A DNA stretch of 64,000 nucleotides from Methanotrichaceae archaeon. GTDB taxonomy: Archaea > Halobacteriota > Methanosarcinia > Methanotrichales > Methanotrichaceae. The notes below the pieces were generated by a model, which was not told the DNA's origin, searched no databases, and was given only the letters and a program-made list of their open reading frames with translations. Made by a program: the position numbers and the translations under genes. Positions 1 through 64,000 of this stretch are shown here, piece after piece. The stretch covers positions 32,001 through 96,000 of the forward strand of contig CAVVKN010000022.1 of NCBI GenBank assembly GCA_963748825.1, given 5' to 3'. Positions within the stretch are counted from its first letter, which is position 1; each line of letters opens with the position of its first letter.

Positions 1-84
1 ATATCTTTTTCATATCAAAACCCCTTTTATCTAGTATCAGAGCTATTACAAAAACACTACAGCCAAATAGAGCAAGTCCGCCAT
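1..84 (-). pseudogene. DUF1328 remnant fused by deletion to the start (MKKI, ATG at 13) of a PGF-CTERM gene that runs off the window
   Basis: Reads ATG GCG GAC TTG CTC TAT TTG GCT (MADLLYLA) as in 4826-5026, then a 1-nt deletion and stop. It is followed by AAAAGGGGTTTTGATATGAAAAAGATAT, matching the start of 3110-3343. Confidence 0.75.
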
Positions 85-226
85 CTTTGTACATTGGCCT
101 TATCATATGCTTTAAGCGCCACCTCATAAGGTTATGCAGGATTTTATTGCCAAAAAAAAGATATGCGAGATTGATAGTAGAAAGGCTCGATGGCCGAAAT
201 GTACCTACCATAAATCTCAAATCTCT

Positions 227-1171
227 CTAAGATATTGCATGCACTATTGGTGGCGTTGATCCAGCTGGCGTTTGGGCAAACACATCCACAATGATCACAT
301 TGCTGGGTTGGCTGTTTACCACAAAGTAGAGCATATGTCTTCCAACCTGGTCGGCATTGAAGTTCATGGTGTTATAACCCTGGTTGAACTGATATGTCTT
401 GTACATCGAACTGGTTGTGTCGGTCTGGATCATCTCATAGAAACCTGCCGGACCGTCAATGGGGGCGTAAGCGATTAGCTGCAGCCAGGTTCCGACTGGG
501 CTTACCACATACTGTGTCCAGTTTGTTGCTCCCTGTATCCAGAGGTCGTTAGTCTTGGATGGCACTGTGGATGCATACTGGGTGAATGGCAACCCGATAC
601 CGGCACCGTAGTAAACACTGGTGGGCGTTTTCTTCGTTATATCGAACTTGGTAGGATTGCTTATTATTCCACCCATTACAGGCATACCGGAGGTCAAATA
701 ATATTCTGCGAAGGGCGAGAACGTTGTGTAGCTATATTCTTGGCTGTAGAAGGAACCACCTGTAGTGTACCAGGGGAAGCTTGGAACAGTCGTATCGAGC
801 CACTGCAGCATGCTAGCCAGCCCCGGATCAGAATTTGTACGGGTGGACACTTGGCCCATGTTGGGGCTAATCCAATCTTCACTGGATCCCATTGTGTTAT
901 TTGAACTCATATTGTTTAGACTGCTTGGACTTATGTTGCTTGGACTTATGTTGCTTGGACTTATGTTGCTTGGACTTATGTTGCTTGGACTTATGTTGCT
1001 TGGACTTATGTTGCTTGGACTTATGTTGCTTGGACTTATGTTGCTTGGACTTATGTTGTTTAGACTTGTGTTATTTAGACTCGTGTTGTTTGGACTTTCC
1101 AATACTGCGCAAGCCTGAAACGCAAGGCATAAGAGCGCCGTCATAAACAGCAAAATTTTGCTATATTTCAT
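227..1171 (-). CDS. Secreted Ser/Asn-repeat protein with a Trp/Tyr-rich C-terminal domain
   Basis: Signal peptide, (PSNIS)n repeat, and a C-terminal LWIQG..W...YE..N.F.AD..GRH...SN.IIVDV domain shared with 61035-62072. Confidence 0.8.
   Translation of the reverse strand: MKYSKILLFMTALLCLAFQACAVLESPNNTSLNNTSLNNISPSNISPSNISPSNISPSNISPSNISPSNISPSNISPSNISPSSLNNMSSNNTMGSSEDWISPNMGQVSTRTNSDPGLASMLQWLDTTVPSFPWYTTGGSFYSQEYSYTTFSPFAEYYLTSGMPVMGGIISNPTKFDITKKTPTSVYYGAGIGLPFTQYASTVPSKTNDLWIQGATNWTQYVVSPVGTWLQLIAYAPIDGPAGFYEMIQTDTTSSMYKTYQFNQGYNTMNFNADQVGRHMLYFVVNSQPSNVIIVDVFAQTPAGSTPPIVHAIS
931..1095. repeat. 15-bp coding tandem repeat TTATGTTGCTTGGAC, 8 perfect plus 3 degenerate units
   Basis: Counted directly: perfect units 931-1050, degenerate units 1051-1095. 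Confidence 0.97.
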
Positions 1172-1317
1172 TTTAACACCTACTATTGCTTAAATCATCT
1201 TCATAGATTTCTAAATGAAATCACAGTTTTAGAGGCAGGACCGGCAAATAGCGAAAAGGATCTCAAAAGTCTTTTGAATTCCATCTCAAATCTGCCTGAG
1301 TTATATATATTTTCTAT

Positions 1318-1465
1318 TTCAGTGCCTCAGCCGTCTTATTTTCTATGTGAGCTTTCGCCTTTTCCGTGTTAGTTTTTTGTGTGTCCCATCTTTTTCCCTA
1401 CATCAGCCTCGTCTTCTTGAGATCAACTGTCGTATCTATATTATCCTCTATCTTTTTCTGAATCC
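1318..1465 (-). pseudogene. Degenerate LEA-like gene remnant
   Basis: Frameshifted translation ADVGKKMGHTK/NTEKAKAHIENKTAEALK* matches the C-terminus of 5074-5364. Confidence 0.6.
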
Positions 1466-1502
1466 ACCGTTTGTGATTCTAATTCTAATAGGATGCCATT
1501 GA

Positions 1503-1519
1503 ATAAAAAGCTTTTGGTA
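1503..1519 (-). promoter_or_regulatory. Conserved BRE/TATA-like promoter motif, copy 1 of 5
   Basis: ATAAAAAG(C/A)TTTTGGTA recurs at 2397, 4057 and 5413, with a variant at 18841, always upstream of a minus-strand LEA-like gene or remnant. Confidence 0.65.
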
Positions 1520-1623
1520 TCATAATATTAAAATCCCATAAGCTACGCACATACAAATTCAATAAAATAAAGTGCGGACCTAAATGCATTGAACCTATCC
1601 GCACTAACGGCTAAAAATTGATA

Positions 1624-2019
1624 TTACTTTCGAAACCTATAGCTTTCTAAACCAATCGAGCTATGAACTTCGTTAGCCACCATATTGAAAGATGTGTTAT
1701 GGTGTGTGTTCATACTTCCGAAATGCTGGAATGGATCGAATTTGCGATTACGATAAGACCTTCTAGAGGCAGATATTACTCGATCCTTAAAATGGATCAG
1801 CTGTAATACCCTCATCCTTGCAAATTTGATAAGCTGCGGTGTAAGATGGAGGGCAAAAATCATGCTTCTCCGGGGCATAGGAAAATTGCAGTTTGGGCAT
1901 TGTGGAATTTTTATCATTATATATATCAAATAGAAGATGCCTAAACCGCAAATAAATCCCTTCCATGTTAAATACATCTTGGGCGTTACATTTTTCCGAC
2001 AATATCCACAAAGTACCAT
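1624..2019 (-). CDS. LITAF-like zinc-ribbon membrane protein
   Basis: CxxC (CGYC), hydrophobic segment, CxxC (CPNC). The ATG at 2019 has a GAGGA RBS. Confidence 0.65.
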   Translation of the reverse strand: MVLCGYCRKNVTPKMYLTWKGFICGLGIFYLIYIMIKIPQCPNCNFPMPRRSMIFALHLTPQLIKFARMRVLQLIHFKDRVISASRRSYRNRKFDPFQHFGSMNTHHNTSFNMVANEVHSSIGLESYRFRK

Positions 2020-2596
2020 ATATCCTCGATCTATTATTATCAACACGGGTTTTGACAAATGATCTATCTGGAGAATGATTTCTCGCGTTCGATTTTGATT
2101 CTTAATTCCGTTTCTCAGATTTTCCTAACGAGTTCTAATCCGAAGGACGGGCAGGCAAGTCGCGAATAGGATATCACGAATCTTTTCATCCCTGTCTGAG
2201 ATATGCCTGAATTAATTATATATTGTTTATTTTTGTATCTTAGCCATCTTATTTCCTCTGTGAAGCTTTCAACTTTTCCATATAAGTTTTTCCCTGCGCC
2301 AGCCTTGGCTTCTTGATACCAGTCGTCCTATAAAATATCATTTATCATTTTTTGGATCCAACGTTTGCTATTCTAATTCCAATAGAATGCCATTGAATAA
2401 AAAGCTTTTGGTACTGAAATATTAAAATACCATAATCTATACACATATAAAATTCAATAAAATAAAGTGCAGACCTAAAAAATGTATTGAACCTATCCGA
2501 ACCGAGGACCAAAAAATCGTCTGGCCGAGGATCCTGCACCCAAGGCACTCGGTCAGGGTAATGAATATAATTTTATAAAAAAATTGATGGAGCGAT

Positions 2597-2926
2597 CTAT
2601 CTTTCGACCCACTTAAATTCCGGATCTTTGATATTATTGAAATTCTTGATGATCACTGCCGCGTCTTTCCTATTCAGCTGAGAGTCCATCATCTTCTCGC
2701 ACACACAACGCAGTGCCTCTTTTTCCATCTTTACGGCATCGCTATCTTTGGGTTTAGGTGCCAGTCCAGAACTCTTAAAAAGGTACTCCTTCTCGTCCAT
2801 ATGTGTGCTCATACCCCATTTGCTGAACATCTCAGAAGCAATATCCAAAAGATGTTGATCAAAGATCTCGGGAAGCTTGCAACCATCTATCTGTCGCATA
2901 AATTCTTCTTTCTTCAAAATGATCAC
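2597..2926 (-). CDS. Hypothetical protein
   Basis: 109-aa ORF with normal protein composition; no family recognised. Confidence 0.7.
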   Translation of the reverse strand: MIILKKEEFMRQIDGCKLPEIFDQHLLDIASEMFSKWGMSTHMDEKEYLFKSSGLAPKPKDSDAVKMEKEALRCVCEKMMDSQLNRKDAAVIIKNFNNIKDPEFKWVER

Positions 2927-3109
2927 CTCAATCTATCAGTTTATCTAAGGATTTTAGGTCTTTTTCATCGCATTGTGGATCTTTCTCGCCAGGACCAAGA
3001 GGGGGATTATAGTCCCCAGCATGAACAATATTTTTATAAGCTTTTTTAACATAATTAGTTTCACCTAAGCCAAACATAGCCTTTTGAAATATAAAAAAAT
3101 AAAAGGCAC

Positions 3110-3343
3110 TTAGCGTCTTCTCCTCAGAGCTACGAAGGTCACCGCCAGGAGCCCGACTACGGCAAATGTTGCCTCGAAGCCAGGAGTCGTGCTGGTAGTA
3201 GTTGTTGATTTAGTCGTGCTTGTAGGCTCGGTGGCAGGAGTTACGCTAGTCGTAGTTGTAGTAGATTTAGTAACATCTGCTGCTTCACTTAGAGCCATCA
3301 GCATCATCATGGCAATAAGCATGGCTACTAATATCTTTTTCAT
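3110..3343 (-). CDS. Small Thr-rich PGF-CTERM cell-surface protein (77 aa)
   Basis: Signal peptide MKKILVAML, TKSTTTT repeats, TPGF motif, TM helix and RRRR tail. Confidence 0.9.
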   Translation of the reverse strand: MKKILVAMLIAMMMLMALSEAADVTKSTTTTTSVTPATEPTSTTKSTTTTSTTPGFEATFAVVGLLAVTFVALRRRR

Positions 3344-3378
3344 ATCAAAACCTCTTTTCTCATGTGAATACGCAAGTC

Positions 3379-3570
3379 CTAGATTCCAAGCTGTAATACC
3401 GCCAGGTTGATTGAGCCGCCAAACAAAATCGATAGTACCGCCAGGATGATGAATACTATTATTAGCCATTTGGCAATATCCATAGATATGCCGGCACCAC
3501 GTACACCCAATATCCCAAGTATCAGGGCGATTACAAAGAACACTATCCCCAAATAAAGTAAGTCCGCCAT
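3379..3570 (-). CDS. DUF1328/UPF0391 (YtjA-like) small membrane protein
   Basis: Pattern L..FFVIALI.G.LG.RG.G.SM.IAKWL...F. Confidence 0.85.
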
Positions 3571-3743
3571 TTTTGTACACCTCTCTATATTGATGAGTGA
3601 ATGCTCGCTTTTTGATTTTGACTCTAAATTCTAAATTCCGCCTTCTCAGACATCTTAACGAGTTCAAATCTTAAGGAAGGGGCGGTCAAGTCGCGAAAAG
3701 GATTTGTATTGTATATTTCCTTGTATCGGGCCTTCCTATTTTT

Positions 3744-4007
3744 CTATGTAAGCCTCGCCTTCTCAGCATCTGCTCTTTCATGAGCCAGCTTATTATCTAA
3801 ATCAGCCTTCGCCTTCTGTGCATCAGCCTTTATGTCAGCCTTTGCATAAGCTGCCTTCTTGCCTAGCTCATCATCATGCCCAAATTTGGCCTTCGCCTTT
3901 TCTACATCAGCCTCTACCTCAGCCTTTGCATGGGACACTATATTCTCTAAATCAGAAATCGCCTTCTTGGCATCAGCCTTCATCGTTTTTACATTTTCAT
4001 TTGCCAT
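3744..4007 (-). CDS. LEA-like Ala/Lys/Asp-rich helical repeat protein
   Basis: Repeated AKAD units, hydrophilic composition; paralog at 5074-5364. Confidence 0.75.
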   Translation of the reverse strand: MANENVKTMKADAKKAISDLENIVSHAKAEVEADVEKAKAKFGHDDELGKKAAYAKADIKADAQKAKADLDNKLAHERADAEKARLT

Positions 4008-4129
4008 TCCTTAATTCCACCATTTTATGAACCTGAATATAGTAGTCTGTTATTCCATAAAAAGATTTTGGTACCTAAATTTTCAGATACATAAGATATA
4101 TAAGGACGAAGCTTTATTTATGGAGGGCT

Positions 4130-4285
4130 ATGCAAAAAACCACATTAACCTTATCCGAATCTGTGTCCAAAACGCTGAAAGTTTACACCGTAAAGTCTAA
4201 AAGTAGCTTGAGGGCCCAAAGCCTCGTGATCGAAGAGGCCTTAAAAGAATTCTTTGAGAGACACAATGTGAAAATAGAGGAGTAA
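4130..4285 (+). CDS. 51-aa ribbon-helix-helix (CopG/MetJ-like) protein, missed by the ORF track
   Basis: MQKTTLTLSESVSKTLKVYTVKSKSSLRAQSLVIEEALKEFFERHNVKIEE, with a GGAGG RBS and upstream TATATAA; three further copies in the window. Confidence 0.8.
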   Translation: MQKTTLTLSESVSKTLKVYTVKSKSSLRAQSLVIEEALKEFFERHNVKIEE

Positions 4286-4388
4286 CCAAAGCGATTTTAA
4301 TCCATCTTCATTTTATTCTCCATGGGTATCTCCGAGTATCGGCTCGTTTAGATAAAAGAGACTATGAAAATAAAAAAATAATATTTTT

Positions 4389-4718
4389 CTAGTGTCTTCT
4401 CCTCAGAGCTACGAAGGTTACTGCCAGGAGACCAGCTACGGCAAAGGTGGCCTCGAAGCCAGGAGTCGTGCTAGTCGTAGTCGTTGATTTAGTAGTGCTT
4501 GTTGGCTCGGTTGCAGGAGTTGTGCTAGTCGTGGTTGTAGTTGACTTGGTAGCATCAGGGCCTGGAGCCGAGCTGGTCGTAGTTGTAGTTGATTTTGTAA
4601 CATCCGGGCTAGGAGTAGTACTGGTCGTAGTTGTAGTTGATTTAGTTTCTTCCGCTGCTGCACTTAGAGCCATCAGCATCATTATGGCAATAAGCATGGC
4701 CACTAATATCTTTTTCAT
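4389..4718 (-). CDS. Thr-rich PGF-CTERM cell-surface protein (109 aa)
   Basis: Paralog of 3110-3343 with two extra 16-aa repeats; TPGF-TM-RRRH tail. Confidence 0.9.
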   Translation of the reverse strand: MKKILVAMLIAIMMLMALSAAAEETKSTTTTTSTTPSPDVTKSTTTTTSSAPGPDATKSTTTTTSTTPATEPTSTTKSTTTTSTTPGFEATFAVAGLLAVTFVALRRRH

Positions 4719-4825
4719 TTGAAAACCTCTTTTCTCGGGTGATCTTTTTAAATCAGGTATGCCGCCCCTAAGCATTATCCATATGTGCTTATGGGCAAGC
4801 AATACACAAATCCTAAAGCGCAATC

Positions 4826-5026
4826 CTAAATTCCAAGCTGTGCAAGCTGTAATACCGCCAAGTGGAATGAGCCACCAAATACAAGCGACAGTACCGCCAG
4901 GATGATGAATACGATTATCAGCCATTTAGCTATTTCCATCGATATGCCAACACCACGTACTCCCAATATTCCAAGTATCAGAGCTATTACAAAGAAAACA
5001 AGAGCCAAATAGAGCAAGTCCGCCAT
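4826..5026 (-). CDS. DUF1328/UPF0391 small membrane protein, copy 2
   Basis: Near-identical to 3379-3570. Confidence 0.85.
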
Positions 5027-5073
5027 TTACGTTCACCTCCTAAATATTGATGACTGTTTATATTCTCCATTGT

Positions 5074-5364
5074 CTATTTCAGCGCGTCATTCATCTTTTT
5101 TCCTATCTCAGCTCTCGCCTTTTCAGCATCAGCTTTTGCATGTGCTACCTTATTCTCGACATCAGCCTTCGCTTTCTCAGCATTAGCCTTTATGTCAGCC
5201 TTTGCATAAGCTACCTTCTTCTCGGCTCCATCATGCTCTAAATTGGCCTTTATCTTCTCCACATCAGCATTTACATCAGCTTTTGCATATGCTACCTTGT
5301 TCCCTATGTCAGCCACTACTTTCTTAGTATCAGCTTTCGCCGTCTCTATTCGATCACTTGCCAT
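5074..5364 (-). CDS. LEA-like helical repeat protein, copy 2
   Basis: KVAYAKAD/AEKAKAD repeats; GGAGG RBS. Confidence 0.75.
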   Translation of the reverse strand: MASDRIETAKADTKKVVADIGNKVAYAKADVNADVEKIKANLEHDGAEKKVAYAKADIKANAEKAKADVENKVAHAKADAEKARAEIGKKMNDALK

Positions 5365-5484
5365 TATTTAATTCCTCCATTTATGAATCTAAATTTAGTA
5401 GGATGTTATTACATAAAAAGCTTTTGGTACCCAAATTTCAAGACACACAAGATATATAAACACGAAGCCTCGTTATGAATTGTC

Positions 5485-5607
5485 ATGCAAAAAACTACCT
5501 TGACCTTATCCGACCCGTTGGCCAAAACTCTGAAAGTTTATACCGTGCAGTCCAAGAGCAGTTTGCGGGCTCAAAGCCAGGTGGTTGAAGAGTTACGTCC
5601 CCAATAA
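5485..5607 (+). pseudogene. RHH gene copy truncated by an IS insertion
   Basis: MQKTTLTLSDPLAKTLKVYTVQSKSSLRAQSQVVEE; similarity ends abruptly at 5592. Confidence 0.75.
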
Positions 5608-6210
5608 GCTTATGGGAGTTGCATGAATAAGCTTGTAAGGGTACCATTAAAGCTCGATCCATATTAGGCGAGTTTCTCTGATCTCTTTACCAGGCCAAGT
5701 TATGCTTCATTCTGCCATATGACCACAACCATAGCCGTATGTGATAAATCTAAGACCGTTTTTAATCCTTATGAAACCATGGCCGATGATAACAAGGACA
5801 AGAAAGGGCGATCTTCTTACAATTGGTTTATCACCAACGGAGACTGGGATGAAGATGAAATAGCCCAGAGGAAGGCGGATTTGTTCTTCGAGGAGCTGTG
5901 CCTCAAAAAAGACAACCGATACTGCTAATCATTGATGATACCTATAACGAGAAGAAGGGCAAGCACACGGGGGTAGGGAAATTTTTCGATCACATTAAAG
6001 GCTTCATCTGGACAGGCATTCTACTGGTTAAGATCGAGAGCCCTCCATAGGGAGCAAAAAAGAAAACTATTGGCGAGATGGTTGATCAAGTCAGATCGGA
6101 ATCCATTGTTGACTTGATGGTTTATGTTATGGAATGATTTAATCTACCGATACCCGACGATGGAGGACTGCTCTACAAGCTCAAAGCGATAGGACTAAAA
6201 GTTGGAATCA
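5593..6210 (+). mobile_element. Internally deleted IS701-like DDE transposase remnant
   Basis: ATG at 5623 with an in-frame stop; SSYNWFITNGDWDEDE then a frameshift into LIIDDTYNEKKGKHT-GVG, the DDE_5/IS701-type first-Asp motif. Confidence 0.7.
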
Positions 6211-6843
6211 TGATATTTTACTATGTATCGCCCATTGATAAGCGAGAATCAGAGCGAAAAGCCATATCGTGCCGATGATATAGCTACCTAAAACATCGCT
6301 CGCCCAGTGCACGCCAAGAAATATACGTGACGGTCCGATTAGAACGATTAGCGCGCCGCAAATAGCGATAACGATCATGCGTGCCCGTCCAGCAAAATGT
6401 ATCCACGCCAGATAGGCAAAGAATCCAAAAAAGACGACAAAAAATAGGACATGCCCACTTGGATAGCTATATTGATTGATGCTCTGCAGGAATCCGCTGG
6501 CATTTTCAGTTACAGGGAATGGACGCGTTCTATGAATGAGCTCTTTTAGCACAAAAGCTAGCAGTGCGCTGCTGGTTGTGGCAATCATAAAGACCGCCTC
6601 TAGCCATTGGCGCCGTAACGCAAAGGTCAGCATAGTGATGGCGGTTAGCATCATAGCAATCGCTGGTTCGCCTAGAGCGCTAACCCCTCTCATCAGTCCG
6701 TCGAACAGTGGGCCGGCTTGCTCTTGCAACTCTTCGTAGGACTTCGAGTCGAAGGGCAAGACCGGGAACCGGGCTGCTGCATACGTGAGCAAGAGGGCCA
6801 ACAAAAGCAGGAGCACAAAAGTGATTGCGATATTTCTATTCAC
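6208..6843 (-). CDS. PAP2-family membrane phosphatase
   Basis: K(x6)RP, SYPSGH and SRIFLGVHWASD motifs; likely GTG start at 6843. Confidence 0.92.
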   Translation of the reverse strand: MNRNIAITFVLLLLLALLLTYAAARFPVLPFDSKSYEELQEQAGPLFDGLMRGVSALGEPAIAMMLTAITMLTFALRRQWLEAVFMIATTSSALLAFVLKELIHRTRPFPVTENASGFLQSINQYSYPSGHVLFFVVFFGFFAYLAWIHFAGRARMIVIAICGALIVLIGPSRIFLGVHWASDVLGSYIIGTIWLFALILAYQWAIHSKIS

Positions 6844-6922
6844 TGGATTTTCCTTAGTAGGCTCGCACTTATTATTCCTTTGGCCGATCCTTTTCTGAGA
6901 TGAGCGATGACGTCGAATGAGT

Positions 6923-9160
6923 TCAAGGCACCCTCCAGGGCCACTTATCTCCATGACCGCAGTTTTCAATAAGGAACACGATCTCGTCCAATCTGCCGGG
7001 GGCCTCGGGATCTCCAAAGACGCCACTTGATTTTGTGCAGATTTCAGATTCTATTTTCGTATTTAAAGAGCTGGGTTCGAAGAGGCTATCTTCGATCTTT
7101 GCTAAATATTTTTTGCTTAATGACAGTAGATCTTCTTCTTCTAGCAAGGGATTGTTTAGGGTTCCCCTTGCATCCACCAGATAATCCTCCTCGTAATCTT
7201 GTTCTCGTGCTACACCAGTCCAATTGCTTGGGTCCTTCCTGGCCTCGGCAGGGTCGGCGGGCAGCCTAGGCGGCCTTATATCCACCGCAGCTTTGGTTTT
7301 GCCGTCAACATTAACAGGCCTTATCTGTTTATCGGCATTCCACCAAGGATCAGGTATCAAGTAAGAGTTCTGTGTTTTGACCGCCTTCTCAAAGGCATCA
7401 AAGAATTGCTTCCCCCATCCACTATTTGGATCGTTGAAATTGATCTGGCTTGGCCAGGCAATATCCGGAAAGAGGACACGCCAAAGCCTGCGATAATGCT
7501 TTAAGACTAAGTCCTCATCTAAAACAGCACAATCAAGTTCGCTATCACAGGTGAAGGATCTGCGATTCAGGTTTGCCGAACCACATACCAATAGACTGCG
7601 ATCATACATCTGAACTTTCGCATGACAGTAAATACCTCCTGTTGTTCGGGAAGGATGCCAGAGGTCATATACGCCTACGCGTTCGAATTTGCCGGAACCA
7701 AGCTTTAGGCCGTCAGTTAAATCATTTAGGGCAAGCTTCCTCGCATGGTGCACTTCAAGGGGATGATTATCGGCGTACGGTGGAAGCACTAAAATAACGC
7801 AAAGCTTCTTTTTCTTATCGTTTTTAATCCGGTGGTTAAGCAATCTGGCGAGGGGCCTGCTAAAGAAGTATTGATCAAAGATCCAGATCAATTCGTCTGC
7901 TGCCTGACATGCATTAGCGATTCCCGCCATGATTGTAAACTCCCCCCTCATGAACGGAGGCCTCTTGCGCTCTGTACGCAGGGGAATCGTACGCCACATC
8001 TGTACCAGAGATGAGCCCCCTGGCACAGGATCAACTTCCGTTGGCTCATTCAATCTCGTTACGTCATCATCCTTAACGGCAGTTCTTGAGCTGAAGATTA
8101 CTTGATTTGTTTTAATTTGTAAACTGTCCCAGAATCCAGGTTCATGCACGTTTCCAGAATCAATCCATCTCTCACAGAACTGCTCTTCCAGTGTCTTTAT
8201 GATTGGTCCCTGAAGCAGCAGGTGCTGATCGTGCCATATTTGATTATTATCACCATAAACTTCTTTTGGCAGATCGGGCTCAGGATTCGAAGGTATCGAT
8301 ACGTCACTTAAAGCATCATAAATTGTCGCCAAGCTTTTCGGCCAGCGATGAGTCTTATCCGGGACATCGAACATCGGTGGGACGTTCTTCCCTGATTGCC
8401 AGTCTCCGCCCAAGAATTGAGGTGGGCTAGATTCCATAAGAACGAGCAGGTCGTCTAACGTAGCACTCGGATCATATATGTAGGGATGTAACGCATCAGG
8501 TGTGTCTCTTCTGGTAAAGGCTAGATCTACACCCCCGCAATAAGCTACGTTTACATCACCCACGCGAATTACCATCATCTTTTGGTGGTGTGTAGAAGTT
8601 ATGGGAGACGCCACCCTCAAATCCAGAGCTACTATGCCTCGATCTTTGGCGCTGGGATCAGTCTTGCTCAGCCTTTCGCATTCCTTGCTTACAACTTCGG
8701 CTATGTAAAAATGATCGCTCATATGTGGGCCAAGGCCCGCAATTATGGACGCCTTTATCGGCAACCACAATAATATCTTAACATTGATCCCGGCCTGCAT
8801 TAGACGCAGGATAAATCCCATCATGGTCTGATCCTTTATTGAAGAATCGCTCTCGTTCCAGGGGCGATTTTGGATAATCCAAGGATTATCATCGGACAGG
8901 TCTCTCAAGGGATTAAGTCGAAAATCGGCGATATATACGTACCCTTTCTTGCCTTGTTTGGCCTCGGAGATGGCTGATTCCAGGGATTCCCTCATCGCAG
9001 ACAATGCCTCATACCCGCCAATCAGAGGGATGATCTTGCAGTTTTCATCCCAAGGCATGTAATTACCCTGCCTTTTGGCCATGTATGTATCATCTCCCCA
9101 GGGACGCCCCTCCCCGTTTGGTGAAAACTTCAGGAACCACTTGTTTGGATCAGCGACCAT
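6923..9160 (-). CDS. Phospholipase D-superfamily protein with two HKD-type motifs
   Basis: HHQKMMVI..AYCGGVDL, WHDQH, and HAKVQMYD..GSANLNRRS. Confidence 0.88.
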   Translation of the reverse strand: MVADPNKWFLKFSPNGEGRPWGDDTYMAKRQGNYMPWDENCKIIPLIGGYEALSAMRESLESAISEAKQGKKGYVYIADFRLNPLRDLSDDNPWIIQNRPWNESDSSIKDQTMMGFILRLMQAGINVKILLWLPIKASIIAGLGPHMSDHFYIAEVVSKECERLSKTDPSAKDRGIVALDLRVASPITSTHHQKMMVIRVGDVNVAYCGGVDLAFTRRDTPDALHPYIYDPSATLDDLLVLMESSPPQFLGGDWQSGKNVPPMFDVPDKTHRWPKSLATIYDALSDVSIPSNPEPDLPKEVYGDNNQIWHDQHLLLQGPIIKTLEEQFCERWIDSGNVHEPGFWDSLQIKTNQVIFSSRTAVKDDDVTRLNEPTEVDPVPGGSSLVQMWRTIPLRTERKRPPFMRGEFTIMAGIANACQAADELIWIFDQYFFSRPLARLLNHRIKNDKKKKLCVILVLPPYADNHPLEVHHARKLALNDLTDGLKLGSGKFERVGVYDLWHPSRTTGGIYCHAKVQMYDRSLLVCGSANLNRRSFTCDSELDCAVLDEDLVLKHYRRLWRVLFPDIAWPSQINFNDPNSGWGKQFFDAFEKAVKTQNSYLIPDPWWNADKQIRPVNVDGKTKAAVDIRPPRLPADPAEARKDPSNWTGVAREQDYEEDYLVDARGTLNNPLLEEEDLLSLSKKYLAKIEDSLFEPSSLNTKIESEICTKSSGVFGDPEAPGRLDEIVFLIENCGHGDKWPWRVP

Positions 9161-9259
9161 TGCTTACCACAGTCCTTTTTACTCTGATGCAAGGTAAATG
9201 CGATTGGACTTAAAAAAGGTATCTTTGTACCAAGATAGATGTTTGCGATTTTCCAATCG

Positions 9260-9345
9260 GCACAACATCATCCATCTTTTCTGATGTCAGCTTTCGCTTT
9301 TCAGTATCAGCTTTTGATTGTCTCATCTTTTTCCCTGCATAGTTT
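9260..9345 (-). pseudogene. LEA-like remnant
   Basis: AGKKMRQSKADTEK/AKADIRK/MDD with frameshifts; resembles the end of 5074-5364. Confidence 0.45.
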
Positions 9346-9516
9346 CCTGCGTGATTTATATAAACGAGAAAAGATTTAGACAGCACCCCCCGCATTCCTG
9401 CGAAGAGGGGGCGCCAGAGCGGACACGCGCGCAGGAGCCCGGTACATCGAATATCCTTGCTATTCTGCAGAAGGACTCACAAAGGCTGAATCTGGCAATT
9501 GTGACTTTATCTCGAA

Positions 9517-9672
9517 CTAGACTTCGATCAACACGTTGTGCCTCTCAAAGAACTCTTTTAATGCTTCTTCTACAACTTCACTTTGGGCACGCATGCTGCT
9601 CTTTGTTTTTGCCGTATAAACCTTAAGCGTTTTGGCTATAGGTTCGGATAAGGTCAATGTAGTTTTGGGCAT
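9517..9672 (-). CDS. 51-aa ribbon-helix-helix protein, intact copy, missed by the ORF track
   Basis: MPKTTLTLSEPIAKTLKVYTAKTKSSMRAQSEVVEEALKEFFERHNVLIEV; TATATA about 27 nt upstream. Confidence 0.8.
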   Translation of the reverse strand: MPKTTLTLSEPIAKTLKVYTAKTKSSMRAQSEVVEEALKEFFERHNVLIEV

Positions 9673-9879
9673 TAATCCCTGTCGATCAGGACATTACGTA
9701 TATATAGATTATGACTCATATCTATTTATGTGCCCAAATATTTATATTTAAAAATATTTTTTAATACAAAAGTAGAATAATTTTAAAGTTAAAACTCGAA
9801 CTGCAAATAAGAAAAATTCTGGAAGCCCAGATGCGCTCATAACGAATATGTAGAATTTACTGGGCTTAGGCGGCGTAGC

Positions 9880-12171
9880 CTATCGGGCTATCTTTACCTC
9901 CACGAAATGCTCCTTTTGATCATCTACCAAGTGTATCGACCCGTCGCTCTGCACCAGGCCGTCAACCGTCACGCTTTGCGCTGCCCCCGCCCGCATAACC
10001 GTGATGTGGTAGAATGTCTCACGATAGCGGTAATGCAAGCGATACGACTTCCAATCATCAGGAAGACAGGGGGTAAAGCGTAGCCTGTCAACGTCCAGCC
10101 TCAGTCCAAGCAGCGATTCTACTATGAGGCGATACATCCAGCCTGCAGCTCCCGTGTACCAGGTCCATCCGCCGCGCCCGGTGTGCGGTGTGAATGCATA
10201 GACATCTGCTGCAACGACGTATGGCTCTGCCATGTAGATCGCAACCTCCTCCGGGGTCGAGCCGTGGTTTACAGGGTTGATAATAGACAATAGCTCCCAG
10301 GCCCTGGCGCTGTCGCCCATGGCAGCAAAAGCCATAATCACCCAAATAGCCGCATGGGTATACTGCCCGCCATTCTCTCTCACTCCCGGGACGTAGCCTT
10401 TGATATAGCCGGGATCGGAGTCGGACTTATCGAAGGGCGGCCCCAGGAGCTGTATCAGCGAGGCATCTCTATTGACCAGAATGCGATCCACTTCCTCCAT
10501 CGCCCTCTTCGATCTCTCTGGATCTCCGCCGCCGGATAGAACAGACCAGCTCTGTGATATGGAATCGATCTGACATTCCGCGTTGGCAGCGGACCCGAGG
10601 GTCTCTCCGTTATCGAAGTAGGCGCGCAGGTACCAATGGCCATCCCACCCGAACTCTTTGATCTTCTGGCGCAGATTGGAGGACTCGCTGCTACATTGAT
10701 CTGCAAATGCTGCATCGCCACGCAGAAGGGCAATCTCAGAGAACTTCATAAGCACGTGGTACTGGAAGAAGGCCAGCCAGACACTCTCGCCTCTGCCCTG
10801 ATAGCCTACGCGGTTCATGCTGTCGTTCCAGTCTCCGGAACCCATGAGGGGCAGGCCGTGCCGGCCAAACGAAAGACCTTTCCTGATGGCTCTGACACAG
10901 TGCTCGTAAAGGGTGCCGGACTCCTCTGACCTCGTGGGAAGGTCATAATAGGCCTCCTCATCAGGTTTTACGAGCCTGCCCTCAATAAATTTGATGCGCT
11001 CGTCAAGCACGCCGGTGTCTCCGGTAGCTGTTACGTATCGGTGAGCCGCCAGCGGCAGCCAGAGGTAATCATCAGTGCTGTGAGTGCGCGCGCCGCGTCC
11101 AGAAGGAGGATGCCACCAGTGCAAAACGTCTCCCTCCAGGAACTGGTGGGCTGCACATCGCAGGAGATGTTCCCTAACTAATTGCGGCTCTGTGTATATC
11201 AGCGCCATCACGTCTTGCAGTTGGTCGCGGAAGCCGAATGCTCCGCTTGACTGATAGTATCCGCTGCGCGCCCAGATGCGGCAGGCTAACGTCTGGTAGA
11301 GGAGCCAGCCGTTCGTAAGCACATTGATGGCCATATCCGGTGTCTCCACGTGCACCGCGCCAAGGGTGCGGTTCCAGTAGCTCCACACAGCCTCAAGAGC
11401 ACTTCTGGCCGGACCAGATCCGCGAAAACGCAAAATTAAGCTGCGAGCGTCGTTCGTATCCCGTCCAATGCCAAAAGTAAAGACGATCTCGCGCTCCTGC
11501 CCGTCTGCTAGATCGATCTCTACCTGCATGGCTGCACATGGGTCCATGGCCGCGCCAACTCTGTTGGAGAGTCTTTCACGCGCCAGGGCGGCAGGCTGGG
11601 CCATCTTGCCATTTCGGCCAAGGAACTCGGTCCTGTCCCCAGAGAAGCTGCCCACATCCTCGTTCACATCCAGGAAGACTATCCTTCCAGGAAAATCCGT
11701 GTTGTACGCATTTCTGGCAAAGAGGGCCCCGGTCCTGGGATCTATCTCTGTGGTAATGTGCATCCCCGTCTTAGAATGCGTCTCTCCCAGCACCAGCTCG
11801 ATGTAGCTGGTCACAGATAGCCTGCGGGACACGCCGGACTCATTGCGGACCAAGAGCCTGCAAAACTTCATGGGAGCGTCTATCGCCACGTATACCCACA
11901 GCTCAGATGCAATCCCACTCTCTTTGTGCTCGAAGACGCTGTAGCCGAACCCGTGCCTGCAGGTGTAAGGCGTCTTGCCGCGGGCGGGCAATGCCGTGGG
12001 CGACCAGAACGCTCCGCTCTCCTCATCGCGAATGTACAGAGCCTCGCCGCAGGTATCGCTCACCGGATCGTTATACCATGGTGTGAGGCGGAACTGCTGG
12101 GAGTTCTCGCCCCATGTGTATGCTCCGCCGCTCTCCGAGATTACAGTCCCGAAATTGGGGTTTGATATCAC
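9880..12171 (-). CDS. ndvB: Cyclic beta-1,2-glucan synthase, C-terminal GH94 phosphorylase part; frame continues upstream to about 12320
   Basis: YQSSGAFGFRDQLQD, GDWND and RENGGQYTHAA motifs; upstream in-frame FFNGLGGFTKDGREY...TPAPWSNVI. Confidence 0.9.
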   Translation of the reverse strand: MISNPNFGTVISESGGAYTWGENSQQFRLTPWYNDPVSDTCGEALYIRDEESGAFWSPTALPARGKTPYTCRHGFGYSVFEHKESGIASELWVYVAIDAPMKFCRLLVRNESGVSRRLSVTSYIELVLGETHSKTGMHITTEIDPRTGALFARNAYNTDFPGRIVFLDVNEDVGSFSGDRTEFLGRNGKMAQPAALARERLSNRVGAAMDPCAAMQVEIDLADGQEREIVFTFGIGRDTNDARSLILRFRGSGPARSALEAVWSYWNRTLGAVHVETPDMAINVLTNGWLLYQTLACRIWARSGYYQSSGAFGFRDQLQDVMALIYTEPQLVREHLLRCAAHQFLEGDVLHWWHPPSGRGARTHSTDDYLWLPLAAHRYVTATGDTGVLDERIKFIEGRLVKPDEEAYYDLPTRSEESGTLYEHCVRAIRKGLSFGRHGLPLMGSGDWNDSMNRVGYQGRGESVWLAFFQYHVLMKFSEIALLRGDAAFADQCSSESSNLRQKIKEFGWDGHWYLRAYFDNGETLGSAANAECQIDSISQSWSVLSGGGDPERSKRAMEEVDRILVNRDASLIQLLGPPFDKSDSDPGYIKGYVPGVRENGGQYTHAAIWVIMAFAAMGDSARAWELLSIINPVNHGSTPEEVAIYMAEPYVVAADVYAFTPHTGRGGWTWYTGAAGWMYRLIVESLLGLRLDVDRLRFTPCLPDDWKSYRLHYRYRETFYHITVMRAGAAQSVTVDGLVQSDGSIHLVDDQKEHFVEVKIAR

Positions 12172-12280
12172 ATTCGACCACGGAGCTGGGGTCGCTTGTC
12201 CAGGAGCAATCCGGATTATGTACTCGCGCCCGTCCTTTGTGAACCCGCCAAGACCATTGAAGAAGATCAGATCCCGGCCG

Positions 12281-15200
12281 TTAGACGTAGCCGCCTCGTT
12301 GTTCTCGACCTGGATCAGCCTTTTTTTGCTTTAACAGAGGAACGGTTCCCAAGAGTCCACTCTTGCGTTCGAGCTGATCCTCAAAAGTTCCCTGGTCATC
12401 TGTGAAGATGGCCTTGGCCACGGCCTGTACCAGGATCCTGGCCTCATCAGAGATCTGATCCGTGTGCAAAACAAATACGCCGCCCGGCCGGTCCAGAGTG
12501 CAGGCTTCAGTGCAAGAGGAAATCAGGCCCATAATATCGTCCTGGAGATGCTGTCTGTATCCAGAGCTGTCTTCGTTCCAGACCACTAGATCTACTTCCA
12601 GCCCCATCATGCGCCAGTAAGCATGGGCCCTCAAGAGCTGGTGCACCAGCTCGATGTAAGATCGATCTCCTATCCTCAGCAGTACAATCGGATAGTCGCC
12701 CGAGATGCGGTAAGCCCACAGGCCTGACTGGCCACTGTGGTTGCTCAAAAGAACGCTCGGGCTGGCGCGCCAGGTTGGGCTGGGGTAGAGTATGGCGCTG
12801 ACAAGTCGCTCATAGAGCTGGATATCGGCCTCGGCGATGTTCAGCTGCTGCATGATCATCTGGTTGTGAGTCCAGGCCAGGTCGTAGACGCGGTCTGCCA
12901 TGCGCACGTCGTGGTATTTATCGATCAGCTCCATGGCGGCAGCCCGCGTCTCTGCAATGCCTGTGATGAAGTTGACCCTGGCCGTCTCTCCGGGATTGAT
13001 CGTGACAACGCGCCTGATGGCAACGATGGGATCTAAGACAGATCCTTCGCTATCTGAGAGCTTTGATGACCCCGTCAAAGCCACAGGATCTGCGGCAGTT
13101 CTTCCCCTGCCTATGAACTTCAAGCGGTCTGTTTCATAGGAAACTTCGTCAACCTCAATGTTCTCCGCTGCGATCAGGTGCAGCATCCAGGGAGTTCTCT
13201 CGTCCTTCGACCTTGGCCGGCGGGTGCAGAGGATCGCAGATCTCTTGCGGACGATCTCCGTTTCTACGAAGAGATTGCTGAAAGAGGGATGTGTCGCATC
13301 GGCTGCAGGGGTCGTCAAGACGACCTCTGCATAGCTGGTCAGCTCTATCCTTCGCTTTCTCAATGATCGGTTGGTGACGCTGATGCTGCGTAGCTCCAAA
13401 TCGTCCTCAGGGGAGACGACCACTTCGGCATAGGTATCAATATCCGAGACCCTTGACCAGAATTCTGCCATCGATCCCCGGAAGATCGCCTGGTACGTCT
13501 CAGTGTCTCTGAGCACAGGTTGATATCCTGCAGACCAGACCTCGCCGCTGTCCAGGTCACGGATATAGAAGAACATGCCATCATTGTCGCGGGTGGGGTC
13601 ACCATGCCAGCGAGTAACAGCGATCTCCTTCCATTTGCTGTAGCCCCCGCCTGAACTGGAGACCATTACACTGTATTTGCCATTAGAGAGCAGGTGCACC
13701 TCTGGTCGGGAAGTGTTCGGATCATCGATGACCCGCAGGGACTCGCGCCTGTCCAGCATGCCGGCCCTCCAGATTGATGCCGAAACCTCAGAAGCATGGG
13801 GATAGAAGGGCGAGGCCTTCGGAACCCTCTCTTGGAGAAGCAGATCCGCAGCCTGGAAGATAGGGTTGGCCATGAACCTTCTTTGCATGGGTCGGTCTAA
13901 AAGCACATAATCCAGAGATAGGAAGCTCATGCCCTGGTGGTGGGCCATGAAGGACTGCACAGTTGCACTGGTCTCGTCTCGAGGAAGACGCGATGAGGTG
14001 TAATCGATCGCCTCGTAGAAGCCATACAGCCCAAGATAGCCCTCGTCAGCCATCCGCTGCAGGTTGGTGCATGCCTCAGCCGGTTCCACCATCAGTGCCA
14101 GAGCCGAGGCGTAAGGCGCAATCACCAGGTCCTCAATCAGCCCGCGCTTAAATCCCAGGCCAGGCGCTCCGAAGGCGCGGTACTGGTAAATCAGGTTGAC
14201 ATCTGTCATGTTGTAGCCCGACTCTGAGATGCCCCAGGGAACTCCGCGCTGTTCTCCGTATTCGATTTGTCGCCTGACGATCGCCCTATAGGTTTGGCTT
14301 AAGAGGGTGTTCTCATAGGTAGGCATGATCAGTTGCGGCATGAGATACTCGAACATGGTTCCACCCCATGAGAGCAAAGCCAGCTCTCCGCCTGCGATGG
14401 TAAGCATGCGACCCAGGGCAAACCAGTGCTCTTGCTTAAGACTCCCTTGGGCGATGGCAACGAAGCTGGATAACCTGGCTTCGGATGCCAGCAGATCATA
14501 GCAGCTCTCATCGCGTCTGAGGTCGTCGACGTTGTAGCCTATGGCAAGAAGCCGACGTGACTTATCGAAGAGGAAGTCGTATCTTATTTCGGCAAGCTCG
14601 CCGCAGTCAAGTGCGAGCCTCTCGATGGAGGAAATCCTTTGGGCGGCTCTTTCGCCTGCCTGTGTTATCATTTGCTTGAGCGAAAGGAGCCATTCTCTCT
14701 CTTCCCCGCTCTGCAGGCTGCTAAGGATCTCTTCAATCATAGGCTTGAGTTTCATAGCCATTTCTGGCACTTCCAGCAGAGATGGAATGCTGTCAAGCTT
14801 GAGTAGTTCTATTTGCAGTTCGTCCATCCTTCTTGCCTCTTCTGCGAATTCAGGAGTAAAGACATCCTCCTTGATAGGATGGATCATCACCCATAGAGGC
14901 AACATTAGCCATGGAGCCGTTTGAATCAAGTCGTCCAGATGGTCCTGGATCTGCAACTCATACGCCTGGAGCCATGACTTCACACTTTCATCTACTTCCG
15001 GGGCCAAGCTATCTATTATCCCTGTTACAGCCCTTGCTTGCTTGTCCAGCAGCATCCAGGCAGCCAGGAGCGCAGATGGAGGCGACAAAAGCTCATCCTT
15101 AAACTGACGGATCTGGTCGAGCACCTGCATAGGCATGATTTCATTCTCAGGCTCATGCAAAGGCTCGTCTCTTGTTGCCATATCCAAAATAATATACAAC

Positions 15201-18200
15201 GTATCCGTAAGACCGTCAAAGACCTGATGAGTCAGGATCTTCTGATCAGGAAGCTCTAATAGCCCCTGCTGCAGAGTCAGCAAATGGCCTGCCAGGTTTC
15301 CGCTATCCACAGTTGAGATGTACTTGGGCTGCATTGGCTCTAGTAGCTTGATATCGTACCAATTGTAAAAGTGGCCCTGGAACCGTTCCAGCACTTTCAT
15401 GGTCTGAAGGGAGCTGGCAGTGCGCTCTATCAGCTTTCCTGCTGAGATATAGCCAAAGTCGTATGCCGCCAGGTTTGCCAAAAGCGACAGCCCCATATTC
15501 GTGGGCGATGTGCCGTTGGCAACTACTGAGCGCGGGTTCTCCTGATAGTTGTCAGGCGGAAGCCAGTGGCTTATGGGCCCCACGAATGTCTCGAAGAACT
15601 TCCATGTCTTCCGAGAAAGCTTGCGCAGGAAGATCGTCTGATCCTCGCTCAGTTTTGCCTTGGGTGTGTCAAGTGGCAGGCTGATCCACCAGGCAACCGC
15701 AGGTGCGAGGCTCCAAGATACCAGCAGCGGCCAGACGATGAACGGCAGATCAGGACGCCAAAACTCGAGATAAGAGGCCATGGCAATGGCTACAGCCGGT
15801 GCGATCCACATCGACTGGTAGATTCCAGCCAGATCACTCTTCCCGCTACTCTTGGAGCTGCTCGAAGAGTTCCATTCCAGCAGCAGCTTATGGGTGAATA
15901 GCATTCTCCATCCGGCGCGCACAACTGCATCCAGGCTGAAGAAGGCCTCATACGGCAGGAAGGTCAGGCTGAGCCCTGCCTGGGCCAGGTATCTGACAAT
16001 TGCTCTCCCGGCAGAATACAGGTGCTGATCCATGGGCAGTTCGGCAGACTTATTCAGGATCACTCGGATGCAAGCTAGAACCGATGGAGCCAGAACCGCT
16101 CCTACCACTACAATTGTCCAAAACCTCGGCTCCAGCAGCAGCAACCATGCCAATAGCAACAGTAAAATCTGGGCTGGGTTCACGAGGCTGCGCCGAAGGT
16201 TATCGAGGATCTTCCATCGGGATAATCCTGAGATTGGATTATCCATGACCATGCCTCCGGGGCCTGGCACGCGCATGAGCAGCCAACTGGCAATCTGCCA
16301 GTCTCCCCTGATCCATCTGTGCCTTCGGCCAACGTCTGTGGTGTAGCGGTAGGGATAGTCCTCATAGAATTGCACATCGCTGACCAGTGCCGCTCTGGCA
16401 TAGCTACCCTCCAAAAGATCATGACTCAGGATCCGGTTATCTGGAAAGCGTCCACCCAGAGACTGCGAGAAGGCATCCACGTCGTAGATTCCCTTGCCGG
16501 TAAAGGAGCCTTCTCCGAAAATGTCCTGGTAGACATCCGAGACCTCACGCGTGTATGGATCAATTCCTGGCTCGCCTCCAAAGAGCTTCACAAACCTCGA
16601 TCGATCTGCCTCGGGCATGCCTGAGCTCAGGCGAGGATGGAGTATGCTGTAACCCTCAGCGACATATTGCTTATGCTCATCGAACCTGGGGCGGTTGAGG
16701 GGGTGAGCTATGGTCTCCACCAGCCGCCTGGCTGAGTCATAGGGCATCCTGGTATCTTCGTCAACTGTGATTACGTACTTCATCCCGGGCAGGATCGATA
16801 CGTCTCCCGTAATTACGGAGAAGCTATTTTCAGATCCGCCTCGCAATAGAGAGTTGAGCTCCCCGAGTATGCCCCTTTTTCTCTCAAAGCCCCTCCATAT
16901 CTCCTCCTTGGGGTCCCACCTGCGCTGGCGGGGGAAGAGAAAGAAGATACCCTCAGAGTACTTTTCATTCAGAGCCTCGACTCCCTGACGAGCCATAATT
17001 AGCAGATGCTCATCCTCAGGCACGACCTCCTGCACGGCGTCGCCCAGATCCGTCAGAAGGCCGAAGTGGAGGTTTATATCCCGGTTTGCCAGGTATCGAA
17101 CCTCGAGAGCCTCCAGCAGATCCATAACTTTTTCCGGGCTGGTCAGAACAGATGGCACCACCACCAGCGTTCGCAGCTCTTCTGGAATGCCTGAAGAGAA
17201 GTCCATTCTGGGGAGAGCATGAGGCCTGACCAGCAGAGTCGCCAGCCAGTTCACCAGGCCGACTGCAGGACTGCTTATGCAGATCACCAGGAAGATGGAA
17301 GCTAAGACCAGCATCCATCCGCCCGATCCAAGCTCATAAGCCTGGCCCAGTACTGCAGCGGTGGTGAGGGCAGTGACCAGCGTTATCGCGCCTAGATAGC
17401 AGAGCAGAGGATACTGTTGAATAGTCCTGCTAAGTGCCTCCATCAGCGACCGGCTCATCCCGGCAGCCCTCTCAAGATCAGGTAGCCCCTTATCTATCAG
17501 GTAGAACCCGACGTGTGCACTTCGATCTTCGCTGCCCTTAGCCACAACACTTTCCTGGGCGAGTTTTACCGCCAAAAGTGCGACCTCTTCCTCAGAATGC
17601 AAGCTGCACCTTGCGATCCTCTCAACTGTGTGGCGATAACGGTCCCGGGTGGTAAAGTCCATCTGGCTATATGTGCCTCCAGGGTCCATGTGCAGTACCT
17701 TCTCGACAGCGCTCGTCCCCTCTACAAACTTCCTCCAGTCCATGGACTCAAGAAAACGAAAGCTTCCAATGCTGTTGCCTACGGAAACCTTATCTGCAGC
17801 CTCTTGTTGGATATACTCCTGGACCATCTGCCCGGTGGTCTTTCCTATCTCAGATAGACGCTCTTCAATCCATATTAACGGGAGAGCCAGAGCATGGCTC
17901 TGTCCCTCTAACCTTCGGGCAAATTCAGCAACAAAGGCACAAGACATTGGTGGGTCTGAGCTGGCCAGATCAGCCACCACAACGATCATACTCTTTGGTT
18001 TTGTCTCTGCCGTGAGAATAACCTGATCTGCCCAGTAACCTGCCAGGTTGCGGTCAGTACTGTTCTTGGCTATTCGCAAAGAGATGCGCCGCAGGTTCTC
18101 TATCAGCGCCAGGCGGAGCATGATCGCAACTGCCCAGATCTCGCCCAGGTTAAGGACTGTGACAGTCTGATAAGCATCCACGATGCTTTTTAGATTTTCT

Positions 18201-18673
18201 GCATCCACCTGGCCATCGGTATGAAGGATCAGCTCCCGAACAAGTTCATAAATGCGCGGGTAGCCGGCCAGCGGCCCTCTGAGCAAATGCGGCAGCTCTT
18301 TGCTGTAATCTTTCGGCAGATGCAGCTTGGCCGTGCGGATCTGTTTTTCTATCTTGTAGAAGTTGTCAAGCAGCCACTCAGAAGCCGGTGCTGTCCTGAG
18401 GTTCGATGCCGCAGCCTCTGTCAGCAGCTCGTTTGTCTGCTGTAGGATCTCCTCGTTCTCAGCCAGCCTAGGCAAGAGCAGGTCATTGCCGGGCATTGGA
18501 TCAACCTCATGGCGTTCTGCCAGCGCCTTAGCATGCCGCTCCAGCTGGTCGGTGCGAAGCAGCTCCGATCGCAGCGGCTGCTCAGAGCTGTATTGGCGTA
18601 GGAAGGCATTGCTGTCGAGGCGCGCCTTGAGACGGTTTAAGCTCCTTTGAACGTGATTTTGGCTTAGAATCAA
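12281..18673 (-). CDS. ndvB: Cyclic beta-1,2-glucan synthase (Cgs/ChvB/NdvB), N-terminal GT84, membrane and glucoamylase-like part
   Basis: EWLLDNF, ERKRG, GKGIYDV, LSHDLLEG, RWIRGDWQ, YDLLASEARL and WGISES motifs; split from the C-terminal part by a +1 shift at 12321-12327. Confidence 0.92.
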   Translation of the reverse strand: MILSQNHVQRSLNRLKARLDSNAFLRQYSSEQPLRSELLRTDQLERHAKALAERHEVDPMPGNDLLLPRLAENEEILQQTNELLTEAAASNLRTAPASEWLLDNFYKIEKQIRTAKLHLPKDYSKELPHLLRGPLAGYPRIYELVRELILHTDGQVDAENLKSIVDAYQTVTVLNLGEIWAVAIMLRLALIENLRRISLRIAKNSTDRNLAGYWADQVILTAETKPKSMIVVVADLASSDPPMSCAFVAEFARRLEGQSHALALPLIWIEERLSEIGKTTGQMVQEYIQQEAADKVSVGNSIGSFRFLESMDWRKFVEGTSAVEKVLHMDPGGTYSQMDFTTRDRYRHTVERIARCSLHSEEEVALLAVKLAQESVVAKGSEDRSAHVGFYLIDKGLPDLERAAGMSRSLMEALSRTIQQYPLLCYLGAITLVTALTTAAVLGQAYELGSGGWMLVLASIFLVICISSPAVGLVNWLATLLVRPHALPRMDFSSGIPEELRTLVVVPSVLTSPEKVMDLLEALEVRYLANRDINLHFGLLTDLGDAVQEVVPEDEHLLIMARQGVEALNEKYSEGIFFLFPRQRRWDPKEEIWRGFERKRGILGELNSLLRGGSENSFSVITGDVSILPGMKYVITVDEDTRMPYDSARRLVETIAHPLNRPRFDEHKQYVAEGYSILHPRLSSGMPEADRSRFVKLFGGEPGIDPYTREVSDVYQDIFGEGSFTGKGIYDVDAFSQSLGGRFPDNRILSHDLLEGSYARAALVSDVQFYEDYPYRYTTDVGRRHRWIRGDWQIASWLLMRVPGPGGMVMDNPISGLSRWKILDNLRRSLVNPAQILLLLLAWLLLLEPRFWTIVVVGAVLAPSVLACIRVILNKSAELPMDQHLYSAGRAIVRYLAQAGLSLTFLPYEAFFSLDAVVRAGWRMLFTHKLLLEWNSSSSSKSSGKSDLAGIYQSMWIAPAVAIAMASYLEFWRPDLPFIVWPLLVSWSLAPAVAWWISLPLDTPKAKLSEDQTIFLRKLSRKTWKFFETFVGPISHWLPPDNYQENPRSVVANGTSPTNMGLSLLANLAAYDFGYISAGKLIERTASSLQTMKVLERFQGHFYNWYDIKLLEPMQPKYISTVDSGNLAGHLLTLQQGLLELPDQKILTHQVFDGLTDTLYIILDMATRDEPLHEPENEIMPMQVLDQIRQFKDELLSPPSALLAAWMLLDKQARAVTGIIDSLAPEVDESVKSWLQAYELQIQDHLDDLIQTAPWLMLPLWVMIHPIKEDVFTPEFAEEARRMDELQIELLKLDSIPSLLEVPEMAMKLKPMIEEILSSLQSGEEREWLLSLKQMITQAGERAAQRISSIERLALDCGELAEIRYDFLFDKSRRLLAIGYNVDDLRRDESCYDLLASEARLSSFVAIAQGSLKQEHWFALGRMLTIAGGELALLSWGGTMFEYLMPQLIMPTYENTLLSQTYRAIVRRQIEYGEQRGVPWGISESGYNMTDVNLIYQYRAFGAPGLGFKRGLIEDLVIAPYASALALMVEPAEACTNLQRMADEGYLGLYGFYEAIDYTSSRLPRDETSATVQSFMAHHQGMSFLSLDYVLLDRPMQRRFMANPIFQAADLLLQERVPKASPFYPHASEVSASIWRAGMLDRRESLRVIDDPNTSRPEVHLLSNGKYSVMVSSSGGGYSKWKEIAVTRWHGDPTRDNDGMFFYIRDLDSGEVWSAGYQPVLRDTETYQAIFRGSMAEFWSRVSDIDTYAEVVVSPEDDLELRSISVTNRSLRKRRIELTSYAEVVLTTPAADATHPSFSNLFVETEIVRKRSAILCTRRPRSKDERTPWMLHLIAAENIEVDEVSYETDRLKFIGRGRTAADPVALTGSSKLSDSEGSVLDPIVAIRRVVTINPGETARVNFITGIAETRAAAMELIDKYHDVRMADRVYDLAWTHNQMIMQQLNIAEADIQLYERLVSAILYPSPTWRASPSVLLSNHSGQSGLWAYRISGDYPIVLLRIGDRSYIELVHQLLRAHAYWRMMGLEVDLVVWNEDSSGYRQHLQDDIMGLISSCTEACTLDRPGGVFVLHTDQISDEARILVQAVAKAIFTDDQGTFEDQLERKSGLLGTVPLLKQKKADPGREQRGGYV

Positions 18674-18912
18674 TTCTTGACACCTGGGTTAGCTAGTACT
18701 GCGGTTAAATATCGGTTGCCTGCCATTTTTGTCGCAGGAGGAAATAATGACTCGAATGCATGCTTTGAATAGTTATTGGCGTGTTACATCAGCCATTTAT
18801 TCCTCCTTTTATGAATCCAGATTTAATAGAATGCTATTGCATAATACGATTTTGGTACCTAAATTTTTGGATACATGAAATATATAAACACGAAGCTGCG
18901 TTATGATGCGTG

Positions 18913-19074
18913 ATGCAAGAAACTACATTGACTTTGTCCGAATAGGTGGCGAAAACTCTGAAAGTTTACACCGTACATTCCAAAAACAGCTTACTGGGTC
19001 AAAACCAGGTGGTCGAAGAGGCCTTAAGAGAGTTCTTCGAGAGGCACTGTGTTGATCGAGGAATAGCCAAGTAG
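18913..19074 (+). pseudogene. RHH gene copy with an in-frame TAG at codon 11
   Basis: MQETTLTLSE*VAKTLKVYTVHSKNSLLGQNQVVEEALREFFERH, preceded by the same divergent promoter block. Confidence 0.75.
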
Positions 19075-19191
19075 GCGAGTTGTTGAGAATAATGGAAAGA
19101 AATTCGCTCATATCAGGACTGAATGGATAATTCATCGATGTGATCTACATTGTGCCGAGGAAATAGAATAATACAGGAGCCAAGAGCTGGA

Positions 19192-19446
19192 TCAGCGCTC
19201 TAAACTCCGCTCGGCCAAATACGCCCTGGCCTTCTTGGGATCACAAGCCAGCTCATCAATTCGGTTCTCCGACATCTCCCAGAGCAGATTATCAATCGCA
19301 GTCTCGTCATCTCTCTTCTGCCACCAGGATAGGCAGATTTCTGCTGCCAGCTTACAGGCGTCCTCGTCCGTCAAATGGAGAGACGAGCAGAACGTCTCGC
19401 CCACGCATGCACCCACCGGTGCCCTAGTACAAAGATCACAGGTCAT
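19192..19446 (-). CDS. Small Cys-rich hypothetical protein
   Basis: CDLC/CVGETFC motifs; AAGGAG RBS. Confidence 0.55.
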   Translation of the reverse strand: MTCDLCTRAPVGACVGETFCSSLHLTDEDACKLAAEICLSWWQKRDDETAIDNLLWEMSENRIDELACDPKKARAYLAERSLER

Positions 19447-19501
19447 TTCGGCTCCTTATTTCGATTTACGGCATTTATAAATTAGAATTAGCCTCAGCTA
19501 T

Positions 19502-20110
19502 TTATAATCCTTGGGCTGCAATTTTGCTTCGCGGTTTTCCGTCGAGAAGATCGAGCAGTTTTTCGTAATCTCCCACAGGAAAGCGAATGGATATGGATAA
19601 TGTAAATCCGCATGATTGGGTGGCGTTCAATCCTATGCAACCGTTCTCTTCATCAATGTATTCTCTGGCATCATGAGGATGGGCGGTATATTGCCAGCCA
19701 CCATCTGCACCCGTTATTCTGGAGTAAAGCCAGTTGTCGGCTGCAGGGCTGTTAATGGGATCAAGGCCCGATACTACGCGCGTTAAAAAAGCTTCTGCAT
19801 CTCCTGCGCCGAGAAATTCAATCCAGATGAGGCCCGGTTTATTTTCTTGACATGAATTGCAGGTAATGATGCCGCAGTTCCAGATGACTTGCAGCAATGG
19901 AGCTATCCCTTCGTCCACCTCGATCATCGTGTTTGATGACGGATCGAGAATTGCGGTTTGCTTGTGCTCAGTCAAAATCCTCTTGCTCCCTTTTCGTTCT
20001 CCACACGGATCTCCACAGGTCTCGATATGTCTCGATATATCTTGCATTAGCTTCGCCCGGCCAAATGCTTTTAGAAGAGCGTTCTGGGTGACAAAGCTGT
20101 AAGCCGCCAA
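19502..20110 (-). CDS. Hypothetical protein; start uncertain
   Basis: Long ORF containing VDEGIAPL..IW..GI.T..SCQ. Confidence 0.6.
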   Translation of the reverse strand: MAAYSFVTQNALLKAFGRAKLMQDISRHIETCGDPCGERKGSKRILTEHKQTAILDPSSNTMIEVDEGIAPLLQVIWNCGIITCNSCQENKPGLIWIEFLGAGDAEAFLTRVVSGLDPINSPAADNWLYSRITGADGGWQYTAHPHDAREYIDEENGCIGLNATQSCGFTLSISIRFPVGDYEKLLDLLDGKPRSKIAAQGL

Positions 20111-20195
20111 AAAGTTGAAATCTGCAGGGCCGGATGTCGCCCTACATAGCCGATTTATGGAACCGGCTAAAACAGATAGATCAAATCAAATAGGT

Positions 20196-20399
20196 TTAAT
20201 ATCTTCCGGGTGACCTGGCAGGTCTGTGCTTCTGGTAGCACTCGCTGCAGTAAACCGGCCTGGATCCGTCCGGCTTGAAGGGAACCTGGGTTTGCTTGCC
20301 GCATTCTGAGCAAGTTACGTCTGTCATTTCTCTGGGACCACTATTGTAGCCGCCGCTGCTGCTACCGCTACCGCGGTTTTCATATTTTCTTTCAAACAT
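20196..20399 (-). CDS. CxxC-x17-CxxC zinc-ribbon protein
   Basis: CSECGKQTQVPFKPDGSRPVYCSEC. Confidence 0.92.
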   Translation of the reverse strand: MFERKYENRGSGSSSGGYNSGPREMTDVTCSECGKQTQVPFKPDGSRPVYCSECYQKHRPARSPGRY

Positions 20400-20480
20400 T
20401 TAATTCACGTACCTTTTGGATCGATTCAAAGAATCGAACTCGCTACAAAAAACATCTCAACAAATCTCTTTGAATCGACG
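20400..20480 (-). promoter_or_regulatory. Conserved structured 5' leader
   Basis: Conserved with 51355-51435; TCGATTCAAAGA...TCTTTGAATCGA inverted repeat. Confidence 0.6.
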
Positions 20481-20569
20481 AAAATGTAACCTTTTCTAAG
20501 TAATCAATCAAGAATATATACCTGTTGGTCAAATGACAAATTGATTCGCAAAATATATGAGGCAACAGA

Positions 20570-21754
20570 TCATGAAGCTGCTTCCTTGATGACCTTTGCC
20601 AGCCTGGTGATGCCCTCGAAGATCTTTTCTTTATCGGAATTAGAGAAGTTCAGCCTCAGGGTGTTGCTGCCGCCCCCGTCTGCATAGAAGGCCAGACCGG
20701 GCACAAAGGCCACCTTTTCTTTTATAGCCCGGTTGAAGAGATCGAGAGACGACATGCCCTCCGGCAATGTCACCCAGAGGAACATTCCTCCCTCCGGTCT
20801 GGTGAAGCTGACGTCCTCAGGGAAGGTCTCCTGCATGGTCTGCACCATGAAATCCCTTTGCTCCTTGTAGGCTTTTCGGATCTTGGCGATGTGCCGTTCT
20901 ATGTCGTTGTCCTTGAGGTATTGATGCAAGATCCTCTGGCATAGATAATTGGAATGCAGGTCTGATGCCTGCTTAGCAATGATCAGCTTCTCCATGATCT
21001 CCTCGCAGGCACAGACCCATCCCAGCCGCACTCCTGGTGCGACGATCTTAGAGAAGGAGCCGAGCAAAACGGCGCTTTCACCCAGGAAATTTTTCATGGA
21101 CGGCCTGTCCTCGCCCATGAACCTCAGCTCGCCGTATGGATTGTCCTCAATGAAGACCGTGCTGTTGCTGCTGCCACTCAGCTTTTCCGCCACAGCTCGG
21201 AGTTTGTTTTCGGAATATGTGATGCCGGTGGGATTCTGGAAGTTGGGGACAGAGTAGAACAGCTTGGAGTCGCCCATCAAGAGAGCCTTTTCCAGTGCCT
21301 TCGGATCGACTCCGTCCTCTTGCAGTGGTATGGAGTGAAATTTGGGCTCGAAGAAGCCGAAAGACTGAATCGCGGCCAGATAGGTGGGCCATTCCAGGAT
21401 AACGCCGTCGCCTTTATTCAAGAATACCTTGCTCAGGAGATCGAGGCCCTGCTGAGAGCCGTTAGTGATCAAGATCTCAGAGGCTTCTGTTTTCACGCCC
21501 CGCCTGGCATACCTCTCTGCGATCATCTCCCTCAGGGGAAGGTAACCTTCCGTAGTGCTGTACTGCAGTGCAGCCTCGCCGCACTCGCTCAAAACCTTCT
21601 CTGCGGCCAGGGCTACCTCATGCACCGGAAAATATCTGGGGTTGGGAAGTCCGCCCGCAAAGGATATGATTTCGGGGTCCTCTGTCACCTTCAGAATCTC
21701 CCTCACGAACGATCTATGGACACAACCCATCCTATCTGCGAACAATCTGGTCAT
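20570..21754 (-). CDS. PLP-dependent class I aminotransferase (Aro8/LysN-like)
   Basis: ISFAGGLP, PNFQNPTG, EDNPY and GSFSKIVAPGVRLGW motifs. Confidence 0.93.
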   Translation of the reverse strand: MTRLFADRMGCVHRSFVREILKVTEDPEIISFAGGLPNPRYFPVHEVALAAEKVLSECGEAALQYSTTEGYLPLREMIAERYARRGVKTEASEILITNGSQQGLDLLSKVFLNKGDGVILEWPTYLAAIQSFGFFEPKFHSIPLQEDGVDPKALEKALLMGDSKLFYSVPNFQNPTGITYSENKLRAVAEKLSGSSNSTVFIEDNPYGELRFMGEDRPSMKNFLGESAVLLGSFSKIVAPGVRLGWVCACEEIMEKLIIAKQASDLHSNYLCQRILHQYLKDNDIERHIAKIRKAYKEQRDFMVQTMQETFPEDVSFTRPEGGMFLWVTLPEGMSSLDLFNRAIKEKVAFVPGLAFYADGGGSNTLRLNFSNSDKEKIFEGITRLAKVIKEAAS

Positions 21755-21931
21755 TTTGATTCGTCTCCTGTCCATCGCCTTTGCCAGAAAAACACCGAAG
21801 AGATCCGCTTTCTTGCCAAAGGCGAAGGTCGAAAGCTCCTTTTTATAATATCTTTTGCGAATTAATTTCTACATTCTCTAAACTTGCCTTAAGATACTGT
21901 TATATCCCCTTAGCGATTGAAAGGCAATTTC

Positions 21932-23641
21932 ATGCCAGGCAAAGTCTCGCACAGCTATGCTTTTCGCGGCTCGGAAAAACCGCTTATTGGAAAGACCATC
22001 GGCGATATGTTCGATGAAATAGCGGAAAAATATCCTGATAACGACGCAATTGTATCCATCCACCAGGGAACGCGATACACATACCGTGAGCTGCAAAAGG
22101 AGCTGAACCGCGCCGCGAAGGGTTTCATTGCTCTGGGCATGAAGAAGGGCGACCGTCTGGCCATCTGGGCCACAAACCTGGCGGAATGGATCATCACCCA
22201 GTTCGCCACGGCAAAAGCTGGCATCATCATGGTGAACATCAATCCTGCCTACCGGACGCACGAACTGGAGTATGCTCTGCGCCAGTCGGAAGCGCAGACC
22301 CTGCTGCTCATGGACCGCTTCAAGAGCTCGGACTACGTCCAGATGCTCTACGATGTTTGTCCTGAGGCCAAGACTGCCCAGCCGGGAAAGATTCACTCCG
22401 AGAAGCTGCCATTTCTCCGGACGGCAGTGATGATCCGAGGTGAGAAGCAGCCGGGCATGTATTCCTGGGATGAGGTCTTGAAGATGGGGGACGAAGTGCC
22501 CGATGAGATTTTGCAGGAGAGGGAAGAGAGCCTGGACTTTGACGATCCCATAAACATTCAGTACACCTCGGGCACAACCGGTTTCCCGAAGGGCGTGGTT
22601 CTCACGCACCATAACATCCTCAACAACGGCTACTTTATCGGCGAGTGCATGAAGTTTACGGATAAAGATCGGCTCTGCATACCTGTTCCTTTTTACCATT
22701 GCTTCGGCATGGTGCTCTCCAATTTGGCCTGCATGACGCACGGAGCCACAATGGTGCTGCCTGCCGAGTACTTCGATCCTGTCTTAGTCATGTCTGCCAT
22801 AGAGAAGGAGCGCTGCACAGCCGTGCACGGCGTTCCCACCATGTTCGTGGCGGAGCTTGAGCACCCCGATTTTTCCAAATACGACTTCTCAAGCCTGCGT
22901 ACAGGAATCATGGCCGGATCGCCCTGTCCCATTGAGTTCATGAAGAAGGTGAGCACCCTTATGAATATGCGAGAGGTGGTGATCACCTACGGCCAGACGG
23001 AGGCGTCACCCGGCATCACCATGTCCTCCACCGATGATTCCCTGGAGCAGAGGGTCTCGACCATCGGCCGGCCCATGCCGCATACTGAGATGAAGATCGT
23101 GGACCCCAAGACGGGCAAGATGGTCTCCCGTGGGGAGACGGGCGAGATATGCGCCCGCGGCTACATGATCATGCGCTGCTACTACAACAATCCAGTGGCC
23201 ACCGATCAGTGCGTGGACAAGGAGGGGTGGCTGCACACCGGCGACCTGGGCACTCTGGACGATGAGGACTACTGCAAAATTACAGGTCGGCTCAAGGACA
23301 TGGTCATCCGGGGCGGTGAAAACATCTACCCGAGGGAGATTGAGGAGTTCCTCTACACTCATCCGGCTATAAGCGATGTGCAGGTCATTGGTGTGCCGGA
23401 CAAGAAGTACGGCGAGGAGATCATGGCCTGGATCAAGCTCAAGAAGGACGCAACGGCTAGCGCGGAAGAGATCAAGGCTTTTTGCAAGGGAAGGGTCGCG
23501 CACTTCAAAGTTCCCAGGTACATCAAGTTCGTGGACGACTTCCCCATGACAGTGAGCGGCAAGATTCAGAAGTTCAAGATGAGAGATGAGTCCATCAAGG
23601 AGTTGGGACTGGAGGAAGCGGCCATGATGAAGACGGCTTAA
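21932..23641 (+). CDS. AMP-binding acyl-CoA synthetase
   Basis: YTSGTTGFPKG, YGQTE, HTGDLG and GRLKDMVIRGGENIYP motifs. Confidence 0.95.
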   Translation: MPGKVSHSYAFRGSEKPLIGKTIGDMFDEIAEKYPDNDAIVSIHQGTRYTYRELQKELNRAAKGFIALGMKKGDRLAIWATNLAEWIITQFATAKAGIIMVNINPAYRTHELEYALRQSEAQTLLLMDRFKSSDYVQMLYDVCPEAKTAQPGKIHSEKLPFLRTAVMIRGEKQPGMYSWDEVLKMGDEVPDEILQEREESLDFDDPINIQYTSGTTGFPKGVVLTHHNILNNGYFIGECMKFTDKDRLCIPVPFYHCFGMVLSNLACMTHGATMVLPAEYFDPVLVMSAIEKERCTAVHGVPTMFVAELEHPDFSKYDFSSLRTGIMAGSPCPIEFMKKVSTLMNMREVVITYGQTEASPGITMSSTDDSLEQRVSTIGRPMPHTEMKIVDPKTGKMVSRGETGEICARGYMIMRCYYNNPVATDQCVDKEGWLHTGDLGTLDDEDYCKITGRLKDMVIRGGENIYPREIEEFLYTHPAISDVQVIGVPDKKYGEEIMAWIKLKKDATASAEEIKAFCKGRVAHFKVPRYIKFVDDFPMTVSGKIQKFKMRDESIKELGLEEAAMMKTA

Positions 23642-23866
23642 GGCCCGCTCTCTTTGTTTTTCTATTTTTGCTTTTGATGTTCTTGATCTTGATTATTTCA
23701 TTTTTTAACAATTGACAATTGATGAGTACTAACTGCAAACTTTTGTATTCTGGATTCAGGCACCGGAGCTTTCTCCCATTCGCCGAAAAATATCCGGCTC
23801 AAGATTTTGAAGCCAAGAGAGGCAGATTTTTAATCTTTGTCTGTAGATTATTACAGGATCAAATTT

Positions 23867-24025
23867 ATGAAAATCATCGATATCTTGAGACGAAATGAGC
23901 AGGAGATGAAAAAGAGATTTCATGTGAGAAGGATTGGCCTGTTCGGCTCCTTTGCTCGTGGGAAAAAGATACCAGTGATGTAGATATAATGGTGGAATTT
24001 GAAGAGCCGACCTTCGATAACTTTA
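23867..24025 (+). pseudogene. Minimal nucleotidyltransferase (MNT antitoxin) 5' fragment
   Basis: MKIIDILRR...IGLFGSFARG/SDVDIMVEFEEPTFDNF, cut by an IS end. Confidence 0.75.
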
Positions 24026-24465
24026 TAGTCATCCTCATAAGTTTTTATAATCTTTATTATTTAATATAAACTTTTCAATCCAGTAACCTGCATAACTCTT
24101 ACATTCTGCGAACCTGCAAAAGGATTCTGTGATGATGCGCCTCATCTCAGCCAGATTTGGGACAGAAGAGATAGACAATACTCTTTTTATAGATTTCCAG
24201 ATGAACTCAATTGGATTTAAATTTGGAGAATATGGCGGAAGATAGACGAGATATATGCCAAGTTCACTGGCCTTCTGCCTAACGAGTGCGCTCTTGTGGG
24301 ATGAGAAGTTGTCTGTGATAATCACAATCGCCCGATATGCGTCATTTGAGGCTTCTATATCATTTAAGAAGCCCGCTATTGATGGAGCCTTGGAGTCTTC
24401 AAGAAACTTACTTACACTGTTTCCTTTTATCGCATAGAATCCAATTGTGTTCGTATCTAAGTTGC
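24026..24465 (-). mobile_element. IS630-family transposase 3' fragment with its right end
   Basis: DNFSSH and YLPPYSPNLNPIEFIWK motifs; the element ends at a TA site. Confidence 0.88.
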
Positions 24466-24703
24466 AAGCTGCGGGGCATCCAAGGCGCAGCCGCATGAAT
24501 TGGCCCGCAGAAGGACCGTCCCAAGGAAATCAGCTGGGCTAACGTCCCCTCAAAAATCCTGATCTCTTCTATTTAGCGATCGTGGGCCTCTATCCGTCGG
24601 CTGGAAGGGCCGGGGTCATCCTATATGCCCCAGCGCAATTCAAATGCAAGGTGGTTGAAAAATATTTCACATTCAATAGGCGGCTATTTATTCAGGAAAG
24701 CCC

Positions 24704-25612
24704 ATGTTCATGAATATGCTTGAAAAGATCGGAACCGTCCGAAACTATGCAGACACCGATGCCCTGCAATTTCTCGCCCTTTTCAAAGACAGCATAAGCG
24801 AAATTCAACTCAGCCAAAGCGTTGATTCCTCAGCATATTTCAGCCCCGAATATTCTCACTACATCATCGTCCACACCCCGCTCGACATGGAGTATTCGGG
24901 ACACGGAAAGGAATGGAACGAGCGTTTTTGCGGCGTTGCTGGGGTTTCGATCGTTGAATTGATAGAGGGCGGAGGCGGGAGAGATGCGATTTACGTCAAG
25001 GGGCTCATGGCCGCAAACGAGTCAAAGGTTTATGCTATCCTTCCTTACACCCACATCGACGCAGCTATTTGCAAAGATGCGAGCTTCCCGGAATCCCGGC
25101 CCACGGCCACGAGAAACCGGGTGTGGCCCGCTGTCCTTTCAAAGATCGAGGGCGAGAAGATCCTCGATGTCGGATGCGGTTTTGGAAGGCTGACCCTCGA
25201 TATCGCAGAGCATAACCCAGAATCCAAGGTTTTCGGGGTCGATCTTTTCGATTCCCTTACCGGGCAGGCCCGGATGAACGCCGAAGTTCTGGGCATAAAA
25301 AACGTCGAATTCAAGACGGCAAGCGCCTATGCCCTCCCCTTTGAAGACGGTTCCTTTGAAACTGTCTTCTCATTTTTCATGCTCCACCATCTCGACGGGA
25401 TCCCGAAAGGTTTGCTGGAAATCCGGCGCGTGCTTCAAAAAGATGGTGGATTTGTGGCAGTGGAACCTATCGGACACCATCACGGCCCGAACTATTCTGG
25501 AAGCGACTGGGAACGAATCTTCGAAGAAGCAGGATTTTGGGCTGAAGCGGAAGAAAGAGACTTTGCGCTGATAATCAGGGCCCAGAAGAGCGATGAAAAA
25601 ACGAAGGAATAA
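24704..25612 (+). CDS. Class I SAM-dependent methyltransferase with a degenerate TsaA/TrmO-like N-terminal region
   Basis: ILDVGCGFG, LPFEDGSFE and LHH motifs; N-terminus IGTVRN...VELI...IYVKGL...ILPY. Confidence 0.8.
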   Translation: MFMNMLEKIGTVRNYADTDALQFLALFKDSISEIQLSQSVDSSAYFSPEYSHYIIVHTPLDMEYSGHGKEWNERFCGVAGVSIVELIEGGGGRDAIYVKGLMAANESKVYAILPYTHIDAAICKDASFPESRPTATRNRVWPAVLSKIEGEKILDVGCGFGRLTLDIAEHNPESKVFGVDLFDSLTGQARMNAEVLGIKNVEFKTASAYALPFEDGSFETVFSFFMLHHLDGIPKGLLEIRRVLQKDGGFVAVEPIGHHHGPNYSGSDWERIFEEAGFWAEAEERDFALIIRAQKSDEKTKE

Positions 25613-25889
25613 GGCGCCCCGCTGTCTTAAATGGAAAAAAACCGGCTGGTTAAAAATCCAGGGATAAAGTCACCATAAATATCGGATGGCTGGATACCTT
25701 GAGATCATAACTATGGTCTCGGCTATTGCAATCTCAGCCAAGCAGGGCGATTGTGCAGCATCCGGTCACTGGGGCATGGAATTGGACTGTAGTGCAGGCT
25801 TGGGCCTCGGCATACCCGCCGGCGGAAATGGAGGAGCGGGATCGCTTCGTCGCCTGCAGTTCGATCGATTTGTATGGCCGATGGAATCT

Positions 25890-27299
25890 TCACCACATCT
25901 TGTACCCCAAGAACCTCACCGCATAGATCAGCCCGATCACTATCACAGCCACCCCGAAGATCTTGGTGACGTACTTTCCTGCCGAGATGTACTTCTCGCC
26001 GATCTGCCCGCCCACTGCCCGGGAAAAGGTAGCTATGGGAATCACCGGCACGCCATGCCCGACGCCGAAGACGAAGAGCATCAGTCCACCCGCCAGGGGC
26101 GTTACATCCTGGGAGATGAGCCAGATGAGCACGGGAAAGACGAGAGAGACGGCACAGGGGGCCCATCCCAGGGCAAAGAAGACGCCCAAAGCAAAAGCGC
26201 CGATGAAGGCCGAGTACTGGAAGAGTCCCATAGAGAAGCGGACCAGCCGCTCCATGATGCCCTTCTTCTCAGGAGCTGATTCTCCGGAAAGAGCATCGGA
26301 ATGATCCTGGCGCAAAGAGAGGCGAGAGCGCACCGGCTCTATGATCTCACCAATGGGCTTGATGATATTTATGCCAAGGATTACCATCAGCATTCCTGCA
26401 GCCAGATCAAAGAAGCGGGCCTGGCGAATGAAGACGCCAATGTCGGAGAGGAACAGCCCCACCACGAAGAAGACCATGGCCATGCCTAAAGTGAAGGCCA
26501 CACCGATCATGAAGCCCTCTTTTGAAGCCGAGGCAGACTTCTTAAGGTACTCCTCCTTCCTGCGGGCCGTCATGACGTAGGAGAACATGGCCAGCAGAAG
26601 GGCTACGGAGCAGGGGGAAAGGGAGGTTACAATTCCTAAGCCAAACATGCCCAGGTAGTTTACGCTCTGGCTGGACGTTATCCCCTTGAACCCGGAGGCA
26701 TCTCCCCGCCCCAGGCCTAACAGATCGCTGTACAAAGTATCAGCGCTCTTTATTCCGTCTATCTCCCCCTTGCCGAGTTGATAGACGTGATAGAGGCCGG
26801 CCACCTTTCCCTCTTTGTCGATGAGGATCAGGGTGGGGTTGGCAAAGCCGCCTTCCAGGGTGGAGTAGTCGATGTACCTGCCCGTGAGAGGATATGGCTC
26901 GAAGTCCTCAATCCAGGGCCAGGTTACATTGATGTTCCACCAGGCACCGGCCAAAGCCCGGCCGTCTTTAGAGTAGGGATTTTTTCGGACGTTGAGGGTT
27001 ATGATTTTTATGCCTGGATCTTTCTGTGCGAGCAGGGAAAGCTGGCTGGTCTGAGCGTTTAGAGCATGCTCGCACTCCCGGCAGAGGGGATTTTCAATGT
27101 TGGTGATGTGCAGAAGGACAACCTCGCCCCGATAGTCGCTTAGAGAGATGTCTTTCCCATCAAGGTCCACTGCCTGAAAATCAGGAGCAATAGCCTCCTC
27201 AGATAGGCCAGAGGACGAGCACATGAAGAAGATAGAAATTAAGATGGCAAAAAGAGTGATTGACCCCGATATCAGGGATTTTTTACTTTTTATTGACAT
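25890..27299 (-). CDS. ccdA: Redoxin-CcdA (DsbD-like) fusion
   Basis: APDF..DLDG..ISLSDYRG and CREC redoxin motifs; SPC and WAPC transmembrane cysteines. Confidence 0.88.
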   Translation of the reverse strand: MSIKSKKSLISGSITLFAILISIFFMCSSSGLSEEAIAPDFQAVDLDGKDISLSDYRGEVVLLHITNIENPLCRECEHALNAQTSQLSLLAQKDPGIKIITLNVRKNPYSKDGRALAGAWWNINVTWPWIEDFEPYPLTGRYIDYSTLEGGFANPTLILIDKEGKVAGLYHVYQLGKGEIDGIKSADTLYSDLLGLGRGDASGFKGITSSQSVNYLGMFGLGIVTSLSPCSVALLLAMFSYVMTARRKEEYLKKSASASKEGFMIGVAFTLGMAMVFFVVGLFLSDIGVFIRQARFFDLAAGMLMVILGINIIKPIGEIIEPVRSRLSLRQDHSDALSGESAPEKKGIMERLVRFSMGLFQYSAFIGAFALGVFFALGWAPCAVSLVFPVLIWLISQDVTPLAGGLMLFVFGVGHGVPVIPIATFSRAVGGQIGEKYISAGKYVTKIFGVAVIVIGLIYAVRFLGYKMW

Positions 27300-27328
27300 T
27301 GCAGCGATCCCTTATCTGAGGTCTGCCT

Positions 27329-27862
27329 TCACGGGTTCCAGTTTGCGGAGTTTTCATCATAGTGGCTTAATGCATCCTCCACATATTTTTTGACCCAGAC
27401 ATCGCCTGTGACCACATCCGTGCTGTGCCAGACCGGCACTACCTCGCCTTCGGAATTTGGGGCCAAAGTTACCAAGACGGTCAAAGGCACGTACATAATT
27501 CCGCCGTTGGGATCATAGACCTGCATGGCTTCCTCGGACCTGGCATCACTGCCATCGGCGCCTATCTCGAAAAATGTGATCTGGCCATTGAATTCATCGG
27601 TTATATTCTGCACGGCCTCTGTCTGAGGCGTACAATAACTGCACGACTTGTGGATATAGATCAGCACAGGCTTGCTTTTCAGGGCGTCCAAAACCCAGGA
27701 TGGATGATTGACATCGCCGCCGGCGCCTGAGGACTGGTCAGGATAAGCCGTCCACCAGTCATCATTTCCCGATCCTACAGAAGATTCAGCTCCCATGGCG
27801 TTAATGCCGGATGCCAAAAGGATGATCGCAATCAAAGATGATATTTTCTTAATTTTGTCCAT
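27329..27862 (-). CDS. Exported thioredoxin-like protein
   Basis: Signal peptide, KPVLIY...CSYC and cis-Pro YVP; start taken at MDKIKK. Confidence 0.8.
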   Translation of the reverse strand: MDKIKKISSLIAIILLASGINAMGAESSVGSGNDDWWTAYPDQSSGAGGDVNHPSWVLDALKSKPVLIYIHKSCSYCTPQTEAVQNITDEFNGQITFFEIGADGSDARSEEAMQVYDPNGGIMYVPLTVLVTLAPNSEGEVVPVWHSTDVVTGDVWVKKYVEDALSHYDENSANWNP

Positions 27863-28394
27863 TGAATACACTCTCCACGTTGCTTGATGTTCTTTTCCAC
27901 ACTCGTTCCCAATGCCGATAGCATCGACATTATTGGATATAAGTCTTTCGACTTTATGATCTATAGAGCCATACATAAAAAAAATATTGGCTTAAATCTC
28001 TTCAAATCAACTATATTTCAAAGAGCGTATGTGTTATCAATTGTTAATTTCGATTCGCTTGTTTTGTAAATGTAAATATCAAATTTATTATATTCAATTA
28101 AAGACAGATGTCGTACTTGGGTTTGACTGTATGACGGGAAAATTTTATATATTGAAATAACTGGATATGGATGTCCAGACAGCCCTGCAATTGGGGCGGA
28201 TTTAGAAGTTAAAGGTGAATGACCAAAATGAGCCCAGTTCAATGCGAAATCTGCAATAGTGAAGTAGAATCCCTCTTCATAGTCAGTCACAAAGAGAGAG
28301 GGAGAATAAGAATATGCGAGGGTTGTTTGAAGCAAGAAGCGCAAAACCTCCTGGCTCAAAAAAGCTGCGGTTGCTGTTGAGAGAGGATCAGTCT

Positions 28395-28787
28395 ATGGCA
28401 TGTGTTCCGAAAGAGGCTGTCAGCAGGATGACGCGGCTGATTGGAGACGCCGATAAGGCCGAGTGCAAAGTCAATAAGCTGCGCTCCATTACAAGCAAGC
28501 TGGATGAGAAGGACATCGAAGTTGAGGCAGAAATATTCAAGGCCATGGCCGATCCCTGCCGCCTCAAGATCCTGTCGCTTCTGCGGGAAGGCGAGCTATG
28601 CGTCTGCGAGATCATGATCGGCGTGGACCGACCGCAATCCAGCACTTCTCACCACCTCTCCATCCTCAAGGATGCAGGGCTCATCAAAGAACGCAAGGAC
28701 GGAAGATGGTCCAGATACCGGCTGTCCGAAGGCACTGTAATAGATATGCTCAATTTAGTGAAGCTGATGAAAGAAGCTAAAGTCTGA
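28395..28787 (+). CDS. arsR: ArsR/SmtB transcriptional repressor
   Basis: FKAMADPCRLKIL, ELCVCEI and SHHL..LK.AGL motifs. Confidence 0.92.
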   Translation: MACVPKEAVSRMTRLIGDADKAECKVNKLRSITSKLDEKDIEVEAEIFKAMADPCRLKILSLLREGELCVCEIMIGVDRPQSSTSHHLSILKDAGLIKERKDGRWSRYRLSEGTVIDMLNLVKLMKEAKV

Positions 28788-28802
28788 GAGAGGCAACAAT
28801 CA

Positions 28803-29834
28803 ATGACCAAATTCAATACTATTGGAATTCTGATACTTTCCTTGATAGCTTTTGCTCCCGTGGTGGACGCAGGCTGCAGTTGCAGTGGGGGCACCTGGGA
28901 TCCCAGTGGTTTCCTGAATTCTGAGCTTGGCACGGGCCAGCCCGTTCCAGGAACCAGCAAAGTTAGCGCTGCGGAAAATTCAGGGAGCGGCACGCAAGAG
29001 CCGTTAGATAGAGTGGCATCCTTCCCTAATGGTGCGATCATCAAAGCTATGAAGAGCGTTTCCAGCTCAGATGTGGTAATGGACGTGTCTAACGGAAACA
29101 GCTATGCATCGTCCCACATTAAGGACGCCATTCACATTCCAAGCAAAGACTTCCTTAACGGCGAAGGCGACCTTAAGACAGATGAAGAACTTGCCAAGGT
29201 CCTAGGCGATGCCGGTGTTTCCAGAGACGATTCCATAGTTCTTTACGGTAGCAAAGAGAGCTTTGGCGAGGCTGAATTTGCTTTCTTGGTGCTGCGCTAT
29301 CTGGGACAAAAGGACTTGTTGCTCCTGGACGGAAGCCTGGCAGACTGGAAGGCTGCGGGACTGCCCGAGCAGGTATCGGGGAACATAAAGCCTGGCGTAG
29401 AGTACAAGCCCTTGGTCAAGCCAGAGGTAATAGCCGAATACGAATATGTGAAGTCCGGCCAGGCCCAGATCATAGACGTCCGGCCTTTTGTGGAATTTGG
29501 CAAGGGTCGCATACCAGGTTCTACCGCACTGGATCCATCCAATGTGATCAAAGGGGATAAGATCAAAAACAGCGATGATCTGAGCGCCATTTTCAGCAGG
29601 TTGGACAAAGACAAGCCGATTGTGGTCTATTCCGATGATTACAGCCGGTCATCTCTGGTCTGGTATGCCCTGCAGCTCATGGGATATGAGGCCAGCATCT
29701 ACACCTGGGAGGACTGGAAGGCGCACAAGTCTGGGGAAGTGGCTACTGAAACGACCTCAGACACCGGAAACAAGACGTCCACTGCCGGTGAAGACGCTGC
29801 AGGCTCGAAGTACACAAAGCTTGGCACGACATGA
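28803..29834 (+). CDS. Exported tandem rhodanese-like protein
   Basis: Signal peptide, [16 protein letters not shown] and DVRP..F..GRIPGS; active-site loops lack Cys. Confidence 0.82.
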
Positions 29835-29871
29835 GAAACTTTTAATTTTTTATCAATGGAGGGAGGAGTTA

Positions 29872-30972
29872 ATGTCAAATGGTGTCAGTAAGGGCCTGGA
29901 TTTCTTATCCCGCTACCTTACTGTCTGGATCTTTGTAGCCATGTTCCTGGGAATAGCAATAGGCTACTATGCGCCCGGAATTACCCAGTTCATCTTAAGC
30001 CTGCAGATCGGCACAACATCAATACCTATCGCCATTGGCCTCATTCTGATGATGTACCCGCCCCTGGCCAAGGTGAAGTATGAAGAGCTGGGTAAAGTCT
30101 TCCAGGATAAAAAAGTCCTCAGCCTCTCCCTGATACAGAACTGGATCGTTGGTCCCATCCTGATGTTTGCGTTGGCGGTAATCTTCCTGCGAGACTCGCC
30201 TCACCTCATGTATGGCATAATCCTCATCGGCCTGGCTCGCTGCATTGCCATGGTCATCGTCTGGAATGAGCTGGCTCGCGGCTGCACCGAGTACTGCGCC
30301 GCCCTGGTGGGGCTTAACTCCATATTCCAGGTGCTGTTCTATTCAGTCTACGCTTATGTTTTTATCACAGTGCTGCCGGCTGCCCTGGGAATCGCTGAGG
30401 GAACGCTGGTCAACGTAACAATTGCACAAATTGCAGAGAGCGTTTTCATATATCTGGGCATACCCTTCCTGGCCGGCATAATCACCAGATTCAGCCTGAT
30501 CAAGGCCAAAGGAAAAGTCTGGTACGAGAGAGATTTTATACCTAAAATCTCGCCCCTGACTCTGATTGCCCTTCTCTTCACCATCGTGGTGATGTTCTCT
30601 TTGAAGGGCGACTACATCGTACAGCTTCCCCTGGATGTGGTGCGAGTGGCCATACCTTTGGCTATATACTTCCTGCTCATGTTCTTTGTCAGCTTCTTCA
30701 TGGCTTACAAACTGGGAGTTAACTACGAGAACACGGCCGCTCTATCCTTCACTGCGGCCAGCAACAACTTCGAGCTGGCCATCGCTGTAGCGGTGGGCGT
30801 CTTCGGCATCGCCTCCCAGGAGGCGTTCGCTGCGGTGATCGGGCCTCTCATCGAGGTTCCGGTTTTGATTGGATTGGTAAATGTGGCTCTAAAGCTGAAA
30901 GAGAGGTATTTTGCAGGGGCCAAGGCAATATGTGATGTCCATAGCAAAAATGAATTGTTTAGAATTTTTTAA
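29872..30972 (+). CDS. acr3: ACR3-family arsenite efflux permease
   Basis: [27 protein letters not shown] and GPLIEVP motifs. Confidence 0.96.
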
Positions 30973-31059
30973 ATTAACTAAATTTCAATTTTTGTGTCCG
31001 TTTCAGATCTGCAATAATTTTATATTCTCATCCATACCATCATATGCTGGTGAAAAAAG

Positions 31060-31275
31060 ATGAAGATTGGCGAAAAAAATGTTGGCATGATTGATCGTGT
31101 TATCCGGATCATTCTTGGTATTATCCTGCTGTACCTATTCGTGGTGAATATGGTTGCAGCACCGTGGTCGTATCTTGTTGCGCTTATCGGACTTATCCTG
31201 CTCGTGACCGGGGTTATTGGGACCTGTCCGCTCTATTCGATGCTCGGCATGAATACGCTAAGCAAGAAGGCGTAG
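31060..31275 (+). CDS. DUF2892 (YgaP-like) membrane protein
   Basis: KNVG.IDR.IR and TG..G.CPLY..LG.NT motifs. Confidence 0.9.
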   Translation: MKIGEKNVGMIDRVIRIILGIILLYLFVVNMVAAPWSYLVALIGLILLVTGVIGTCPLYSMLGMNTLSKKA

Positions 31276-31326
31276 GTGGAGGAAATAAAAAACTTGTAGT
31301 TTTGAGTTCGTCGCAGAGTGACTCTG

Positions 31327-31479
31327 CTAAATCCGCATTGTTGGTCCGGCGCCGGCTTTGTCACAAAAGCTCATATCATAGAACATGCCTCGGCGGTGGC
31401 GCATAATCATGGTCAAGTCCGCCACCGTTGTTTCCCGAATCAGCTTATCAACTTTCTCTGCAAAACCGGATGCCTTCAT
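31327..31479 (-). pseudogene. Truncated GNAT-like cassette ORF (50 aa)
   Basis: IRETTVADL..IMRHRRGMFYDM resembles a GNAT N-terminus; follows an attC-like site. Confidence 0.5.
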
Positions 31480-31508
31480 GTGGTCATACCTATGCCGAAT
31501 ATAGTGCT

Positions 31509-31572
31509 CACCAACACAGAGCCGAGCCAGAGCGCCCTATTCCGCCGATTGTCTCCAGCGCCATTGTTAGCC
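31509..31572 (-). other. Degenerate attC-like site
   Basis: R'' GGCTAAC overlaps the GNAT stop codon; the right arm pairs poorly. Confidence 0.5.
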
Positions 31573-32079
31573 GGTTGCAGCAAAGCCATCATGAAATACC
31601 ACAGTACCACTGGTTTTGCTTTCTTCGAACGGCAACACAAGAACGTACTCTTGCGGAACGCCGTCAATAACCAAGTCCGGGGGACTTCTGAAGCCGAACC
31701 GTTCGTAGTAGCCGGGATCTCCCACGAGCACGCAGCCCTTTGCACCCAATGACTTTAGTGAGGAAAGGCCTTCACGCATCAAGGATTTTCCGATACCCTG
31801 CTTCTGTAATTCTGGCAAGACAGAGATGGGACCGAGACCATACCAACCGAGGCTACCATCGGAAATAGTCACAGGCGAGAAAGCTATGTGGCCTACCACC
31901 TTTTTCCCAGCAACTGCCACCAACGAGATTGTAAGCACATTCGCATCTCGCAGTGCATTAATGATGAACTGTTCCGTGTGGTTACTAATTGCAAGATTCT
32001 CAAAAGCTGCTTTCGTGATCTCCGATATCGCTTTGATGTCCGACTTGATCTCATTGCGGATAACGATGTTCATGTCCAA
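31567..32079 (-). CDS. GNAT N-acetyltransferase (YhbS-like), cassette-borne
   Basis: VVGHIAFSPV, LGPISVLPELQKQGIG and LVGDPGYYERFGF motifs. Confidence 0.92.
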   Translation of the reverse strand: MDMNIVIRNEIKSDIKAISEITKAAFENLAISNHTEQFIINALRDANVLTISLVAVAGKKVVGHIAFSPVTISDGSLGWYGLGPISVLPELQKQGIGKSLMREGLSSLKSLGAKGCVLVGDPGYYERFGFRSPPDLVIDGVPQEYVLVLPFEESKTSGTVVFHDGFAATG

Positions 32080-32107
32080 CTCACACCTCGTGCTTTATCT
32101 ATTGACT

Positions 32108-32166
32108 GCTAAACAACGTGCATCTACCCGCGGCTGAAACCCGTTCGGGAAATGCCTTGGTTGGGC
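32108..32166 (-). other. attC site (59 bp)
   Basis: GCCCAAC-CAAG-GCATTTCCCG...CGGGTAGATGC-ACGTT-GTTTAGC. Confidence 0.7.
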
Positions 32167-32190
32167 TTTCTGTAAGTCCTTTGATCATTT

Positions 32191-32623
32191 CTAGCGCCAT
32201 GTGTGCTGACAATAAAGACATTGCGATTTATGAACACAGAGTATCTCACCGCATTTAGGGCAGCTCCACCTTTCTTTTTCGTTTCTGATGAAATGCCTTA
32301 TGCCGAATTTTCTAATGTTCTCGAGATTGCCGATCATGCTCATGCCATACTTGGTTCTATACCGCTTATCCAAATGGTTCAGCCTGACGCAAGGAAAGCT
32401 GTCACAACCAAAGCAGTACTTGACTTTAGCGTTCACCATCTTCTCACAGTTCTTGATTCGACATACTACGCAGGATTTCGATTTGAGGCTGTCGTCACCT
32501 CGGCAACCGGGGCATGGTTTCTTATCTCTTGTGAATGCGACGGCAGAGGCGGCAATTCATTCCGCAGGGAGCGATTAGCTTCGTGGAAATTGCGGTCGTT
32601 TTTGTCGATCTCTTTGATGTCAT
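32191..32623 (-). CDS. DUF3795 Cys-rich protein, cassette-borne, with a +1 frameshift near 32542
   Basis: IAPCGMNC.LC / CPGCR...C.IKNC...YCF.C..FPC..L..LDKRY...C..CG. Confidence 0.8.
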
Positions 32624-32665
32624 GACATGATCCTGTAGAGGCTATGTGAGGCCATCATTACTTAA

Positions 32666-32727
32666 GCCCAACGACCAAAATCAGCGGCGGCGCGTTTCGC
32701 GCCTTACGCTGGATTGGCTGGTCAGTT
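32666..32727 (-). other. attC site (62 bp)
   Basis: AACTGAC-CAGCC-AATCCAGCG..GGCGCG AAA CGCGCC..CGCTGATT-TTGGTC-GTTGGGC: 5/6-nt spacers and one extrahelical base in the L box. Confidence 0.8.
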
Positions 32728-32992
32728 GCCCAAGACCTTCTTCCGTCTCAATAATTGTGCTGTGCTGAAAAATGGTCGAATGCTCTCCCTCTGTTCTTTT
32801 TATTTCCCCACTACAGTGTTCTGACCAAACACACATCTTCTCCAGTAAAGAACGAATCTAGAAATCCTTATATATGAATAAATTGATTTGCCTTTGAATT
32901 AATATTACTTTGGTAGGACGTGTTGATGCTGGATAAAGAACTGCCAATGATCCATAGTAAAAGATTGCCCCTTCCTCTGTCGGAGGAAAATA

Positions 32993-33394
32993 ATGAATCC
33001 TGCCAGGACAATAGCGCTTGCTGCGACGCAGAAAATACTCTGGCCAGGCTTTATGGAGATCAGAGCATTAGCTAGAGAGCGATGTCTCCAGGTATGCACT
33101 CAAGTAAAAAAGATAGATGAAGAGGATTTAACTGCCGAGATGAAGGTCTTTAAGGCTGCAGCGGATGCGACCCGCCTCAAGATTCTCAAACTTCTAAGCG
33201 GAGGAGAGCTTTGCATTTGTGAGATAATGCTGGCTCTGAAAAGACCGCAGTCCTCCATATCCCATAATCTATCCATACTTGAGGACGCAGGCTTGGTAAA
33301 AGAGAGAAAAGAGGGAAAATGGTGTCGCTACAGGATCTCGGATGGGGCAGTTACTGATATGCTCAACTTAGCCGGACGGCTTAAGAGAAAGTAA
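32993..33394 (+). CDS. Second ArsR/SmtB regulator; N-terminus probably frameshifted near 33070
   Basis: FKAAADATRLKIL and ELCICEI motifs; an alternative upstream frame gives SACCDAENTLARLYGD, similar to the first ArsR. Confidence 0.85.
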   Translation: MNPARTIALAATQKILWPGFMEIRALARERCLQVCTQVKKIDEEDLTAEMKVFKAAADATRLKILKLLSGGELCICEIMLALKRPQSSISHNLSILEDAGLVKERKEGKWCRYRISDGAVTDMLNLAGRLKRK

Positions 33395-33410
33395 TTGATT
33401 TGCCAATGGG

Positions 33411-34219
33411 GTGGACAATATGGTTGGAGGACAGGCAGACGTTAAGCTCGTGAGCAACGCCATGGCCAATGCCACGAGAAGGAAGATCATGGCCATGCTG
33501 GTTGAGAAAGAGAGAACTAGAGTTGAGGTCGAGCAGGCAGCGGGAGCCAGCATGCTGGACTATCACCTGCAGATGCTACAGCAGGCGGGCCTTGCCGATA
33601 TGAAGGAGGACCTGATCGTCCTGACCGATTTCGGAAAGAATTTCATGGATACCAAGACCGAGAAGCCAGCCGTTGCCAGGAAGGACCTTTCCGGAACCGC
33701 GCCCCTGCAAGATAACTGAGGTGCGGCAGCTTCTTGCCCTGCATTGCCGATGTCTCCAAATTTCGCATCATCGCCCGGCTGGAGCCGAATTTGGGCGGGG
33801 CCCTAAAACTACTGGAGCCTCTCTTTCCCAGGGCCAGGTTCTCTGAGAGGATCGGAGCCCTCATCATTCAAAAGGGCAATGTCCTCATCACCCTCTACTC
33901 TACAGGCAACGTGACCATGACCATGATCAGCAGCGAGGCCGAAGCCCGGGCAGTTTTGGAAAGCCTGAAAGAGACCATCAATAAGGCCATCGCTAGCGGC
34001 GTAACTCCCGTTCCCAGGGAGAAGGTCAAAGTGGATCACGCTGAGGTCTACAAATATCTGCCCAAGACCGACTGCAAGATCTGTGGAGAGCAGAGCTGCT
34101 ACGCCTTTGCCATCCGGCTGGTGGGAGGAGAGACAGCTTTAGAGAAGTGCACGCCCCTTCTAGAGCCCAAGTTCGCCACCAGCCTGGAGACGCTGCGAGC
34201 CCTGCGAGAGTATTTGTGA
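33411..34219 (+). CDS. ArsR-like HTH fused to an Fe-S-binding (PKTDC..CG..C) domain; split by indels near 33708-33733
   Basis: AMANATRRKIM..YHLQML HTH; LPCIAD...; YLPKTDCKICGEQSCYAFA...CTPL. Confidence 0.78.
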
Positions 34220-34275
34220 ACGGTATGTTGTGAGCAGTATGTTATGAGTAGTATGGAAAATTTGAGGACTCGCAG

Positions 34276-34647
34276 ATGGGCACACTGACCATCATCCTGA
34301 CGGACGGGCCTTACATCTCGCAGTATGCCGAGATGGCCTACAAGATTGCTAAAGTGGCCCTGAAAGCGAATGCGCACAGAGTAAATATCTTCCTCTATCT
34401 GGATGCGGTTCATATCCCCAAAGCCGGCCAGAATCCCGCTTTTTTTGCCAATGCGGGAGAGCTCTTTGCCGAACTGGCCCGGCTGGGGACAAAGGTGGAG
34501 GCCTGTCCCAGGTGCGCTACAGCGCGGGGCTATGCGCCCGAGGTTGGAACCAGCGATGACTATGTAGAGGGGATCAAGATCACCAGCCTCTACCGCCTGG
34601 CACAGATGCTGGAAGAGAGCGACAGAGTGGTGACTCTAGCAAGATGA
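34276..34647 (+). CDS. DsrE/TusD-like sulfur relay protein
   Basis: IFLYLDAV and ACPRCATARG motifs. Confidence 0.85.
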   Translation: MGTLTIILTDGPYISQYAEMAYKIAKVALKANAHRVNIFLYLDAVHIPKAGQNPAFFANAGELFAELARLGTKVEACPRCATARGYAPEVGTSDDYVEGIKITSLYRLAQMLEESDRVVTLAR

Positions 34648-34985
34648 GATCGCTTTTCTTTCTTCTGGACAGTGCCCCCTACGGCAGCGAGAAGGCATTC
34701 GGCCTGCTCAATGCTGCAGCGGTGTCCAGCAAGATGGACGTAGTCGTGGGCCTGTATGGAGATGGCGTCTACCTGGCCCTGGCCGGTCAGGACAGCAGAG
34801 CTCTGGGACTGCCCAATCACTCCGATATCCTCTACGCCTATCCGGAGATGAGGATCTTAGCCCATGAGCTCTCCCTGGCAGATCGAGGCCTTATGAGCGC
34901 CGGCCTGGTGGAGAGAGTGGAGCTAATGGACGAGGAGAAGTTCTTTGAGGAGATGCTGGAATCGGATGGCATTATACTTTTATGA
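34644..34985 (+). CDS. DsrF/TusC-like protein
   Basis: SAPYGSE, GDGVY and SLADRGL motifs; overlaps the neighbouring gene (ATGA). Confidence 0.82.
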   Translation: MRSLFFLLDSAPYGSEKAFGLLNAAAVSSKMDVVVGLYGDGVYLALAGQDSRALGLPNHSDILYAYPEMRILAHELSLADRGLMSAGLVERVELMDEEKFFEEMLESDGIILL

Positions 34986-35305
34986 GAATATTTCTTTTGA
35001 CAAAGACGCCACACAGCGAGCGCACAAGACTCTGCCTGCGACTTGTAGCCGGCTCTGTTGATGCTGTGGTCTATCTGGCCGGGGATGGAGTCTACAATCT
35101 ACTGGGCCGGGCAGAGGCCGTTGAGGCAGGTCAGGCCGGCCAGGATTTGGTGACGCTTGTGGCCAGGAATAGAATCATAGCCTGCCGGGAAGACCTGGAG
35201 GCGAGGGGAATCTCTGCTGAGGGAAAGGCAACTGTGCCCACCGATTTCTATGAGAGTCTGGTTGATGACATGATGAGGGATGGCAGCCAGGTTTATTCCT
35301 TTTAG
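34982..35305 (+). CDS. DsrH/TusB-like protein
   Basis: LAGDGVY and EDLEARG motifs. Confidence 0.85.
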   Translation: MRIFLLTKTPHSERTRLCLRLVAGSVDAVVYLAGDGVYNLLGRAEAVEAGQAGQDLVTLVARNRIIACREDLEARGISAEGKATVPTDFYESLVDDMMRDGSQVYSF

Positions 35306-35420
35306 CTTTTTCTTTGCGGCAAATTATTTAAAAAATTATAGATTTATAGAGATAATATCTTTTTTAGCCCACTTCAAATTACAGAAACTCGGCACACTAC
35401 CAGTATTGCTCAAGGTTAGG

Positions 35421-36191
35421 TCAATAATCAAACCCTCGGATGAAATTGGCTATATTATGCTGAAGATTTGCATTGTATCCGCCTTCCAGAATGGCGAAGC
35501 GCCTCCCCTGGCATCTATTCTCCGCGGCCTCTCGGACGGCCTGACCTATTTTGAAGAAATCGTCATTTGAAAGCAGTCCCCCCCAATCCTCGATATAAGT
35601 GTCGAAACCGGCCGAGACACCAACGATGTCATATTCGAAGCCCTGAAAGGCTGCCTCGACCTGTCTCCTGTAACCGCTGGCATCCATGGTCAGGTAATCG
35701 AAGTTGGCATCCACTGATCCAGGATTGACGATCTTGACATCGTGATCTCCCCGGAATATGCTCACCGTTCCATCTCCAAAGTGCAGATCGATATCAATTA
35801 TCAGCACCTTCTGAGCCCTCGGCCTGATCCGCTTCACGGCTATTGCCATGTTGTTGAAATAGCACATCCCCCAGGCCCGGTTAGCGGCGGCATGATGCCC
35901 CGGCGGCCGGATCAGCGCGAAAGCGGGCTCACCTTGAAGGGCCAGCTCGGCGGCGCAGATGGCCCCGCCCGCTGCTAACGATGCTGCTTCAAAGTGCCCG
36001 CTCCCTCTTACGCGATCGATATGCTCTTTTCCATGCACCTTGCCGATGTCCTGCAGGCTGCAATTCTCCGGCTCTACGAACTCATAGCCGGCCTTTCGCA
36101 GCTCAACTGCCGGCAACCTCACTCGATCCGGATTTTCAACCGGGTTGGCCGGATATCTTTCCTCATATTTTTTGCTGTATACAATTTTCAC
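35421..36191 (-). CDS. Histone deacetylase-family (acetylpolyamine amidohydrolase-like) protein
   Basis: RPPGHHA, DIDLHFGDGT, SAGFD and LEGGY motifs. Confidence 0.93.
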   Translation of the reverse strand: MKIVYSKKYEERYPANPVENPDRVRLPAVELRKAGYEFVEPENCSLQDIGKVHGKEHIDRVRGSGHFEAASLAAGGAICAAELALQGEPAFALIRPPGHHAAANRAWGMCYFNNMAIAVKRIRPRAQKVLIIDIDLHFGDGTVSIFRGDHDVKIVNPGSVDANFDYLTMDASGYRRQVEAAFQGFEYDIVGVSAGFDTYIEDWGGLLSNDDFFKIGQAVREAAENRCQGRRFAILEGGYNANLQHNIANFIRGFDY

Positions 36192-36552
36192 ATTTCTGAA
36201 GTTGAGTTAGGAAGACTTAATCCATTCGACCGAAACAGTTGTCTTATATTCGATAAGTACGTAATGTAATTAAATTAATTTCGCTACTGATTAATACCAT
36301 TGCAGGATAATAATCTTGGAAGTTAAAGGAATCTCTCTAGCATTAAAGGAACGAATAATTAGCCTAATGTTCCTTTTTTGATAAAGGATTCTATCTTAGG
36401 ATATTGGGGGAATTTTAATAATTTTATGCGAATGTGGCGAGATTATAGATGGAGATACATTCAAAGATTATATAAAAACTTCTGCAAATCCCTCGACGCC
36501 AACTATTGGGCATAAAAAATGCGGGCATGTATTCAACTTTATTGATGGAAAG

Positions 36553-36750
36553 ATGCCTAAGCTCTATTCATCGAAGAAAGAGCTGAAAAGCATAGCTTTA
36601 AAATTTGCAGAGAACCATAAATTCAGTTACGAAGATATCGAACGCCTACTGGTTGAAGTTGACCGGCTAAAGTCATCTGGAAATCTTTCAGACGGGGAGA
36701 TCCTGATTGCAGCCTTCCGAAAAATTATGACGAAAGAACGTTTATACTGA
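36553..36750 (+). CDS. Small hypothetical protein
   Basis: 65-aa helical ORF following an AT-rich promoter region. Confidence 0.5.
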   Translation: MPKLYSSKKELKSIALKFAENHKFSYEDIERLLVEVDRLKSSGNLSDGEILIAAFRKIMTKERLY

Positions 36751-36922
36751 ATTTGAAAGTAGTTGCTAACAACACCTTCCCCCAAATTAAGCTCATCCGA
36801 CCTGAAACTTGCTGGTGAAATATGCGTTCTAGCATTGAGAGTTGCAGCGGCGTCCCACATTTCCCCACAGACCTCCGCTCCATCACAAGGGCTATATGAT
36901 ATGTCTTCCAAGGCATGAGGCG

Positions 36923-37267
36923 ATGCCCAATTTCAATGTCCTGCTGGAAGGTGCCTGGCTGGTAAGAGATGTCAAGACTGAGGATGACGCCATCGGTGTG
37001 GCCATCTCGGAAGCCGGCAAGCGATTGAATCAGAGAAAGATGGACTTCGTCGAGGTGGAGATGGGTCAATGGGACTGCCCGGAGTGCAGCGAGCCTTTGC
37101 CCGGCGTATTTCTCGTCGCCAGCACAGCCCTGGTGGCGTTGCTCTTTGAGATGAAGATATTCAATGCAGAAAGTGAGGAGCATGCCGGGCGCATAGCCAA
37201 ATCTTCTATTGGAAAAGCACTGGGGGCCATACCACTAAACGTTCTGGAGACGGATCAGATCAATTAG
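36923..37267 (+). CDS. UPF0212/DUF555 archaeal protein
   Basis: V.LE.AW.V.DV...DAIG.AISEAGKRLN, CPEC and AESEEHA.RIAK motifs. Confidence 0.9.
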   Translation: MPNFNVLLEGAWLVRDVKTEDDAIGVAISEAGKRLNQRKMDFVEVEMGQWDCPECSEPLPGVFLVASTALVALLFEMKIFNAESEEHAGRIAKSSIGKALGAIPLNVLETDQIN

Positions 37268-37273
37268 CCTTTT

Positions 37274-38872
37274 TCAGAAAAATCCCTTTCTGTCGTCGCC
37301 GGAGCTTTTTGGCTTAGGTTTTGTGGCAGTTTTTGCTGTAGATTTGGCAACACCCAATCCCAGCGACCTAGCCAGCTCCCTGAGATCTCTTTTGCCCGGC
37401 TTTGCAGCTTTTGTTCTCCTGGGCATTTGCAGCTCCTCATGACTTGTCTTATTCTCGGGAGGTTTCATCATCTTCCACTCCGCGATTTTTTTTAGAATTA
37501 TTTCTCGGCCCTCTTTTGCGTCTACTAATATCAAATCCTCTCTCACCCAATCCGGCAAAAATGAATTGACGCCGCCCAGGCTGTCATCCCCAAACCGGCG
37601 ATCGCAGAACAAGAGCACCCCCCTTTCCGATTCAGCGCGAATGACTCTTCCTGCTGCCTGCAGTCCCCGGTTGACGGCCGGCAGGGTATAGGCGATGAGC
37701 ATTCCCTTGGCCCGGCCATACTTTCTGGTATAGTAGCCGTTGATCTCTTTTTGAATCTCATCGTATGCAGCCAGGGGCAGGCCAACCACAGCCACCCCGT
37801 TTAAAGCCTCGCCCTTGTAATCAATTCCCTCGGCCATCTTTCCACCGCATACACCCGTTAAGACGCCTCCGCCCCGCCCGGCCAGGCGGAAGAAATCCTG
37901 CAAAATAGATGGCACATCATCGCTGCTTCGAGGCTCTACGCATAGCTTCTTTCCCACCTTGCGGCAGGAGGTGAGACATATTTCTCGGTAATTGTTCATC
38001 ATTGGATAGGAGGTAAAGAAGATGGCCACATTGCCGGGAACGCATTCTATTATCGATTTTATGTGCCCGGATATCTCCTCCCTATTGTCCGCATCTTCCC
38101 TGATCTCCAGTTGAGTAGTTGCCTTTTTTGCAGCCATTAGCAGGCGGTTTTCTTTGGGAAAGGGATTGGGCAGGCTGAGCTTTTGCGCCCTGTTCTCTTC
38201 ACCCAGACAGTAAAGCTCATAGGCCTCCAGGGGCGAGAAGGTGCCGGAGAGCATAATAGTCGCATTGATGTTGTCGGTGATGCGCCGGATATTGGCGGCG
38301 GGATCGATATTGTTGACCTCAAGACGCGCAAATTTCCTGCCGCCCGAACTCGTTACGGCGATCTTTCTCTGATAGGAAGAATCCTTTTCCGCCGTCTCTA
38401 CATCCCTGAGGTAAAGCAGCACCAGTGCAAGACTGGGCTGAATGTCGCCCTGCAGGTTCTCGCGATCGCCTTCTGCGAGATTCAGGTCGGCTACAGCCAC
38501 GGCAACATCGGAGAAATTAGATAGCGCTTCATCAATATCTTCGATGCCATCGTAAAGAAAGGAGCGAAATAGATCTGCGTCCAAGAGAGCCTCCCCTTCC
38601 GGCATCCTCTCCTGCTTGCTCAGCAAAAATCTCTTCAGCCGGGGAAGAAGAAGGCGTATAACTCTAATTCCCTCCCGTCTCCAGGAAGCCTTTTCTCGCG
38701 TCTCTTCCAGCCGGGCCTGGCCCAATGTGCCCTCGAACCTCTCTACCTCTTTTTCCGCCAGATCTATCATGCGCATGGAAAGAAGGCGCGAGTTCATGGC
38801 CCGCACGGCATCGCCCAGGTTATGCGCCTCATCGATGATCAGGGTAACCTTTTCTGATTCCATCTCCAGCCA
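37274..38872 (-). CDS. XPD/Rad3 (DinG-family) helicase, C-terminal part
   Basis: IIDEAHNL, SGT, FFTSY, EGID and QAAGRVIR motifs. Confidence 0.88.
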   Translation of the reverse strand, partial: WLEMESEKVTLIIDEAHNLGDAVRAMNSRLLSMRMIDLAEKEVERFEGTLGQARLEETREKASWRREGIRVIRLLLPRLKRFLLSKQERMPEGEALLDADLFRSFLYDGIEDIDEALSNFSDVAVAVADLNLAEGDRENLQGDIQPSLALVLLYLRDVETAEKDSSYQRKIAVTSSGGRKFARLEVNNIDPAANIRRITDNINATIMLSGTFSPLEAYELYCLGEENRAQKLSLPNPFPKENRLLMAAKKATTQLEIREDADNREEISGHIKSIIECVPGNVAIFFTSYPMMNNYREICLTSCRKVGKKLCVEPRSSDDVPSILQDFFRLAGRGGGVLTGVCGGKMAEGIDYKGEALNGVAVVGLPLAAYDEIQKEINGYYTRKYGRAKGMLIAYTLPAVNRGLQAAGRVIRAESERGVLLFCDRRFGDDSLGGVNSFLPDWVREDLILVDAKEGREIILKKIAEWKMMKPPENKTSHEELQMPRRTKAAKPGKRDLRELARSLGLGVAKSTAKTATKPKPKSSGDDRKGFF

Positions 38873-39582
38873 CGGAAGATGATATCTTGAAAGTCCGGGG
38901 AAAAGAGATGGGAATAGTTCATGATCACCATGTCGCAATTTTTGGCATAGAGGCTCATGATCTCGTAAGGACAGATTCCCTGGCAGGATTCCGTTAGTCG
39001 GGATGGCGGTGTGATTCTCTTCTTCAAGCCTTCCACTACATCCAGTGCAAGACTTGATCGCCGGAAATGGACCGTTCCGTTCAGCTCGAAGCCCTCTCTG
39101 CTCCTCAGGTAATAGGGACAGAAGGTTCTGTAGCCTGGCTCCTCCTCCGGCATGTTGTCGGAAGCAGGGTCATAGATGCTTCCGCTGCTCTTGCCGATCC
39201 TTGAGGAGACATAATTTTTTGTCCACTCTCTTAGCCGGGAGCAGCCGGCATAAACGCTCTCCCCGCGAAATTCATCTTCCAGAGGACAGATCTTCTGCTT
39301 GCCCACCATATAGGCTATTTCCGGCCTGTGCCGGGTCTTTGACCAGATCTTGTTTACTTCGTCGATGTAGATATTGATCTGAGAGACCGTTCGCACAGCA
39401 ACAACTGTTTTCCCTGTAGCTGCAGCTAAAACCGAGCAAATGCAGCTCGTTTTTCCCGTGCCGGTGGGCGCGTCTATCATCAGCACGCCATGATCGCCTT
39501 TGCTTACAACATCATAGACCGCGTCTAACATCCTATCCTGGTAGGGCCGGAGCGATTCATAGGGGAAATAGTCCAGGTACAC
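38839..39582 (-). CDS. XPD/Rad3 helicase, N-terminal part; 1-nt deletion near 38873
   Basis: FPY..RPYQ, APTGTGKT and Fe-S cysteines (CP, C, CPYY, CPYE). Confidence 0.88.
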   Translation of the reverse strand: MYLDYFPYESLRPYQDRMLDAVYDVVSKGDHGVLMIDAPTGTGKTSCICSVLAAATGKTVVAVRTVSQINIYIDEVNKIWSKTRHRPEIAYMVGKQKICPLEDEFRGESVYAGCSRLREWTKNYVSSRIGKSSGSIYDPASDNMPEEEPGYRTFCPYYLRSREGFELNGTVHFRRSSLALDVVEGLKKRITPPSRLTESCQGICPYEIMSLYAKNCDMVIMNYSHLFSPDFQDIIFRGWRWNQKRLP

Positions 39583-39702
39583 AAAAGAAGGATGATACTA
39601 GGAAGAGATAAATGCTCTCCACAGGGCGAAAATGAAACTCGAAATAGAAAAGTTAAAATTGTATTGGAGACTTGGTAAACCAAGGCAGCACTGAAGGTGG
39701 GG

Positions 39703-40299
39703 ATGATGAAGAGGATCATAGTAATTTTATTTATGATTGTGGCAGCAGCAGCTCTACTGCAGGCGGCATCTTCCAGCAAATCCGATTCCATTGGATCCGT
39801 TTTCTTTACACCCGGAACAGACATCAAAAAGGTGGAGGATAAAATGGCTGAGGCTTTGGTCAGGCTCGATTCCTGGAAGAAGGCCCGAGCAGAAGAAAAG
39901 AGAGAACCGCTTGTCAGCGAGATCGAAAAGGCCAAATTGTCCAGCAGCCCACCGGTCAATTTAGCTCTGAATAATTCAACTCTCAATAATATCAGCATCA
40001 ACAGCTCGCTTGGGAATTCTTCCCTTCTCAACTCCTCGGTAGCCAAAGTCTCTGATGCCAATGAAGATCGACTGAAATCCAATGAGGTTGTTTCATCAGA
40101 TCCTGCAAAAATCGATGCAAATAACCTGTCAGCCCGGCAGAATGTTGGATCCAGCTCCAAGGGGAGCTTTAACGGCTACTACGGCATGACCGCCACCCGG
40201 CATGAGATGGGCAAGAGCGGTATAAATTCTAAGATGTTTTTGAGCGGGAACTTTGAGATGGACAAGACTGTCAAATTCCAGGACCAGGGCGTCGATTAA
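39703..40299 (+). CDS. Secreted hypothetical protein
   Basis: Signal peptide and an Asn/Ser-rich linker with NxS/T sequons. Confidence 0.65.
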   Translation: MMKRIIVILFMIVAAAALLQAASSSKSDSIGSVFFTPGTDIKKVEDKMAEALVRLDSWKKARAEEKREPLVSEIEKAKLSSSPPVNLALNNSTLNNISINSSLGNSSLLNSSVAKVSDANEDRLKSNEVVSSDPAKIDANNLSARQNVGSSSKGSFNGYYGMTATRHEMGKSGINSKMFLSGNFEMDKTVKFQDQGVD

Positions 40300-40314
40300 G
40301 TCGCGGGGCAGAGA

Positions 40315-41559
40315 ATGAAATGCATTGCTTTTATTTTTATTTTTCTTGTCCTGCCGGTTTGCTTTTCGGCTCAGGCAGCCGAGCCCAAAGAGGAGTGGAA
40401 TTTAACCTTTGGGGGGCAGTACGGAGATGGAGCCTGGTGTTTGCAGGAGACTCTGGACGGCGGCAATATCCTGGTGGGAAATTCTGCATCTAGAGGAGAG
40501 GGAAGCGACCTGTTCCTGATCAGAACCGATGGATTGGGAAAATGCATCTGGAGCAAGATCCTAGGAGGATCGGGAGAGGACGTGGGATACTTCGTGCAAG
40601 AGACGAGAGACGGCGGATTTATTGTCACGGGAAGCACAAAATCTTTCGCCATGGGCGAGGAGCTCTTATGGCTTGTCAAGACGGACGGCAATGGGAGCCT
40701 CAGTTGGGATAAAACCTTTGGCGGATTTGTATCCTCTTCCGGGGATGGCGGGTGGTCTGTTGATGAGACCGATGACGCAGGCTTCATCACAACCGGATAC
40801 ACTCAATCACTGGGAAGCGGCAGAAAGGATCTCTGGCTGATTAAGACCGATGGACAGGGCAGCAAGATCTGGGATAAAACCTTTGGCGGGCGGGAAGATG
40901 ATGTGGGCATGTCCGTCTTGCAGAGCCGGGACGGCGGATATATTGTGGCTGGACGGACTGCATCCTTTGGCAAAGGAGGAGACGACATCTGGCTCCTTAA
41001 AACCGATTCCAGGGGAGAAGAGCTTTGGAACGCAACCTTTGGCGGTAAACAGGATGATGCCGGCTTTCAGGTTGTAGAGCTTAGAGATGGCTATGCTGTG
41101 GTGGGCAGGACAGAATCGGGCTCGGATAAGAAGAAGATCATTCTCATTAAAGTGGATCTTGATGGCCAGAAGCTGTGGGAGAAGACTTTCAAGGGAAGCT
41201 CGGCCTCTTCACTGCAATCGACTGCAGATGGCGGCTTTGTCATTGCAGGAAGAATAGACAACAAAGAAACCGGAAGAGATGCGCTCGTCATTAAGACCGA
41301 TTCCACAGGCAGCGAGGAGTGGTCGATGACCTTAGGAGGCAGCGCAGACGATATCGGCACCTTCGTAATTCAGAGCAGAGATGGCTCATATACGCTGGCT
41401 GGCATAACCAGCTCCTATGGGCTTGGAAGGGAGGACGCCTGGCTGGTCAAGATTCGAGAGGGACCGCCAAGCAAGGAAAATGAGACACAATTGAAGAAAT
41501 TAGTATTTCCAAATTCTGCATCGCTCAATTCAGCATCATCCAATTCAACATCGACCTAA
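40315..41559 (+). CDS. Secreted beta-propeller-like repeat protein
   Basis: About 7 repeats of W.KTFGG..DD.G..V..T.DGG.I..G.T.S...D.WL.KTD. Confidence 0.82.
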   Translation: MKCIAFIFIFLVLPVCFSAQAAEPKEEWNLTFGGQYGDGAWCLQETLDGGNILVGNSASRGEGSDLFLIRTDGLGKCIWSKILGGSGEDVGYFVQETRDGGFIVTGSTKSFAMGEELLWLVKTDGNGSLSWDKTFGGFVSSSGDGGWSVDETDDAGFITTGYTQSLGSGRKDLWLIKTDGQGSKIWDKTFGGREDDVGMSVLQSRDGGYIVAGRTASFGKGGDDIWLLKTDSRGEELWNATFGGKQDDAGFQVVELRDGYAVVGRTESGSDKKKIILIKVDLDGQKLWEKTFKGSSASSLQSTADGGFVIAGRIDNKETGRDALVIKTDSTGSEEWSMTLGGSADDIGTFVIQSRDGSYTLAGITSSYGLGREDAWLVKIREGPPSKENETQLKKLVFPNSASLNSASSNSTST

Positions 41560-41618
41560 CATGTTCAAGCAGAAGCTACCGGAAATGAGATTAGCGGAGA
41601 AGAAAAAATTTTTAAAAG

Positions 41619-42356
41619 ATGAGATGCATAGAGCCACTGATGCCAACACACGTCAGGATCTCTGAAATAGGCCTCTATCTGCGCTGCCCCCGGCTGATTT
41701 ACTTTGAAAATCTGAGAAGGACGCCCAAAAAGATCGATACCAAGCAGATCCTCCTAAGAAGCCTCATGCTCTCTTTTTCCCAAAAAAAAGATCTGGAAGG
41801 CCAGCTAAAAGAGAGCCTGGCCAGGTTGGAAGCGGAACTGCCTTTGGTTTATGAGATCGAGCCGGATGAGATGGAGCCGGCCTGCCGGGAGCTGGAAGGA
41901 GAGATTGCCGGTATTGCCCAGGGCCTGGCCGGGCACCTGGACCTTCTGCTTCCCTGCCAGGCAGAGGTTGACCTTTTTTCGGATAAATTGGGCCTCTCCG
42001 GCAGGCTGGACCGCCTGGCACCGGGCAGCACTCCTTCCCTCATCCGCACGGGCAAAGCCCCGCAGGACGGCATCTGGAAAAGGGACAGGCTCATGCTGGC
42101 GGGTTATGCCCTGCTCTTGGGCGAGAAGAACAAGACGCATATAAATCAAGGACTGGTGGAGTATCCGGCCCTGGCCCTGGTTCGAGCCGCTGAGATCCAC
42201 AGCGTAGACAGAGCACGAGTGCTGCGCATTCGAGACAGAATAAGGCTGATAAAAGAAGGGCAGCTTCCCGACCGGCCCGAGGATGCACCCTGCCAGGCTT
42301 GCGAGGCGAGGGAGATTTGCGAGACCAGGCATAGTCTGGCGTCGAAATTCTTTTAG
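41619..42356 (+). CDS. Solo Cas4/Dna2-like Fe-S nuclease-fold protein
   Basis: YLRCPR..YF, LSGRLD and C-terminal C..C....C; no cas operon nearby. Confidence 0.82.
   Translation: MRCIEPLMPTHVRISEIGLYLRCPRLIYFENLRRTPKKIDTKQILLRSLMLSFSQKKDLEGQLKESLARLEAELPLVYEIEPDEMEPACRELEGEIAGIAQGLAGHLDLLLPCQAEVDLFSDKLGLSGRLDRLAPGSTPSLIRTGKAPQDGIWKRDRLMLAGYALLLGEKNKTHINQGLVEYPALALVRAAEIHSVDRARVLRIRDRIRLIKEGQLPDRPEDAPCQACEAREICETRHSLASKFF
42229..42356 (+). repeat. Left copy of a ~128-bp direct repeat (3' end of the cas4-like gene)
   Basis: Aligns with 49885-50012 without gaps. Confidence 0.9.
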
Positions 42357-42458
42357 GGATACTCCATTAACCACTTGATAAGGCCAGGAGTCTGCCAGGC
42401 GCGATGCATGCCCTCGATAATTTCTTCTGCCTGGTAGCATGACCCAAAGCTTTTTCGT

Positions 42459-44411
42459 GTGAGCAATGGTTGGGATAACCCGAGGGAGAGATATTTGGTG
42501 GCATCTGCGGAGATAATCAAGAAGGGGGACGTGTTTAATAATAGCGGCCTTTTTTCAAATCATTACTTAGAGAATATGATCCAAAAGGTCCCAGAATGGG
42601 ATGATGAAGCTCATCTCCTTGAAACCTTCTCGCGAATAAAAGAAATCTTCGATCGGAAAGGGAAAAATTTCGAAAGGTACGTTGAGGCCGATCTGGAACA
42701 CAATTGGGTCAGGCCGGTTTTTGACAAACTTGGTCACCATTACGGGGTTCAGGAAGGCTTACATCACGATCCCCTGAAACCCGATTATGCCTTCTTTCCC
42801 GATCTTGAGACTCTGGAAGAGGCTTATTCTCACAAGAGGGGCGCAGAAGATTTCTATAAGAAAGCCATTGCGGTTGGAGATGCTAAAGCCTGGAATGTGC
42901 TTTTAGATAAAAGCCGCCAGGGGAAAGCGCATCGAGAGATGACCAATCCTAGCTTTCAAATAGACGTTTATCTCCGAGCTACTCCGCCCAAGTGGGCGAT
43001 TCTCACCAACGGGAGAATGTGGAGGCTTTACCACGAAGACACGAGCGTCAAGATGGACTGTTACTATGAGGTAAATCTTCCAGAGTTGATTAATAGGATC
43101 GAGGAGACCGGCGATATCACGCTTTTCAAGTATTTTTATTTATTCTTCAGGCTTGAAGCCTTCCCCCAAGTCCCGCTCGGTTCATCTTTTCTGGATAGAA
43201 TCCGGGAGGAGAGCGCGGCATACTCCCAGAAGATTGGAACAGATCTGCAAGAGAATGTCTACAAAGCAATGAAGGTCTTGGCTGAAGGCTTTTTTGCAGA
43301 GCAATCAAACTCGTTGTCACATTTGACGGAAGACATAAAAGATGTTCAGAATAACTCCATGCGCCTGCTTTATCGCCTTCTATTCATCTTCTATGCCGAG
43401 AGCAGGAAGCTACTGAACACTGACAACAAACACTACCGGGAAATGAGTCTTCGCAAACTGAAGGAAGAAATCTCAGAAAAGATGGATCAGGGCGAGACTA
43501 TGCTTGCGGTCAGATCCACTTACTGGGAAGGATTAAAGGACCTGTTCCGCCTCATAAACGATGGTAGTGAAGCCTTTGGTTATCCTAAGGAAGAGTTCTA
43601 CATACCGGCATACAATGGCGGGCTCTTCGATCCTACGAAAAATCCGTTTCTCTCAGTGAAGAAGATAGGAAACTCATATCTGGCAGAGGCCATCGATCTC
43701 CTGGCACGTTCCCCCGGCGAGGGGAAAATGGTTTTCGTTGATTATTCGTCCCTGGACATTCGGCACCTGGGATCGATCTATGAAGGCATTCTTGAGTACA
43801 AGTTACACCTGGCTGAGGAGCCGATGGTGGCCATCAAAGAAAAGGGAAAAGAGGTCTGGTCGCTGAAAGGAGAGGCTGCCGGCAAGAAATTCTCAGATAG
43901 CGTTGAGGCGGGCTGCCTGTATTTGGTGACGGATAAGGGCGAAAGAAAGGCCACGGGCTCCTTCTACACACCGGAATATATCGTGAAGCACATGGTGAAA
44001 AACACACTTGCGCCACTGATCGATCCGATGATGGAGGAAGCAATGTGGTCTGAGGACCTGCGCAAGGATCTTCTCAAGAAGCTGCTCTCTCTCAAGGTTC
44101 TCGATCCGGCCATGGGATCAGGTCATTTTCTAGTTGAAGCTACGGATTACATTGCCAGGGAGATTATTCATGCCAAAGAGATAGCCAGACATGAGGATCT
44201 GGAATCTGAAGATATTGCGGAGAACGATATTCATTGGGCGCGGCGTGAGGTGGTCAGAAACTGCATCTACGGCGTGGACCTCAACCCAATGGCCGTGGAG
44301 CTGGCCAAATTATCGTTGTGGCTGACCACAGTTGCCTCTAACAAGCCCCTGAGCTTTTTGGACCACCACCTGAGATGCGGAAACAGCGCTCATCGGGGCG
44401 GAGCTGGATAA
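42459..44411 (+). CDS. Type IIG (Eco57I-like) restriction-modification enzyme, N-terminal part
   Basis: PDY...DAK nuclease, ILTNG..WRLY, LGSIYEG, GSFYTP and VLDPAMGSGHFL motifs; +1 indel near 44388. Confidence 0.9.
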   Translation: MSNGWDNPRERYLVASAEIIKKGDVFNNSGLFSNHYLENMIQKVPEWDDEAHLLETFSRIKEIFDRKGKNFERYVEADLEHNWVRPVFDKLGHHYGVQEGLHHDPLKPDYAFFPDLETLEEAYSHKRGAEDFYKKAIAVGDAKAWNVLLDKSRQGKAHREMTNPSFQIDVYLRATPPKWAILTNGRMWRLYHEDTSVKMDCYYEVNLPELINRIEETGDITLFKYFYLFFRLEAFPQVPLGSSFLDRIREESAAYSQKIGTDLQENVYKAMKVLAEGFFAEQSNSLSHLTEDIKDVQNNSMRLLYRLLFIFYAESRKLLNTDNKHYREMSLRKLKEEISEKMDQGETMLAVRSTYWEGLKDLFRLINDGSEAFGYPKEEFYIPAYNGGLFDPTKNPFLSVKKIGNSYLAEAIDLLARSPGEGKMVFVDYSSLDIRHLGSIYEGILEYKLHLAEEPMVAIKEKGKEVWSLKGEAAGKKFSDSVEAGCLYLVTDKGERKATGSFYTPEYIVKHMVKNTLAPLIDPMMEEAMWSEDLRKDLLKKLLSLKVLDPAMGSGHFLVEATDYIAREIIHAKEIARHEDLESEDIAENDIHWARREVVRNCIYGVDLNPMAVELAKLSLWLTTVASNKPLSFLDHHLRCGNSAHRGGAG

Positions 44412-44421
44412 GCTCGCCACC

Positions 44422-46394
44422 TTGCCGGGCGGGCAGGCAGAGCAGACGCCGCTCTGGAGCTTTGGGCTGAAGAGCCACACGAGCGGGCTTCTCAAAAGGT
44501 ACAGCCTCATGGCGGCGCTGCCGGACGACAATTTGCAGATGGTCAAATGGAAGGAGGATCAGTTCCGCCAGATCAAGGAGTCGGAGCTCTCCCGCAGGCT
44601 GAACGAGCTTTCTAATGTCTGGCTGTCCACATTTTTCGGCAACAAAGTGAGTGATGACGATTACTACGAGCTGCAAAACCACCTCAGCCCGGAGAAGTTT
44701 CCGGACTGGGCCGGCCTGCGGGAGCGGGAGTGGTTCACACGGGCGCAGGCGCTGGGGCAGGAGAAGCGGTTCTTCCACTGGGAGCTGGAGTTTCCGGAGG
44801 CGTTTCAGGGGGAGAAACGGGGATTCGATGTGGTGATCGGGAATCCACCGTACGACGAGCTATCCGAAGTGGCTCTGGGACGAAAAATTGATGAGAAGAA
44901 ATATTTCCAAGAATCTCAAATATATCAAATAGCTGCAACCAATAGAATAAATCTATTACCGATTTTTCATAGCTTGCGCTTTAGATAAAATCAAAAAAAG
45001 AAGGTGTTCATGGATTCATTGTACCTATGTCCCTTCTTGGTGATCGTTTTACTTTTGAGCTTAGAAGTAAAATTTTAAATGAGTCGGATTTGCAGCAGGT
45101 TGAGGCTTTTCCACAAAAAGATGATCCCAAAGACAGAGTTTTTTTTGACGCTAAGTTGCCTACCTGTGTATACATTTTAGTGCTGGCAATCCCCGAGAAG
45201 TGCATTTCAAGGTCAGGACACACCCGGGAAAGGATCTCAAAATAGGATCGCCTTCATATCTTGCATCATCACCTGAGATAGTGAAATTTGATCCAATTAA
45301 CTTATACAATACCACTCTGTGATAACCATGAGTGGGATCTTGCCAGCAAATTTGCACTAAGTCCGATTCTGTGTCCTATTGGTGATATTGCTGCTCCAAT
45401 GTCCGGAGAAGTTATGTTTAACGAAGCATTCAGGCCATATCTAAGCGAAAATCCTGAAAATGCTCTTGTGCTTCGAGGCGGACATGTACAGACGCTATGA
45501 ACTAATTGACGACCCTAAGCAGGGGACACCTATTTTTATTAACAAAGAAAGATGGCTAGCAGAATTGAAGAGAGGGAACTTCGGCTTTTGCTCATTTGAA
45601 GTCGAGAGTTGTCTACCAAGAAAGGGCAGCTCTTGATAACTGGCGTCGCATTATCGCAACTTATCTTCCAGCAGGCAATATTTGTGGACATAAGATATGT
45701 TACTTTATTAATGCAAAGTATAATGAGCTTGCATTTTTGGCCATTTTCAATTAGTAGCGTTGTAGAGTGGAGGTATGGATTGGTTAGTACTACCAATAAT
45801 TTATCTGCCTACCAAATAACTGCAATACCTATTCCAAAGTTCAACTTCTCCACCCCCGCTCCCGAGCGCGCTCGCCTGGGGGCGGAGCTGCAGCAGCTCT
45901 ACGCCGAGGGCAAGCACGCCGAGATCCTGGCCCAGATGGAGGCCTGCCTGCCCAAAGACGAGGCAGGCAACTTCATCGCAGAGCAGGAACGTTCGGATGT
46001 AGTGCACGACCTGCTGGCCTTCCTGGCGGAGAGAATGCTGGAGATGAACAAGCAGAAGCAGCAGGAGATCAAAGGCTTCCTGGGATGGCTGGAAGGCTAC
46101 CTGGGCGCAAAGGTCGATGATCTGACGCCCAAGACCAAACTGCAGAGCTACTACGAACACGATTATGAGAGCTTTTTGGCGGTGCTGAAGAAGAACAGCA
46201 AGAAGCTGCAAGTCGATCCGGCCAGACGGGAGCCGGCGGAGGCGCTGCGGGCCGAGTTCGAGGGATCGCTGGGCAAGCTGATGCCACTGCGGGAGAGGAT
46301 CAGGCAGACGGATGAACTGATCGACGCGGTGGTGTACAAACTGTACGGGCTGACGGAAGAGGAAATAAGAATCGTGGAAGGAAATGCAGCTTGA
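44422..46394 (+). pseudogene. Type IIG R-M C-terminal part (NPPY motif, TRD, C-terminal helices) with several frameshifts
   Basis: FHWELEFPE and GFDVVIGNPPY; AT-rich TRD at about 44880-45850; ends TD.LID..VY.LYGLT.EEI.IVE. Confidence 0.82.
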
Positions 46395-46429
46395 GAGAGT
46401 ATGCGGATTATCAGAGGAGGAAAGGTGCG

Positions 46430-46873
46430 ATGGATCTGATTTATCTTGATTACAATTGCTTTCAAAGAAGATTCGATGATCCCAGCCAGATAAGGATCCA
46501 GCTTGAAGCTCTGGCCTGCGAAGAGATCTTTCTGAGGGCTGAGATTGAAGAGGTCCAATTAGCGTGGTCCTTCATGCATGAGGATGAGACCTTGCTTTGC
46601 CCCTTCCCGAATAGATTGAACGTTGCCTTCATACTTTCCACTCTTTGCAGGATAAGAATTGGACCTGAAGAGCAAATCTATGAATCCGCCCTGGAATTTC
46701 AGAGAAGATCCAAGATGACCTCAAAGGATGCTATCCACCTCGCATGTGCCCATTTTATCAAAGCCGATTACTTCATAAGTTGCGACAATAGACTTGTAAG
46801 GCAGGCTAAGAAAATAGGATTGAAAATGGCGATCTTGAATCCTGTGGATTACATTAGAATGGAGGATCTATGA
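46430..46873 (+). CDS. PIN-domain (VapC-like) protein
   Basis: IYLDYNC..R.FDD, DAIHLACA and FISCD motifs. Confidence 0.85.
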   Translation: MDLIYLDYNCFQRRFDDPSQIRIQLEALACEEIFLRAEIEEVQLAWSFMHEDETLLCPFPNRLNVAFILSTLCRIRIGPEEQIYESALEFQRRSKMTSKDAIHLACAHFIKADYFISCDNRLVRQAKKIGLKMAILNPVDYIRMEDL

Positions 46874-47082
46874 CCGATAGAGCAAGGGCAATGGACGAAG
46901 CAAAGCTTAGAGTTCTTGGAATAGATGCCTTGAATAAGGCTTTAGGTCCCGCCGAAGCGCTTAGATTTCTAGCTCTCTTCCACCGTGAGCCAACTGATTA
47001 CGTTGAGGTCTCTAAAAAGCTTTACGAAAATCAGAGTGTGGAAGAAATCTTCAAGCGGGCCAAAACGCATTGGAGAGGCTGA
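46870..47082 (+). CDS. Small partner (antitoxin-like) of the PIN protein
   Basis: Overlapping ATGA; G..AL...LG...A.RFL......DY pattern. Confidence 0.7.
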   Translation: MTDRARAMDEAKLRVLGIDALNKALGPAEALRFLALFHREPTDYVEVSKKLYENQSVEEIFKRAKTHWRG

Positions 47083-47130
47083 AATTCAAGATAATTGCTT
47101 TTCCGGAAGACATAGAATTCTCTCTTAAGG

Positions 47131-47683
47131 TCGACTTCACACGCCCGCGCCCGAGCGCACCCGCCTGGGAGCGGAGCTGCAGCAGCTCTACGCCGATGGC
47201 AAGCATGCGGAGATCACAGGCCCCTGGTGGATGTCTGCCTGCCCAAAGACGTGGCTGGCAATTTCATCGCAAGCCAGGAGAAATCGGATGTGGTGCACGT
47301 TCTCCTGGCCTTCCTGGCGGAGAGAATGCTGGAGATGAACAAGCAGAAGCAGACGGAGATCAAAGGCTTCTTGGGCTGGCTGGAAAGCTACGTGGGGGCC
47401 AGAGTGGAGAACCTCACGCCCAAAGACAAAGCTGCAGAGCTACTACGAGCACGATTATGAGAGCTTCCTGGCGGTGCTCAAGAAGAACAGCAAGAAGCTG
47501 GCCATCGATCCGGCACGCCGGGAGCCGGCGGAGCTGCTCCGGGCCGAGTTCGAGGGATCGCTGGGCAAGCTGATGCCACTGCGGGAGAGGATCAGGCAGA
47601 CGGATGAACTGATCGACGCGGTGGTGTACAAACTGTACGGGCTGACTGAGGAAGAGATCAGGATTGTGGAAGGGAAGGCTTGA
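47131..47683 (+). repeat. Orphan copy 2 of the R-M C-terminal segment, frameshifted
   Basis: High identity to 45851-46394. Confidence 0.92.
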
Positions 47684-47853
47684 TATGCGCGTGATGTTAT
47701 CCTGCAATTTCTTGATTCATTATTCCGAGAATTCAGTTGATTGCGATACAGATATATACTCGTGTAGATTAATCAATAAGGCATTAGAGACATTATTGAA
47801 AAATAAAAATCTAAAAAATGTAGGATTGGAATTACTAAGAGGAGGGGCAGAAC

Positions 47854-48555
47854 ATGAGCGTGTTGTCCGATGTCAGGCTATTAGAAAAGATCTACGATAA
47901 AGAACTCAAAATAGAGCCCTTCGTCTTTGACAATATCCAGCCCTCCTCCATTGATCTGACCCTGGATAAACGAATACGAACTCCTAAGAGAGGCATTGAG
48001 CTTAATGCATTTGATGCCGATATCAAGGAATGCTTTGAAGAGAGAATTCTTGATGAGTACACCCTCAAACCAGGAGATTTCATTATCGGCCAGATTAAGG
48101 AGAACATCGGCCTTTCCAAAAGGATGACCGGCCTCATTCAAAATAGGAACAGCCTGATTCGTCTGGGAATTAACGTGGGACTATCGTCTTACATCAATCC
48201 TGGCTATTTTGGTCAATTGCCCATAGTCATCCACAATTTGGGAAGCTTCTCCGTGGATCTGGTTCCTGGGATGAGGATCTGTCAGTTGGTCATATTTGAT
48301 GTCGAACCCGATCCCGAAAGAGATTACAGCCAAAGAAAAGACGCCAAATATCTGGGAGAAAGCGACGTCGGTTTATCTAAATTATACATGGATGTGGAAG
48401 TTGAAGAATACTTAAAAGAGTACAATAAAAAGAGCACCAAAGAGATTGATAAAAAGGAACTCATTGAATTCTTGGAACAAAGAATAAAAGAGAAGGCCAT
48501 AGACACACTGAAAGGTCTGACGGACGAGGAAAAACAAAAGATTGGTCTGCTATAA
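47854..48555 (+). CDS. dcd: dCTP deaminase/dUTPase-fold protein with atypical active site and C-terminal extension
   Basis: LSD, IQPSSIDL, L.PG, RNSLIRLG, INPGY.G, GMRICQL and AKY motifs. Confidence 0.85.
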   Translation: MSVLSDVRLLEKIYDKELKIEPFVFDNIQPSSIDLTLDKRIRTPKRGIELNAFDADIKECFEERILDEYTLKPGDFIIGQIKENIGLSKRMTGLIQNRNSLIRLGINVGLSSYINPGYFGQLPIVIHNLGSFSVDLVPGMRICQLVIFDVEPDPERDYSQRKDAKYLGESDVGLSKLYMDVEVEEYLKEYNKKSTKEIDKKELIEFLEQRIKEKAIDTLKGLTDEEKQKIGLL

Positions 48556-48556
48556 T

Positions 48557-49000
48557 ATGGAAAAGAACTTCAAAGACTTAATTCAAGAGATCAGGCCGTA
48601 TATCGTCAAGGGCATTCAAGATGCAAAAGTTAGTGAGTACGAGCAGAGCTATAAGAAACGGAATGGGAAAAAGCCGTCTGCAGAAGAGATTAACCAGTTT
48701 ATTTCTATTCTAATCGCGAATGGAACAGTAAAGAGCGATGCAGATGAGATTGTAAATGAATTAATTAATAAATATAGTAAAAAATTATTAGTAAAATTAA
48801 TAATAAATTCATCTATTTCACTGGGTTCTGCCGGATTGTTCCTGGTTTATATCTTAATATATTTAAAAACTGTTTTGGGATTGAATATTGTTAAAGAGGA
48901 TTACCTCATAAGCGCGCCAAATTTCATACTAGCTATAATATTATTTTTTATTGCCATCGCCCTATTTGTCATTTCTGTTTCAAAAAAAGACAAAGACTGA
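48557..49000 (+). CDS. Hypothetical protein with two C-terminal transmembrane helices
   Basis: ATG 1 nt after the dcd-like stop; very AT-rich; two hydrophobic segments. Confidence 0.75.
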   Translation: MEKNFKDLIQEIRPYIVKGIQDAKVSEYEQSYKKRNGKKPSAEEINQFISILIANGTVKSDADEIVNELINKYSKKLLVKLIINSSISLGSAGLFLVYILIYLKTVLGLNIVKEDYLISAPNFILAIILFFIAIALFVISVSKKDKD

Positions 49001-49030
49001 CTATCGTCTGTCCGCATCTCTGCCGCCAAT

Positions 49031-49210
49031 CCCGCGCCCGAGCGCGCCCGCCTAGGGGCGGAGATGCAGCAGCTCTACGCCGATGGCAAGCATGCGGAGA
49101 TCACAGGCCCCTGGTGGATGTCTGCCTGCCCAAAGACGTGGCTGGCAATTTCATCACCGAGCAGGAACGGTCGGACGTGGTCCACTACCTTCTCGCATTC
49201 CTGGCAGAGA
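49031..49210 (+). repeat. Orphan copy 3 (truncated) of the R-M C-terminal segment
   Basis: Shares the ATCACAGGCCCCTGGTGGATG variant with copy 2. Confidence 0.9.
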
Positions 49211-49291
49211 GGGCTGATAATTGGTGCCTCCTCTGATGTAAGGGCCTACATGGATAAATGGTGATCTGCTAAAGCCGCGGTGCTTCAGCCT

Positions 49292-49531
49292 TCATCCTTC
49301 GGCACTCTTCCCCCCAGCCGGTGTCATTTGATAAGTCATCTCACCCGCAGTCGGATGTCTCGCCACATACCCAACTGAGACCAGCCTTTTCAAAGCTTTC
49401 CGAGCCATTTTAACCTCTAGAAATTTCTTTATAAACGTGTGTTGAGGGACGTGTGCTGATTTACTTCCATCAGTCGCAACGCAAATCTTCGCCAAAGCCA
49501 ACTGCTTATGTTTATATTCAAAGCACCTCAA
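49292..49531 (-). CDS. Small winged-helix-like protein
   Basis: RKALKRLVSVGYV...TYQMTPAG. Confidence 0.45.
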   Translation of the reverse strand: MRCFEYKHKQLALAKICVATDGSKSAHVPQHTFIKKFLEVKMARKALKRLVSVGYVARHPTAGEMTYQMTPAGGKSAEG

Positions 49532-49540
49532 TAAGATAGG

Positions 49541-49849
49541 ATGGCAGGTCAGACAGTTGAAGCCGTCCAGGCCCGGCGCGCGATTGGTGGAGATACTGAT
49601 TGGGAGTTATATGAGCTTATAGATGAACGTCCAAGGCTAAGCATTTATGAGCTGGCAAAGCTGAAAGGCTGGACGCATGGCCGGGTCCATAAGGCAGCAA
49701 AACGCTTAGAAAAGAATGGCCTGGTAATAGTGGAACTGGTAGTTGATGGCAGCCGCGTGAAATCATTGGTGAGGCCACTTGAATGGTGGGAAATGATGAC
49801 GCCGGATGAGTTGGAGAAGTTCAAGCAGATGGATATTTCCGTAACTTAG
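49541..49849 (+). CDS. Winged HTH DNA-binding protein
   Basis: LYELI..RP.LSIYELAK..GW..G.V....KRLEK.GLV. Confidence 0.72.
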   Translation: MAGQTVEAVQARRAIGGDTDWELYELIDERPRLSIYELAKLKGWTHGRVHKAAKRLEKNGLVIVELVVDGSRVKSLVRPLEWWEMMTPDELEKFKQMDISVT

Positions 49850-49884
49850 GGATTTGATAGAAAAGTACCTTTAACCACATCGTT

Positions 49885-50012
49885 TTCGAGACAGAATAAG
49901 GCTGATAAAAGATGGCCAGCTTCCCGACCGGCCACGAGGTGCACCCTGCCCGGCTTGCGAGGCAAGAGAGATCTGCAGGGTGAGGCATAGTCTGGCGTCA
50001 AGATTCTTTTTA
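49885..50012 (+). repeat. Right copy of the cas4-like 3'-end direct repeat
   Basis: Translates RDRIRLIKDGQLPDRPRGAPCPACEAREICRVRHSLASRFF. Confidence 0.9.
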
Positions 50013-50138
50013 TGCACGAAGTGCAAACCTATACCTTATAAAGGGGGAGCCTCATTTGCTGCTACGAACCAAGAACATTTTCAAGCTGACGGCAGGGCCT
50101 GCTGTTCTTGGCAGGCCTGCCAATTAAGAGGATAATAA

Positions 50139-51242
50139 ATGGCAACCATCGAGGAACAGATCAAGGCGCTGGAAGAGGAGATCTTTAACACTCAGAAGAA
50201 CAAGGCTACTGAGCACCATCTGGGCAAGATCAAGGCCAAGATAGCGAAGCTAAAGGCGCAGCAAGAGCTTCAGAAGATCAAGGGCGGCGGCGGGGGCAGA
50301 AGATACTACATCAAGAAGTCGGGAGATGCAACTGTGGCCCTGGTGGGCTTTCCATCGGTTGGAAAGTCAAGTCTGCTCAACCACCTGACCGCTTCCAAAT
50401 CAGAGGTTGCCGCATACCAATTTACTACCCTGGAGGTCATTCCGGGGGTCATGAAATACAAAGGCGCTGAGATCCAGATACTTGATATGCCCGGCATCAT
50501 CAAAGGAGCCGCCAAGGGCAAGGGCCGGGGCCGAGAGGTCATAACGGCAGCTCGCGCCGCGGATATAATATTACTATTGGGTGACGTCTTCAACTACAAG
50601 CTGAATATTTTGGAGCGCGAGCTTTACGATGCGGGAATCCGGCTTGACAAACAACCCCCCAATATTCACATCACACAGGATAAAAAGGGCGGCATAATCA
50701 TACGCAGCACTGTGCCGCTCACCCACATGACGGAGTTTGAGGTCGCAGATATCATTCGCGCCTACGGAATTGTCAATGCCAATGTCACTATCCGCGAAGA
50801 CATAGATACCGACAGCCTGGTGGATTTTCTGGCAGGAAACAGGGTTTACATCCCTTCCGTGGTGGCCATAAATAAGTTCGACCTTCGATTCGGAGACGTA
50901 GAGAACAAGATCAAAGAGGAGCTTAACAGGGACTATCTGCCACTTTCTTGCGCCACCACCCAGGGCCTGGAGGAGATGAAGGAACTTATTTACGATCGGC
51001 TTGGCTTCATTCGCGTCTACCTCAAGCCGAAAGGGGGCAAAGCAGACCTGGAAGAGCCGTTGGTCCTCCTGGACGGAAGCAGCGTCAGATCGGTTTGCGA
51101 GCATCTTCATCGCGACTTTGTGAATCTCTTCCGCTATGCTCTGGTCTGGGGCAAGAGCGCCAAGTTCCCCGGTCAATCGGTGGGGCTGGACCATGAGCTC
51201 AGGGACAGCGATATACTCTCCATAATTACCAAGAGAAGGTAG
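50139..51242 (+). CDS. DRG/OBG-family GTP-binding protein with TGS domain
   Basis: NKATEHH, GFPSVGKS, FTTL, DMPG, NKFD and VWGKSAKFPGQ motifs. Confidence 0.96.
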   Translation: MATIEEQIKALEEEIFNTQKNKATEHHLGKIKAKIAKLKAQQELQKIKGGGGGRRYYIKKSGDATVALVGFPSVGKSSLLNHLTASKSEVAAYQFTTLEVIPGVMKYKGAEIQILDMPGIIKGAAKGKGRGREVITAARAADIILLLGDVFNYKLNILERELYDAGIRLDKQPPNIHITQDKKGGIIIRSTVPLTHMTEFEVADIIRAYGIVNANVTIREDIDTDSLVDFLAGNRVYIPSVVAINKFDLRFGDVENKIKEELNRDYLPLSCATTQGLEEMKELIYDRLGFIRVYLKPKGGKADLEEPLVLLDGSSVRSVCEHLHRDFVNLFRYALVWGKSAKFPGQSVGLDHELRDSDILSIITKRR

Positions 51243-51354
51243 GAAAACGAGGAAGAATAAACAGCAAAGTACAAAATGAAGCCTCAGGAGAAATAACATT
51301 TTGCTCTAACCGTTAAGTATATAAGCTGAGCGGTTCTTTACGTGATGCTGGACT

Positions 51355-51435
51355 CGTCGATTCAAATAGATTTGTTGAGATGTTTCCAGGAGCAGTTTCG
51401 ATTCTTTGAATCGATTCAAAAGGTAAGTGGATTAA
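51355..51435 (+). promoter_or_regulatory. Conserved structured 5' leader, copy 2
   Basis: TATATAA at about 51318; contains the perfect palindrome TTTGAATCGATTCAAA. Confidence 0.6.
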
Positions 51436-51633
51436 ATGTTTGAGAGAAAATATGAAAACAGCGGTAGCAGCAGAAGTGGCTACAATAGCGGTCCTAGAGA
51501 AATGACAGATGTTACTTGTTCTGAATGCGGTAAACAAACACAGGTGCCCTTCAAGCCGGATGGGTCCAGGCCGGTATACTGCAGCGAATGCTACCAGAAG
51601 CATAGACCTGCCCGATCGCCCGGTAGATACTAA
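51436..51633 (+). CDS. CxxC-x17-CxxC zinc-ribbon protein, copy 2
   Basis: Nearly identical to 20196-20399. Confidence 0.92.
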   Translation: MFERKYENSGSSRSGYNSGPREMTDVTCSECGKQTQVPFKPDGSRPVYCSECYQKHRPARSPGRY

Positions 51634-51823
51634 ACCTTCAATATTTCTTAATGATCTATTTATAAGAGGGCAGCATCCGTCGATAGCCGGAACCTTGAAC
51701 GAAGGCAAAATGCTTCACGCCCTCGCGATTTTTTGCTCTGATGGACGAAATAATGAATGTTGAACGGGTTATAAATAATGATAATCGAGATAAATTTGAA
51801 ATCTGGTGTGGGGTAGAATCGAA

Positions 51824-52153
51824 ATGAAACAACCTGAAAGGCAAGACATAGCGAAGTTTGACGGCATAATCTCTGAGCTAGGAAGAAGAGGGATAGTTGT
51901 GCTGATGCATCGTCCCACTCGCTGGGGTTATGTCGTGGACGCGGTCATTCCTTCAATCAAGATCGTCATTCTAAAGATGCCGGATCTGACTAAACAGGTC
52001 AAAGTGGCCATGAGCCAGTTTCGGGATCTGATTAACAGGCTTGAGAGCGATGGATATCAAGTCATGGTCATTCCCAAGAACAGCATGGATGAGGCACAGG
52101 TCAAAGCCTTCTGCGATCGTATCGCTGCTGAGCCAGCTCTAGCTTCAGCCTGA
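51824..52153 (+). CDS. Hypothetical protein, weak DUF559/endonuclease-like pattern
   Basis: GYVVD......KIVI and LE..GY.V patterns. Confidence 0.6.
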   Translation: MKQPERQDIAKFDGIISELGRRGIVVLMHRPTRWGYVVDAVIPSIKIVILKMPDLTKQVKVAMSQFRDLINRLESDGYQVMVIPKNSMDEAQVKAFCDRIAAEPALASA

Positions 52154-52205
52154 TTTTTTCTTATTTTGTCCGATTTGTGCTGCTGATGCATTCTTAATTC
52201 GCAGC

Positions 52206-52667
52206 TTACTTAGAGGCGGGTTTGGCCGTCTCCTTGCGTAGCTCCAGCAGCTCCTGGTAGATTATCTGAAGCGCCTTATCCTGGGCAGCCAGGTTTTCTA
52301 GCACGGCACGGCTCTCCTCTTCTGCCCGGAGGTTCATGAGGTAATCATTATGAGCCTTGAGTTTATCCTGGCGGTTTTGACTCATCATAATCAGAGATGC
52401 TGTGTAGGCAGACTGCAAAGAGAAGATCAGATTCATGAAGATGAAAGGATAAGGATCCCAGGCGCGAATGTAAGCAGTAGCATTGAGGATTACCCAAACG
52501 ACCACCAGAATCGATTGTATCAGTATGAACCGCCATGAGCCTATGTTTTTGTACACCCAATCGGCAAATTTCTCCCCCTGGGTCGTTGGACCGGTATCAA
52601 TCTCGCTGAGCTCGCGCACAGGGGCGTGATTGTGCTCAAATGGCTTAGGAAAGTTCAGTCTCTTCAA
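52206..52667 (-). CDS. DUF1003 membrane protein
   Basis: GSW.FI, WDPYPFI.MNL and IMMSQNRQ motifs. Confidence 0.92.
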   Translation of the reverse strand: MKRLNFPKPFEHNHAPVRELSEIDTGPTTQGEKFADWVYKNIGSWRFILIQSILVVVWVILNATAYIRAWDPYPFIFMNLIFSLQSAYTASLIMMSQNRQDKLKAHNDYLMNLRAEEESRAVLENLAAQDKALQIIYQELLELRKETAKPASK

Positions 52668-52719
52668 TGGTGGGCCTCCGCAGGGCCTCTATATTGCCAA
52701 ATAGTTTTATAGGCATTGC

Positions 52720-54096
52720 CTAGAGGTTTACCTCCTGCCGATCTTCCGATAGGTTGATCGACAAAACGGCGGCCATGGTGCTGTTTGCTTCTCCCTGCCC
52801 CATCATCTCCAGCTTCACTCGATCTCCCTCTGCCACCCAGGGAGCAGTGCGATCGGCCAGATAATCCAGAAAGTTTGCATCCAGGCTGTAAAAACCGTTC
52901 GAAGCGACATTGGTCATCTTCTGCTGACCTGTCCTCTCATTTCGAGCAACGATTGTGATATTGGAGGATGTTGAATTGTTGGTGCTGGTGTTGATCCTGC
53001 CGAAGATGGGATGAAGCCTTGGCACTGTAAATCCGGAAAAGCCTTGCTCCTGGAAGGAGAACTTCTCGCCAGACTTTGATTTAAGTGTCCCCTGCAAAAT
53101 AGAGACCTGCTGGAAGATGAGAACGCTGGGCAATGGAGGCCGGTAGTCGAGAGTTGTTGCAGCGCTCTTTTGCACATCAACCGCCAGATCCAGGGTGTAG
53201 TCTCCGTTATCTGCCTCTACATTATAGGCGTCAGGAAAGATTCCTGCCGTCATATTGTCAAATGAGTAATTTGAATTTGAATAATTCAGTTTGATCTGCT
53301 TATCTGAGAAGACGATTCTCTTGCCGTCTTTCTCTACTCCTAAAAATGCCACTCTTTGCTCACCCAATATCTCGGCGAATGCCAGGCTGAATCCGTCCAG
53401 GGGAACAGAAACAGAGGCCCTGGTGATTTGAGGATCGCTTAGGGCAAAGCGGCCCCAGGCATGCTCGTGATAGCCTATGCCCTGCAGGCTTCTTGTCCTG
53501 TTGCCGATGGTAAGAGTGCCGGTTACCTGAGCAGAGGGCATGTAAACCAACCACTTAATCCAATCACCCTTGAGGTGGCCGATATGCACCTGAACCGGGA
53601 CGGCAAACCAGGGGCGGGCCGTGGGCTGATAAACCAGATCCCAGCGGATAGGATCACCTGTGGCACTGTCCTCGACCTCACCCCAGACGCGCAGGTTCGG
53701 CTCTTCCTCTGTGGAAAAGCCGCTCTTGTCGATGTCAAACATGGGGGAGTTTCTGTCACCTCCATAACCGCGGCTGTGGTGTTTGCCCATGGCATGAGGC
53801 TGGCCATCCTGCATGGCCACAGCCTGCACCAGAATCTTTCTTTCAGAGGAAATATTATCCGGATCGCTGAGGAGGTAGACTACCTGGAACTGAGTGTCAT
53901 TATCCGCTACATCGAAGTACCACCACTCATTGTAGAGCTGGTCATCCACGCCGTTGGCCATATAGTGGTAGGCATCGTCCTTGGGAGAGGCATCGACCGC
54001 CCACCCATTGCCCGATAAAAAAAAGAATGCGACGATTGCTATCATCGTTAATTGCATAAGTCTCCTCTGGATCATTATATCATAATTGATTATCAT
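52720..54096 (-). CDS. Secreted AttH/CrtC/tocopherol-cyclase-like protein; start uncertain
   Basis: NEWWYFD and G.GYHEHAWG motifs; signal peptide. Confidence 0.7.
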   Translation of the reverse strand: MIINYDIMIQRRLMQLTMIAIVAFFFLSGNGWAVDASPKDDAYHYMANGVDDQLYNEWWYFDVADNDTQFQVVYLLSDPDNISSERKILVQAVAMQDGQPHAMGKHHSRGYGGDRNSPMFDIDKSGFSTEEEPNLRVWGEVEDSATGDPIRWDLVYQPTARPWFAVPVQVHIGHLKGDWIKWLVYMPSAQVTGTLTIGNRTRSLQGIGYHEHAWGRFALSDPQITRASVSVPLDGFSLAFAEILGEQRVAFLGVEKDGKRIVFSDKQIKLNYSNSNYSFDNMTAGIFPDAYNVEADNGDYTLDLAVDVQKSAATTLDYRPPLPSVLIFQQVSILQGTLKSKSGEKFSFQEQGFSGFTVPRLHPIFGRINTSTNNSTSSNITIVARNERTGQQKMTNVASNGFYSLDANFLDYLADRTAPWVAEGDRVKLEMMGQGEANSTMAAVLSINLSEDRQEVNL

Positions 54097-54382
54097 CCCA
54101 AATATAGCTATCCTTTCATCTTTTGCTCTTCAGGGTCTTTTGCATGGATCGCGCCGAAGTCCCATAGCAGGCCTACTCCATCACACCGCCGAAGGCCCCC
54201 GCAGATGAGAACGTGGCCCTGCGAATCAATGAGCCGGCCCAGCCCAGTGGACAATTTTCCGCACATCAGGGCTGCAAATCTCCCGACCACAATTGCAATT
54301 CGCATTGCCTTCCGCAAAAGCTAGACTGAAATAATAGTATCGGCTAAACAGTGAACTGCATTAGAGCAGAAGGAAGAGATGA

Positions 54383-54874
54383 ATGGACAAGAGATCAGTT
54401 CTAAGAGCGTTTTTCCGGTTTGTCAATCGATTTATCGTTGTCCCGGCATTTCGGAGAGGCTGGGGACGGATCATCTCCAATTCCCTCACAGGAGATATTA
54501 TGGTGCTGAGGATAGCGGGCAGAAAGACGGGAAAGATTCTCTATACTCCGGTGAGCTATGCCCGGATCGGGCCGAACATCTACTGCTATCAGGGAAAAGA
54601 GACGAAAGGACAGTGGTATCTGAACCTTCTGGCCAATCCAGAGGTTGAGGTTCTGCTGCCCACCGGTCGCTTTTCCGGGCGCGGGGAAGAGGTCAGTGAC
54701 ACTACAGAGAAGCTACAGGCGATAAGGCAGATCCTGTTGGGCAGCGGCCTAAATCGCTCCATGTACGGATTCGATCCAAAGGCAGCAACGGATGAGGTAG
54801 TGCGGGAGAGGATCGGAGACACCCCCGTGGTCCGGATTAGGCTCGATTCGATGAAACCCGGATCCTTAAGCTAG
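54383..54874 (+). CDS. Deazaflavin (F420H2)-dependent oxidoreductase, Ddn/DUF385 family
   Basis: GRKTGK...TPV and WYLNL.ANP.VEV motifs. Confidence 0.85.
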   Translation: MDKRSVLRAFFRFVNRFIVVPAFRRGWGRIISNSLTGDIMVLRIAGRKTGKILYTPVSYARIGPNIYCYQGKETKGQWYLNLLANPEVEVLLPTGRFSGRGEEVSDTTEKLQAIRQILLGSGLNRSMYGFDPKAATDEVVRERIGDTPVVRIRLDSMKPGSLS

Positions 54875-55114
54875 GCATAGACGAGAGGGATACTGCCTTT
54901 CCTCGATCATGCGGTTCCTCTTCGTATCGAATGGGTAATGGAGCAATTGAGTCCTCTGTGAGTCCTCCGTTAGCTTCTCGTGTCTTTTCGTGGTAGGTTG
55001 TTCGTTACCATTTGGTTATGACCAGTGCTAACGACGTTTCAACCATATCTTTGCTCGATGCAGAATGTTAACCGAATGCGAAAGCTATAACATTCTCCCT
55101 TCCAGAGTTAAATT

Positions 55115-56008
55115 GTGGACTGGCTTTTCCTATCTCTCGTGGGCGCAGCTGCTCTCGCCGTTACCGGAGTAATCGACAAGTTCATCCTGGGCAGGTATGT
55201 GCGAGATCCTCTGGCCTACCTGGCAGCCCTGGTGGTAATGCAGCAGATCCTCATCGTGGCCATCCCGGCCTATTTGGGATGGGGATTTGTCTACCCCCAG
55301 ACTCTTTATGCCCTGGCGACAGGCGGCTGCCAGGTGGTCCTCTGGGCCGCGTACCTGTTTGCCCTTCAGGTGGAGGAGACCAGCAGGGTGGCGGCCTTAG
55401 TTTACGTCTTTCCCGTCTTCGTCTTTTTGGGGGCATATCTCTTTTTGGGGGAGACTCTTGCTGCCAAAGATTATGCAGGAGGCGTCCTGCTAGTCTGCAG
55501 CGCCTTATTGATATCTTACCGGCCGACGCAAGGGGGCAGGCCTGCCGTCATCTCCCCGGCTCTAAAGTACATGGCCGTCTTCTGGGTATTTACTGCCGCC
55601 TATGCCCTGGCCGCCAAATACCTTCTCGCCTTCATGAATGAATGGCATCTGATCCTCTGGTCATCTCTGGGCAGCATGCTGGCGGTCTTGCCGTTCTTGG
55701 GGCGTGAGTCGGTCCGAAATGAGTTTGCCGCATATTTCCGTGGTGGCCCGTTTCTGCTCTCAGCTCTCCTGGCCGATGAGGTTTTCGACTTCCTGGGCCG
55801 AGGGGCCTTCATCTTTGCCTATGCGCTTGGTTCCGTAGCCCTGGTCTCCAGCGTGGCTGCTTTGCAGCCTTTCATTACCCTGGTCTATGTCATCCTCCTG
55901 GGGCTGTTTGTTCCGGGAATTCTACAAGAAGAGCTGGATAGAAAAACGATGGCTTTGAAGACTGTCGCTATTCTCCTGATAGTAGTAGGTGTCTATCTGG
56001 TTTCTTGA
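55115..56008 (+). CDS. EamA/DMT-family transporter
   Basis: About 10 TM helices; FLGE.L and duplicated EamA pattern. Confidence 0.88.
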   Translation: MDWLFLSLVGAAALAVTGVIDKFILGRYVRDPLAYLAALVVMQQILIVAIPAYLGWGFVYPQTLYALATGGCQVVLWAAYLFALQVEETSRVAALVYVFPVFVFLGAYLFLGETLAAKDYAGGVLLVCSALLISYRPTQGGRPAVISPALKYMAVFWVFTAAYALAAKYLLAFMNEWHLILWSSLGSMLAVLPFLGRESVRNEFAAYFRGGPFLLSALLADEVFDFLGRGAFIFAYALGSVALVSSVAALQPFITLVYVILLGLFVPGILQEELDRKTMALKTVAILLIVVGVYLVS

Positions 56009-56012
56009 TTTG

Positions 56013-56340
56013 TTAGAGCTTCAATGGCAAGAAGAAGAATGCCAGCCCCAGGATACCGTATACAGCGAGCAACATCGCCCCCTCCAGCCAGTTGGACTCT
56101 CCGTCCAGAGAGACCAGGGCCGAGATCATGGACGCTGCCGTGAGTGCGATCAGCTCCAGCTGATTGAACTGCAATTGAGAGGCTGGGGTCCATCTTATTC
56201 TGCCTGGCTGCCTGAACGGAGGCCAGGTGCTCGGCCACATTACCAATGATAGGAACGATGATTATTCCTACGAAAAAGGGCGTGAGGCCCAGAACAGCCG
56301 TGACCGCTTCCACCGATGCCACTAAGAGCTCGCTCATCGG
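56013..56340 (-). pseudogene. Ca2+/H+ antiporter (CAX/ChaA) 3' fragment
   Basis: [17 protein letters not shown] and [12 protein letters not shown] across two frames; N-terminal half absent. Confidence 0.85.
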
Positions 56341-56565
56341 GTCGGCCTCACTTTAGCAACTGAACATTTAACATTAGATTTTATTTATCCTTTAAAAAGC
56401 TCGCGAAGAGAAATCCAACTCATCCTGAGGTCAAGTCATGAACAGAGCAGGCAAAACAGATGCCAAGGATGATACTGTATTAGCTGCATCAAATCTAAAG
56501 AGAGTTGATCGATTATTGGCATAAATATTTAAGTATGAAACGGAATAACCATAATGGGTTATAAA

Positions 56566-56694
56566 ATGAAAGTTACCTATACAGATAAGAGTGGGAAAAA
56601 GATAGAACAGGCTTTTAGCACTGAGGATGAAGGCAAGAAGCTGAAGGAGAAGCTCAAAGGTCAAGGTGTTACTGACGCAAAATGGGAATGGTAA
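56566..56694 (+). CDS. 42-aa small protein, missed by the ORF track
   Basis: MKVTYTDKSGKKIEQAFSTEDEGKKLKEKLKGQGVTDAKWEW, with upstream ATTTAAGTA and downstream T-tracts. Confidence 0.7.
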   Translation: MKVTYTDKSGKKIEQAFSTEDEGKKLKEKLKGQGVTDAKWEW

Positions 56695-56992
56695 ATCGAA
56701 ATCAACCCTTTAGGACGCTGCAAAGCTGACCATTCACTTTTTTGCCTGCGTTTTAATAGCCTCTATGCCTTTTGTTGCGAAATCTGCTTGGTGATCAAGC
56801 TTCTTTGGCTTCGTCTTTGCATAAGGAAGTGCAGCAAGTACAGTTTCATTACTCTTGATCCCGACCGGAAATTCGTCCTCCTATCCGCGAGCAAAAATAG
56901 AAGTATAGACGGCTAAAAGCGCTAAAGTCATTTCCTAAGACTTCATTAGACCATCCCGTTTTCATCGAGCAAGTTATGATATATTATGAAGG

Positions 56993-57511
56993 TCAAATTT
57001 TTAGTTCGCATATGTCACCACAATTCTTGCATAGAACTTCAATTTTTTTAATATTTGTTAAATCGGGCAAAGCTCGCGTCACAGCACTTAGACTCGGTTT
57101 ATTCGTGTTCTTGCTGCCTATCTGCTTGTTTCGTCCTCTTCGCATATTTTGGTAAGCGATCTCTGGGTCCAATCTGTATTTCTCTATATAGCGTTCCCAT
57201 GATAGGTATTCTCCGAAAGCAGAAACATATATTGGATCGCCTACAACTGGTGTGATCTTTCCTGACGGTAGAGTCCATTCAAAACCTTCTGGTGGTAAGC
57301 ATAGCCATTCATGGTCTCCAGGATCAGGATCGTTAAAATCAAAGAATAGAGTGTTAAGTGCACCACAATGGCTGCAGGTAAATGTGTATTCGCAGATAGT
57401 ATTCGCCCCGGTTGATTCGAGATCCAATTCGTTTGATTCTTGACATTGGTGGCATTTAGCACTAATTTCTATTCCCATGTTTATCATCCCCTTGGAAGGG
57501 TTTATGTCCAT
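56993..57511 (-). CDS. Zinc-ribbon-containing hypothetical protein
   Basis: CHQC, CSHC and CKNC motifs. Confidence 0.62.
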   Translation of the reverse strand: MDINPSKGMINMGIEISAKCHQCQESNELDLESTGANTICEYTFTCSHCGALNTLFFDFNDPDPGDHEWLCLPPEGFEWTLPSGKITPVVGDPIYVSAFGEYLSWERYIEKYRLDPEIAYQNMRRGRNKQIGSKNTNKPSLSAVTRALPDLTNIKKIEVLCKNCGDICELKI

Positions 57512-57778
57512 GACAGTATAAATAATTATTGTTTATTTAGGCTGCACATAGATCCAAAATACGACGAAATATTTTTGAGATGGAATATCATGTGGATTTC
57601 TGATTCTTACTACAAGGGGTGCGTGGAGCTATGGGGAAGAGAAAGAGGATTGACAAGGTGGGCGCAGCCCAAGAAAGACTGTTGGGAGATCGTTACAAGT
57701 TTTTCCTCTCAAACCATAATCAGAGGATAAACTTTAAGATTGTTTGTGTGATACTATATCAAGGCGGAGGTTAGTGGA

Positions 57779-58351
57779 ATGAGATTAGCAAGCATAATGT
57801 TATCAGCTATATTGCTTTCATGTTTATCTATTCAAGCCCATGCTATTGATGCAGGTGTCATCGCAGTGCCAAGCATGAACGTGCCAAATATGGACATGCC
57901 AGATCCAAACCCCAAGCCGCTAGTCAAGCCAAACGACAATCCTACCCAAGTCCTCAGCCAAACCGATAGCATGAGTCCTAATCAAACACAGGTGGCTCAA
58001 ATGCAGCAAGTGGGCGGGCCAATGGACGTGAGCGGCAAATGGTCGATAAGACTCAATGATAGAACAGGCACCTCACTTAGCTTGACCCTATGGTCGTCCG
58101 GTGGAACCAAAATTATGGGTTATGGCACTCTGATAGAGAAGGGCACAGAGAACCCTTTAACTGCCAGAGGATCTGTAACTGCGCAGGAACTCACATTGAC
58201 AGCTATGTTGGCTGCACCCGAATACGCCAACCAGAAATTTGATGAGTGCTATTTCGACTTGTTTATGTTAAACAATACTCTGTCGGGAACTTATGTCCTG
58301 TCGGGTGGGCTGTCCCCAGGCAAGGGAAATGCCACGGCAATGAAGCTGTAG
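57779..58351 (+). CDS. Secreted hypothetical protein
   Basis: GGAGG RBS, signal peptide, Pro/Asn linker and a DVSGKWS beta domain. Confidence 0.72.
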   Translation: MRLASIMLSAILLSCLSIQAHAIDAGVIAVPSMNVPNMDMPDPNPKPLVKPNDNPTQVLSQTDSMSPNQTQVAQMQQVGGPMDVSGKWSIRLNDRTGTSLSLTLWSSGGTKIMGYGTLIEKGTENPLTARGSVTAQELTLTAMLAAPEYANQKFDECYFDLFMLNNTLSGTYVLSGGLSPGKGNATAMKL

Positions 58352-58908
58352 GCAGCGCAGGCATATCAGAAACGTGGATTGCCTCTTGCTCCTGACATGG
58401 AGTGATCTGCCAGCTCTTCAGCATTTTTTATGCGTGTAAATGTGTAAACCGTCCCACTCTAAAGTCCTTAAGCCTCTTTGATAATGCCTGTGGCAATATC
58501 ACCTTCTGATTTCGGTACGAATCGATTTTCTCACAGGGACTTTCACAGCGGCTGACATGATAATCTCTTCGCCTGTTTAGGCTGTGAGGATTGCGAAAGA
58601 TGCGTTTCCTCCATTTAGATCCCTGTGCTGATGGCCAGGCATCCATGGCCTTGGCGAGGATGCCGTTTGCCAAAGATCTGCGGTTCCGGATACTGGGTGC
58701 CGGATAGAGGTTCGAGGCAGTGCCTCCCGGCTAATCTGCCTGCTTAATCCGGACAACCTGCACATTCATTTCCTGCAATTTCCCCCCCGTGATCCTCTCT
58801 GCCCAGCCACTCCTCCTGCCCATCCACCAGGGCAATCCCGCTAAAAAAAACCATATGCAGAAAACTATAAAGTGTAAGAACGAATAATAGTATTAAGGTG
58901 AATCAAGA

Positions 58909-59232
58909 ATGAAAGAAGAAATTTTCTTTGGCGAAGGAATGGCCAAGACCAAGATTGAATATCCCGACCTCTACAAAGCCATTGTCGGACTAAACGAGGC
59001 CATCTACACCGGCAAAGCCCTGGACTACAAGGCCCAGAAGCTGATTGCCATCGGCATCAATGCCGCTGCCTCCGACGACCGGGCCACCAAGAAGCAGATG
59101 ATGAGCGGCATGAAGGAGCTTGGCATTACCAAGGACGAAATTGTTGATGTCCTGAGAGTGGTTCTGCTTACTTCCGGAATGCCTCCCTTCACCAAGGGCA
59201 TGAAGACTTTGTATGAAATACTGGGAAAATAA
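58909..59232 (+). CDS. Carboxymuconolactone decarboxylase (CMD/AhpD-like) family protein
   Basis: ALD.K..KLIAIG, G.TK.EI...L and SGMP motifs. Confidence 0.85.
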   Translation: MKEEIFFGEGMAKTKIEYPDLYKAIVGLNEAIYTGKALDYKAQKLIAIGINAAASDDRATKKQMMSGMKELGITKDEIVDVLRVVLLTSGMPPFTKGMKTLYEILGK

Positions 59233-59313
59233 AAATTTTTTTGGCTTTGATTCTTTTTTTTACAGAATACAACGAGGAACTCTTCATCATAAATTGCACT
59301 GGCCATAAGCCGG

Positions 59314-60864
59314 TCAATCCGATATCGCCTTCTTTCGCAGCAATCGGTTATAGGCTATGGCAAATCTGTGCGCCTCATCTCTGATCTCCTGCACATAGAG
59401 CGATGCCTTATCATTTCTCTTGATCTGCAGCGGCCCGTCTAAGCCCGGCACGTAGATCTCCTCCTCGCCCTTGGCCAGGGAGATGATGGGAATCTTCAGC
59501 CGCAACTCCCGCAGCTCTGCCAGCGCCGAGGAGAGCTGCCCCTTGCCCCCGTCGATGACAATGAGGTCAGGCAGCTCCTGCTTCTCCTCCTTGAGGCGGG
59601 AGTAGCGGCGGCGAACTATCTCAGCGATGGAGGCGAAATCATCCACGCCCTGCACGCTCTTGATTTTGAAGCGCCGGTAGTTGCTCTTGTCCGGCCTTCC
59701 CCCCCGAAACTGCACCATGGAGCCCACGGAAAAGGTGCCGGCCAGGTGGGAGATGTCGAAGCATTCGATGACCTGGGGAGTCTTGGGCAGGCGCAAAGCC
59801 TCCTGCAGGACCTGCATCTTCATTCTGTCGCCAAAAAAGCCGATCTCCACATTCTTTTTGGCCAGCTCCAAGAGCTCTTTCTTTTCCCCCTGCTTGGGGA
59901 CGGTGACATGCACCTTTTTGCCCTTGACGTGGGAGAGGAAATCCACCAATGACTCATCCAGCGGCTCTTCCAGTATCAGCTCCTCGGGCGGCTCTCGCTC
60001 CGAGTAGTACTGCACCAGGAACTCCTCCAGGAAGTTCTCGCTCTGGGCAAAAACGTAGTCCTCTTTTCCCTCCAGCGTTCCCCGGTAGACCTTGAAGAGC
60101 ATAAGAAAGACGCTGGAGCCGTCCACCTGATAGCTGAGAACATCCTGATCGTACTTGCGGCTTTTCTCAACCTGCTGCCTCTCCTGCAGGTGCTGCAAAG
60201 CTGCGATCTCATCGCGTAGCTCAATTGCCCGCTCGAACTCCTGCCGGGCGGAGAGCTGTGCCATCTCCTTCTGCAGAGATTCGACCAGCTCGCTTGTCTT
60301 GCCCCCCAGGGCCGAAGCTGCCCTTTTTACCCTGGCCTGGTAGTCTGCCTCTCCTATCTTGCCGAGACATGGGCCGGTGCAGTGGCCCAGATGGTAGCGA
60401 AGGCATGCGCGCTTGGGCAGCCTTTTGCAGGTGCGCAGGCCAAAGGTCTTGCGAAGGAGCTGATAGACAAATGTCCTCTCCCGAGCGGATGTGAAGGGGC
60501 CGAAGAACGAGCCCTTGCCAGCGGCCTTGCGGGAGATCCTGATGCGAGGGAATTTCTCTTCCGTGAGTTCTATGCAGGCATAACGGGAGGAGTCTTTGAG
60601 CTTGATGTTGTAGCGGGGCAGATGCTTCTTGATAAGAGTGTTTTCCAGGAGCAGCGCTTCGACCTCGGTATTGGTGACGATAAAGTCCACCGCCTTTGCT
60701 GCTGATACGAGAGCCTCCGTCCTGGGGCCGTGATCCTGCTTCTGGAAATAATTGCTCACTCGCTTCTTGAGATCTCGGGCTTTGCCTACGTAGATCACCT
60801 TGCCCTGGTCGTCTGCAAAGAGATAGCATCCGGGATTGTGAGGAAGAGAGTCCAGAGAGATCAT
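59314..60864 (-). CDS. uvrC: Excinuclease ABC subunit C
   Basis: PGCY..IYVGKA GIY-YIG, UVR domain, FDISH, IDGGKGQ and RDEAHRFA motifs. Confidence 0.97.
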   Translation of the reverse strand: MISLDSLPHNPGCYLFADDQGKVIYVGKARDLKKRVSNYFQKQDHGPRTEALVSAAKAVDFIVTNTEVEALLLENTLIKKHLPRYNIKLKDSSRYACIELTEEKFPRIRISRKAAGKGSFFGPFTSARERTFVYQLLRKTFGLRTCKRLPKRACLRYHLGHCTGPCLGKIGEADYQARVKRAASALGGKTSELVESLQKEMAQLSARQEFERAIELRDEIAALQHLQERQQVEKSRKYDQDVLSYQVDGSSVFLMLFKVYRGTLEGKEDYVFAQSENFLEEFLVQYYSEREPPEELILEEPLDESLVDFLSHVKGKKVHVTVPKQGEKKELLELAKKNVEIGFFGDRMKMQVLQEALRLPKTPQVIECFDISHLAGTFSVGSMVQFRGGRPDKSNYRRFKIKSVQGVDDFASIAEIVRRRYSRLKEEKQELPDLIVIDGGKGQLSSALAELRELRLKIPIISLAKGEEEIYVPGLDGPLQIKRNDKASLYVQEIRDEAHRFAIAYNRLLRKKAISD

Positions 60865-61034
60865 GCTTGGAAGATCACTATATTTTCAGGCTATTTTATT
60901 GTATCTCTAAAAATTCGTTAATGAATTGAATCATGTTGAAAAAATCCGTATCTGCAGAGCAATCGGCATTTCGCCAATGATGCAGAACCGGTCATTCTTG
61001 TCTCCCAATAGATCGCAAAAAATTGCTAACCGTC

Positions 61035-62072
61035 TCAGGCGGTAGCTGCAAGATCTCCTTCCCCATCATTATTGCTGTTATCGATGCCGCCTCCCAGTCC
61101 CATGCAGTTGCATCTTCCATCAGCCCATTGGCAGCCTGGATTGCTCTCGCACTCTGCTACCGGATTTGGTGCAGGATTGAAAGGCTCAGGATCTGGCTCA
61201 GGGTTGGGATTAGGGACGGGTCCGGGCATAGGCTCAGGATCCAGCCCCCGGCAGAGGCACCGGCCGTTGATCCAATCGCATAGAGAATTAGCCTCGCATT
61301 TTTGCTTTTCCGGATCCACAGGATCTAGTCCCCTGCAGTAGCATTGGCCATTGGACCAATCGCAGAGAGGATTTTTCTCGCATTCCTCCTTGGGGCCGGG
61401 TTTAGGGGTTGGTGGATTGGGTTTGACATAATTGCCTACCGCATAGACGTCGATGATTACGGCATTGCTGTATCCGCTGTTGGTGGAGAATATGCTGCTG
61501 TGCCGTCCTGGCGCATCGGCATAGTACCAAATGTAGTAGTATCCGGGCTGCACCAATCCCAGGTTATTTCCCAGCACATAGCCGCTTGGATAAATCTCGT
61601 ACATGGTGACGGGAGACGCCTGAGGTACGAAGATCAGCTCTCTCGTCCATCCGCCCCAGGGCAGTGTGGCATAGAAAGTCCAGCTCACGGCTCTCTCTAT
61701 CCACAGGCCTGGATTATTGCTGGGGAAGGTGGTCGAAAAGTCGTTCCAGGCCAGGTAATCTCCGTTGTAGTACATGTACCTGGGCGGACTCGTAAGAACT
61801 GCGGAAGGCATCAACTTTTTCAGATCCGTTGTGGGTGGAGCCTCCTCCGTATAGGCGGCAATCTCCGTTCCTGCGTCCGCAGAAGTCGCCTGAGGCGCAC
61901 CGGTATCAACAAAGGCATCTTGCACATTGCTGAGTGGAACCAGAGCACTGAAATCGGATATAGTCATATTCTTTGCATTGATATTTCCCGATTGGTCCAG
62001 TCCTCCCAAAGATAGGCTGCAAAGGAGGAGGGTGGCTATAGCAATCCGAAATAGCAGATGTTCGGTTTTCAT
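61035..62072 (-). CDS. Secreted protein with a Trp/Tyr-rich domain and three Cys-rich C-terminal repeats
   Basis: Signal peptide; domain shared with 227-1171; CE.NP.C.W..G.C.C.GL x3. Confidence 0.8.
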   Translation of the reverse strand: MKTEHLLFRIAIATLLLCSLSLGGLDQSGNINAKNMTISDFSALVPLSNVQDAFVDTGAPQATSADAGTEIAAYTEEAPPTTDLKKLMPSAVLTSPPRYMYYNGDYLAWNDFSTTFPSNNPGLWIERAVSWTFYATLPWGGWTRELIFVPQASPVTMYEIYPSGYVLGNNLGLVQPGYYYIWYYADAPGRHSSIFSTNSGYSNAVIIDVYAVGNYVKPNPPTPKPGPKEECEKNPLCDWSNGQCYCRGLDPVDPEKQKCEANSLCDWINGRCLCRGLDPEPMPGPVPNPNPEPDPEPFNPAPNPVAECESNPGCQWADGRCNCMGLGGGIDNSNNDGEGDLAATA

Positions 62073-62418
62073 TTCCTTCACTCTCTTTATTAAATTGCCA
62101 ATTTTGCCAATACTACTATTTCTTACCTTATTTTTTAATTGTTTAAGCCCGGACAATGACGACCAAATGGACTAAACGATGAGATATTTCTTGAGATCGC
62201 TCCAGAAATCATCATCATTTTCGCACGGCCTTTTGGTCCTTACTTTTCATCATCACCTGGTAATCCCTACTCATTACGTATAAATTTTTTGTACTGTTTG
62301 CCGGAGATTTGTTAAGATGCCTAGAAATGTTCGACAGCAAGATATCTCTATTAGCCTTGATTATTGTCCTATCCCTGATCGTGATGACTTTGCAGGCAAA
62401 TGCTGTTAATTGCACACT

Positions 62419-64000
62419 TCAGGCCAGGAGGAAGTGTAGGGCCGTTCCGACCAAGAGCGCCGCCACCAGCCGGAGTGCCACGGATTTCAGGGTTCCAGAG
62501 ACGCCCAGCTCCTTCAGCATCACCATGAAGGTGGCCACACATGGAAAATACATGGCCAGCACCACAGAGGCGACCACTAGTTGCACCGCCGTCATGTCCA
62601 GAGGTGCGAACATGCCGATACCCACATCCTTTCTCAAGAAGCCGATGATCAATGCCGTAGCGGCGTCGCTTGGCAGCCCTAAAAGGCCGGACACGACCGG
62701 CCGCAATGCCTCGCCGATGAGACGCATCAAGCCGGAGAGGTAAAAGAAGTTCATCACTATCATGCCTAACGCAATGTAAGGCACAGCCTCTTTCAAAAAT
62801 TCGCGAATGCGAATAAATGTCTTTTTGAGCAGCGAACTTAAGTTTGGCATGCGGTAGGGTGGGATCTCTAAAAATATCTCGGGAGACTCTCCCCCGATAA
62901 ACCTGTGCAGCAGGAAACCTGTCACCGCGAAGGTGGTGAAGAGAGACATGTACACGGCGAAAATGTACCTCAGGCCGTAGGGGGCCAGCATGCCAAATAT
63001 CATGGCCGATTGCGAGGCGCAGGGAATGGCCATGGTCATAAGCGTGGCCGCCAGATACCTCTGCTTGGGCGACTCCAGGATGCGCACGGAGAGGACGGCC
63101 GGCACACTGCAGCCCATGCCCAGGACGCAGGGCAGAATGGCCGCCCCATGCAGTCCGATCCTGTGCATGAAAGCGTCCAAAATGATGCTCAGCCGGGGAA
63201 GGTAGCCGATGTCCTCCAGGACTCCCAGCACCAGGTAAAAGGGAATGAGGAAAGGCAGGACAACGCCTAACGGAATATAGAGGCCGGTGGTGAGAATGCC
63301 GAAGGACTTGAGCAGCTCAGGAGACGTTCCGATCAAAATGTCATGCAGCAAGGGCGAACTGATGTGGTTTTCCACGACTTCAGTGATGAACTGGGTGTAA
63401 ACGATGAATATCGGGTCGGTGATCTTCACTTGCAGCAGCTCTCCCGTTTTGATCACCAGGCTGAAGGAGAAATAGAGCACCAGCAAAGCGATGGGAATTC
63501 CCGTCAACGGTTTAATGGAAATGTCTTCCAGCTGGTCAAAGAGAGATGGGTGGCGGTGCATGACCTTCTGCGTCCTGGCCGCGATCTCGCCGATGCGCGC
63601 CCATCTCTGATCCGAGGAGGCAAAGTGCATGATGGGAGGCGTCTTCGCTTTGGCCAGGGCCCCAACCAGGTCGCGGATGCCCTGGCCGCTCACGGCCACT
63701 GTGGGAACTACGGGGACGCCCAATTCCGTCTCCAGGGCGGCTACATCGATCTCGATGCCTTTTCTGGTTGCTGCGTCCCAGAGGTTGAGGGCGACAACGG
63801 TAGGCACACCCCACTCCAGGATCTGCAAGGTGAGGTTGAGGTTTCTCTCCAGATTGGTGGCATCGATGACGTTCACCACCACATCCGCGCCCTTCAAGAA
63901 GATCTTGCGGCTGACCTCTTCCACTCGGGAGGTTGGGTCGAGGGAATAGACTCCGGGAGCATCCACTAGGGTGGCCATCTGCTCGCCCAATTTCATGCGC
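62419..64000 (-). CDS. feoB: Ferrous iron transporter FeoB, 5' end outside the window
   Basis: DAPGVYSL, DATNLERNL, LED.GYLPR, GCSVPA and PC.AT motifs. Confidence 0.95.
   Translation of the reverse strand, partial: RMKLGEQMATLVDAPGVYSLDPTSRVEEVSRKIFLKGADVVVNVIDATNLERNLNLTLQILEWGVPTVVALNLWDAATRKGIEIDVAALETELGVPVVPTVAVSGQGIRDLVGALAKAKTPPIMHFASSDQRWARIGEIAARTQKVMHRHPSLFDQLEDISIKPLTGIPIALLVLYFSFSLVIKTGELLQVKITDPIFIVYTQFITEVVENHISSPLLHDILIGTSPELLKSFGILTTGLYIPLGVVLPFLIPFYLVLGVLEDIGYLPRLSIILDAFMHRIGLHGAAILPCVLGMGCSVPAVLSVRILESPKQRYLAATLMTMAIPCASQSAMIFGMLAPYGLRYIFAVYMSLFTTFAVTGFLLHRFIGGESPEIFLEIPPYRMPNLSSLLKKTFIRIREFLKEAVPYIALGMIVMNFFYLSGLMRLIGEALRPVVSGLLGLPSDAATALIIGFLRKDVGIGMFAPLDMTAVQLVVASVVLAMYFPCVATFMVMLKELGVSGTLKSVALRLVAALLVGTALHFLLA

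Follow-up and report, generated by a model that had tools for sequence, protein, structure and literature searches.

A probable remnant of an integron-type gene-cassette array without integrase beside arsR in the chromosome of Methanothrix

A probable cassette remnant between arsenic-related genes

Between the genes of an ACR3-type arsenite transporter and a YgaP-like membrane protein on one side and a divergent arsR gene on the other, the chromosome of Methanothrix carries what we consider, with a probability of about 0.8, to be all that is left of an array of integron-type gene cassettes without integrase (CALIN type), now reduced in size. The remnant extends from position 31327 to position 32731 of a stretch of 64,000 nt, called the window in the following, which was taken from a Methanotrichaceae archaeon (GCA_963748825.1, contig CAVVKN010000022.1, positions 32,001-96,000 of the forward strand). 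The assembly comprises 25 contigs, and the cassette slot is situated inside a contig of 210 kb. In all likelihood the array is old, has been inherited vertically and is decaying. That the cassettes are of the integron type is concluded from the match of an attC covariance model, the exact cassette-rule pairs in the window and in relatives, and the homology of both an ORF and its recombination site to bacterial integron cassettes. The initial annotation had proposed a cassette array within an ars cluster; site 1, the DUF3795 gene and the GNAT gene substantiate this proposal, but sites 2 and 3 turned out to be degenerate and the DUF3795 gene to be frameshifted in the assembly.

The flanks of the slot are well defined. 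On the left, the ORF of the ACR3-type arsenite transporter, as listed, occupies positions 29620-30972 of the plus strand (Pfam SBF, 194.3 bits); its true start is probably located further downstream, since the ORFs of relatives encode 356-359 aa. It is followed by the gene of a YgaP-like/DUF2892 membrane protein (31060-31275, plus strand; Pfam PF11127, 81 bits), which is convergent with the cassettes. On the right lies the gene of an ArsR-family regulator (32993-33394, plus strand; Pfam HTH_5, 59.7 bits), which is syntenic in relatives. A motif search revealed a conserved A+T-rich, TATA-like motif at the arsR-side edge of the variable slot (32856-32878). With up to three mismatches allowed, the motif is found beside the slot in the window and in nine of the nine other loci searched. 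It is a candidate for a promoter shared by arsR and the cassette strand.

attC sites and cassette genes of the window

Integron integrases fold the bottom strand of attC into a hairpin and cut between the G and the TT of the R' box, so that a cassette starts with TTRRRY and ends with the complementary R''. In the attC consensus, R' (GTTRRRY) and R'' (RYYYAAC) are paired. Sites were searched for with R1, a covariance model built in this analysis from 17 bacterial class 1 integron attC sites only; it is a small home-made model, distinct from that of IntegronFinder, and its E-values are rough. In the training set 81.6% of the R1 structure is paired, a value reached by none of 500 shuffles. In the window together with nine Methanothrix loci (156,228 bases, 312 kb when both strands are counted) R1 yielded seven matches at E-values up to 10, all seven on the cassette strand and within the variable slot. 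The top match was the attC of the same-genus genome G016 (31.6 bits, E 6.6e-6). Genomes G011 and G012 contributed three and two matches, respectively, at E-values up to 1.3, of which just one was below 0.05.

The covariance-model check recommended in the initial annotation returned a match exactly at the first of the sites it had listed, site 1 (32666-32727, minus strand). Site 1 scores 20.3 bits, with an E-value of 0.0084 over the 156,228 bases on both strands and of 1.1e-4 over 2 kb on both strands; scaled to the whole genome, the E-value would be approximately 0.16. The bottom strand folds with -18.5 kcal/mol (z -2.86), and two of 200 shuffles fold as well. R', with the sequence GTTGGGC at 32672-32666, fits GTTRRRY, and crossover would be expected between G32672 and T32671. 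One extrahelical G is present in the L box, AATCCAGC/GCTGATT, this unpaired base being positioned as in the training attCs, and the fold permits spacers of 5 and 6 nt. R'' is imperfect: in the register of the 5-nt spacer it reads AACTGAC, with GAC for AAC. An alternative, AAC-bearing R'' (GGGCAAC, 32731-32725) is found 4 nt further outward, and in the minimum-energy fold it is this box that pairs. Both arms of site 1 align with the attC downstream of DUF3795 in loci of Anaerolineae and Nitrospirota, and its L box is identical to that of the attC in the bacterial loci L043 and L048. The description of site 1 as an attC with 5/6-nt spacers and an extrahelical base is supported by the R1 match, the fold, R' and the L box, the exception being R''; the site is still attC-like.

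A scan of the whole genome that combined a PWM with pairing gave eight matches with scores of at least 18, of which site 1 was the highest (26.2). The same scan of three shuffled genomes gave 9, 9 and 17 matches, among them three scores of at least 26.2, and therefore site 1 alone is not significant genome-wide. The scan showed no second attC cluster in the genome of the window, and a direct sequence search of this genome found no extra copies of sites 1 to 3, homologues being present only in relatives. A search of the window against Rfam gave no match. This blank counts for nothing, as the aadA1 attC of plasmid R100 likewise goes undetected and Rfam therefore contains no attC family.

The gene of the DUF3795 cassette (32191-32623, minus strand) was delimited by three-frame translation, Pfam PF12675 and an alignment designated A2. 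The match to PF12675 (31.1 bits, gathering cut-off 22.6) is on the frame-B part of the gene. As read in the assembly, the frame is broken by an insertion of 1 nt at 32539/32540, which may be a mutation or an assembly error: in the three-frame translations frame A extends from 32623 to a stop codon at 32524-32522 and frame B from 32556 to 32194. Alignment A2 puts the break between CRLC and AFTRDKKPCPGC. In four of four sequencing runs, none of which contained more than 0.20 of the sampled words, environmental contigs of relatives have one letter fewer at 32539 or 32540. The family had been named correctly by the earlier reader, who had overlooked the frameshift.

The DUF3795 cassette's own site, site 2 (32108-32166, minus strand), is recognized by its boundary words and by its homology to the G016 attC. 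Its R'' (GCCCAAC, 32166-32160) is the exact reverse complement, in seven of seven positions, of the R' of site 1, so that the cassette rule claimed for the DUF3795 unit (GTTGGGC/GCCCAAC) is confirmed to the letter. Its R' (GTTTAGC, 32114-32108) has one T more than the GTTAGCC of relatives. R1 assigns 3.1 bits to site 2, which folds no better than shuffles (z -0.80). With an identity of 87% over 77 nt to the 31.6-bit site of G016, but with a low score and a poor fold of its own, it is a decayed member of the attC group and not a working one. The exact R'' and the homology speak for the attC assignment, but score and fold do not.

The second cassette gene, at 31567-32079 of the minus strand, is intact and encodes a GNAT acetyltransferase, as had been annotated. 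The listed start is a TTG at 32079, and an ATG follows at 32073. The ORF matches three Pfam families (PF13508, PF00583 and PF13527) with 36.6, 34.8 and 33.7 bits, all above the gathering cut-offs. The cassette rule, which had also been claimed for this unit, is imperfect in the window, where GTTTAGC faces GGCTAAC with one base extra, but it is exact in G016 and G008, where the matching junction reads GTTAGCC (seven of seven positions complementary to GGCTAAC).

Site 3 (31509-31572, minus strand) is a remnant identified by its R boxes only. R'' (GGCTAAC, 31572-31566) does overlap the stop codon of the GNAT gene, as stated previously, and a putative R' (GTTGGTG) is located at 31515-31509. R1 recovers nothing beyond the R boxes (9.0 bits, E 0.14 in 2 kb), and site 3 forms no hairpin (fold z +1.03). 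Of the proposed partial attC there remain R'' and the R-box match, but neither a fold nor a full model match. Beyond site 3, the ORF list contains a remnant of 50 codons (31327-31479, minus strand) that reaches a further R''-like box (GACCAAC, 31346-31340). It had been taken for a truncated GNAT gene. The ORF is present and truncated, but a relation to GNAT was not found: there was no Pfam match even at an E-value of 10 and no longer homologue among proteins. Its homologue in G008 extends to 137 codons, and the nearest named Atlas clusters of the latter are AstA/GNAT at 0.90-0.92, which is a weak lead only.

Integrase and present activity of the array

The integrase IntI was searched for with the profile TIGR02249 at a cut-off of 265 bits. 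As positive controls, IntI1 scored 508.6 bits, and two of five bacterial genomes with the DUF3795 cassette contained a protein above the cut-off. In the window's own genome the highest score was 28.1 bits, and none of 105 Methanotrichales genomes contained IntI at E 1e-20, in accordance with the earlier statement that the array has no integrase. A tyrosine recombinase of G011 was considered as a hidden integron integrase and rejected, its scores of 53 bits with TIGR02249 and 152 bits with XerA being below both cut-offs. The gene of this XerA-like recombinase adjoins the G011 array, and its neighbours code for PrimPol and helicase, an arrangement like that of an integrated element.

The array might still be active in Methanothrix if an integrase were supplied in trans or if an unrecognized archaeal tyrosine recombinase acted on the attC hairpins. 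This would agree with the differing cassette order among species, with joins at the R' box. It would also agree with variants among the environmental contigs that skip 32089-32176, 31481-31564 or 32688-32835, all at or inside attC sites, and with the position of the XerA-like gene next to the G011 array. The first of these segments, 88 bp in length, is missing in G011, G012, G020 and two contigs of environmental run X4. However, the end points of the deletions are not G|TT but short repeats or places between similar attC sites, as slippage or homologous recombination would produce. Together with the 0 of 105 genomes positive for IntI, the G011 recombinase that is below both cut-offs and sits among PrimPol and helicase genes, and the decay of sites and genes, this makes continued activity improbable. 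We likewise regard it as unlikely that the Methanothrix chromosome still takes an active part in the bacterial cassette pool while lacking an integrase of its own. Insertion of cassettes beside the arsR promoter and their reshuffling would then be the work of a non-IntI archaeal tyrosine recombinase or of integrase from syntrophic bacteria, and the arsR-linked TATA element would serve as Pc. If this were true, cassette expression would be tied to arsenic stress.

Counterparts in bacterial integrons

The reading of the array as an integron remnant receives support from bacteria. Homologues of the DUF3795 protein with 68-76% identity are found in Anaerolineae, Nitrospirota, Thermodesulfovibrionales and deltaproteobacterial records, these bacterial labels being MAG bin labels, of which that of L038 looks mis-binned. 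The DUF3795 cassette, with the boundaries GTTGGGC/GCCCAAC, occurs in attC arrays of Anaerolineae, Nitrospirota, Caldisericales and other bacteria. In 80 bacterial DUF3795 loci R1 found 24 matches, 23 of them on the strand of the gene. Matches directly 3' of DUF3795 scored 34.6 bits in L043 and 32.3 bits each in L069 and L070; the cassette head GTTGGGC is present in L043, L049 and L062, and the R'' GCCCAAC in L043, L069 and L070. The Methanothrix array and those of L062/L117 (Caldisericales) and L043 (Anaerolineae) have in common the same gene (58-78% aa identity), the head GTTGGGC and ORFs in one direction, and with L043 the Methanothrix array also shares the R'' GCCCAAC, an attC of the same family and the same L box. 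They differ in that the bacterial DUF3795 arrays have strong attC sites of up to 49.9 bits, whereas the Methanothrix sites are weaker, and in that a full, divergent IntI (408.6 bits) is encoded 861 bp from the L062/L117 array, whereas the Methanothrix arrays are without integrase.

Traffic of cassettes between the domains, as proposed in the initial annotation, is supported for DUF3795 only, where the window and the Anaerolineae cassette share 78% of the amino acids and 80.7% of the nucleotides over 493 nt, and this traffic was old. In an unrooted tree the DUF3795 genes of Methanotrichales form one clade with a starred value of 99, and their join to the bacterial rows has a support of 83; being unrooted, the tree gives no direction of transfer. 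For the GNAT gene no bacterial integron counterpart was demonstrated among the matches listed (at least 120): all have identities of 80-95%, and those with names belong to Methanothrix sp. The suggested best-hit taxonomy thus leads from DUF3795 to several bacterial phyla but from GNAT to close relatives of the Methanothrix type only.

It is very unlikely that the small genes of the locus form an ordinary operon in which GTT/AAC words and intergenic hairpins resemble attC by chance. Such look-alikes would explain why sites 2 and 3 fold no better than shuffles and why the PWM scan gave site 1 no genome-wide significance; the Rfam blank counts for nothing here. This reading is already contradicted by the location of all seven R1 matches on one strand inside the slot, by the recurrence of exact cassette-rule complements, and by bacterial arrays beside IntI in which the ORF recurs with identical boundary words and a homologous attC.

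Conservation of the slot in Methanothrix

The same flanks and cassettes are present in the same-genus genomes G008, G011, G012, G016, G019 and G020; among the relatives are a one-contig (closed) chromosome of 3,043,341 bases and a contig of 879,906 bases. The same-genus slots contain longer one-directional arrays of 14-18 small ORFs, which in the relatives are of kinds typical of cassettes: GNATs, glyoxalase, methyltransferases, DJ-1, SnoaL, DUF3795 and TIR. A cassette array is also indicated by the GNAT gene, which is preceded by three different partners; in G016 and G008 the join is at the R' box. Exact 7-nt complements of head and R'' were found in G011 (GTTATGC/GCATAAC, then GTTCGGT/ACCGAAC) and in G012 (GTTGGCG/CGCCAAC). 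Junctions that break the rule also occur in relatives, among them GTTAGTC followed by a GCCCAAC unit in G011 and GTTAGAC before the glyoxalase gene in G012.

The synteny of the slot across the genus, including the closed chromosome, settles its presence in an archaeal chromosome and excludes contamination. The archaeal host claimed initially is upheld, with no mis-join of slot and flanks, which are syntenic up to the one-contig 3.04 Mb chromosome. Identities of flanks and cassettes to the window are 88-89 and 93% for G016, 86-88 and 90-92% for G012, and 81-82 and 80-86% for G020. Because cassette identity tracks flank identity across the genus, the traffic is old and not recent. A bacterial integron fragment joined to an archaeal contig during assembly or binning can be dismissed as extremely improbable, even though the assembly is in 25 contigs and reports of archaeal integrons are mostly based on MAGs (Ghaly et al. 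2022, Sci Adv, PMC9668308), for the slot lies within a 210 kb contig, recurs with its flanks in six same-genus genomes and has cassettes whose identity follows that of the flanks.

Proposed history and relation to known integrons

According to the established attC mechanism, each unit of the Methanothrix array would be a former mobile cassette composed of an ORF and an attC site. The cassette pool of anaerobic bacteria living in the same habitat may have supplied the array, or its first cassettes, to an ancestor of this Methanothrix clade, and inheritance would have been vertical since then. As the integrase is absent in the order as sampled, the attC sites are presumably no longer maintained. 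In sister species cassettes have been fused or lost through deletions at or between similar attC sites. The GNAT gene, being intact and conserved, is probably domesticated and might be transcribed from the TATA-like element shared with arsR.

Sedentary integrons of the Vibrio superintegron type are chromosomal and vertically inherited, with attCs that are alike within an array and with cassettes rich in GNAT and glyoxalase-type genes. They keep intI, attI and Pc and reshuffle under stress. The Methanothrix array resembles them in that it is chromosomal and vertically inherited, in the likeness of its attCs to one another and in its wealth of GNAT and glyoxalase-type genes, but it has no recognizable intI or attI and apparently changes by deletion and duplication.

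The array joins the kind reported by Ghaly et al. (2022, PMC9668308). In that work, archaeal attC clusters without IntI are described whose attCs overlap the diversity of bacterial attCs, and archaea and bacteria are reported to have 23 attCs (95-100% identity) and one cassette (92%) in common. The supplement lists one Methanotrichaceae MAG of the GTDB genus Fen-7 with two attCs and no IntI (PMC9668308). Like the archaeal CALINs of that survey, the Methanothrix array consists of attC without IntI and has a cassette in common with bacteria. It differs from the cases described there in that it is seated throughout a genus at the same chromosomal position, a conserved slot flanked by ACR3 and arsR, and is visibly decaying. 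No description of the slot was found in the accessible text of Ghaly et al. (2022, PMC9668308) or in the accessible literature that pairs 'integron' with 'Methanothrix'. A CALIN is defined, as quoted in that text, by at least two attC sites that are separated by less than 4 kb and lack a neighbouring intI (PMC9668308). By R1 the window has one attC site, and under a strict criterion of at least two the genome of the window may go uncalled.

The archaeal integrons published so far come almost wholly from fragmentary MAGs, for which bacterial contamination is a constant concern. Methanothrix species are globally important acetoclastic methanogens, and in this genus integron-type cassettes are found at one syntenic slot genus-wide. 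A concrete cassette, DUF3795 with its attC, is common to Methanothrix and to integrons of bacteria from its surroundings, namely Anaerolineae, Nitrospirota, Caldisericales and Desulfobacterota-type bacteria. The slot illustrates the fate of an array after loss of the integrase: the sites are eroded, cassettes become fused and certain genes, among them that of GNAT, are retained. It also offers a natural series of species in which the decay and domestication of cassettes can be studied.

Layout of the locus

The window holds a real but eroded gene-cassette array on the minus strand. In cassette-strand order, from 32731 to 31327, it comprises a hairpin-forming site (site 1, 32666-32727), a DUF3795 gene, site 2, the GNAT gene (31567-32079), which is intact, site 3, overlapping with the stop codon of GNAT, and a 50-codon ORF (31327-31479). 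On the left it is flanked by an ACR3-type transporter (ORF 29620-30972; Pfam SBF, 194 bits) and a plus-strand gene for a YgaP-like membrane protein (31060-31275), on the right by the divergent arsR (32993-33394). The initial annotation, which had read this stretch as a cassette array, is borne out with three corrections. For the 50-codon ORF, which had been called a truncated GNAT, the family was not established. This ORF reads into an R''-like GACCAAC and AATGC, followed by a perfect 6-bp hairpin and a T run (31290-31346), which could represent either the remnant of a fourth attC or a terminator serving the convergent YgaP-like gene; with E up to 10 allowed, our covariance model (see below) found no match there.

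Both ArsR paralogues (28314-28787 and 32993-33394) are preceded by similar A+T-rich TATA-like motifs, at 28152 and 32878, which may act as operator or promoter elements common to the two genes. Downstream of arsR (33734-35305) lie genes for an Fe-S cluster-domain protein (PF04060), a DsrE/F-like protein (34276-34647, Pfam) and two further small ORFs. Together with a rhodanese (28803-29834), these genes point to a module for sulfur transfer linked with the ars genes.

Recombination sites and integrase

Rfam yielded no match in the window; it also missed the aadA1 attC of plasmid R100, and therefore has no attC family. A covariance model (R1, whose E-values are rough) was built from 17 different attC sites, each excised just after a cassette ORF from 15 class 1 integron stretches of plasmid records. 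In their alignment the R-box/L-box structure paired 81.6% of cells, which none of 500 shuffles equaled and which compares with 23-54% in slid controls. A search of both strands of the window and nine Methanothrix loci (156,228 bases) returned seven matches at E up to 10, all on the cassette strand and all inside the variable slot between the ACR3/YgaP-like genes and arsR. The best was in the same-genus genome G016 (6298-6355; 31.6 bits, E 6.6e-6), followed by site 1 in the window at exactly the coordinates first annotated (32666-32727; 20.3 bits, E 0.0084). The others were in the same-genus genomes G011 (8928-8989, 19.1 bits; 6683-6742, 12.9 bits; 5952-6008, 12.3 bits) and G012 (14057-14114, 15.6 bits; 9521-9583, 15.2 bits).

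Three attC sites had been annotated, of which only site 1 is still attC-like. With filters off over 31000-33000, it reached E 1.1e-4, site 3 scored 9.0 bits in its R boxes only, and site 2 scored 3.1 bits. Site 1 folds at -18.5 kcal/mol (z -2.86), as against z -0.80 for site 2 and +1.03 for site 3. A chance resemblance was weighed: the R'' of site 1 is imperfect, its E scaled to the genome is about 0.16, and a genome-wide PWM-plus-pairing scan ranked it first, yet three equally high scores occurred in three shuffled genomes. Taken alone, site 1 is therefore suggestive and not decisive; the question is settled by comparison with other genomes. In line with the reported lack of an integrase, searches for IntI found none in the whole genome, where the best TIGR02249 score was 28.1 bits, or in 105 Methanotrichales genomes (64 of high quality), none of which had a match at E 1e-20.

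The slot in related genomes

The host falls in one genus with records titled Methanothrix sp. In same-genus genomes, one of them a closed chromosome, the stretch from ACR3 to arsR is a variable slot. The slots of G012 and G011 carry 14-18 small ORFs on one strand only, including two methyltransferases, OmdA, GNATs, DUF3795, TIR, glyoxalase, DJ-1/PfpI, Fpg, SDR, DUF4365, PEMT and SnoaL; such a mix is the usual content of chromosomal cassette arrays. Among the G012 cassettes are a TIR-domain protein and a 1004-residue caspase (Peptidase_C14)-DEAD helicase fusion (7952-8608 and 11026-14040), which are defence-like genes.

The cassette rule, by which the starting box of a unit is complementary to its terminal R'', is exact in multiple independent units, among them the DUF3795 unit of the window (GTTGGGC, then GCCCAAC), as initially annotated, and units in G011 (GTTATGC, then GCATAAC; in the next unit GTTCGGT, then ACCGAAC) and G012 (GTTGGCG, then CGCCAAC). 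For the GNAT unit the window's head, GTTTAGC, has one extra T, which explains the imperfect match first noted; the rule is exact in G016 and in another same-genus genome, G008 (GTTAGCC ahead of GNAT, tail box GGCTAAC), where the GNAT join lies at the R' box. The upstream partner of GNAT differs: in the window it is DUF3795, in G016 it is a glyoxalase cassette, and in G008 it is yet another, third unit. Some junctions in relatives break the rule, as is expected where sites were lost.

Beside the G011 array (L036 = G011:C29, 11420-12370 and 1-10700) lies a XerA-like tyrosine recombinase (152 bits, under the cut-off of 220), which was rejected as an integron integrase (TIGR02249, 53 bits). It stands amid PrimPol-, helicase- and topoisomerase VI-like genes, so that the gene set probably represents an archaeal element that has integrated there. 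The terminal ~115 bp of ACR3 (window 30805-30919) recur inside the slots of G012, G011 and G020 (L013 5672-5788; L014 1750-1863; L012 6841-6893), with a methyltransferase gene separating this second copy from the first, which looks like a target duplication from an element integrating into the ACR3 3' end.

Bacterial counterparts of the DUF3795 cassette

The proposed cross-domain cassette traffic is supported for DUF3795 only; the GNAT homologues (at least 120 among the matches listed, all 80-95% identical) are Methanothrix wherever named. Among the at least 120 matches listed for DUF3795 are proteins of Nitrospirota (74%) and Acidobacteriia (70%). A survey that took a single genome for each species gave 80 DUF3795 loci, including Anaerolineae (76%), Thermodesulfovibrionales (75%), Nitrospirota (71-72%) and deltaproteobacterial (68-71%) records. 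With E up to 10 allowed, R1 matched these loci (678,949 bases) at 24 places, of which 23 are on the DUF3795 strand. Some of the matches directly follow DUF3795, in the Anaerolineae record L043 (34.6 bits) and in loci L069 and L070 (32.3 bits each), and five form an array in the Caldisericales record L062. The bacterial cassette starts with GTTGGGC in L043, L049 and L062, and the R'' that it has in L043, L069 and L070 equals that of the window, GCCCAAC. The window cassette shares 78% of amino acids and 80.7% of nucleotides (over 493 nt) with that of L043, and both arms of site 1 align with the attC after DUF3795 in L043, L045 and L048, the L box being the same. Of five bacterial genomes searched, two have an IntI above the TIGR02249 cut-off; the one in the Caldisericales record is a divergently transcribed gene, separated by 861 bp from the array.

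One 45.8-kb record titled uncultured Chloroflexia bacterium (L038) has the arsR-side TATA-like motif and half of site 1 (around 4870-5600). It has a DUF3795-GNAT fusion at 89% identity and falls within the Methanotrichales clade; probably this is Methanothrix DNA that was placed in the bin of a Chloroflexia MAG.

Descent and decay of the array

The cassettes of relatives are identical to those of the window to a degree that follows the identity of their flanks. In G016, which has no DUF3795, the flanks are 88.4 and 89.5% and GNAT 92.6% identical; in G012 the flanks are 88.1 and 85.7%, GNAT 89.6% and DUF3795 91.5%; in G020 the flanks are 81.4 and 82.3%, GNAT 86.0 and 79.7% and DUF3795 83.9%. 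In a quick, unrooted DUF3795 tree of 77 rows (L093 dropped for internal stops; L050, L054 and L070 left out), the window and the Methanotrichales rows form one starred clade (99*), which adjoins deltaproteobacterial, Anaerolineae and Nitrospirota rows with a support of 83, and the domain label switches at least three times on starred branches. These sequence comparisons fit one old acquisition and subsequent vertical descent; the tree gives no direction of transfer.

The DUF3795 gene first annotated is present but is a pseudogene in this assembly: frame A runs in translation from the ATG at 32623 to a stop at 32524-32522, the Pfam match lies in frame B (32556 to 32194), and in an alignment with 12 homologues the break falls between two motifs, CRLC and AFTRDKKPCPGC. 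In all four public runs compared, the relatives' contigs are one letter shorter at 32539 or 32540, so that the window has one extra base there. This base may be a mutation or a sequencing error; the runs are of relatives and not of the sample behind the assembly, the best of them containing 0.20 of the sampled words.

Array decay is plain. G011, G012 and G020 have lost the 88 bp at 32089-32176, on which site 2 lies, and this loss creates a DUF3795-GNAT fusion; the same joint occurs in two contigs of run X4. Other joints in relatives' contigs from public runs skip 31481-31564 and 32688-32835. Some attCs in relatives are cut to R''-R' stubs (e.g., L014 9641-9674 and L013 10046-10068), in which R' follows R'' within 0-5 nt, the whole hairpin being gone and both core words kept. 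The deletions end in short repeats or between similar attCs and not at G|TT; therefore, an integrase is unnecessary to explain them.

Relation to known archaeal integrons

Ghaly et al. 2022 (PMC9668308) described integrons, mostly CALINs (attC clusters without an integrase), in 75 archaeal MAGs, including one Methanotrichaceae MAG with two attCs, and attCs and one cassette common to archaea and bacteria. Among the papers listed that mention both Methanothrix and integrons, none is about this slot, to judge by titles and abstract openings. The Methanothrix array is a further member of the kind that Ghaly et al. described. To the arrays presented there, it adds a syntenic slot found genus-wide and also in a closed chromosome, a named cassette (DUF3795) that is shared along with its site, and an example of how an array decays in the absence of an integrase.

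Follow-up and report, generated by a model that had tools for sequence, protein, structure and literature searches.

A dCTP deaminase-fold protein lacking the catalytic residues and its two-helix membrane partner: a candidate mobile conflict module of methanogenic archaea and bacteria

Results

Gene A retains the Dcd fold and has lost the catalytic residues

The two genes studied here, designated gene A and gene B, lie in the window, i.e. the whole 64,000-nucleotide stretch of a Methanotrichaceae archaeon contig that was analysed. The cassette formed by them and its surroundings comprise the following features:

42459..46394, + strand, type IIG restriction-modification gene, frameshifted (42459-44411, 44422-44988, 45609-46394; Pfam MmeI/Eco57I/N6_Mtase, PADLOC REase_MTase_IIG and DrmMI)
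46391..47082, + strand, PIN cassette between repeat copies 1 and 2: PIN-domain protein (46391-46873; PF01850, 1e-4) and 70-aa partner (46870-47082), 4-nt overlap
47144..47679, + strand, repeat copy 2 of the type IIG 3' end, left boundary of the A-B cassette (families D1-D3, 83-90% identity to copy 1 at 45853-46387)
47684..47853, + strand, AT-rich spacer 5' of gene A, with the Shine-Dalgarno-like AGGAGGGG at 47840-47847 (sequence)
47854..48555, + strand, gene A, putative Dcd-fold pseudo-enzyme of 233 aa with a helical C-terminal tail (ORF with ATG, Pfam, NCBIfam, AF2, Foldseek)
48142..48153, + strand, motif II of gene A, N97-R98-N99-S100 (canonical G-R/K-S-S), Asn at the catalytic Ser position (alignments)
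48196..48198, + strand, N115 of gene A at the motif-III Asp position, IDPG to INPG (alignments)
48226..48228, + strand, V125 of gene A at the catalytic Glu position of the TLE motif (alignments)
48379..48552, + strand, family-specific C-terminal tail of gene A, about residues 176-233 (alignment, AF2)
48557..49000, + strand, gene B, 147-aa partner: predicted cytoplasmic three-helix N-domain leading into TM1, short loop, TM2 (ORF, AF2)
48797..48952, + strand, predicted TM helices of gene B (residues 81-99 and 114-132) and connecting loop (Kyte-Doolittle scan, AF2)
49031..49211, + strand, partial repeat copy 3 of the type IIG 3' end, right boundary of the A-B cassette (family D1, 88% identity to copy 2)

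As claimed in the preliminary description, both reading frames form a tight AT-rich unit, with a GC content of 0.370 in positions 48001-49000 compared with 0.505 and 0.523 in the adjoining kilobases. While the ORF lister placed the start of gene B at a TTG (48542), an ATG at 48557 is common to all close homologues; this start, one base past the gene A stop codon, gives the length of 147 aa and an intergenic gap of 1 nt.

Gene A matched Pfam PF22769 (E 3.7e-27; 95.7 bits against a cut-off of 27) and passed the curated cut-off of NCBIfam TIGR02274 (112.7 against 92.8 bits). Its AF2 model (pLDDT 89.7) was aligned by Foldseek to 4a6a_B with an E value of 1.5e-17, a TMt of 0.89 and an rmsd of 1.8, and, judged from this model, we are confident that the fold seen in the dCTP deaminase/dUTPase family, a trimeric family, has been retained. 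The tail starts directly behind the C-terminal lid segment and comprises ~58 aa, in agreement with the helical extension of ~55 aa noticed before, with AF2 helices at residues 181-189, 200-220 and 224-229, where pLDDT drops to 63-75. In the family alignment, D180 and E182 of the tail are invariant and G231 and L232 near-invariant, and the canonical Dcd rows lack this extension. Fused or longer forms of gene A were not found among 3641 candidates of 409-2000 aa, which is weak evidence. Two metatranscriptome runs from two studies contained one short contig each within gene A (47872-48100 and 48080-48330), by which transcription is not demonstrated; no RNA contig covers gene B or the flanks, an observation without evidential weight.

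In the HMMER alignment with solved Dcd/Dcd-Dut chains (4xjc, 2qxx), 'egRSSvgRLG' is opposed to 'qnRNSliRLG' of gene A, 'vDPGf' to 'iNPGy', and 'gqitlElfn' to 'gqlpiVihn'. The replaced residues are the catalytic Ser of G-R/K-S-S, which we take to be S111 in E. coli Dcd numbering, the catalytic Glu of T-L-E, presumably E138 in the same numbering, and the motif-III Asp, which in trimeric dUTPases (PF00692) acts as the general base for hydrolysis. Judged from its sequence, gene A is therefore devoid of the residues for deamination (Glu, Ser) and of the Asp used by dUTPases in hydrolysis. Glu was present at position 125 in none of the 26 gene A family loci, which carry V, A, I, M or L instead, and in all 54 canonical dcd loci. 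At position 99, 22 of the 26 family loci carry Asn and 4 carry Ser (Ser in 54/54 canonical loci), and position 115 is Asn in all 26 and Asp in 47 of the 54 canonical loci; since 7 of the 54 canonical genes also lack this Asp, its loss by itself is not diagnostic.

Despite these replacements, gene A retains R98, S100, G105, R141, C143, Q144, K165 and Y166, of which R98, S100, R141, Q144, K165 and Y166 are invariant or nearly so over a range of 41-96% identity. The motif comparison given in the preliminary description, according to which Ser, Glu and Asp are replaced and the fold, the Arg and the KY lid are kept, was thus correct. N115, Y118, D180 and E182 are invariant as well and specific for the gene A family. 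Position 103, a canonical Arg, is relaxed to K, Y, Q or L in some family members, so the old ligand site could be decaying instead of being reused. The invariance of N115, Y118, D180 and E182, which together with N97 are candidate functional residues, and the preserved framework of the substrate site would also suit an enzyme that acts on a (modified) pyrimidine nucleotide by a new chemistry, for example one by which a non-canonical dNTP is degraded or sequestered, and that works at the membrane with gene B serving as anchor or channel. We regard this explanation as quite improbable, given that the known catalytic residues of the fold have all been replaced by residues that are neither acids nor nucleophiles (Val, Asn, Asn), and that D180 and E182 sit in the tail, past the lid.

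Gene B is a small membrane protein constantly linked to gene A

The layout of gene B anticipated from its sequence, a soluble N-domain and two TM helices, was recovered, in that the hydrophobic stretches at residues 81-99 and 114-132 agree with the AF2 helices (5-36, 42-55, 57-107 and 120-144; pLDDT 93.3). Lys-rich stretches precede TM1 and follow TM2, which suggests an N-in/C-in topology. Gene B is represented by 52 representatives among 1.84 billion proteins. It has no family match in Pfam, NCBIfam or PADLOC, and a Foldseek search of its fold against the PDB yielded nothing at E <= 1e-3 and no detectable similarity to a known pore, holin or toxin. The VIA wide search returned generic helical hairpins with a best Z of 7.5, within the noise of this tool for helical models, and the best feature score in the ESM Atlas (0.84, unnamed hypothetical clusters) remained under the lead level of 0.9. 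An 895-aa match to gene B (P0142) was dropped as a low-complexity protein devoid of meaningful domains.

Conservation of the pair had been proposed as a test, and a gene B profile match was indeed located directly downstream of gene A in 23 of 26 reference-genome loci and in all 51 metagenome loci, some contigs of the latter set being duplicates of genome contigs. No such match was present in the 54 and 29 loci taken around canonical and other Dcd-like genes, respectively. At the junction, stop and start usually overlap by 1-4 nt or are separated by no more than 10 nt, with exceptions of 45, 126 and 200 nt. Pairwise identities of A and B are correlated with r = 0.91 (105 pairs from 15 loci), a value that none of 2000 label shuffles attained. 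At the level of gene order and sequence, these comparisons show that A and B are translationally coupled and nearly always neighbours, and that they have been inherited as a unit and spread horizontally. Because both the substitutions in gene A and its pairing with gene B are conserved across many divergent loci, the observation is beyond chance. Truncations of gene A in four gut contigs (L168, L172, L173, L175) were attributed to assembly errors, as they are single-base indels at differing sites with low coverage in otherwise 100% identical DNA, and in L167 the gene is cut by the contig end; these truncations are not evidence on a toxin-antitoxin (TA) logic.

A contact between the two proteins was returned by complex prediction, which had also been proposed earlier, with a verdict of weak support: gene A with residues 1-85 of gene B reached an ipSAE of 0.58 compared with 0.00 for the best of three controls, the runs sharing at least 75% of contacts at a partner pLDDT of at least 80. 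Among solved complexes, 58 of 80 reach the ipSAE mark, as do 2 of 110 mismatched pairs; values of 0.60 or below occurred in only 7 of the solved complexes and in the two mismatches above the mark. As own alignments were used, these counts apply only approximately here.

Patchy distribution and horizontal spread

The A-B pair is rare. Of 25 genomes of the host genus, 3 contain it, and it occurs among archaea in Methanothrix and in MAGs of at least eight bacterial groups, the carriers being Planctomycetota, Leptospirales, Alphaproteobacteria, Bacillota, Synergistaceae, Halanaerobiales, Spirochaetia, Desulfovibrionaceae and Lachnospiraceae. All named hosts are anaerobes or originate from anoxic habitats. 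A gut variant with 100% identity is found, with flanks of at least three kinds, bordering a Prim-Pol/VapE element. Gene B had no match in 50,697 phage and 72,556 plasmid records, and the phage matches of gene A were canonical Dcd genes only (74 records, all below 60% identity, none spanning 80% of the query). In IMG/VR, 2-3 of the 39 matches obtained with the gene A alignment as query carry the A-B pair.

That gene A is an ordinary housekeeping dCTP deaminase with a membrane gene adjacent by chance would be in line with its TIGR02274 score and with the product name 'dCTP deaminase' given to its relatives by NCBI and JGI. This identity is hardly credible and was rejected, in view of the missing catalytic Glu, the constant linkage to gene B, the lack of gene A in 22 of 25 genus genomes and a second, separate housekeeping gene of the Dcd family, 163 aa long, in the same genome that has kept its motif-III Asp (WDPGY).

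A role in physiology unrelated to conflict also has to be considered, in which gene B would be a membrane channel or transporter subunit and gene A its nucleotide-responsive regulator, coupling for instance the dNTP pool to the envelope in anaerobes. The anoxic habitats of the hosts and the housekeeping surroundings of the pair in 7 of 21 annotated lineages are compatible with this role, and the layout of gene B, in which a long helix enters TM1 and a short loop leads to TM2, is loosely CorA-like (Foldseek probability <0.1). Against it stand the patchy occurrence within one genus, the transfer across domains, the location within cassette arrays and at the margins of mobile elements, the foreign GC content (0.37 versus about 0.51) and the lack of a conserved metabolic neighbour, and we therefore consider it improbable.

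Genomic context: restriction genes, repeats and toxin-antitoxin cassettes

In Methanothrix, repeats of the type IIG 3' end delimit arrays of TA cassettes in which A-B is one of the cassettes, and repeat copy 2 accompanies the pair in other Methanothrix loci. The type IIG gene is intact in two further loci (1341 aa in L012 and 1309 aa in L135). In a single DNA contig of run X2, position 47192 is joined to 49085, so that the A-B cassette is skipped, at 90% likeness and low stringency; a related strain or the repeats may be the source of this joint.

The pair had been placed inside a defence island, a view that is partly right: the frameshifted type IIG gene and the PIN pair lie upstream, and downstream, small wHTH genes are followed by housekeeping genes. 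A link to defence genes proved real in part of the distribution only. Among 21 annotated lineages, grouped from identity bands and not from a tree, 8 carry restriction or PADLOC-listed genes within 6 kb, as a raw count, 6 adjoin only TA or mobile-element genes, and 7 lie amid housekeeping genes only (L019, L020, L021, L022, L027, L032, L033); L016, in which the repeat is still present, was set aside from the last group. The restriction genes near A-B are of type IIG (window, L012, L018, L135, L151), of an RM system (L148) or of type I (HsdR/HsdS, L180), and the PADLOC-listed neighbours are SoFic (L024, Synergistaceae), PDC-S05 (L031), PDC-S04 (L036, an Enterobacterales MAG) and PDC-M11B (L152).

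This context also raises the possibility of a plain TA system, in which gene B would be a membrane toxin and gene A the antitoxin, the Dcd fold being a mere scaffold; the pair would have no role in nucleotide sensing or antiviral defence, and it would persist because its loss kills the cell. The order of the genes with the putative antitoxin first, the stop/start overlap and the small size follow the style of type II/IV TA operons. In L017 and in the window, A-B lies among ParE or PIN cassettes; overall, ParE, PIN and AF2212-like TA pairs adjoin it in the repeat-bounded arrays of L017, L139, L144, L012 and the window, and HicAB, YafQ, MNT-type nucleotidyltransferase and Panacea genes surround it at other loci. 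An isolated pair amid housekeeping genes, as seen in the seven lineages mentioned above, is typical of selfish TA modules. On the other hand, neither protein is matched by TA families of Pfam or PADLOC, and the nucleotide-site residues of gene A are (near-)invariant over the whole range of identities, which disfavours a role as scaffold only because a mere scaffold does not need conservation of a nucleotide site. In this strict form we judge the TA explanation to be unlikely; it overlaps, however, with the conflict module discussed below, since one module may have both a TA and an abortive-infection role.

Discussion

We propose that the two genes constitute a mobile conflict module of the abortive-infection/TA type, a reading to which we assign a rough probability of 0.45. 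The pair is probably a hitherto undescribed conflict module, either antiviral or of the addiction kind, and the context is about equally compatible with a TA-like addiction module. The conserved residues suggest that gene A may bind a nucleotide and form a trimer. In the proposed mechanism, gene A would be a sensor or regulator that binds a (deoxy)pyrimidine nucleotide and not an enzyme. Closure of its lid on the nucleotide would reposition the tail, which may touch the cytoplasmic domain of gene B. Gene B would then be released or activated, either when the nucleotide pool changes or when gene A is acted upon by a viral protein, and might oligomerise and damage the membrane, thus halting the cell or the virus.

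A more specific version of this conflict module is speculative and, in our estimation, improbable. Viruses that escape restriction enzymes by substituting C or T in their DNA produce non-canonical pyrimidine deoxynucleotides, and the dead Dcd might be a receptor for such compounds (dUTP, 5-hydroxymethyl-dCTP, 5-hydroxymethyl-dUTP). A-B would then be a back-up to the adjoining type I or type IIG restriction systems, which are found in four separate lineages: a restriction-proof, base-modified virus would flood the cell with unusual dNTPs, gene A would bind them, its lid and tail would move, and gene B would collapse the membrane. As a variant, gene A may be a decoy of the host Dcd/dUTPase that traps viral inhibitors.

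If a function in defence or addiction holds true, the conflict module would represent a new kind of sensor in conflict systems, namely a former housekeeping enzyme of nucleotide metabolism that now serves as a ligand-binding pseudo-enzyme, and it would be among the few such modules common to methanogenic archaea and many bacterial phyla. The pair offers a concrete and testable case for the way in which cells may sense the pyrimidine dNTP pool during infection. Since the NCBIfam score exceeds its cut-off, public pipelines label every member of the family as 'dCTP deaminase', and metabolic reconstructions consequently assign to the hosts an enzyme that is probably absent from them. In archaea, the repeat-bounded arrays that follow the type IIG gene of Methanothrix may constitute a separate, integron-like way of collecting such modules.

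Comparison with known systems

As expected from the preliminary description, no model of PADLOC-DB v2.0.0 (2023) matched A or B at E <= 0.01 (0 families for both). In the openly accessible full-text literature, no account of a protein of the Dcd fold that is combined with a TM protein was found, and a match to an already described system did thus not emerge from either source. A preprint on SthRAP (S. thermophilus), a paper on Methanoperedens ECEs and one on cyanophage CL131 are unrelated to the gene A family.

The nearest structural relatives of known function are canonical Dcd and Dcd-Dut enzymes (1xs1 from E. coli, 2qxx and 4a6a from M. tuberculosis, 4xjc from B. halodurans and 1ogh from M. 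jannaschii), which share the fold of gene A with a TMt of 0.86-0.91 and an rmsd of 1.6-2.0 over 161-191 columns at 26-29% identity. The R-x-S, G, R-I-C-Q and K-Y positions are common to canonical Dcd and gene A, whereas gene A differs by the exchanges of Glu to Val, Ser to Asn and Asp to Asn, the tail and the 2TM partner, and by being accessory and horizontally spread.

The known defensive dCTP deaminase had been said to use a different fold. This anti-phage protein is reported to be encoded by a single gene of 576 aa with an N-terminal kinase and a zinc-dependent cytosine deaminase domain and to act via dCTP depletion (Tal et al., bioRxiv 10.1101/2021.04.26.441389), which bears out the statement. 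It resembles gene A by its name, by the link to dC nucleotide metabolism and by restriction or TA neighbours; gene A, in contrast, has an unrelated fold without catalytic residues, and Pfam revealed neither a zinc CDA-type deaminase nor a kinase domain in it.

Moonlighting 'signalling' trimeric dUTPases of staphylococcal phages bind the Stl repressor, a contact that is tied to the nucleotide site and the C-terminal lid, and a complex of M. tuberculosis dUTPase with Stl (7pwx) is among the Foldseek matches of gene A. The type of switch is like the one proposed for gene A; Stl-binding dUTPases are, however, active enzymes that target a transcriptional repressor and are not known to have a membrane partner, and the relationship is at superfamily level only. 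Lambda RexA/RexB and the 2TM effectors of CBASS and Pycsar are two-gene abortive-infection systems in which a cytoplasmic sensor is combined with a membrane effector. They share with A-B the arrangement of a soluble and a small membrane gene in one operon and the location on mobile elements or islands, although no similarity in sequence or fold to A or B was found. Effectors of the CBASS, Pycsar and Rex types are triggered by cyclic nucleotides or by a sensor protein of their own and are not known to respond to a Dcd-fold protein. Small membrane toxins with a protein antitoxin are exemplified by CptA/CptB and by membrane toxins with Panacea-domain antitoxins, which resemble A-B in the small 2TM protein with a cytosolic partner, the compact operon and the TA cassettes around. 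No homology between A-B and such toxin pairs was found, and the putative antitoxin of A-B would be a pseudo-enzyme of 233 aa with a conserved ligand site.

Layout of the unit and the gene A family

The unit consists of two open reading frames (ORFs), which share a GC content of 0.37, compared with 0.51 and 0.52 in the adjoining kilobases.

47854-48555, forward strand: gene A, 233 aa, Dcd-fold protein with altered catalytic motifs and a C-terminal tail
48557-49000, forward strand: gene B, 147 aa, two-TM partner, one base after gene A

The start of gene B was set at an ATG and not at the upstream TTG given by the ORF lister, because all close homologues begin there. Coordinates and composition thus agree with the tight, AT-rich two-gene unit with a 1-nt gap proposed in the preliminary description. 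Relatives at 90-98% identity are found in MAGs labelled Methanothrix, which makes this the most likely genus of the window.

Gene A matched Pfam PF22769 (3.7e-27) and scored 112.7 bits against NCBIfam TIGR02274, passing the curated cut-off of 92.8, which is why its relatives are publicly named "dCTP deaminase". Its AlphaFold2 (AF2) model is confident (pLDDT 89.7, pTM 0.80); superposition on Dcd-Dut from M. tuberculosis and Dcd from E. coli gave TM scores of 0.86-0.89 and an rmsd of 1.8-2.0 Å. The catalytic residues of E. coli Dcd are S111, R115 and E138, and the general base of trimeric dUTPases is the motif-III Asp. In a residue-by-residue alignment with solved enzymes, G-R-S-S reads N-R-N-S in gene A, I/V-D-P-G reads I-N-P-G, and the Glu of T-L-E is Val, while the tail beyond the K-Y lid segment is modelled as three helices at lower confidence. 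The preliminary description was therefore right in proposing a Dcd fold with replaced catalytic positions (Ser to Asn, Asp to Asn, Glu to Val) and an extra helical C-terminal tail. Gene A lacks the catalytic residues and retains the framework of the site together with a conserved tail.

A word-based search yielded 103 clusters, about 95 of which belong to the gene A family (37-96% identity, most extending over the full 233 aa, tail included); Dcd proteins of ordinary length make up the 8 weakest. In 80 loci taken from one-genome-per-species contigs, every A-like ORF was aligned to the family profile. All 26 family loci (L011-L036) carry N/S-R/K-N/S-S and I-N-P-G and have no Glu at position 125, and all 54 canonical dcd loci (L037-L090) carry E-G-R/K-S-S and T-L-E. 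Loss of the motif-III Asp is less diagnostic, since canonical genes can lack it too (7 of 54). At position 103, where canonical enzymes have Arg, most family members keep R and a minority has K, Y, Q or L. Within the family, residues R98, S100, G105, R141, C143, Q144, K165 and Y166, common to active enzymes, are invariant or nearly so, and N115, Y118, D180 and E182 are conserved specifically in the family. Judged from these alignments, the altered motifs define the family. That the retained site performs a new enzymatic chemistry without the known catalytic groups is quite unlikely in our estimate.

The whole family (P0001-P0095) is named "dCTP deaminase" by NCBI and JGI though the catalytic Glu is absent, a systematic error of annotation that carries over into metabolic reconstructions. 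Gene A passes the profile cut-off but is probably not a working dCTP deaminase. The profile score would speak for gene A as the housekeeping dcd of its host. We rejected this reading as extremely improbable, given a separate Dcd-family gene in the same genome and the patchy distribution of gene A: of 25 genomes in the genus, just 3 (G000, G001, G015) have it, and the remaining matches in 41 related genomes are at 22-30% identity. The second gene (163 aa) keeps the Asp as W-D-P-G-Y, scores 60.5 bits on TIGR02274, below the cut-off, and looks like an archaeal Dcd-type dUTPase.

Two further groups were observed. A divergent subfamily (L035, L036, L093, L176-L180; 35-38% identity, 206-210 aa) has a shorter tail and a downstream two-TM protein with the layout of gene B that the B profile recognises only weakly or misses; in L178-L180 the pair lies directly before a type I HsdR gene. 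In the cyanobacteria Anabaena (L069:7767-8459) and Fischerella (L082:7764-8465), a second Dcd-like gene of about 230 aa directly upstream of canonical dcd has ITVFN for TLE and V-P-K-V-S for E-G-R-S-S; this paralogue without the catalytic Glu is unrelated to the gene A family.

Gene B and its association with gene A

Gene B is a co-inherited membrane partner of gene A. It matched no Pfam, NCBIfam or PADLOC family, and of 1.84 billion representatives searched exhaustively with HMMER, only 52 proteins reached E <= 1e-3, nearly all of 130-170 aa. In their alignment, two hydrophobic helices come after a conserved N-terminal pattern (L-R-P-x-I-I ... Y-x-x-x-Y ... N-x-G-x-x-P-S ... I-N-x-F-I ... E-A-D). 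The AF2 model (pLDDT 93.3; helices 5-36, 42-55, 57-107 and 120-144), in which helix 57-107 continues unbroken from the soluble domain into TM1, bears out the proposed soluble N-domain with two TM helices; among solved structures nothing resembled it above noise. Lys-rich segments ahead of TM1 and behind TM2 suggest that both termini are cytoplasmic.

The anticipated conservation of the pair was found in both locus sets, which are not independent because some metagenome contigs are MAG contigs: a B-profile match lies directly downstream of gene A in 23 of 26 family loci (split between two ORFs in L020, truncated in L023, cut by the contig end in L026) and gene B does so in 51 of 51 metagenome loci (L130-L180), compared with 0 of 54 canonical dcd loci and 0 of 29 other metagenome loci (24 canonical, 5 divergent or unclear). 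Among the three profile misses, L036 has a 147-aa two-TM ORF overlapping the gene A stop, L033 a 73-aa ORF resembling the N-domain, and L034 no B-like ORF after gene A. The genes mostly overlap by 1 or 4 nt or lie 0-10 nt apart, with wider gaps in L149 (45 nt), L155 (126 nt) and L174 (200 nt). Across 15 loci, pairwise identities of A and B correlate at r = 0.91, a value reached in 0 of 2000 shuffles, and gene B evolves about twice as fast as gene A. No fused form was found among 3641 candidates of 409-2000 aa, which is weak evidence. Complex prediction of gene A with B(1-85) gave an ipSAE of 0.58 (best of three controls 0.00), at least 75% of contacts agreeing between runs and a partner pLDDT of at least 80. 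Of 80 solved complexes, 58 attain the mark, as do 2 of 110 mismatches; values up to 0.60 occurred in just 7 of the 80 and in both of the passing mismatches. These counts apply only roughly, since our own alignments served as input. The prediction lends weak support to a contact between gene A and B(1-85).

Cassette arrays and genomic context

The pair is mobile and resides in a conflict-type context. In the window it lies between direct repeats, each a copy of the final ~0.2-0.54 kb of a type IIG restriction gene.

42459-46394, forward strand: type IIG restriction gene
45853-46387: repeat copy 1, 3' end of the type IIG gene
between copies 1 and 2: PIN pair, a toxin-antitoxin (TA) cassette
47144-47679: repeat copy 2, 3' end of the type IIG gene
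49031-49211: repeat copy 3, partial, 3' end of the type IIG gene

The repeat accompanies the A-B cassette elsewhere, including L016, which has no full restriction gene nearby. In the 7.5-kb contig L017 (1-7461), at least six copies separate small cassettes, two of them ParE-family toxins each with a small partner and one A-B, and L139, L144 and L012 hold AF2212-like/PIN and ParE pairs in the corresponding position. Repeat-bounded small cassettes were seen in the window, L017, L012, L013, L011 and L016. These arrays look integron-like, built by recombination at the 3' end of the restriction gene. One DNA contig of run X2, aligned at 90% likeness, joins 47192 to 49085 and omits the cassette and the rest of copy 2, which is only a hint that a cassette-less form exists. 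The company of TA cassettes is the strongest contextual argument for A-B as a TA- or abortive infection-like module. It would equally suit a TA cassette acting independently of any ligand, in which the conserved nucleotide-site framework would have no sensing role; we consider this rather unlikely.

The type IIG gene in the window is interrupted, reading as at least three ORFs (42459-44411, 44422-44988, 45609-46394) separated by small fragments, for which pseudogene formation or a mis-assembly may account; intact genes encode 1341 aa in L012 and 1309 aa in L135. A 126-nt direct repeat (86% identical; 42229-42354 and 49885-50010) surrounds the restriction-plus-cassette region of ~7.5 kb and possibly marks the ends of an inserted island, its first copy being the 3' end of a Cas4-like PD-(D/E)XK nuclease gene (41619-42356) and its second lying just upstream of a DRG-type GTPase gene. 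An XPD/DinG-like helicase gene (37277-39582, reverse strand), adjoined by unknown 211-aa and 414-aa genes, is apparently split into overlapping ORFs (37277-38938, 38842-39582), the larger matching PADLOC typeIV_DinG at 6e-55.

By named records, the pair occurs in Methanothrix and in MAGs of Ca. Loosdrechtia, Leptospirales, Alphaproteobacteria, Bacillota, Synergistaceae, Halanaerobiales, Spirochaetia, Desulfovibrionaceae and Lachnospiraceae, as well as in an Enterobacterales bin. With this host range, the pair must have crossed between domains more than once, apparently with anaerobes as its hosts. A gut-metagenome variant has A and B 100% identical in at least seven contigs, with a conserved block of only ~2.2 kb and differing upstream flanks (L159, L162, L163). 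Downstream lie a gene for DUF1653, an oppositely oriented XRE-type repressor gene and the replication genes Prim-Pol/VapE. This arrangement, which recurs in two IMG/VR contigs, puts the variant at the border of an integrative element. In L159, L162, L163, L091 and L092 this element adjoins pyruvate kinase, a methionine-type ABC transporter or histidine phosphatase.

Neighbouring ORFs were called mechanically within ~4-6 kb of the pair and scanned with Pfam and, for those left unnamed and a few others, with PADLOC. Loci were grouped by identity band into 22 lineages, and L147 is left out of the context counts.

Genes near the pair, by lineage
Restriction system or PADLOC-listed gene (eight lineages)
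Methanothrix: type IIG gene
L148: RM methylase and S subunit
L150/L151: type IIG gene (6e-239), directly downstream
L178-L180: type I HsdR and HsdS, directly downstream
L024/L153: SoFic and HicAB
L031: PDC-S05 overlapping the gene A start; YafQ
L036: PDC-S04 Fic
L152: PDC-M11B, directly upstream
TA or mobile-element genes only (six lineages)
L023: MNT-type nucleotidyltransferase pairs and ParA
L025: nucleotidyltransferase
L030: two integrases
L034: ImpB and many unknown genes
L177: three S24 repressors and Panacea
gut variant
Housekeeping surroundings only (seven lineages)
L019, L020, L021, L022, L027, L032, L033

The proposed linkage to defence genes accordingly held in the first eight lineages and failed in the seven with housekeeping surroundings; as plain lineage counts, these figures are suggestive rather than statistical evidence of linkage to conflict-type genes. 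Housekeeping surroundings would also suit a regulator of a membrane function outside any conflict, an unlikely reading in our view.

Proposed function and relation to known systems

With a probability of about 0.45, we tentatively read A-B as a sensor-effector conflict module. Gene A would bind a pyrimidine (deoxy)nucleotide as a trimer. Since the tail directly follows the lid segment, which in active relatives shuts over the nucleotide, ligand occupancy could govern how the tail meets the cytoplasmic domain of gene B; release or activation of gene B would then lead to membrane damage. A bolder idea, prompted by type I and type IIG restriction neighbours in four lineages, is that gene A might read the non-canonical pyrimidine dNTPs that restriction-proof viruses with modified bases produce.

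As anticipated, PADLOC-DB v2 (2023) contains no model for gene A or gene B, and in the full-text literature we found no description of a Dcd-fold protein paired with a TM protein. The known anti-phage dCTP deaminase (bioRxiv 10.1101/2021.04.26.441389) is a kinase plus zinc-deaminase protein of another fold, as the preliminary description had held, and unrelated to gene A. By these searches A-B is outside every described system, and in kind it belongs with the modules that combine a sensor and a small membrane protein.
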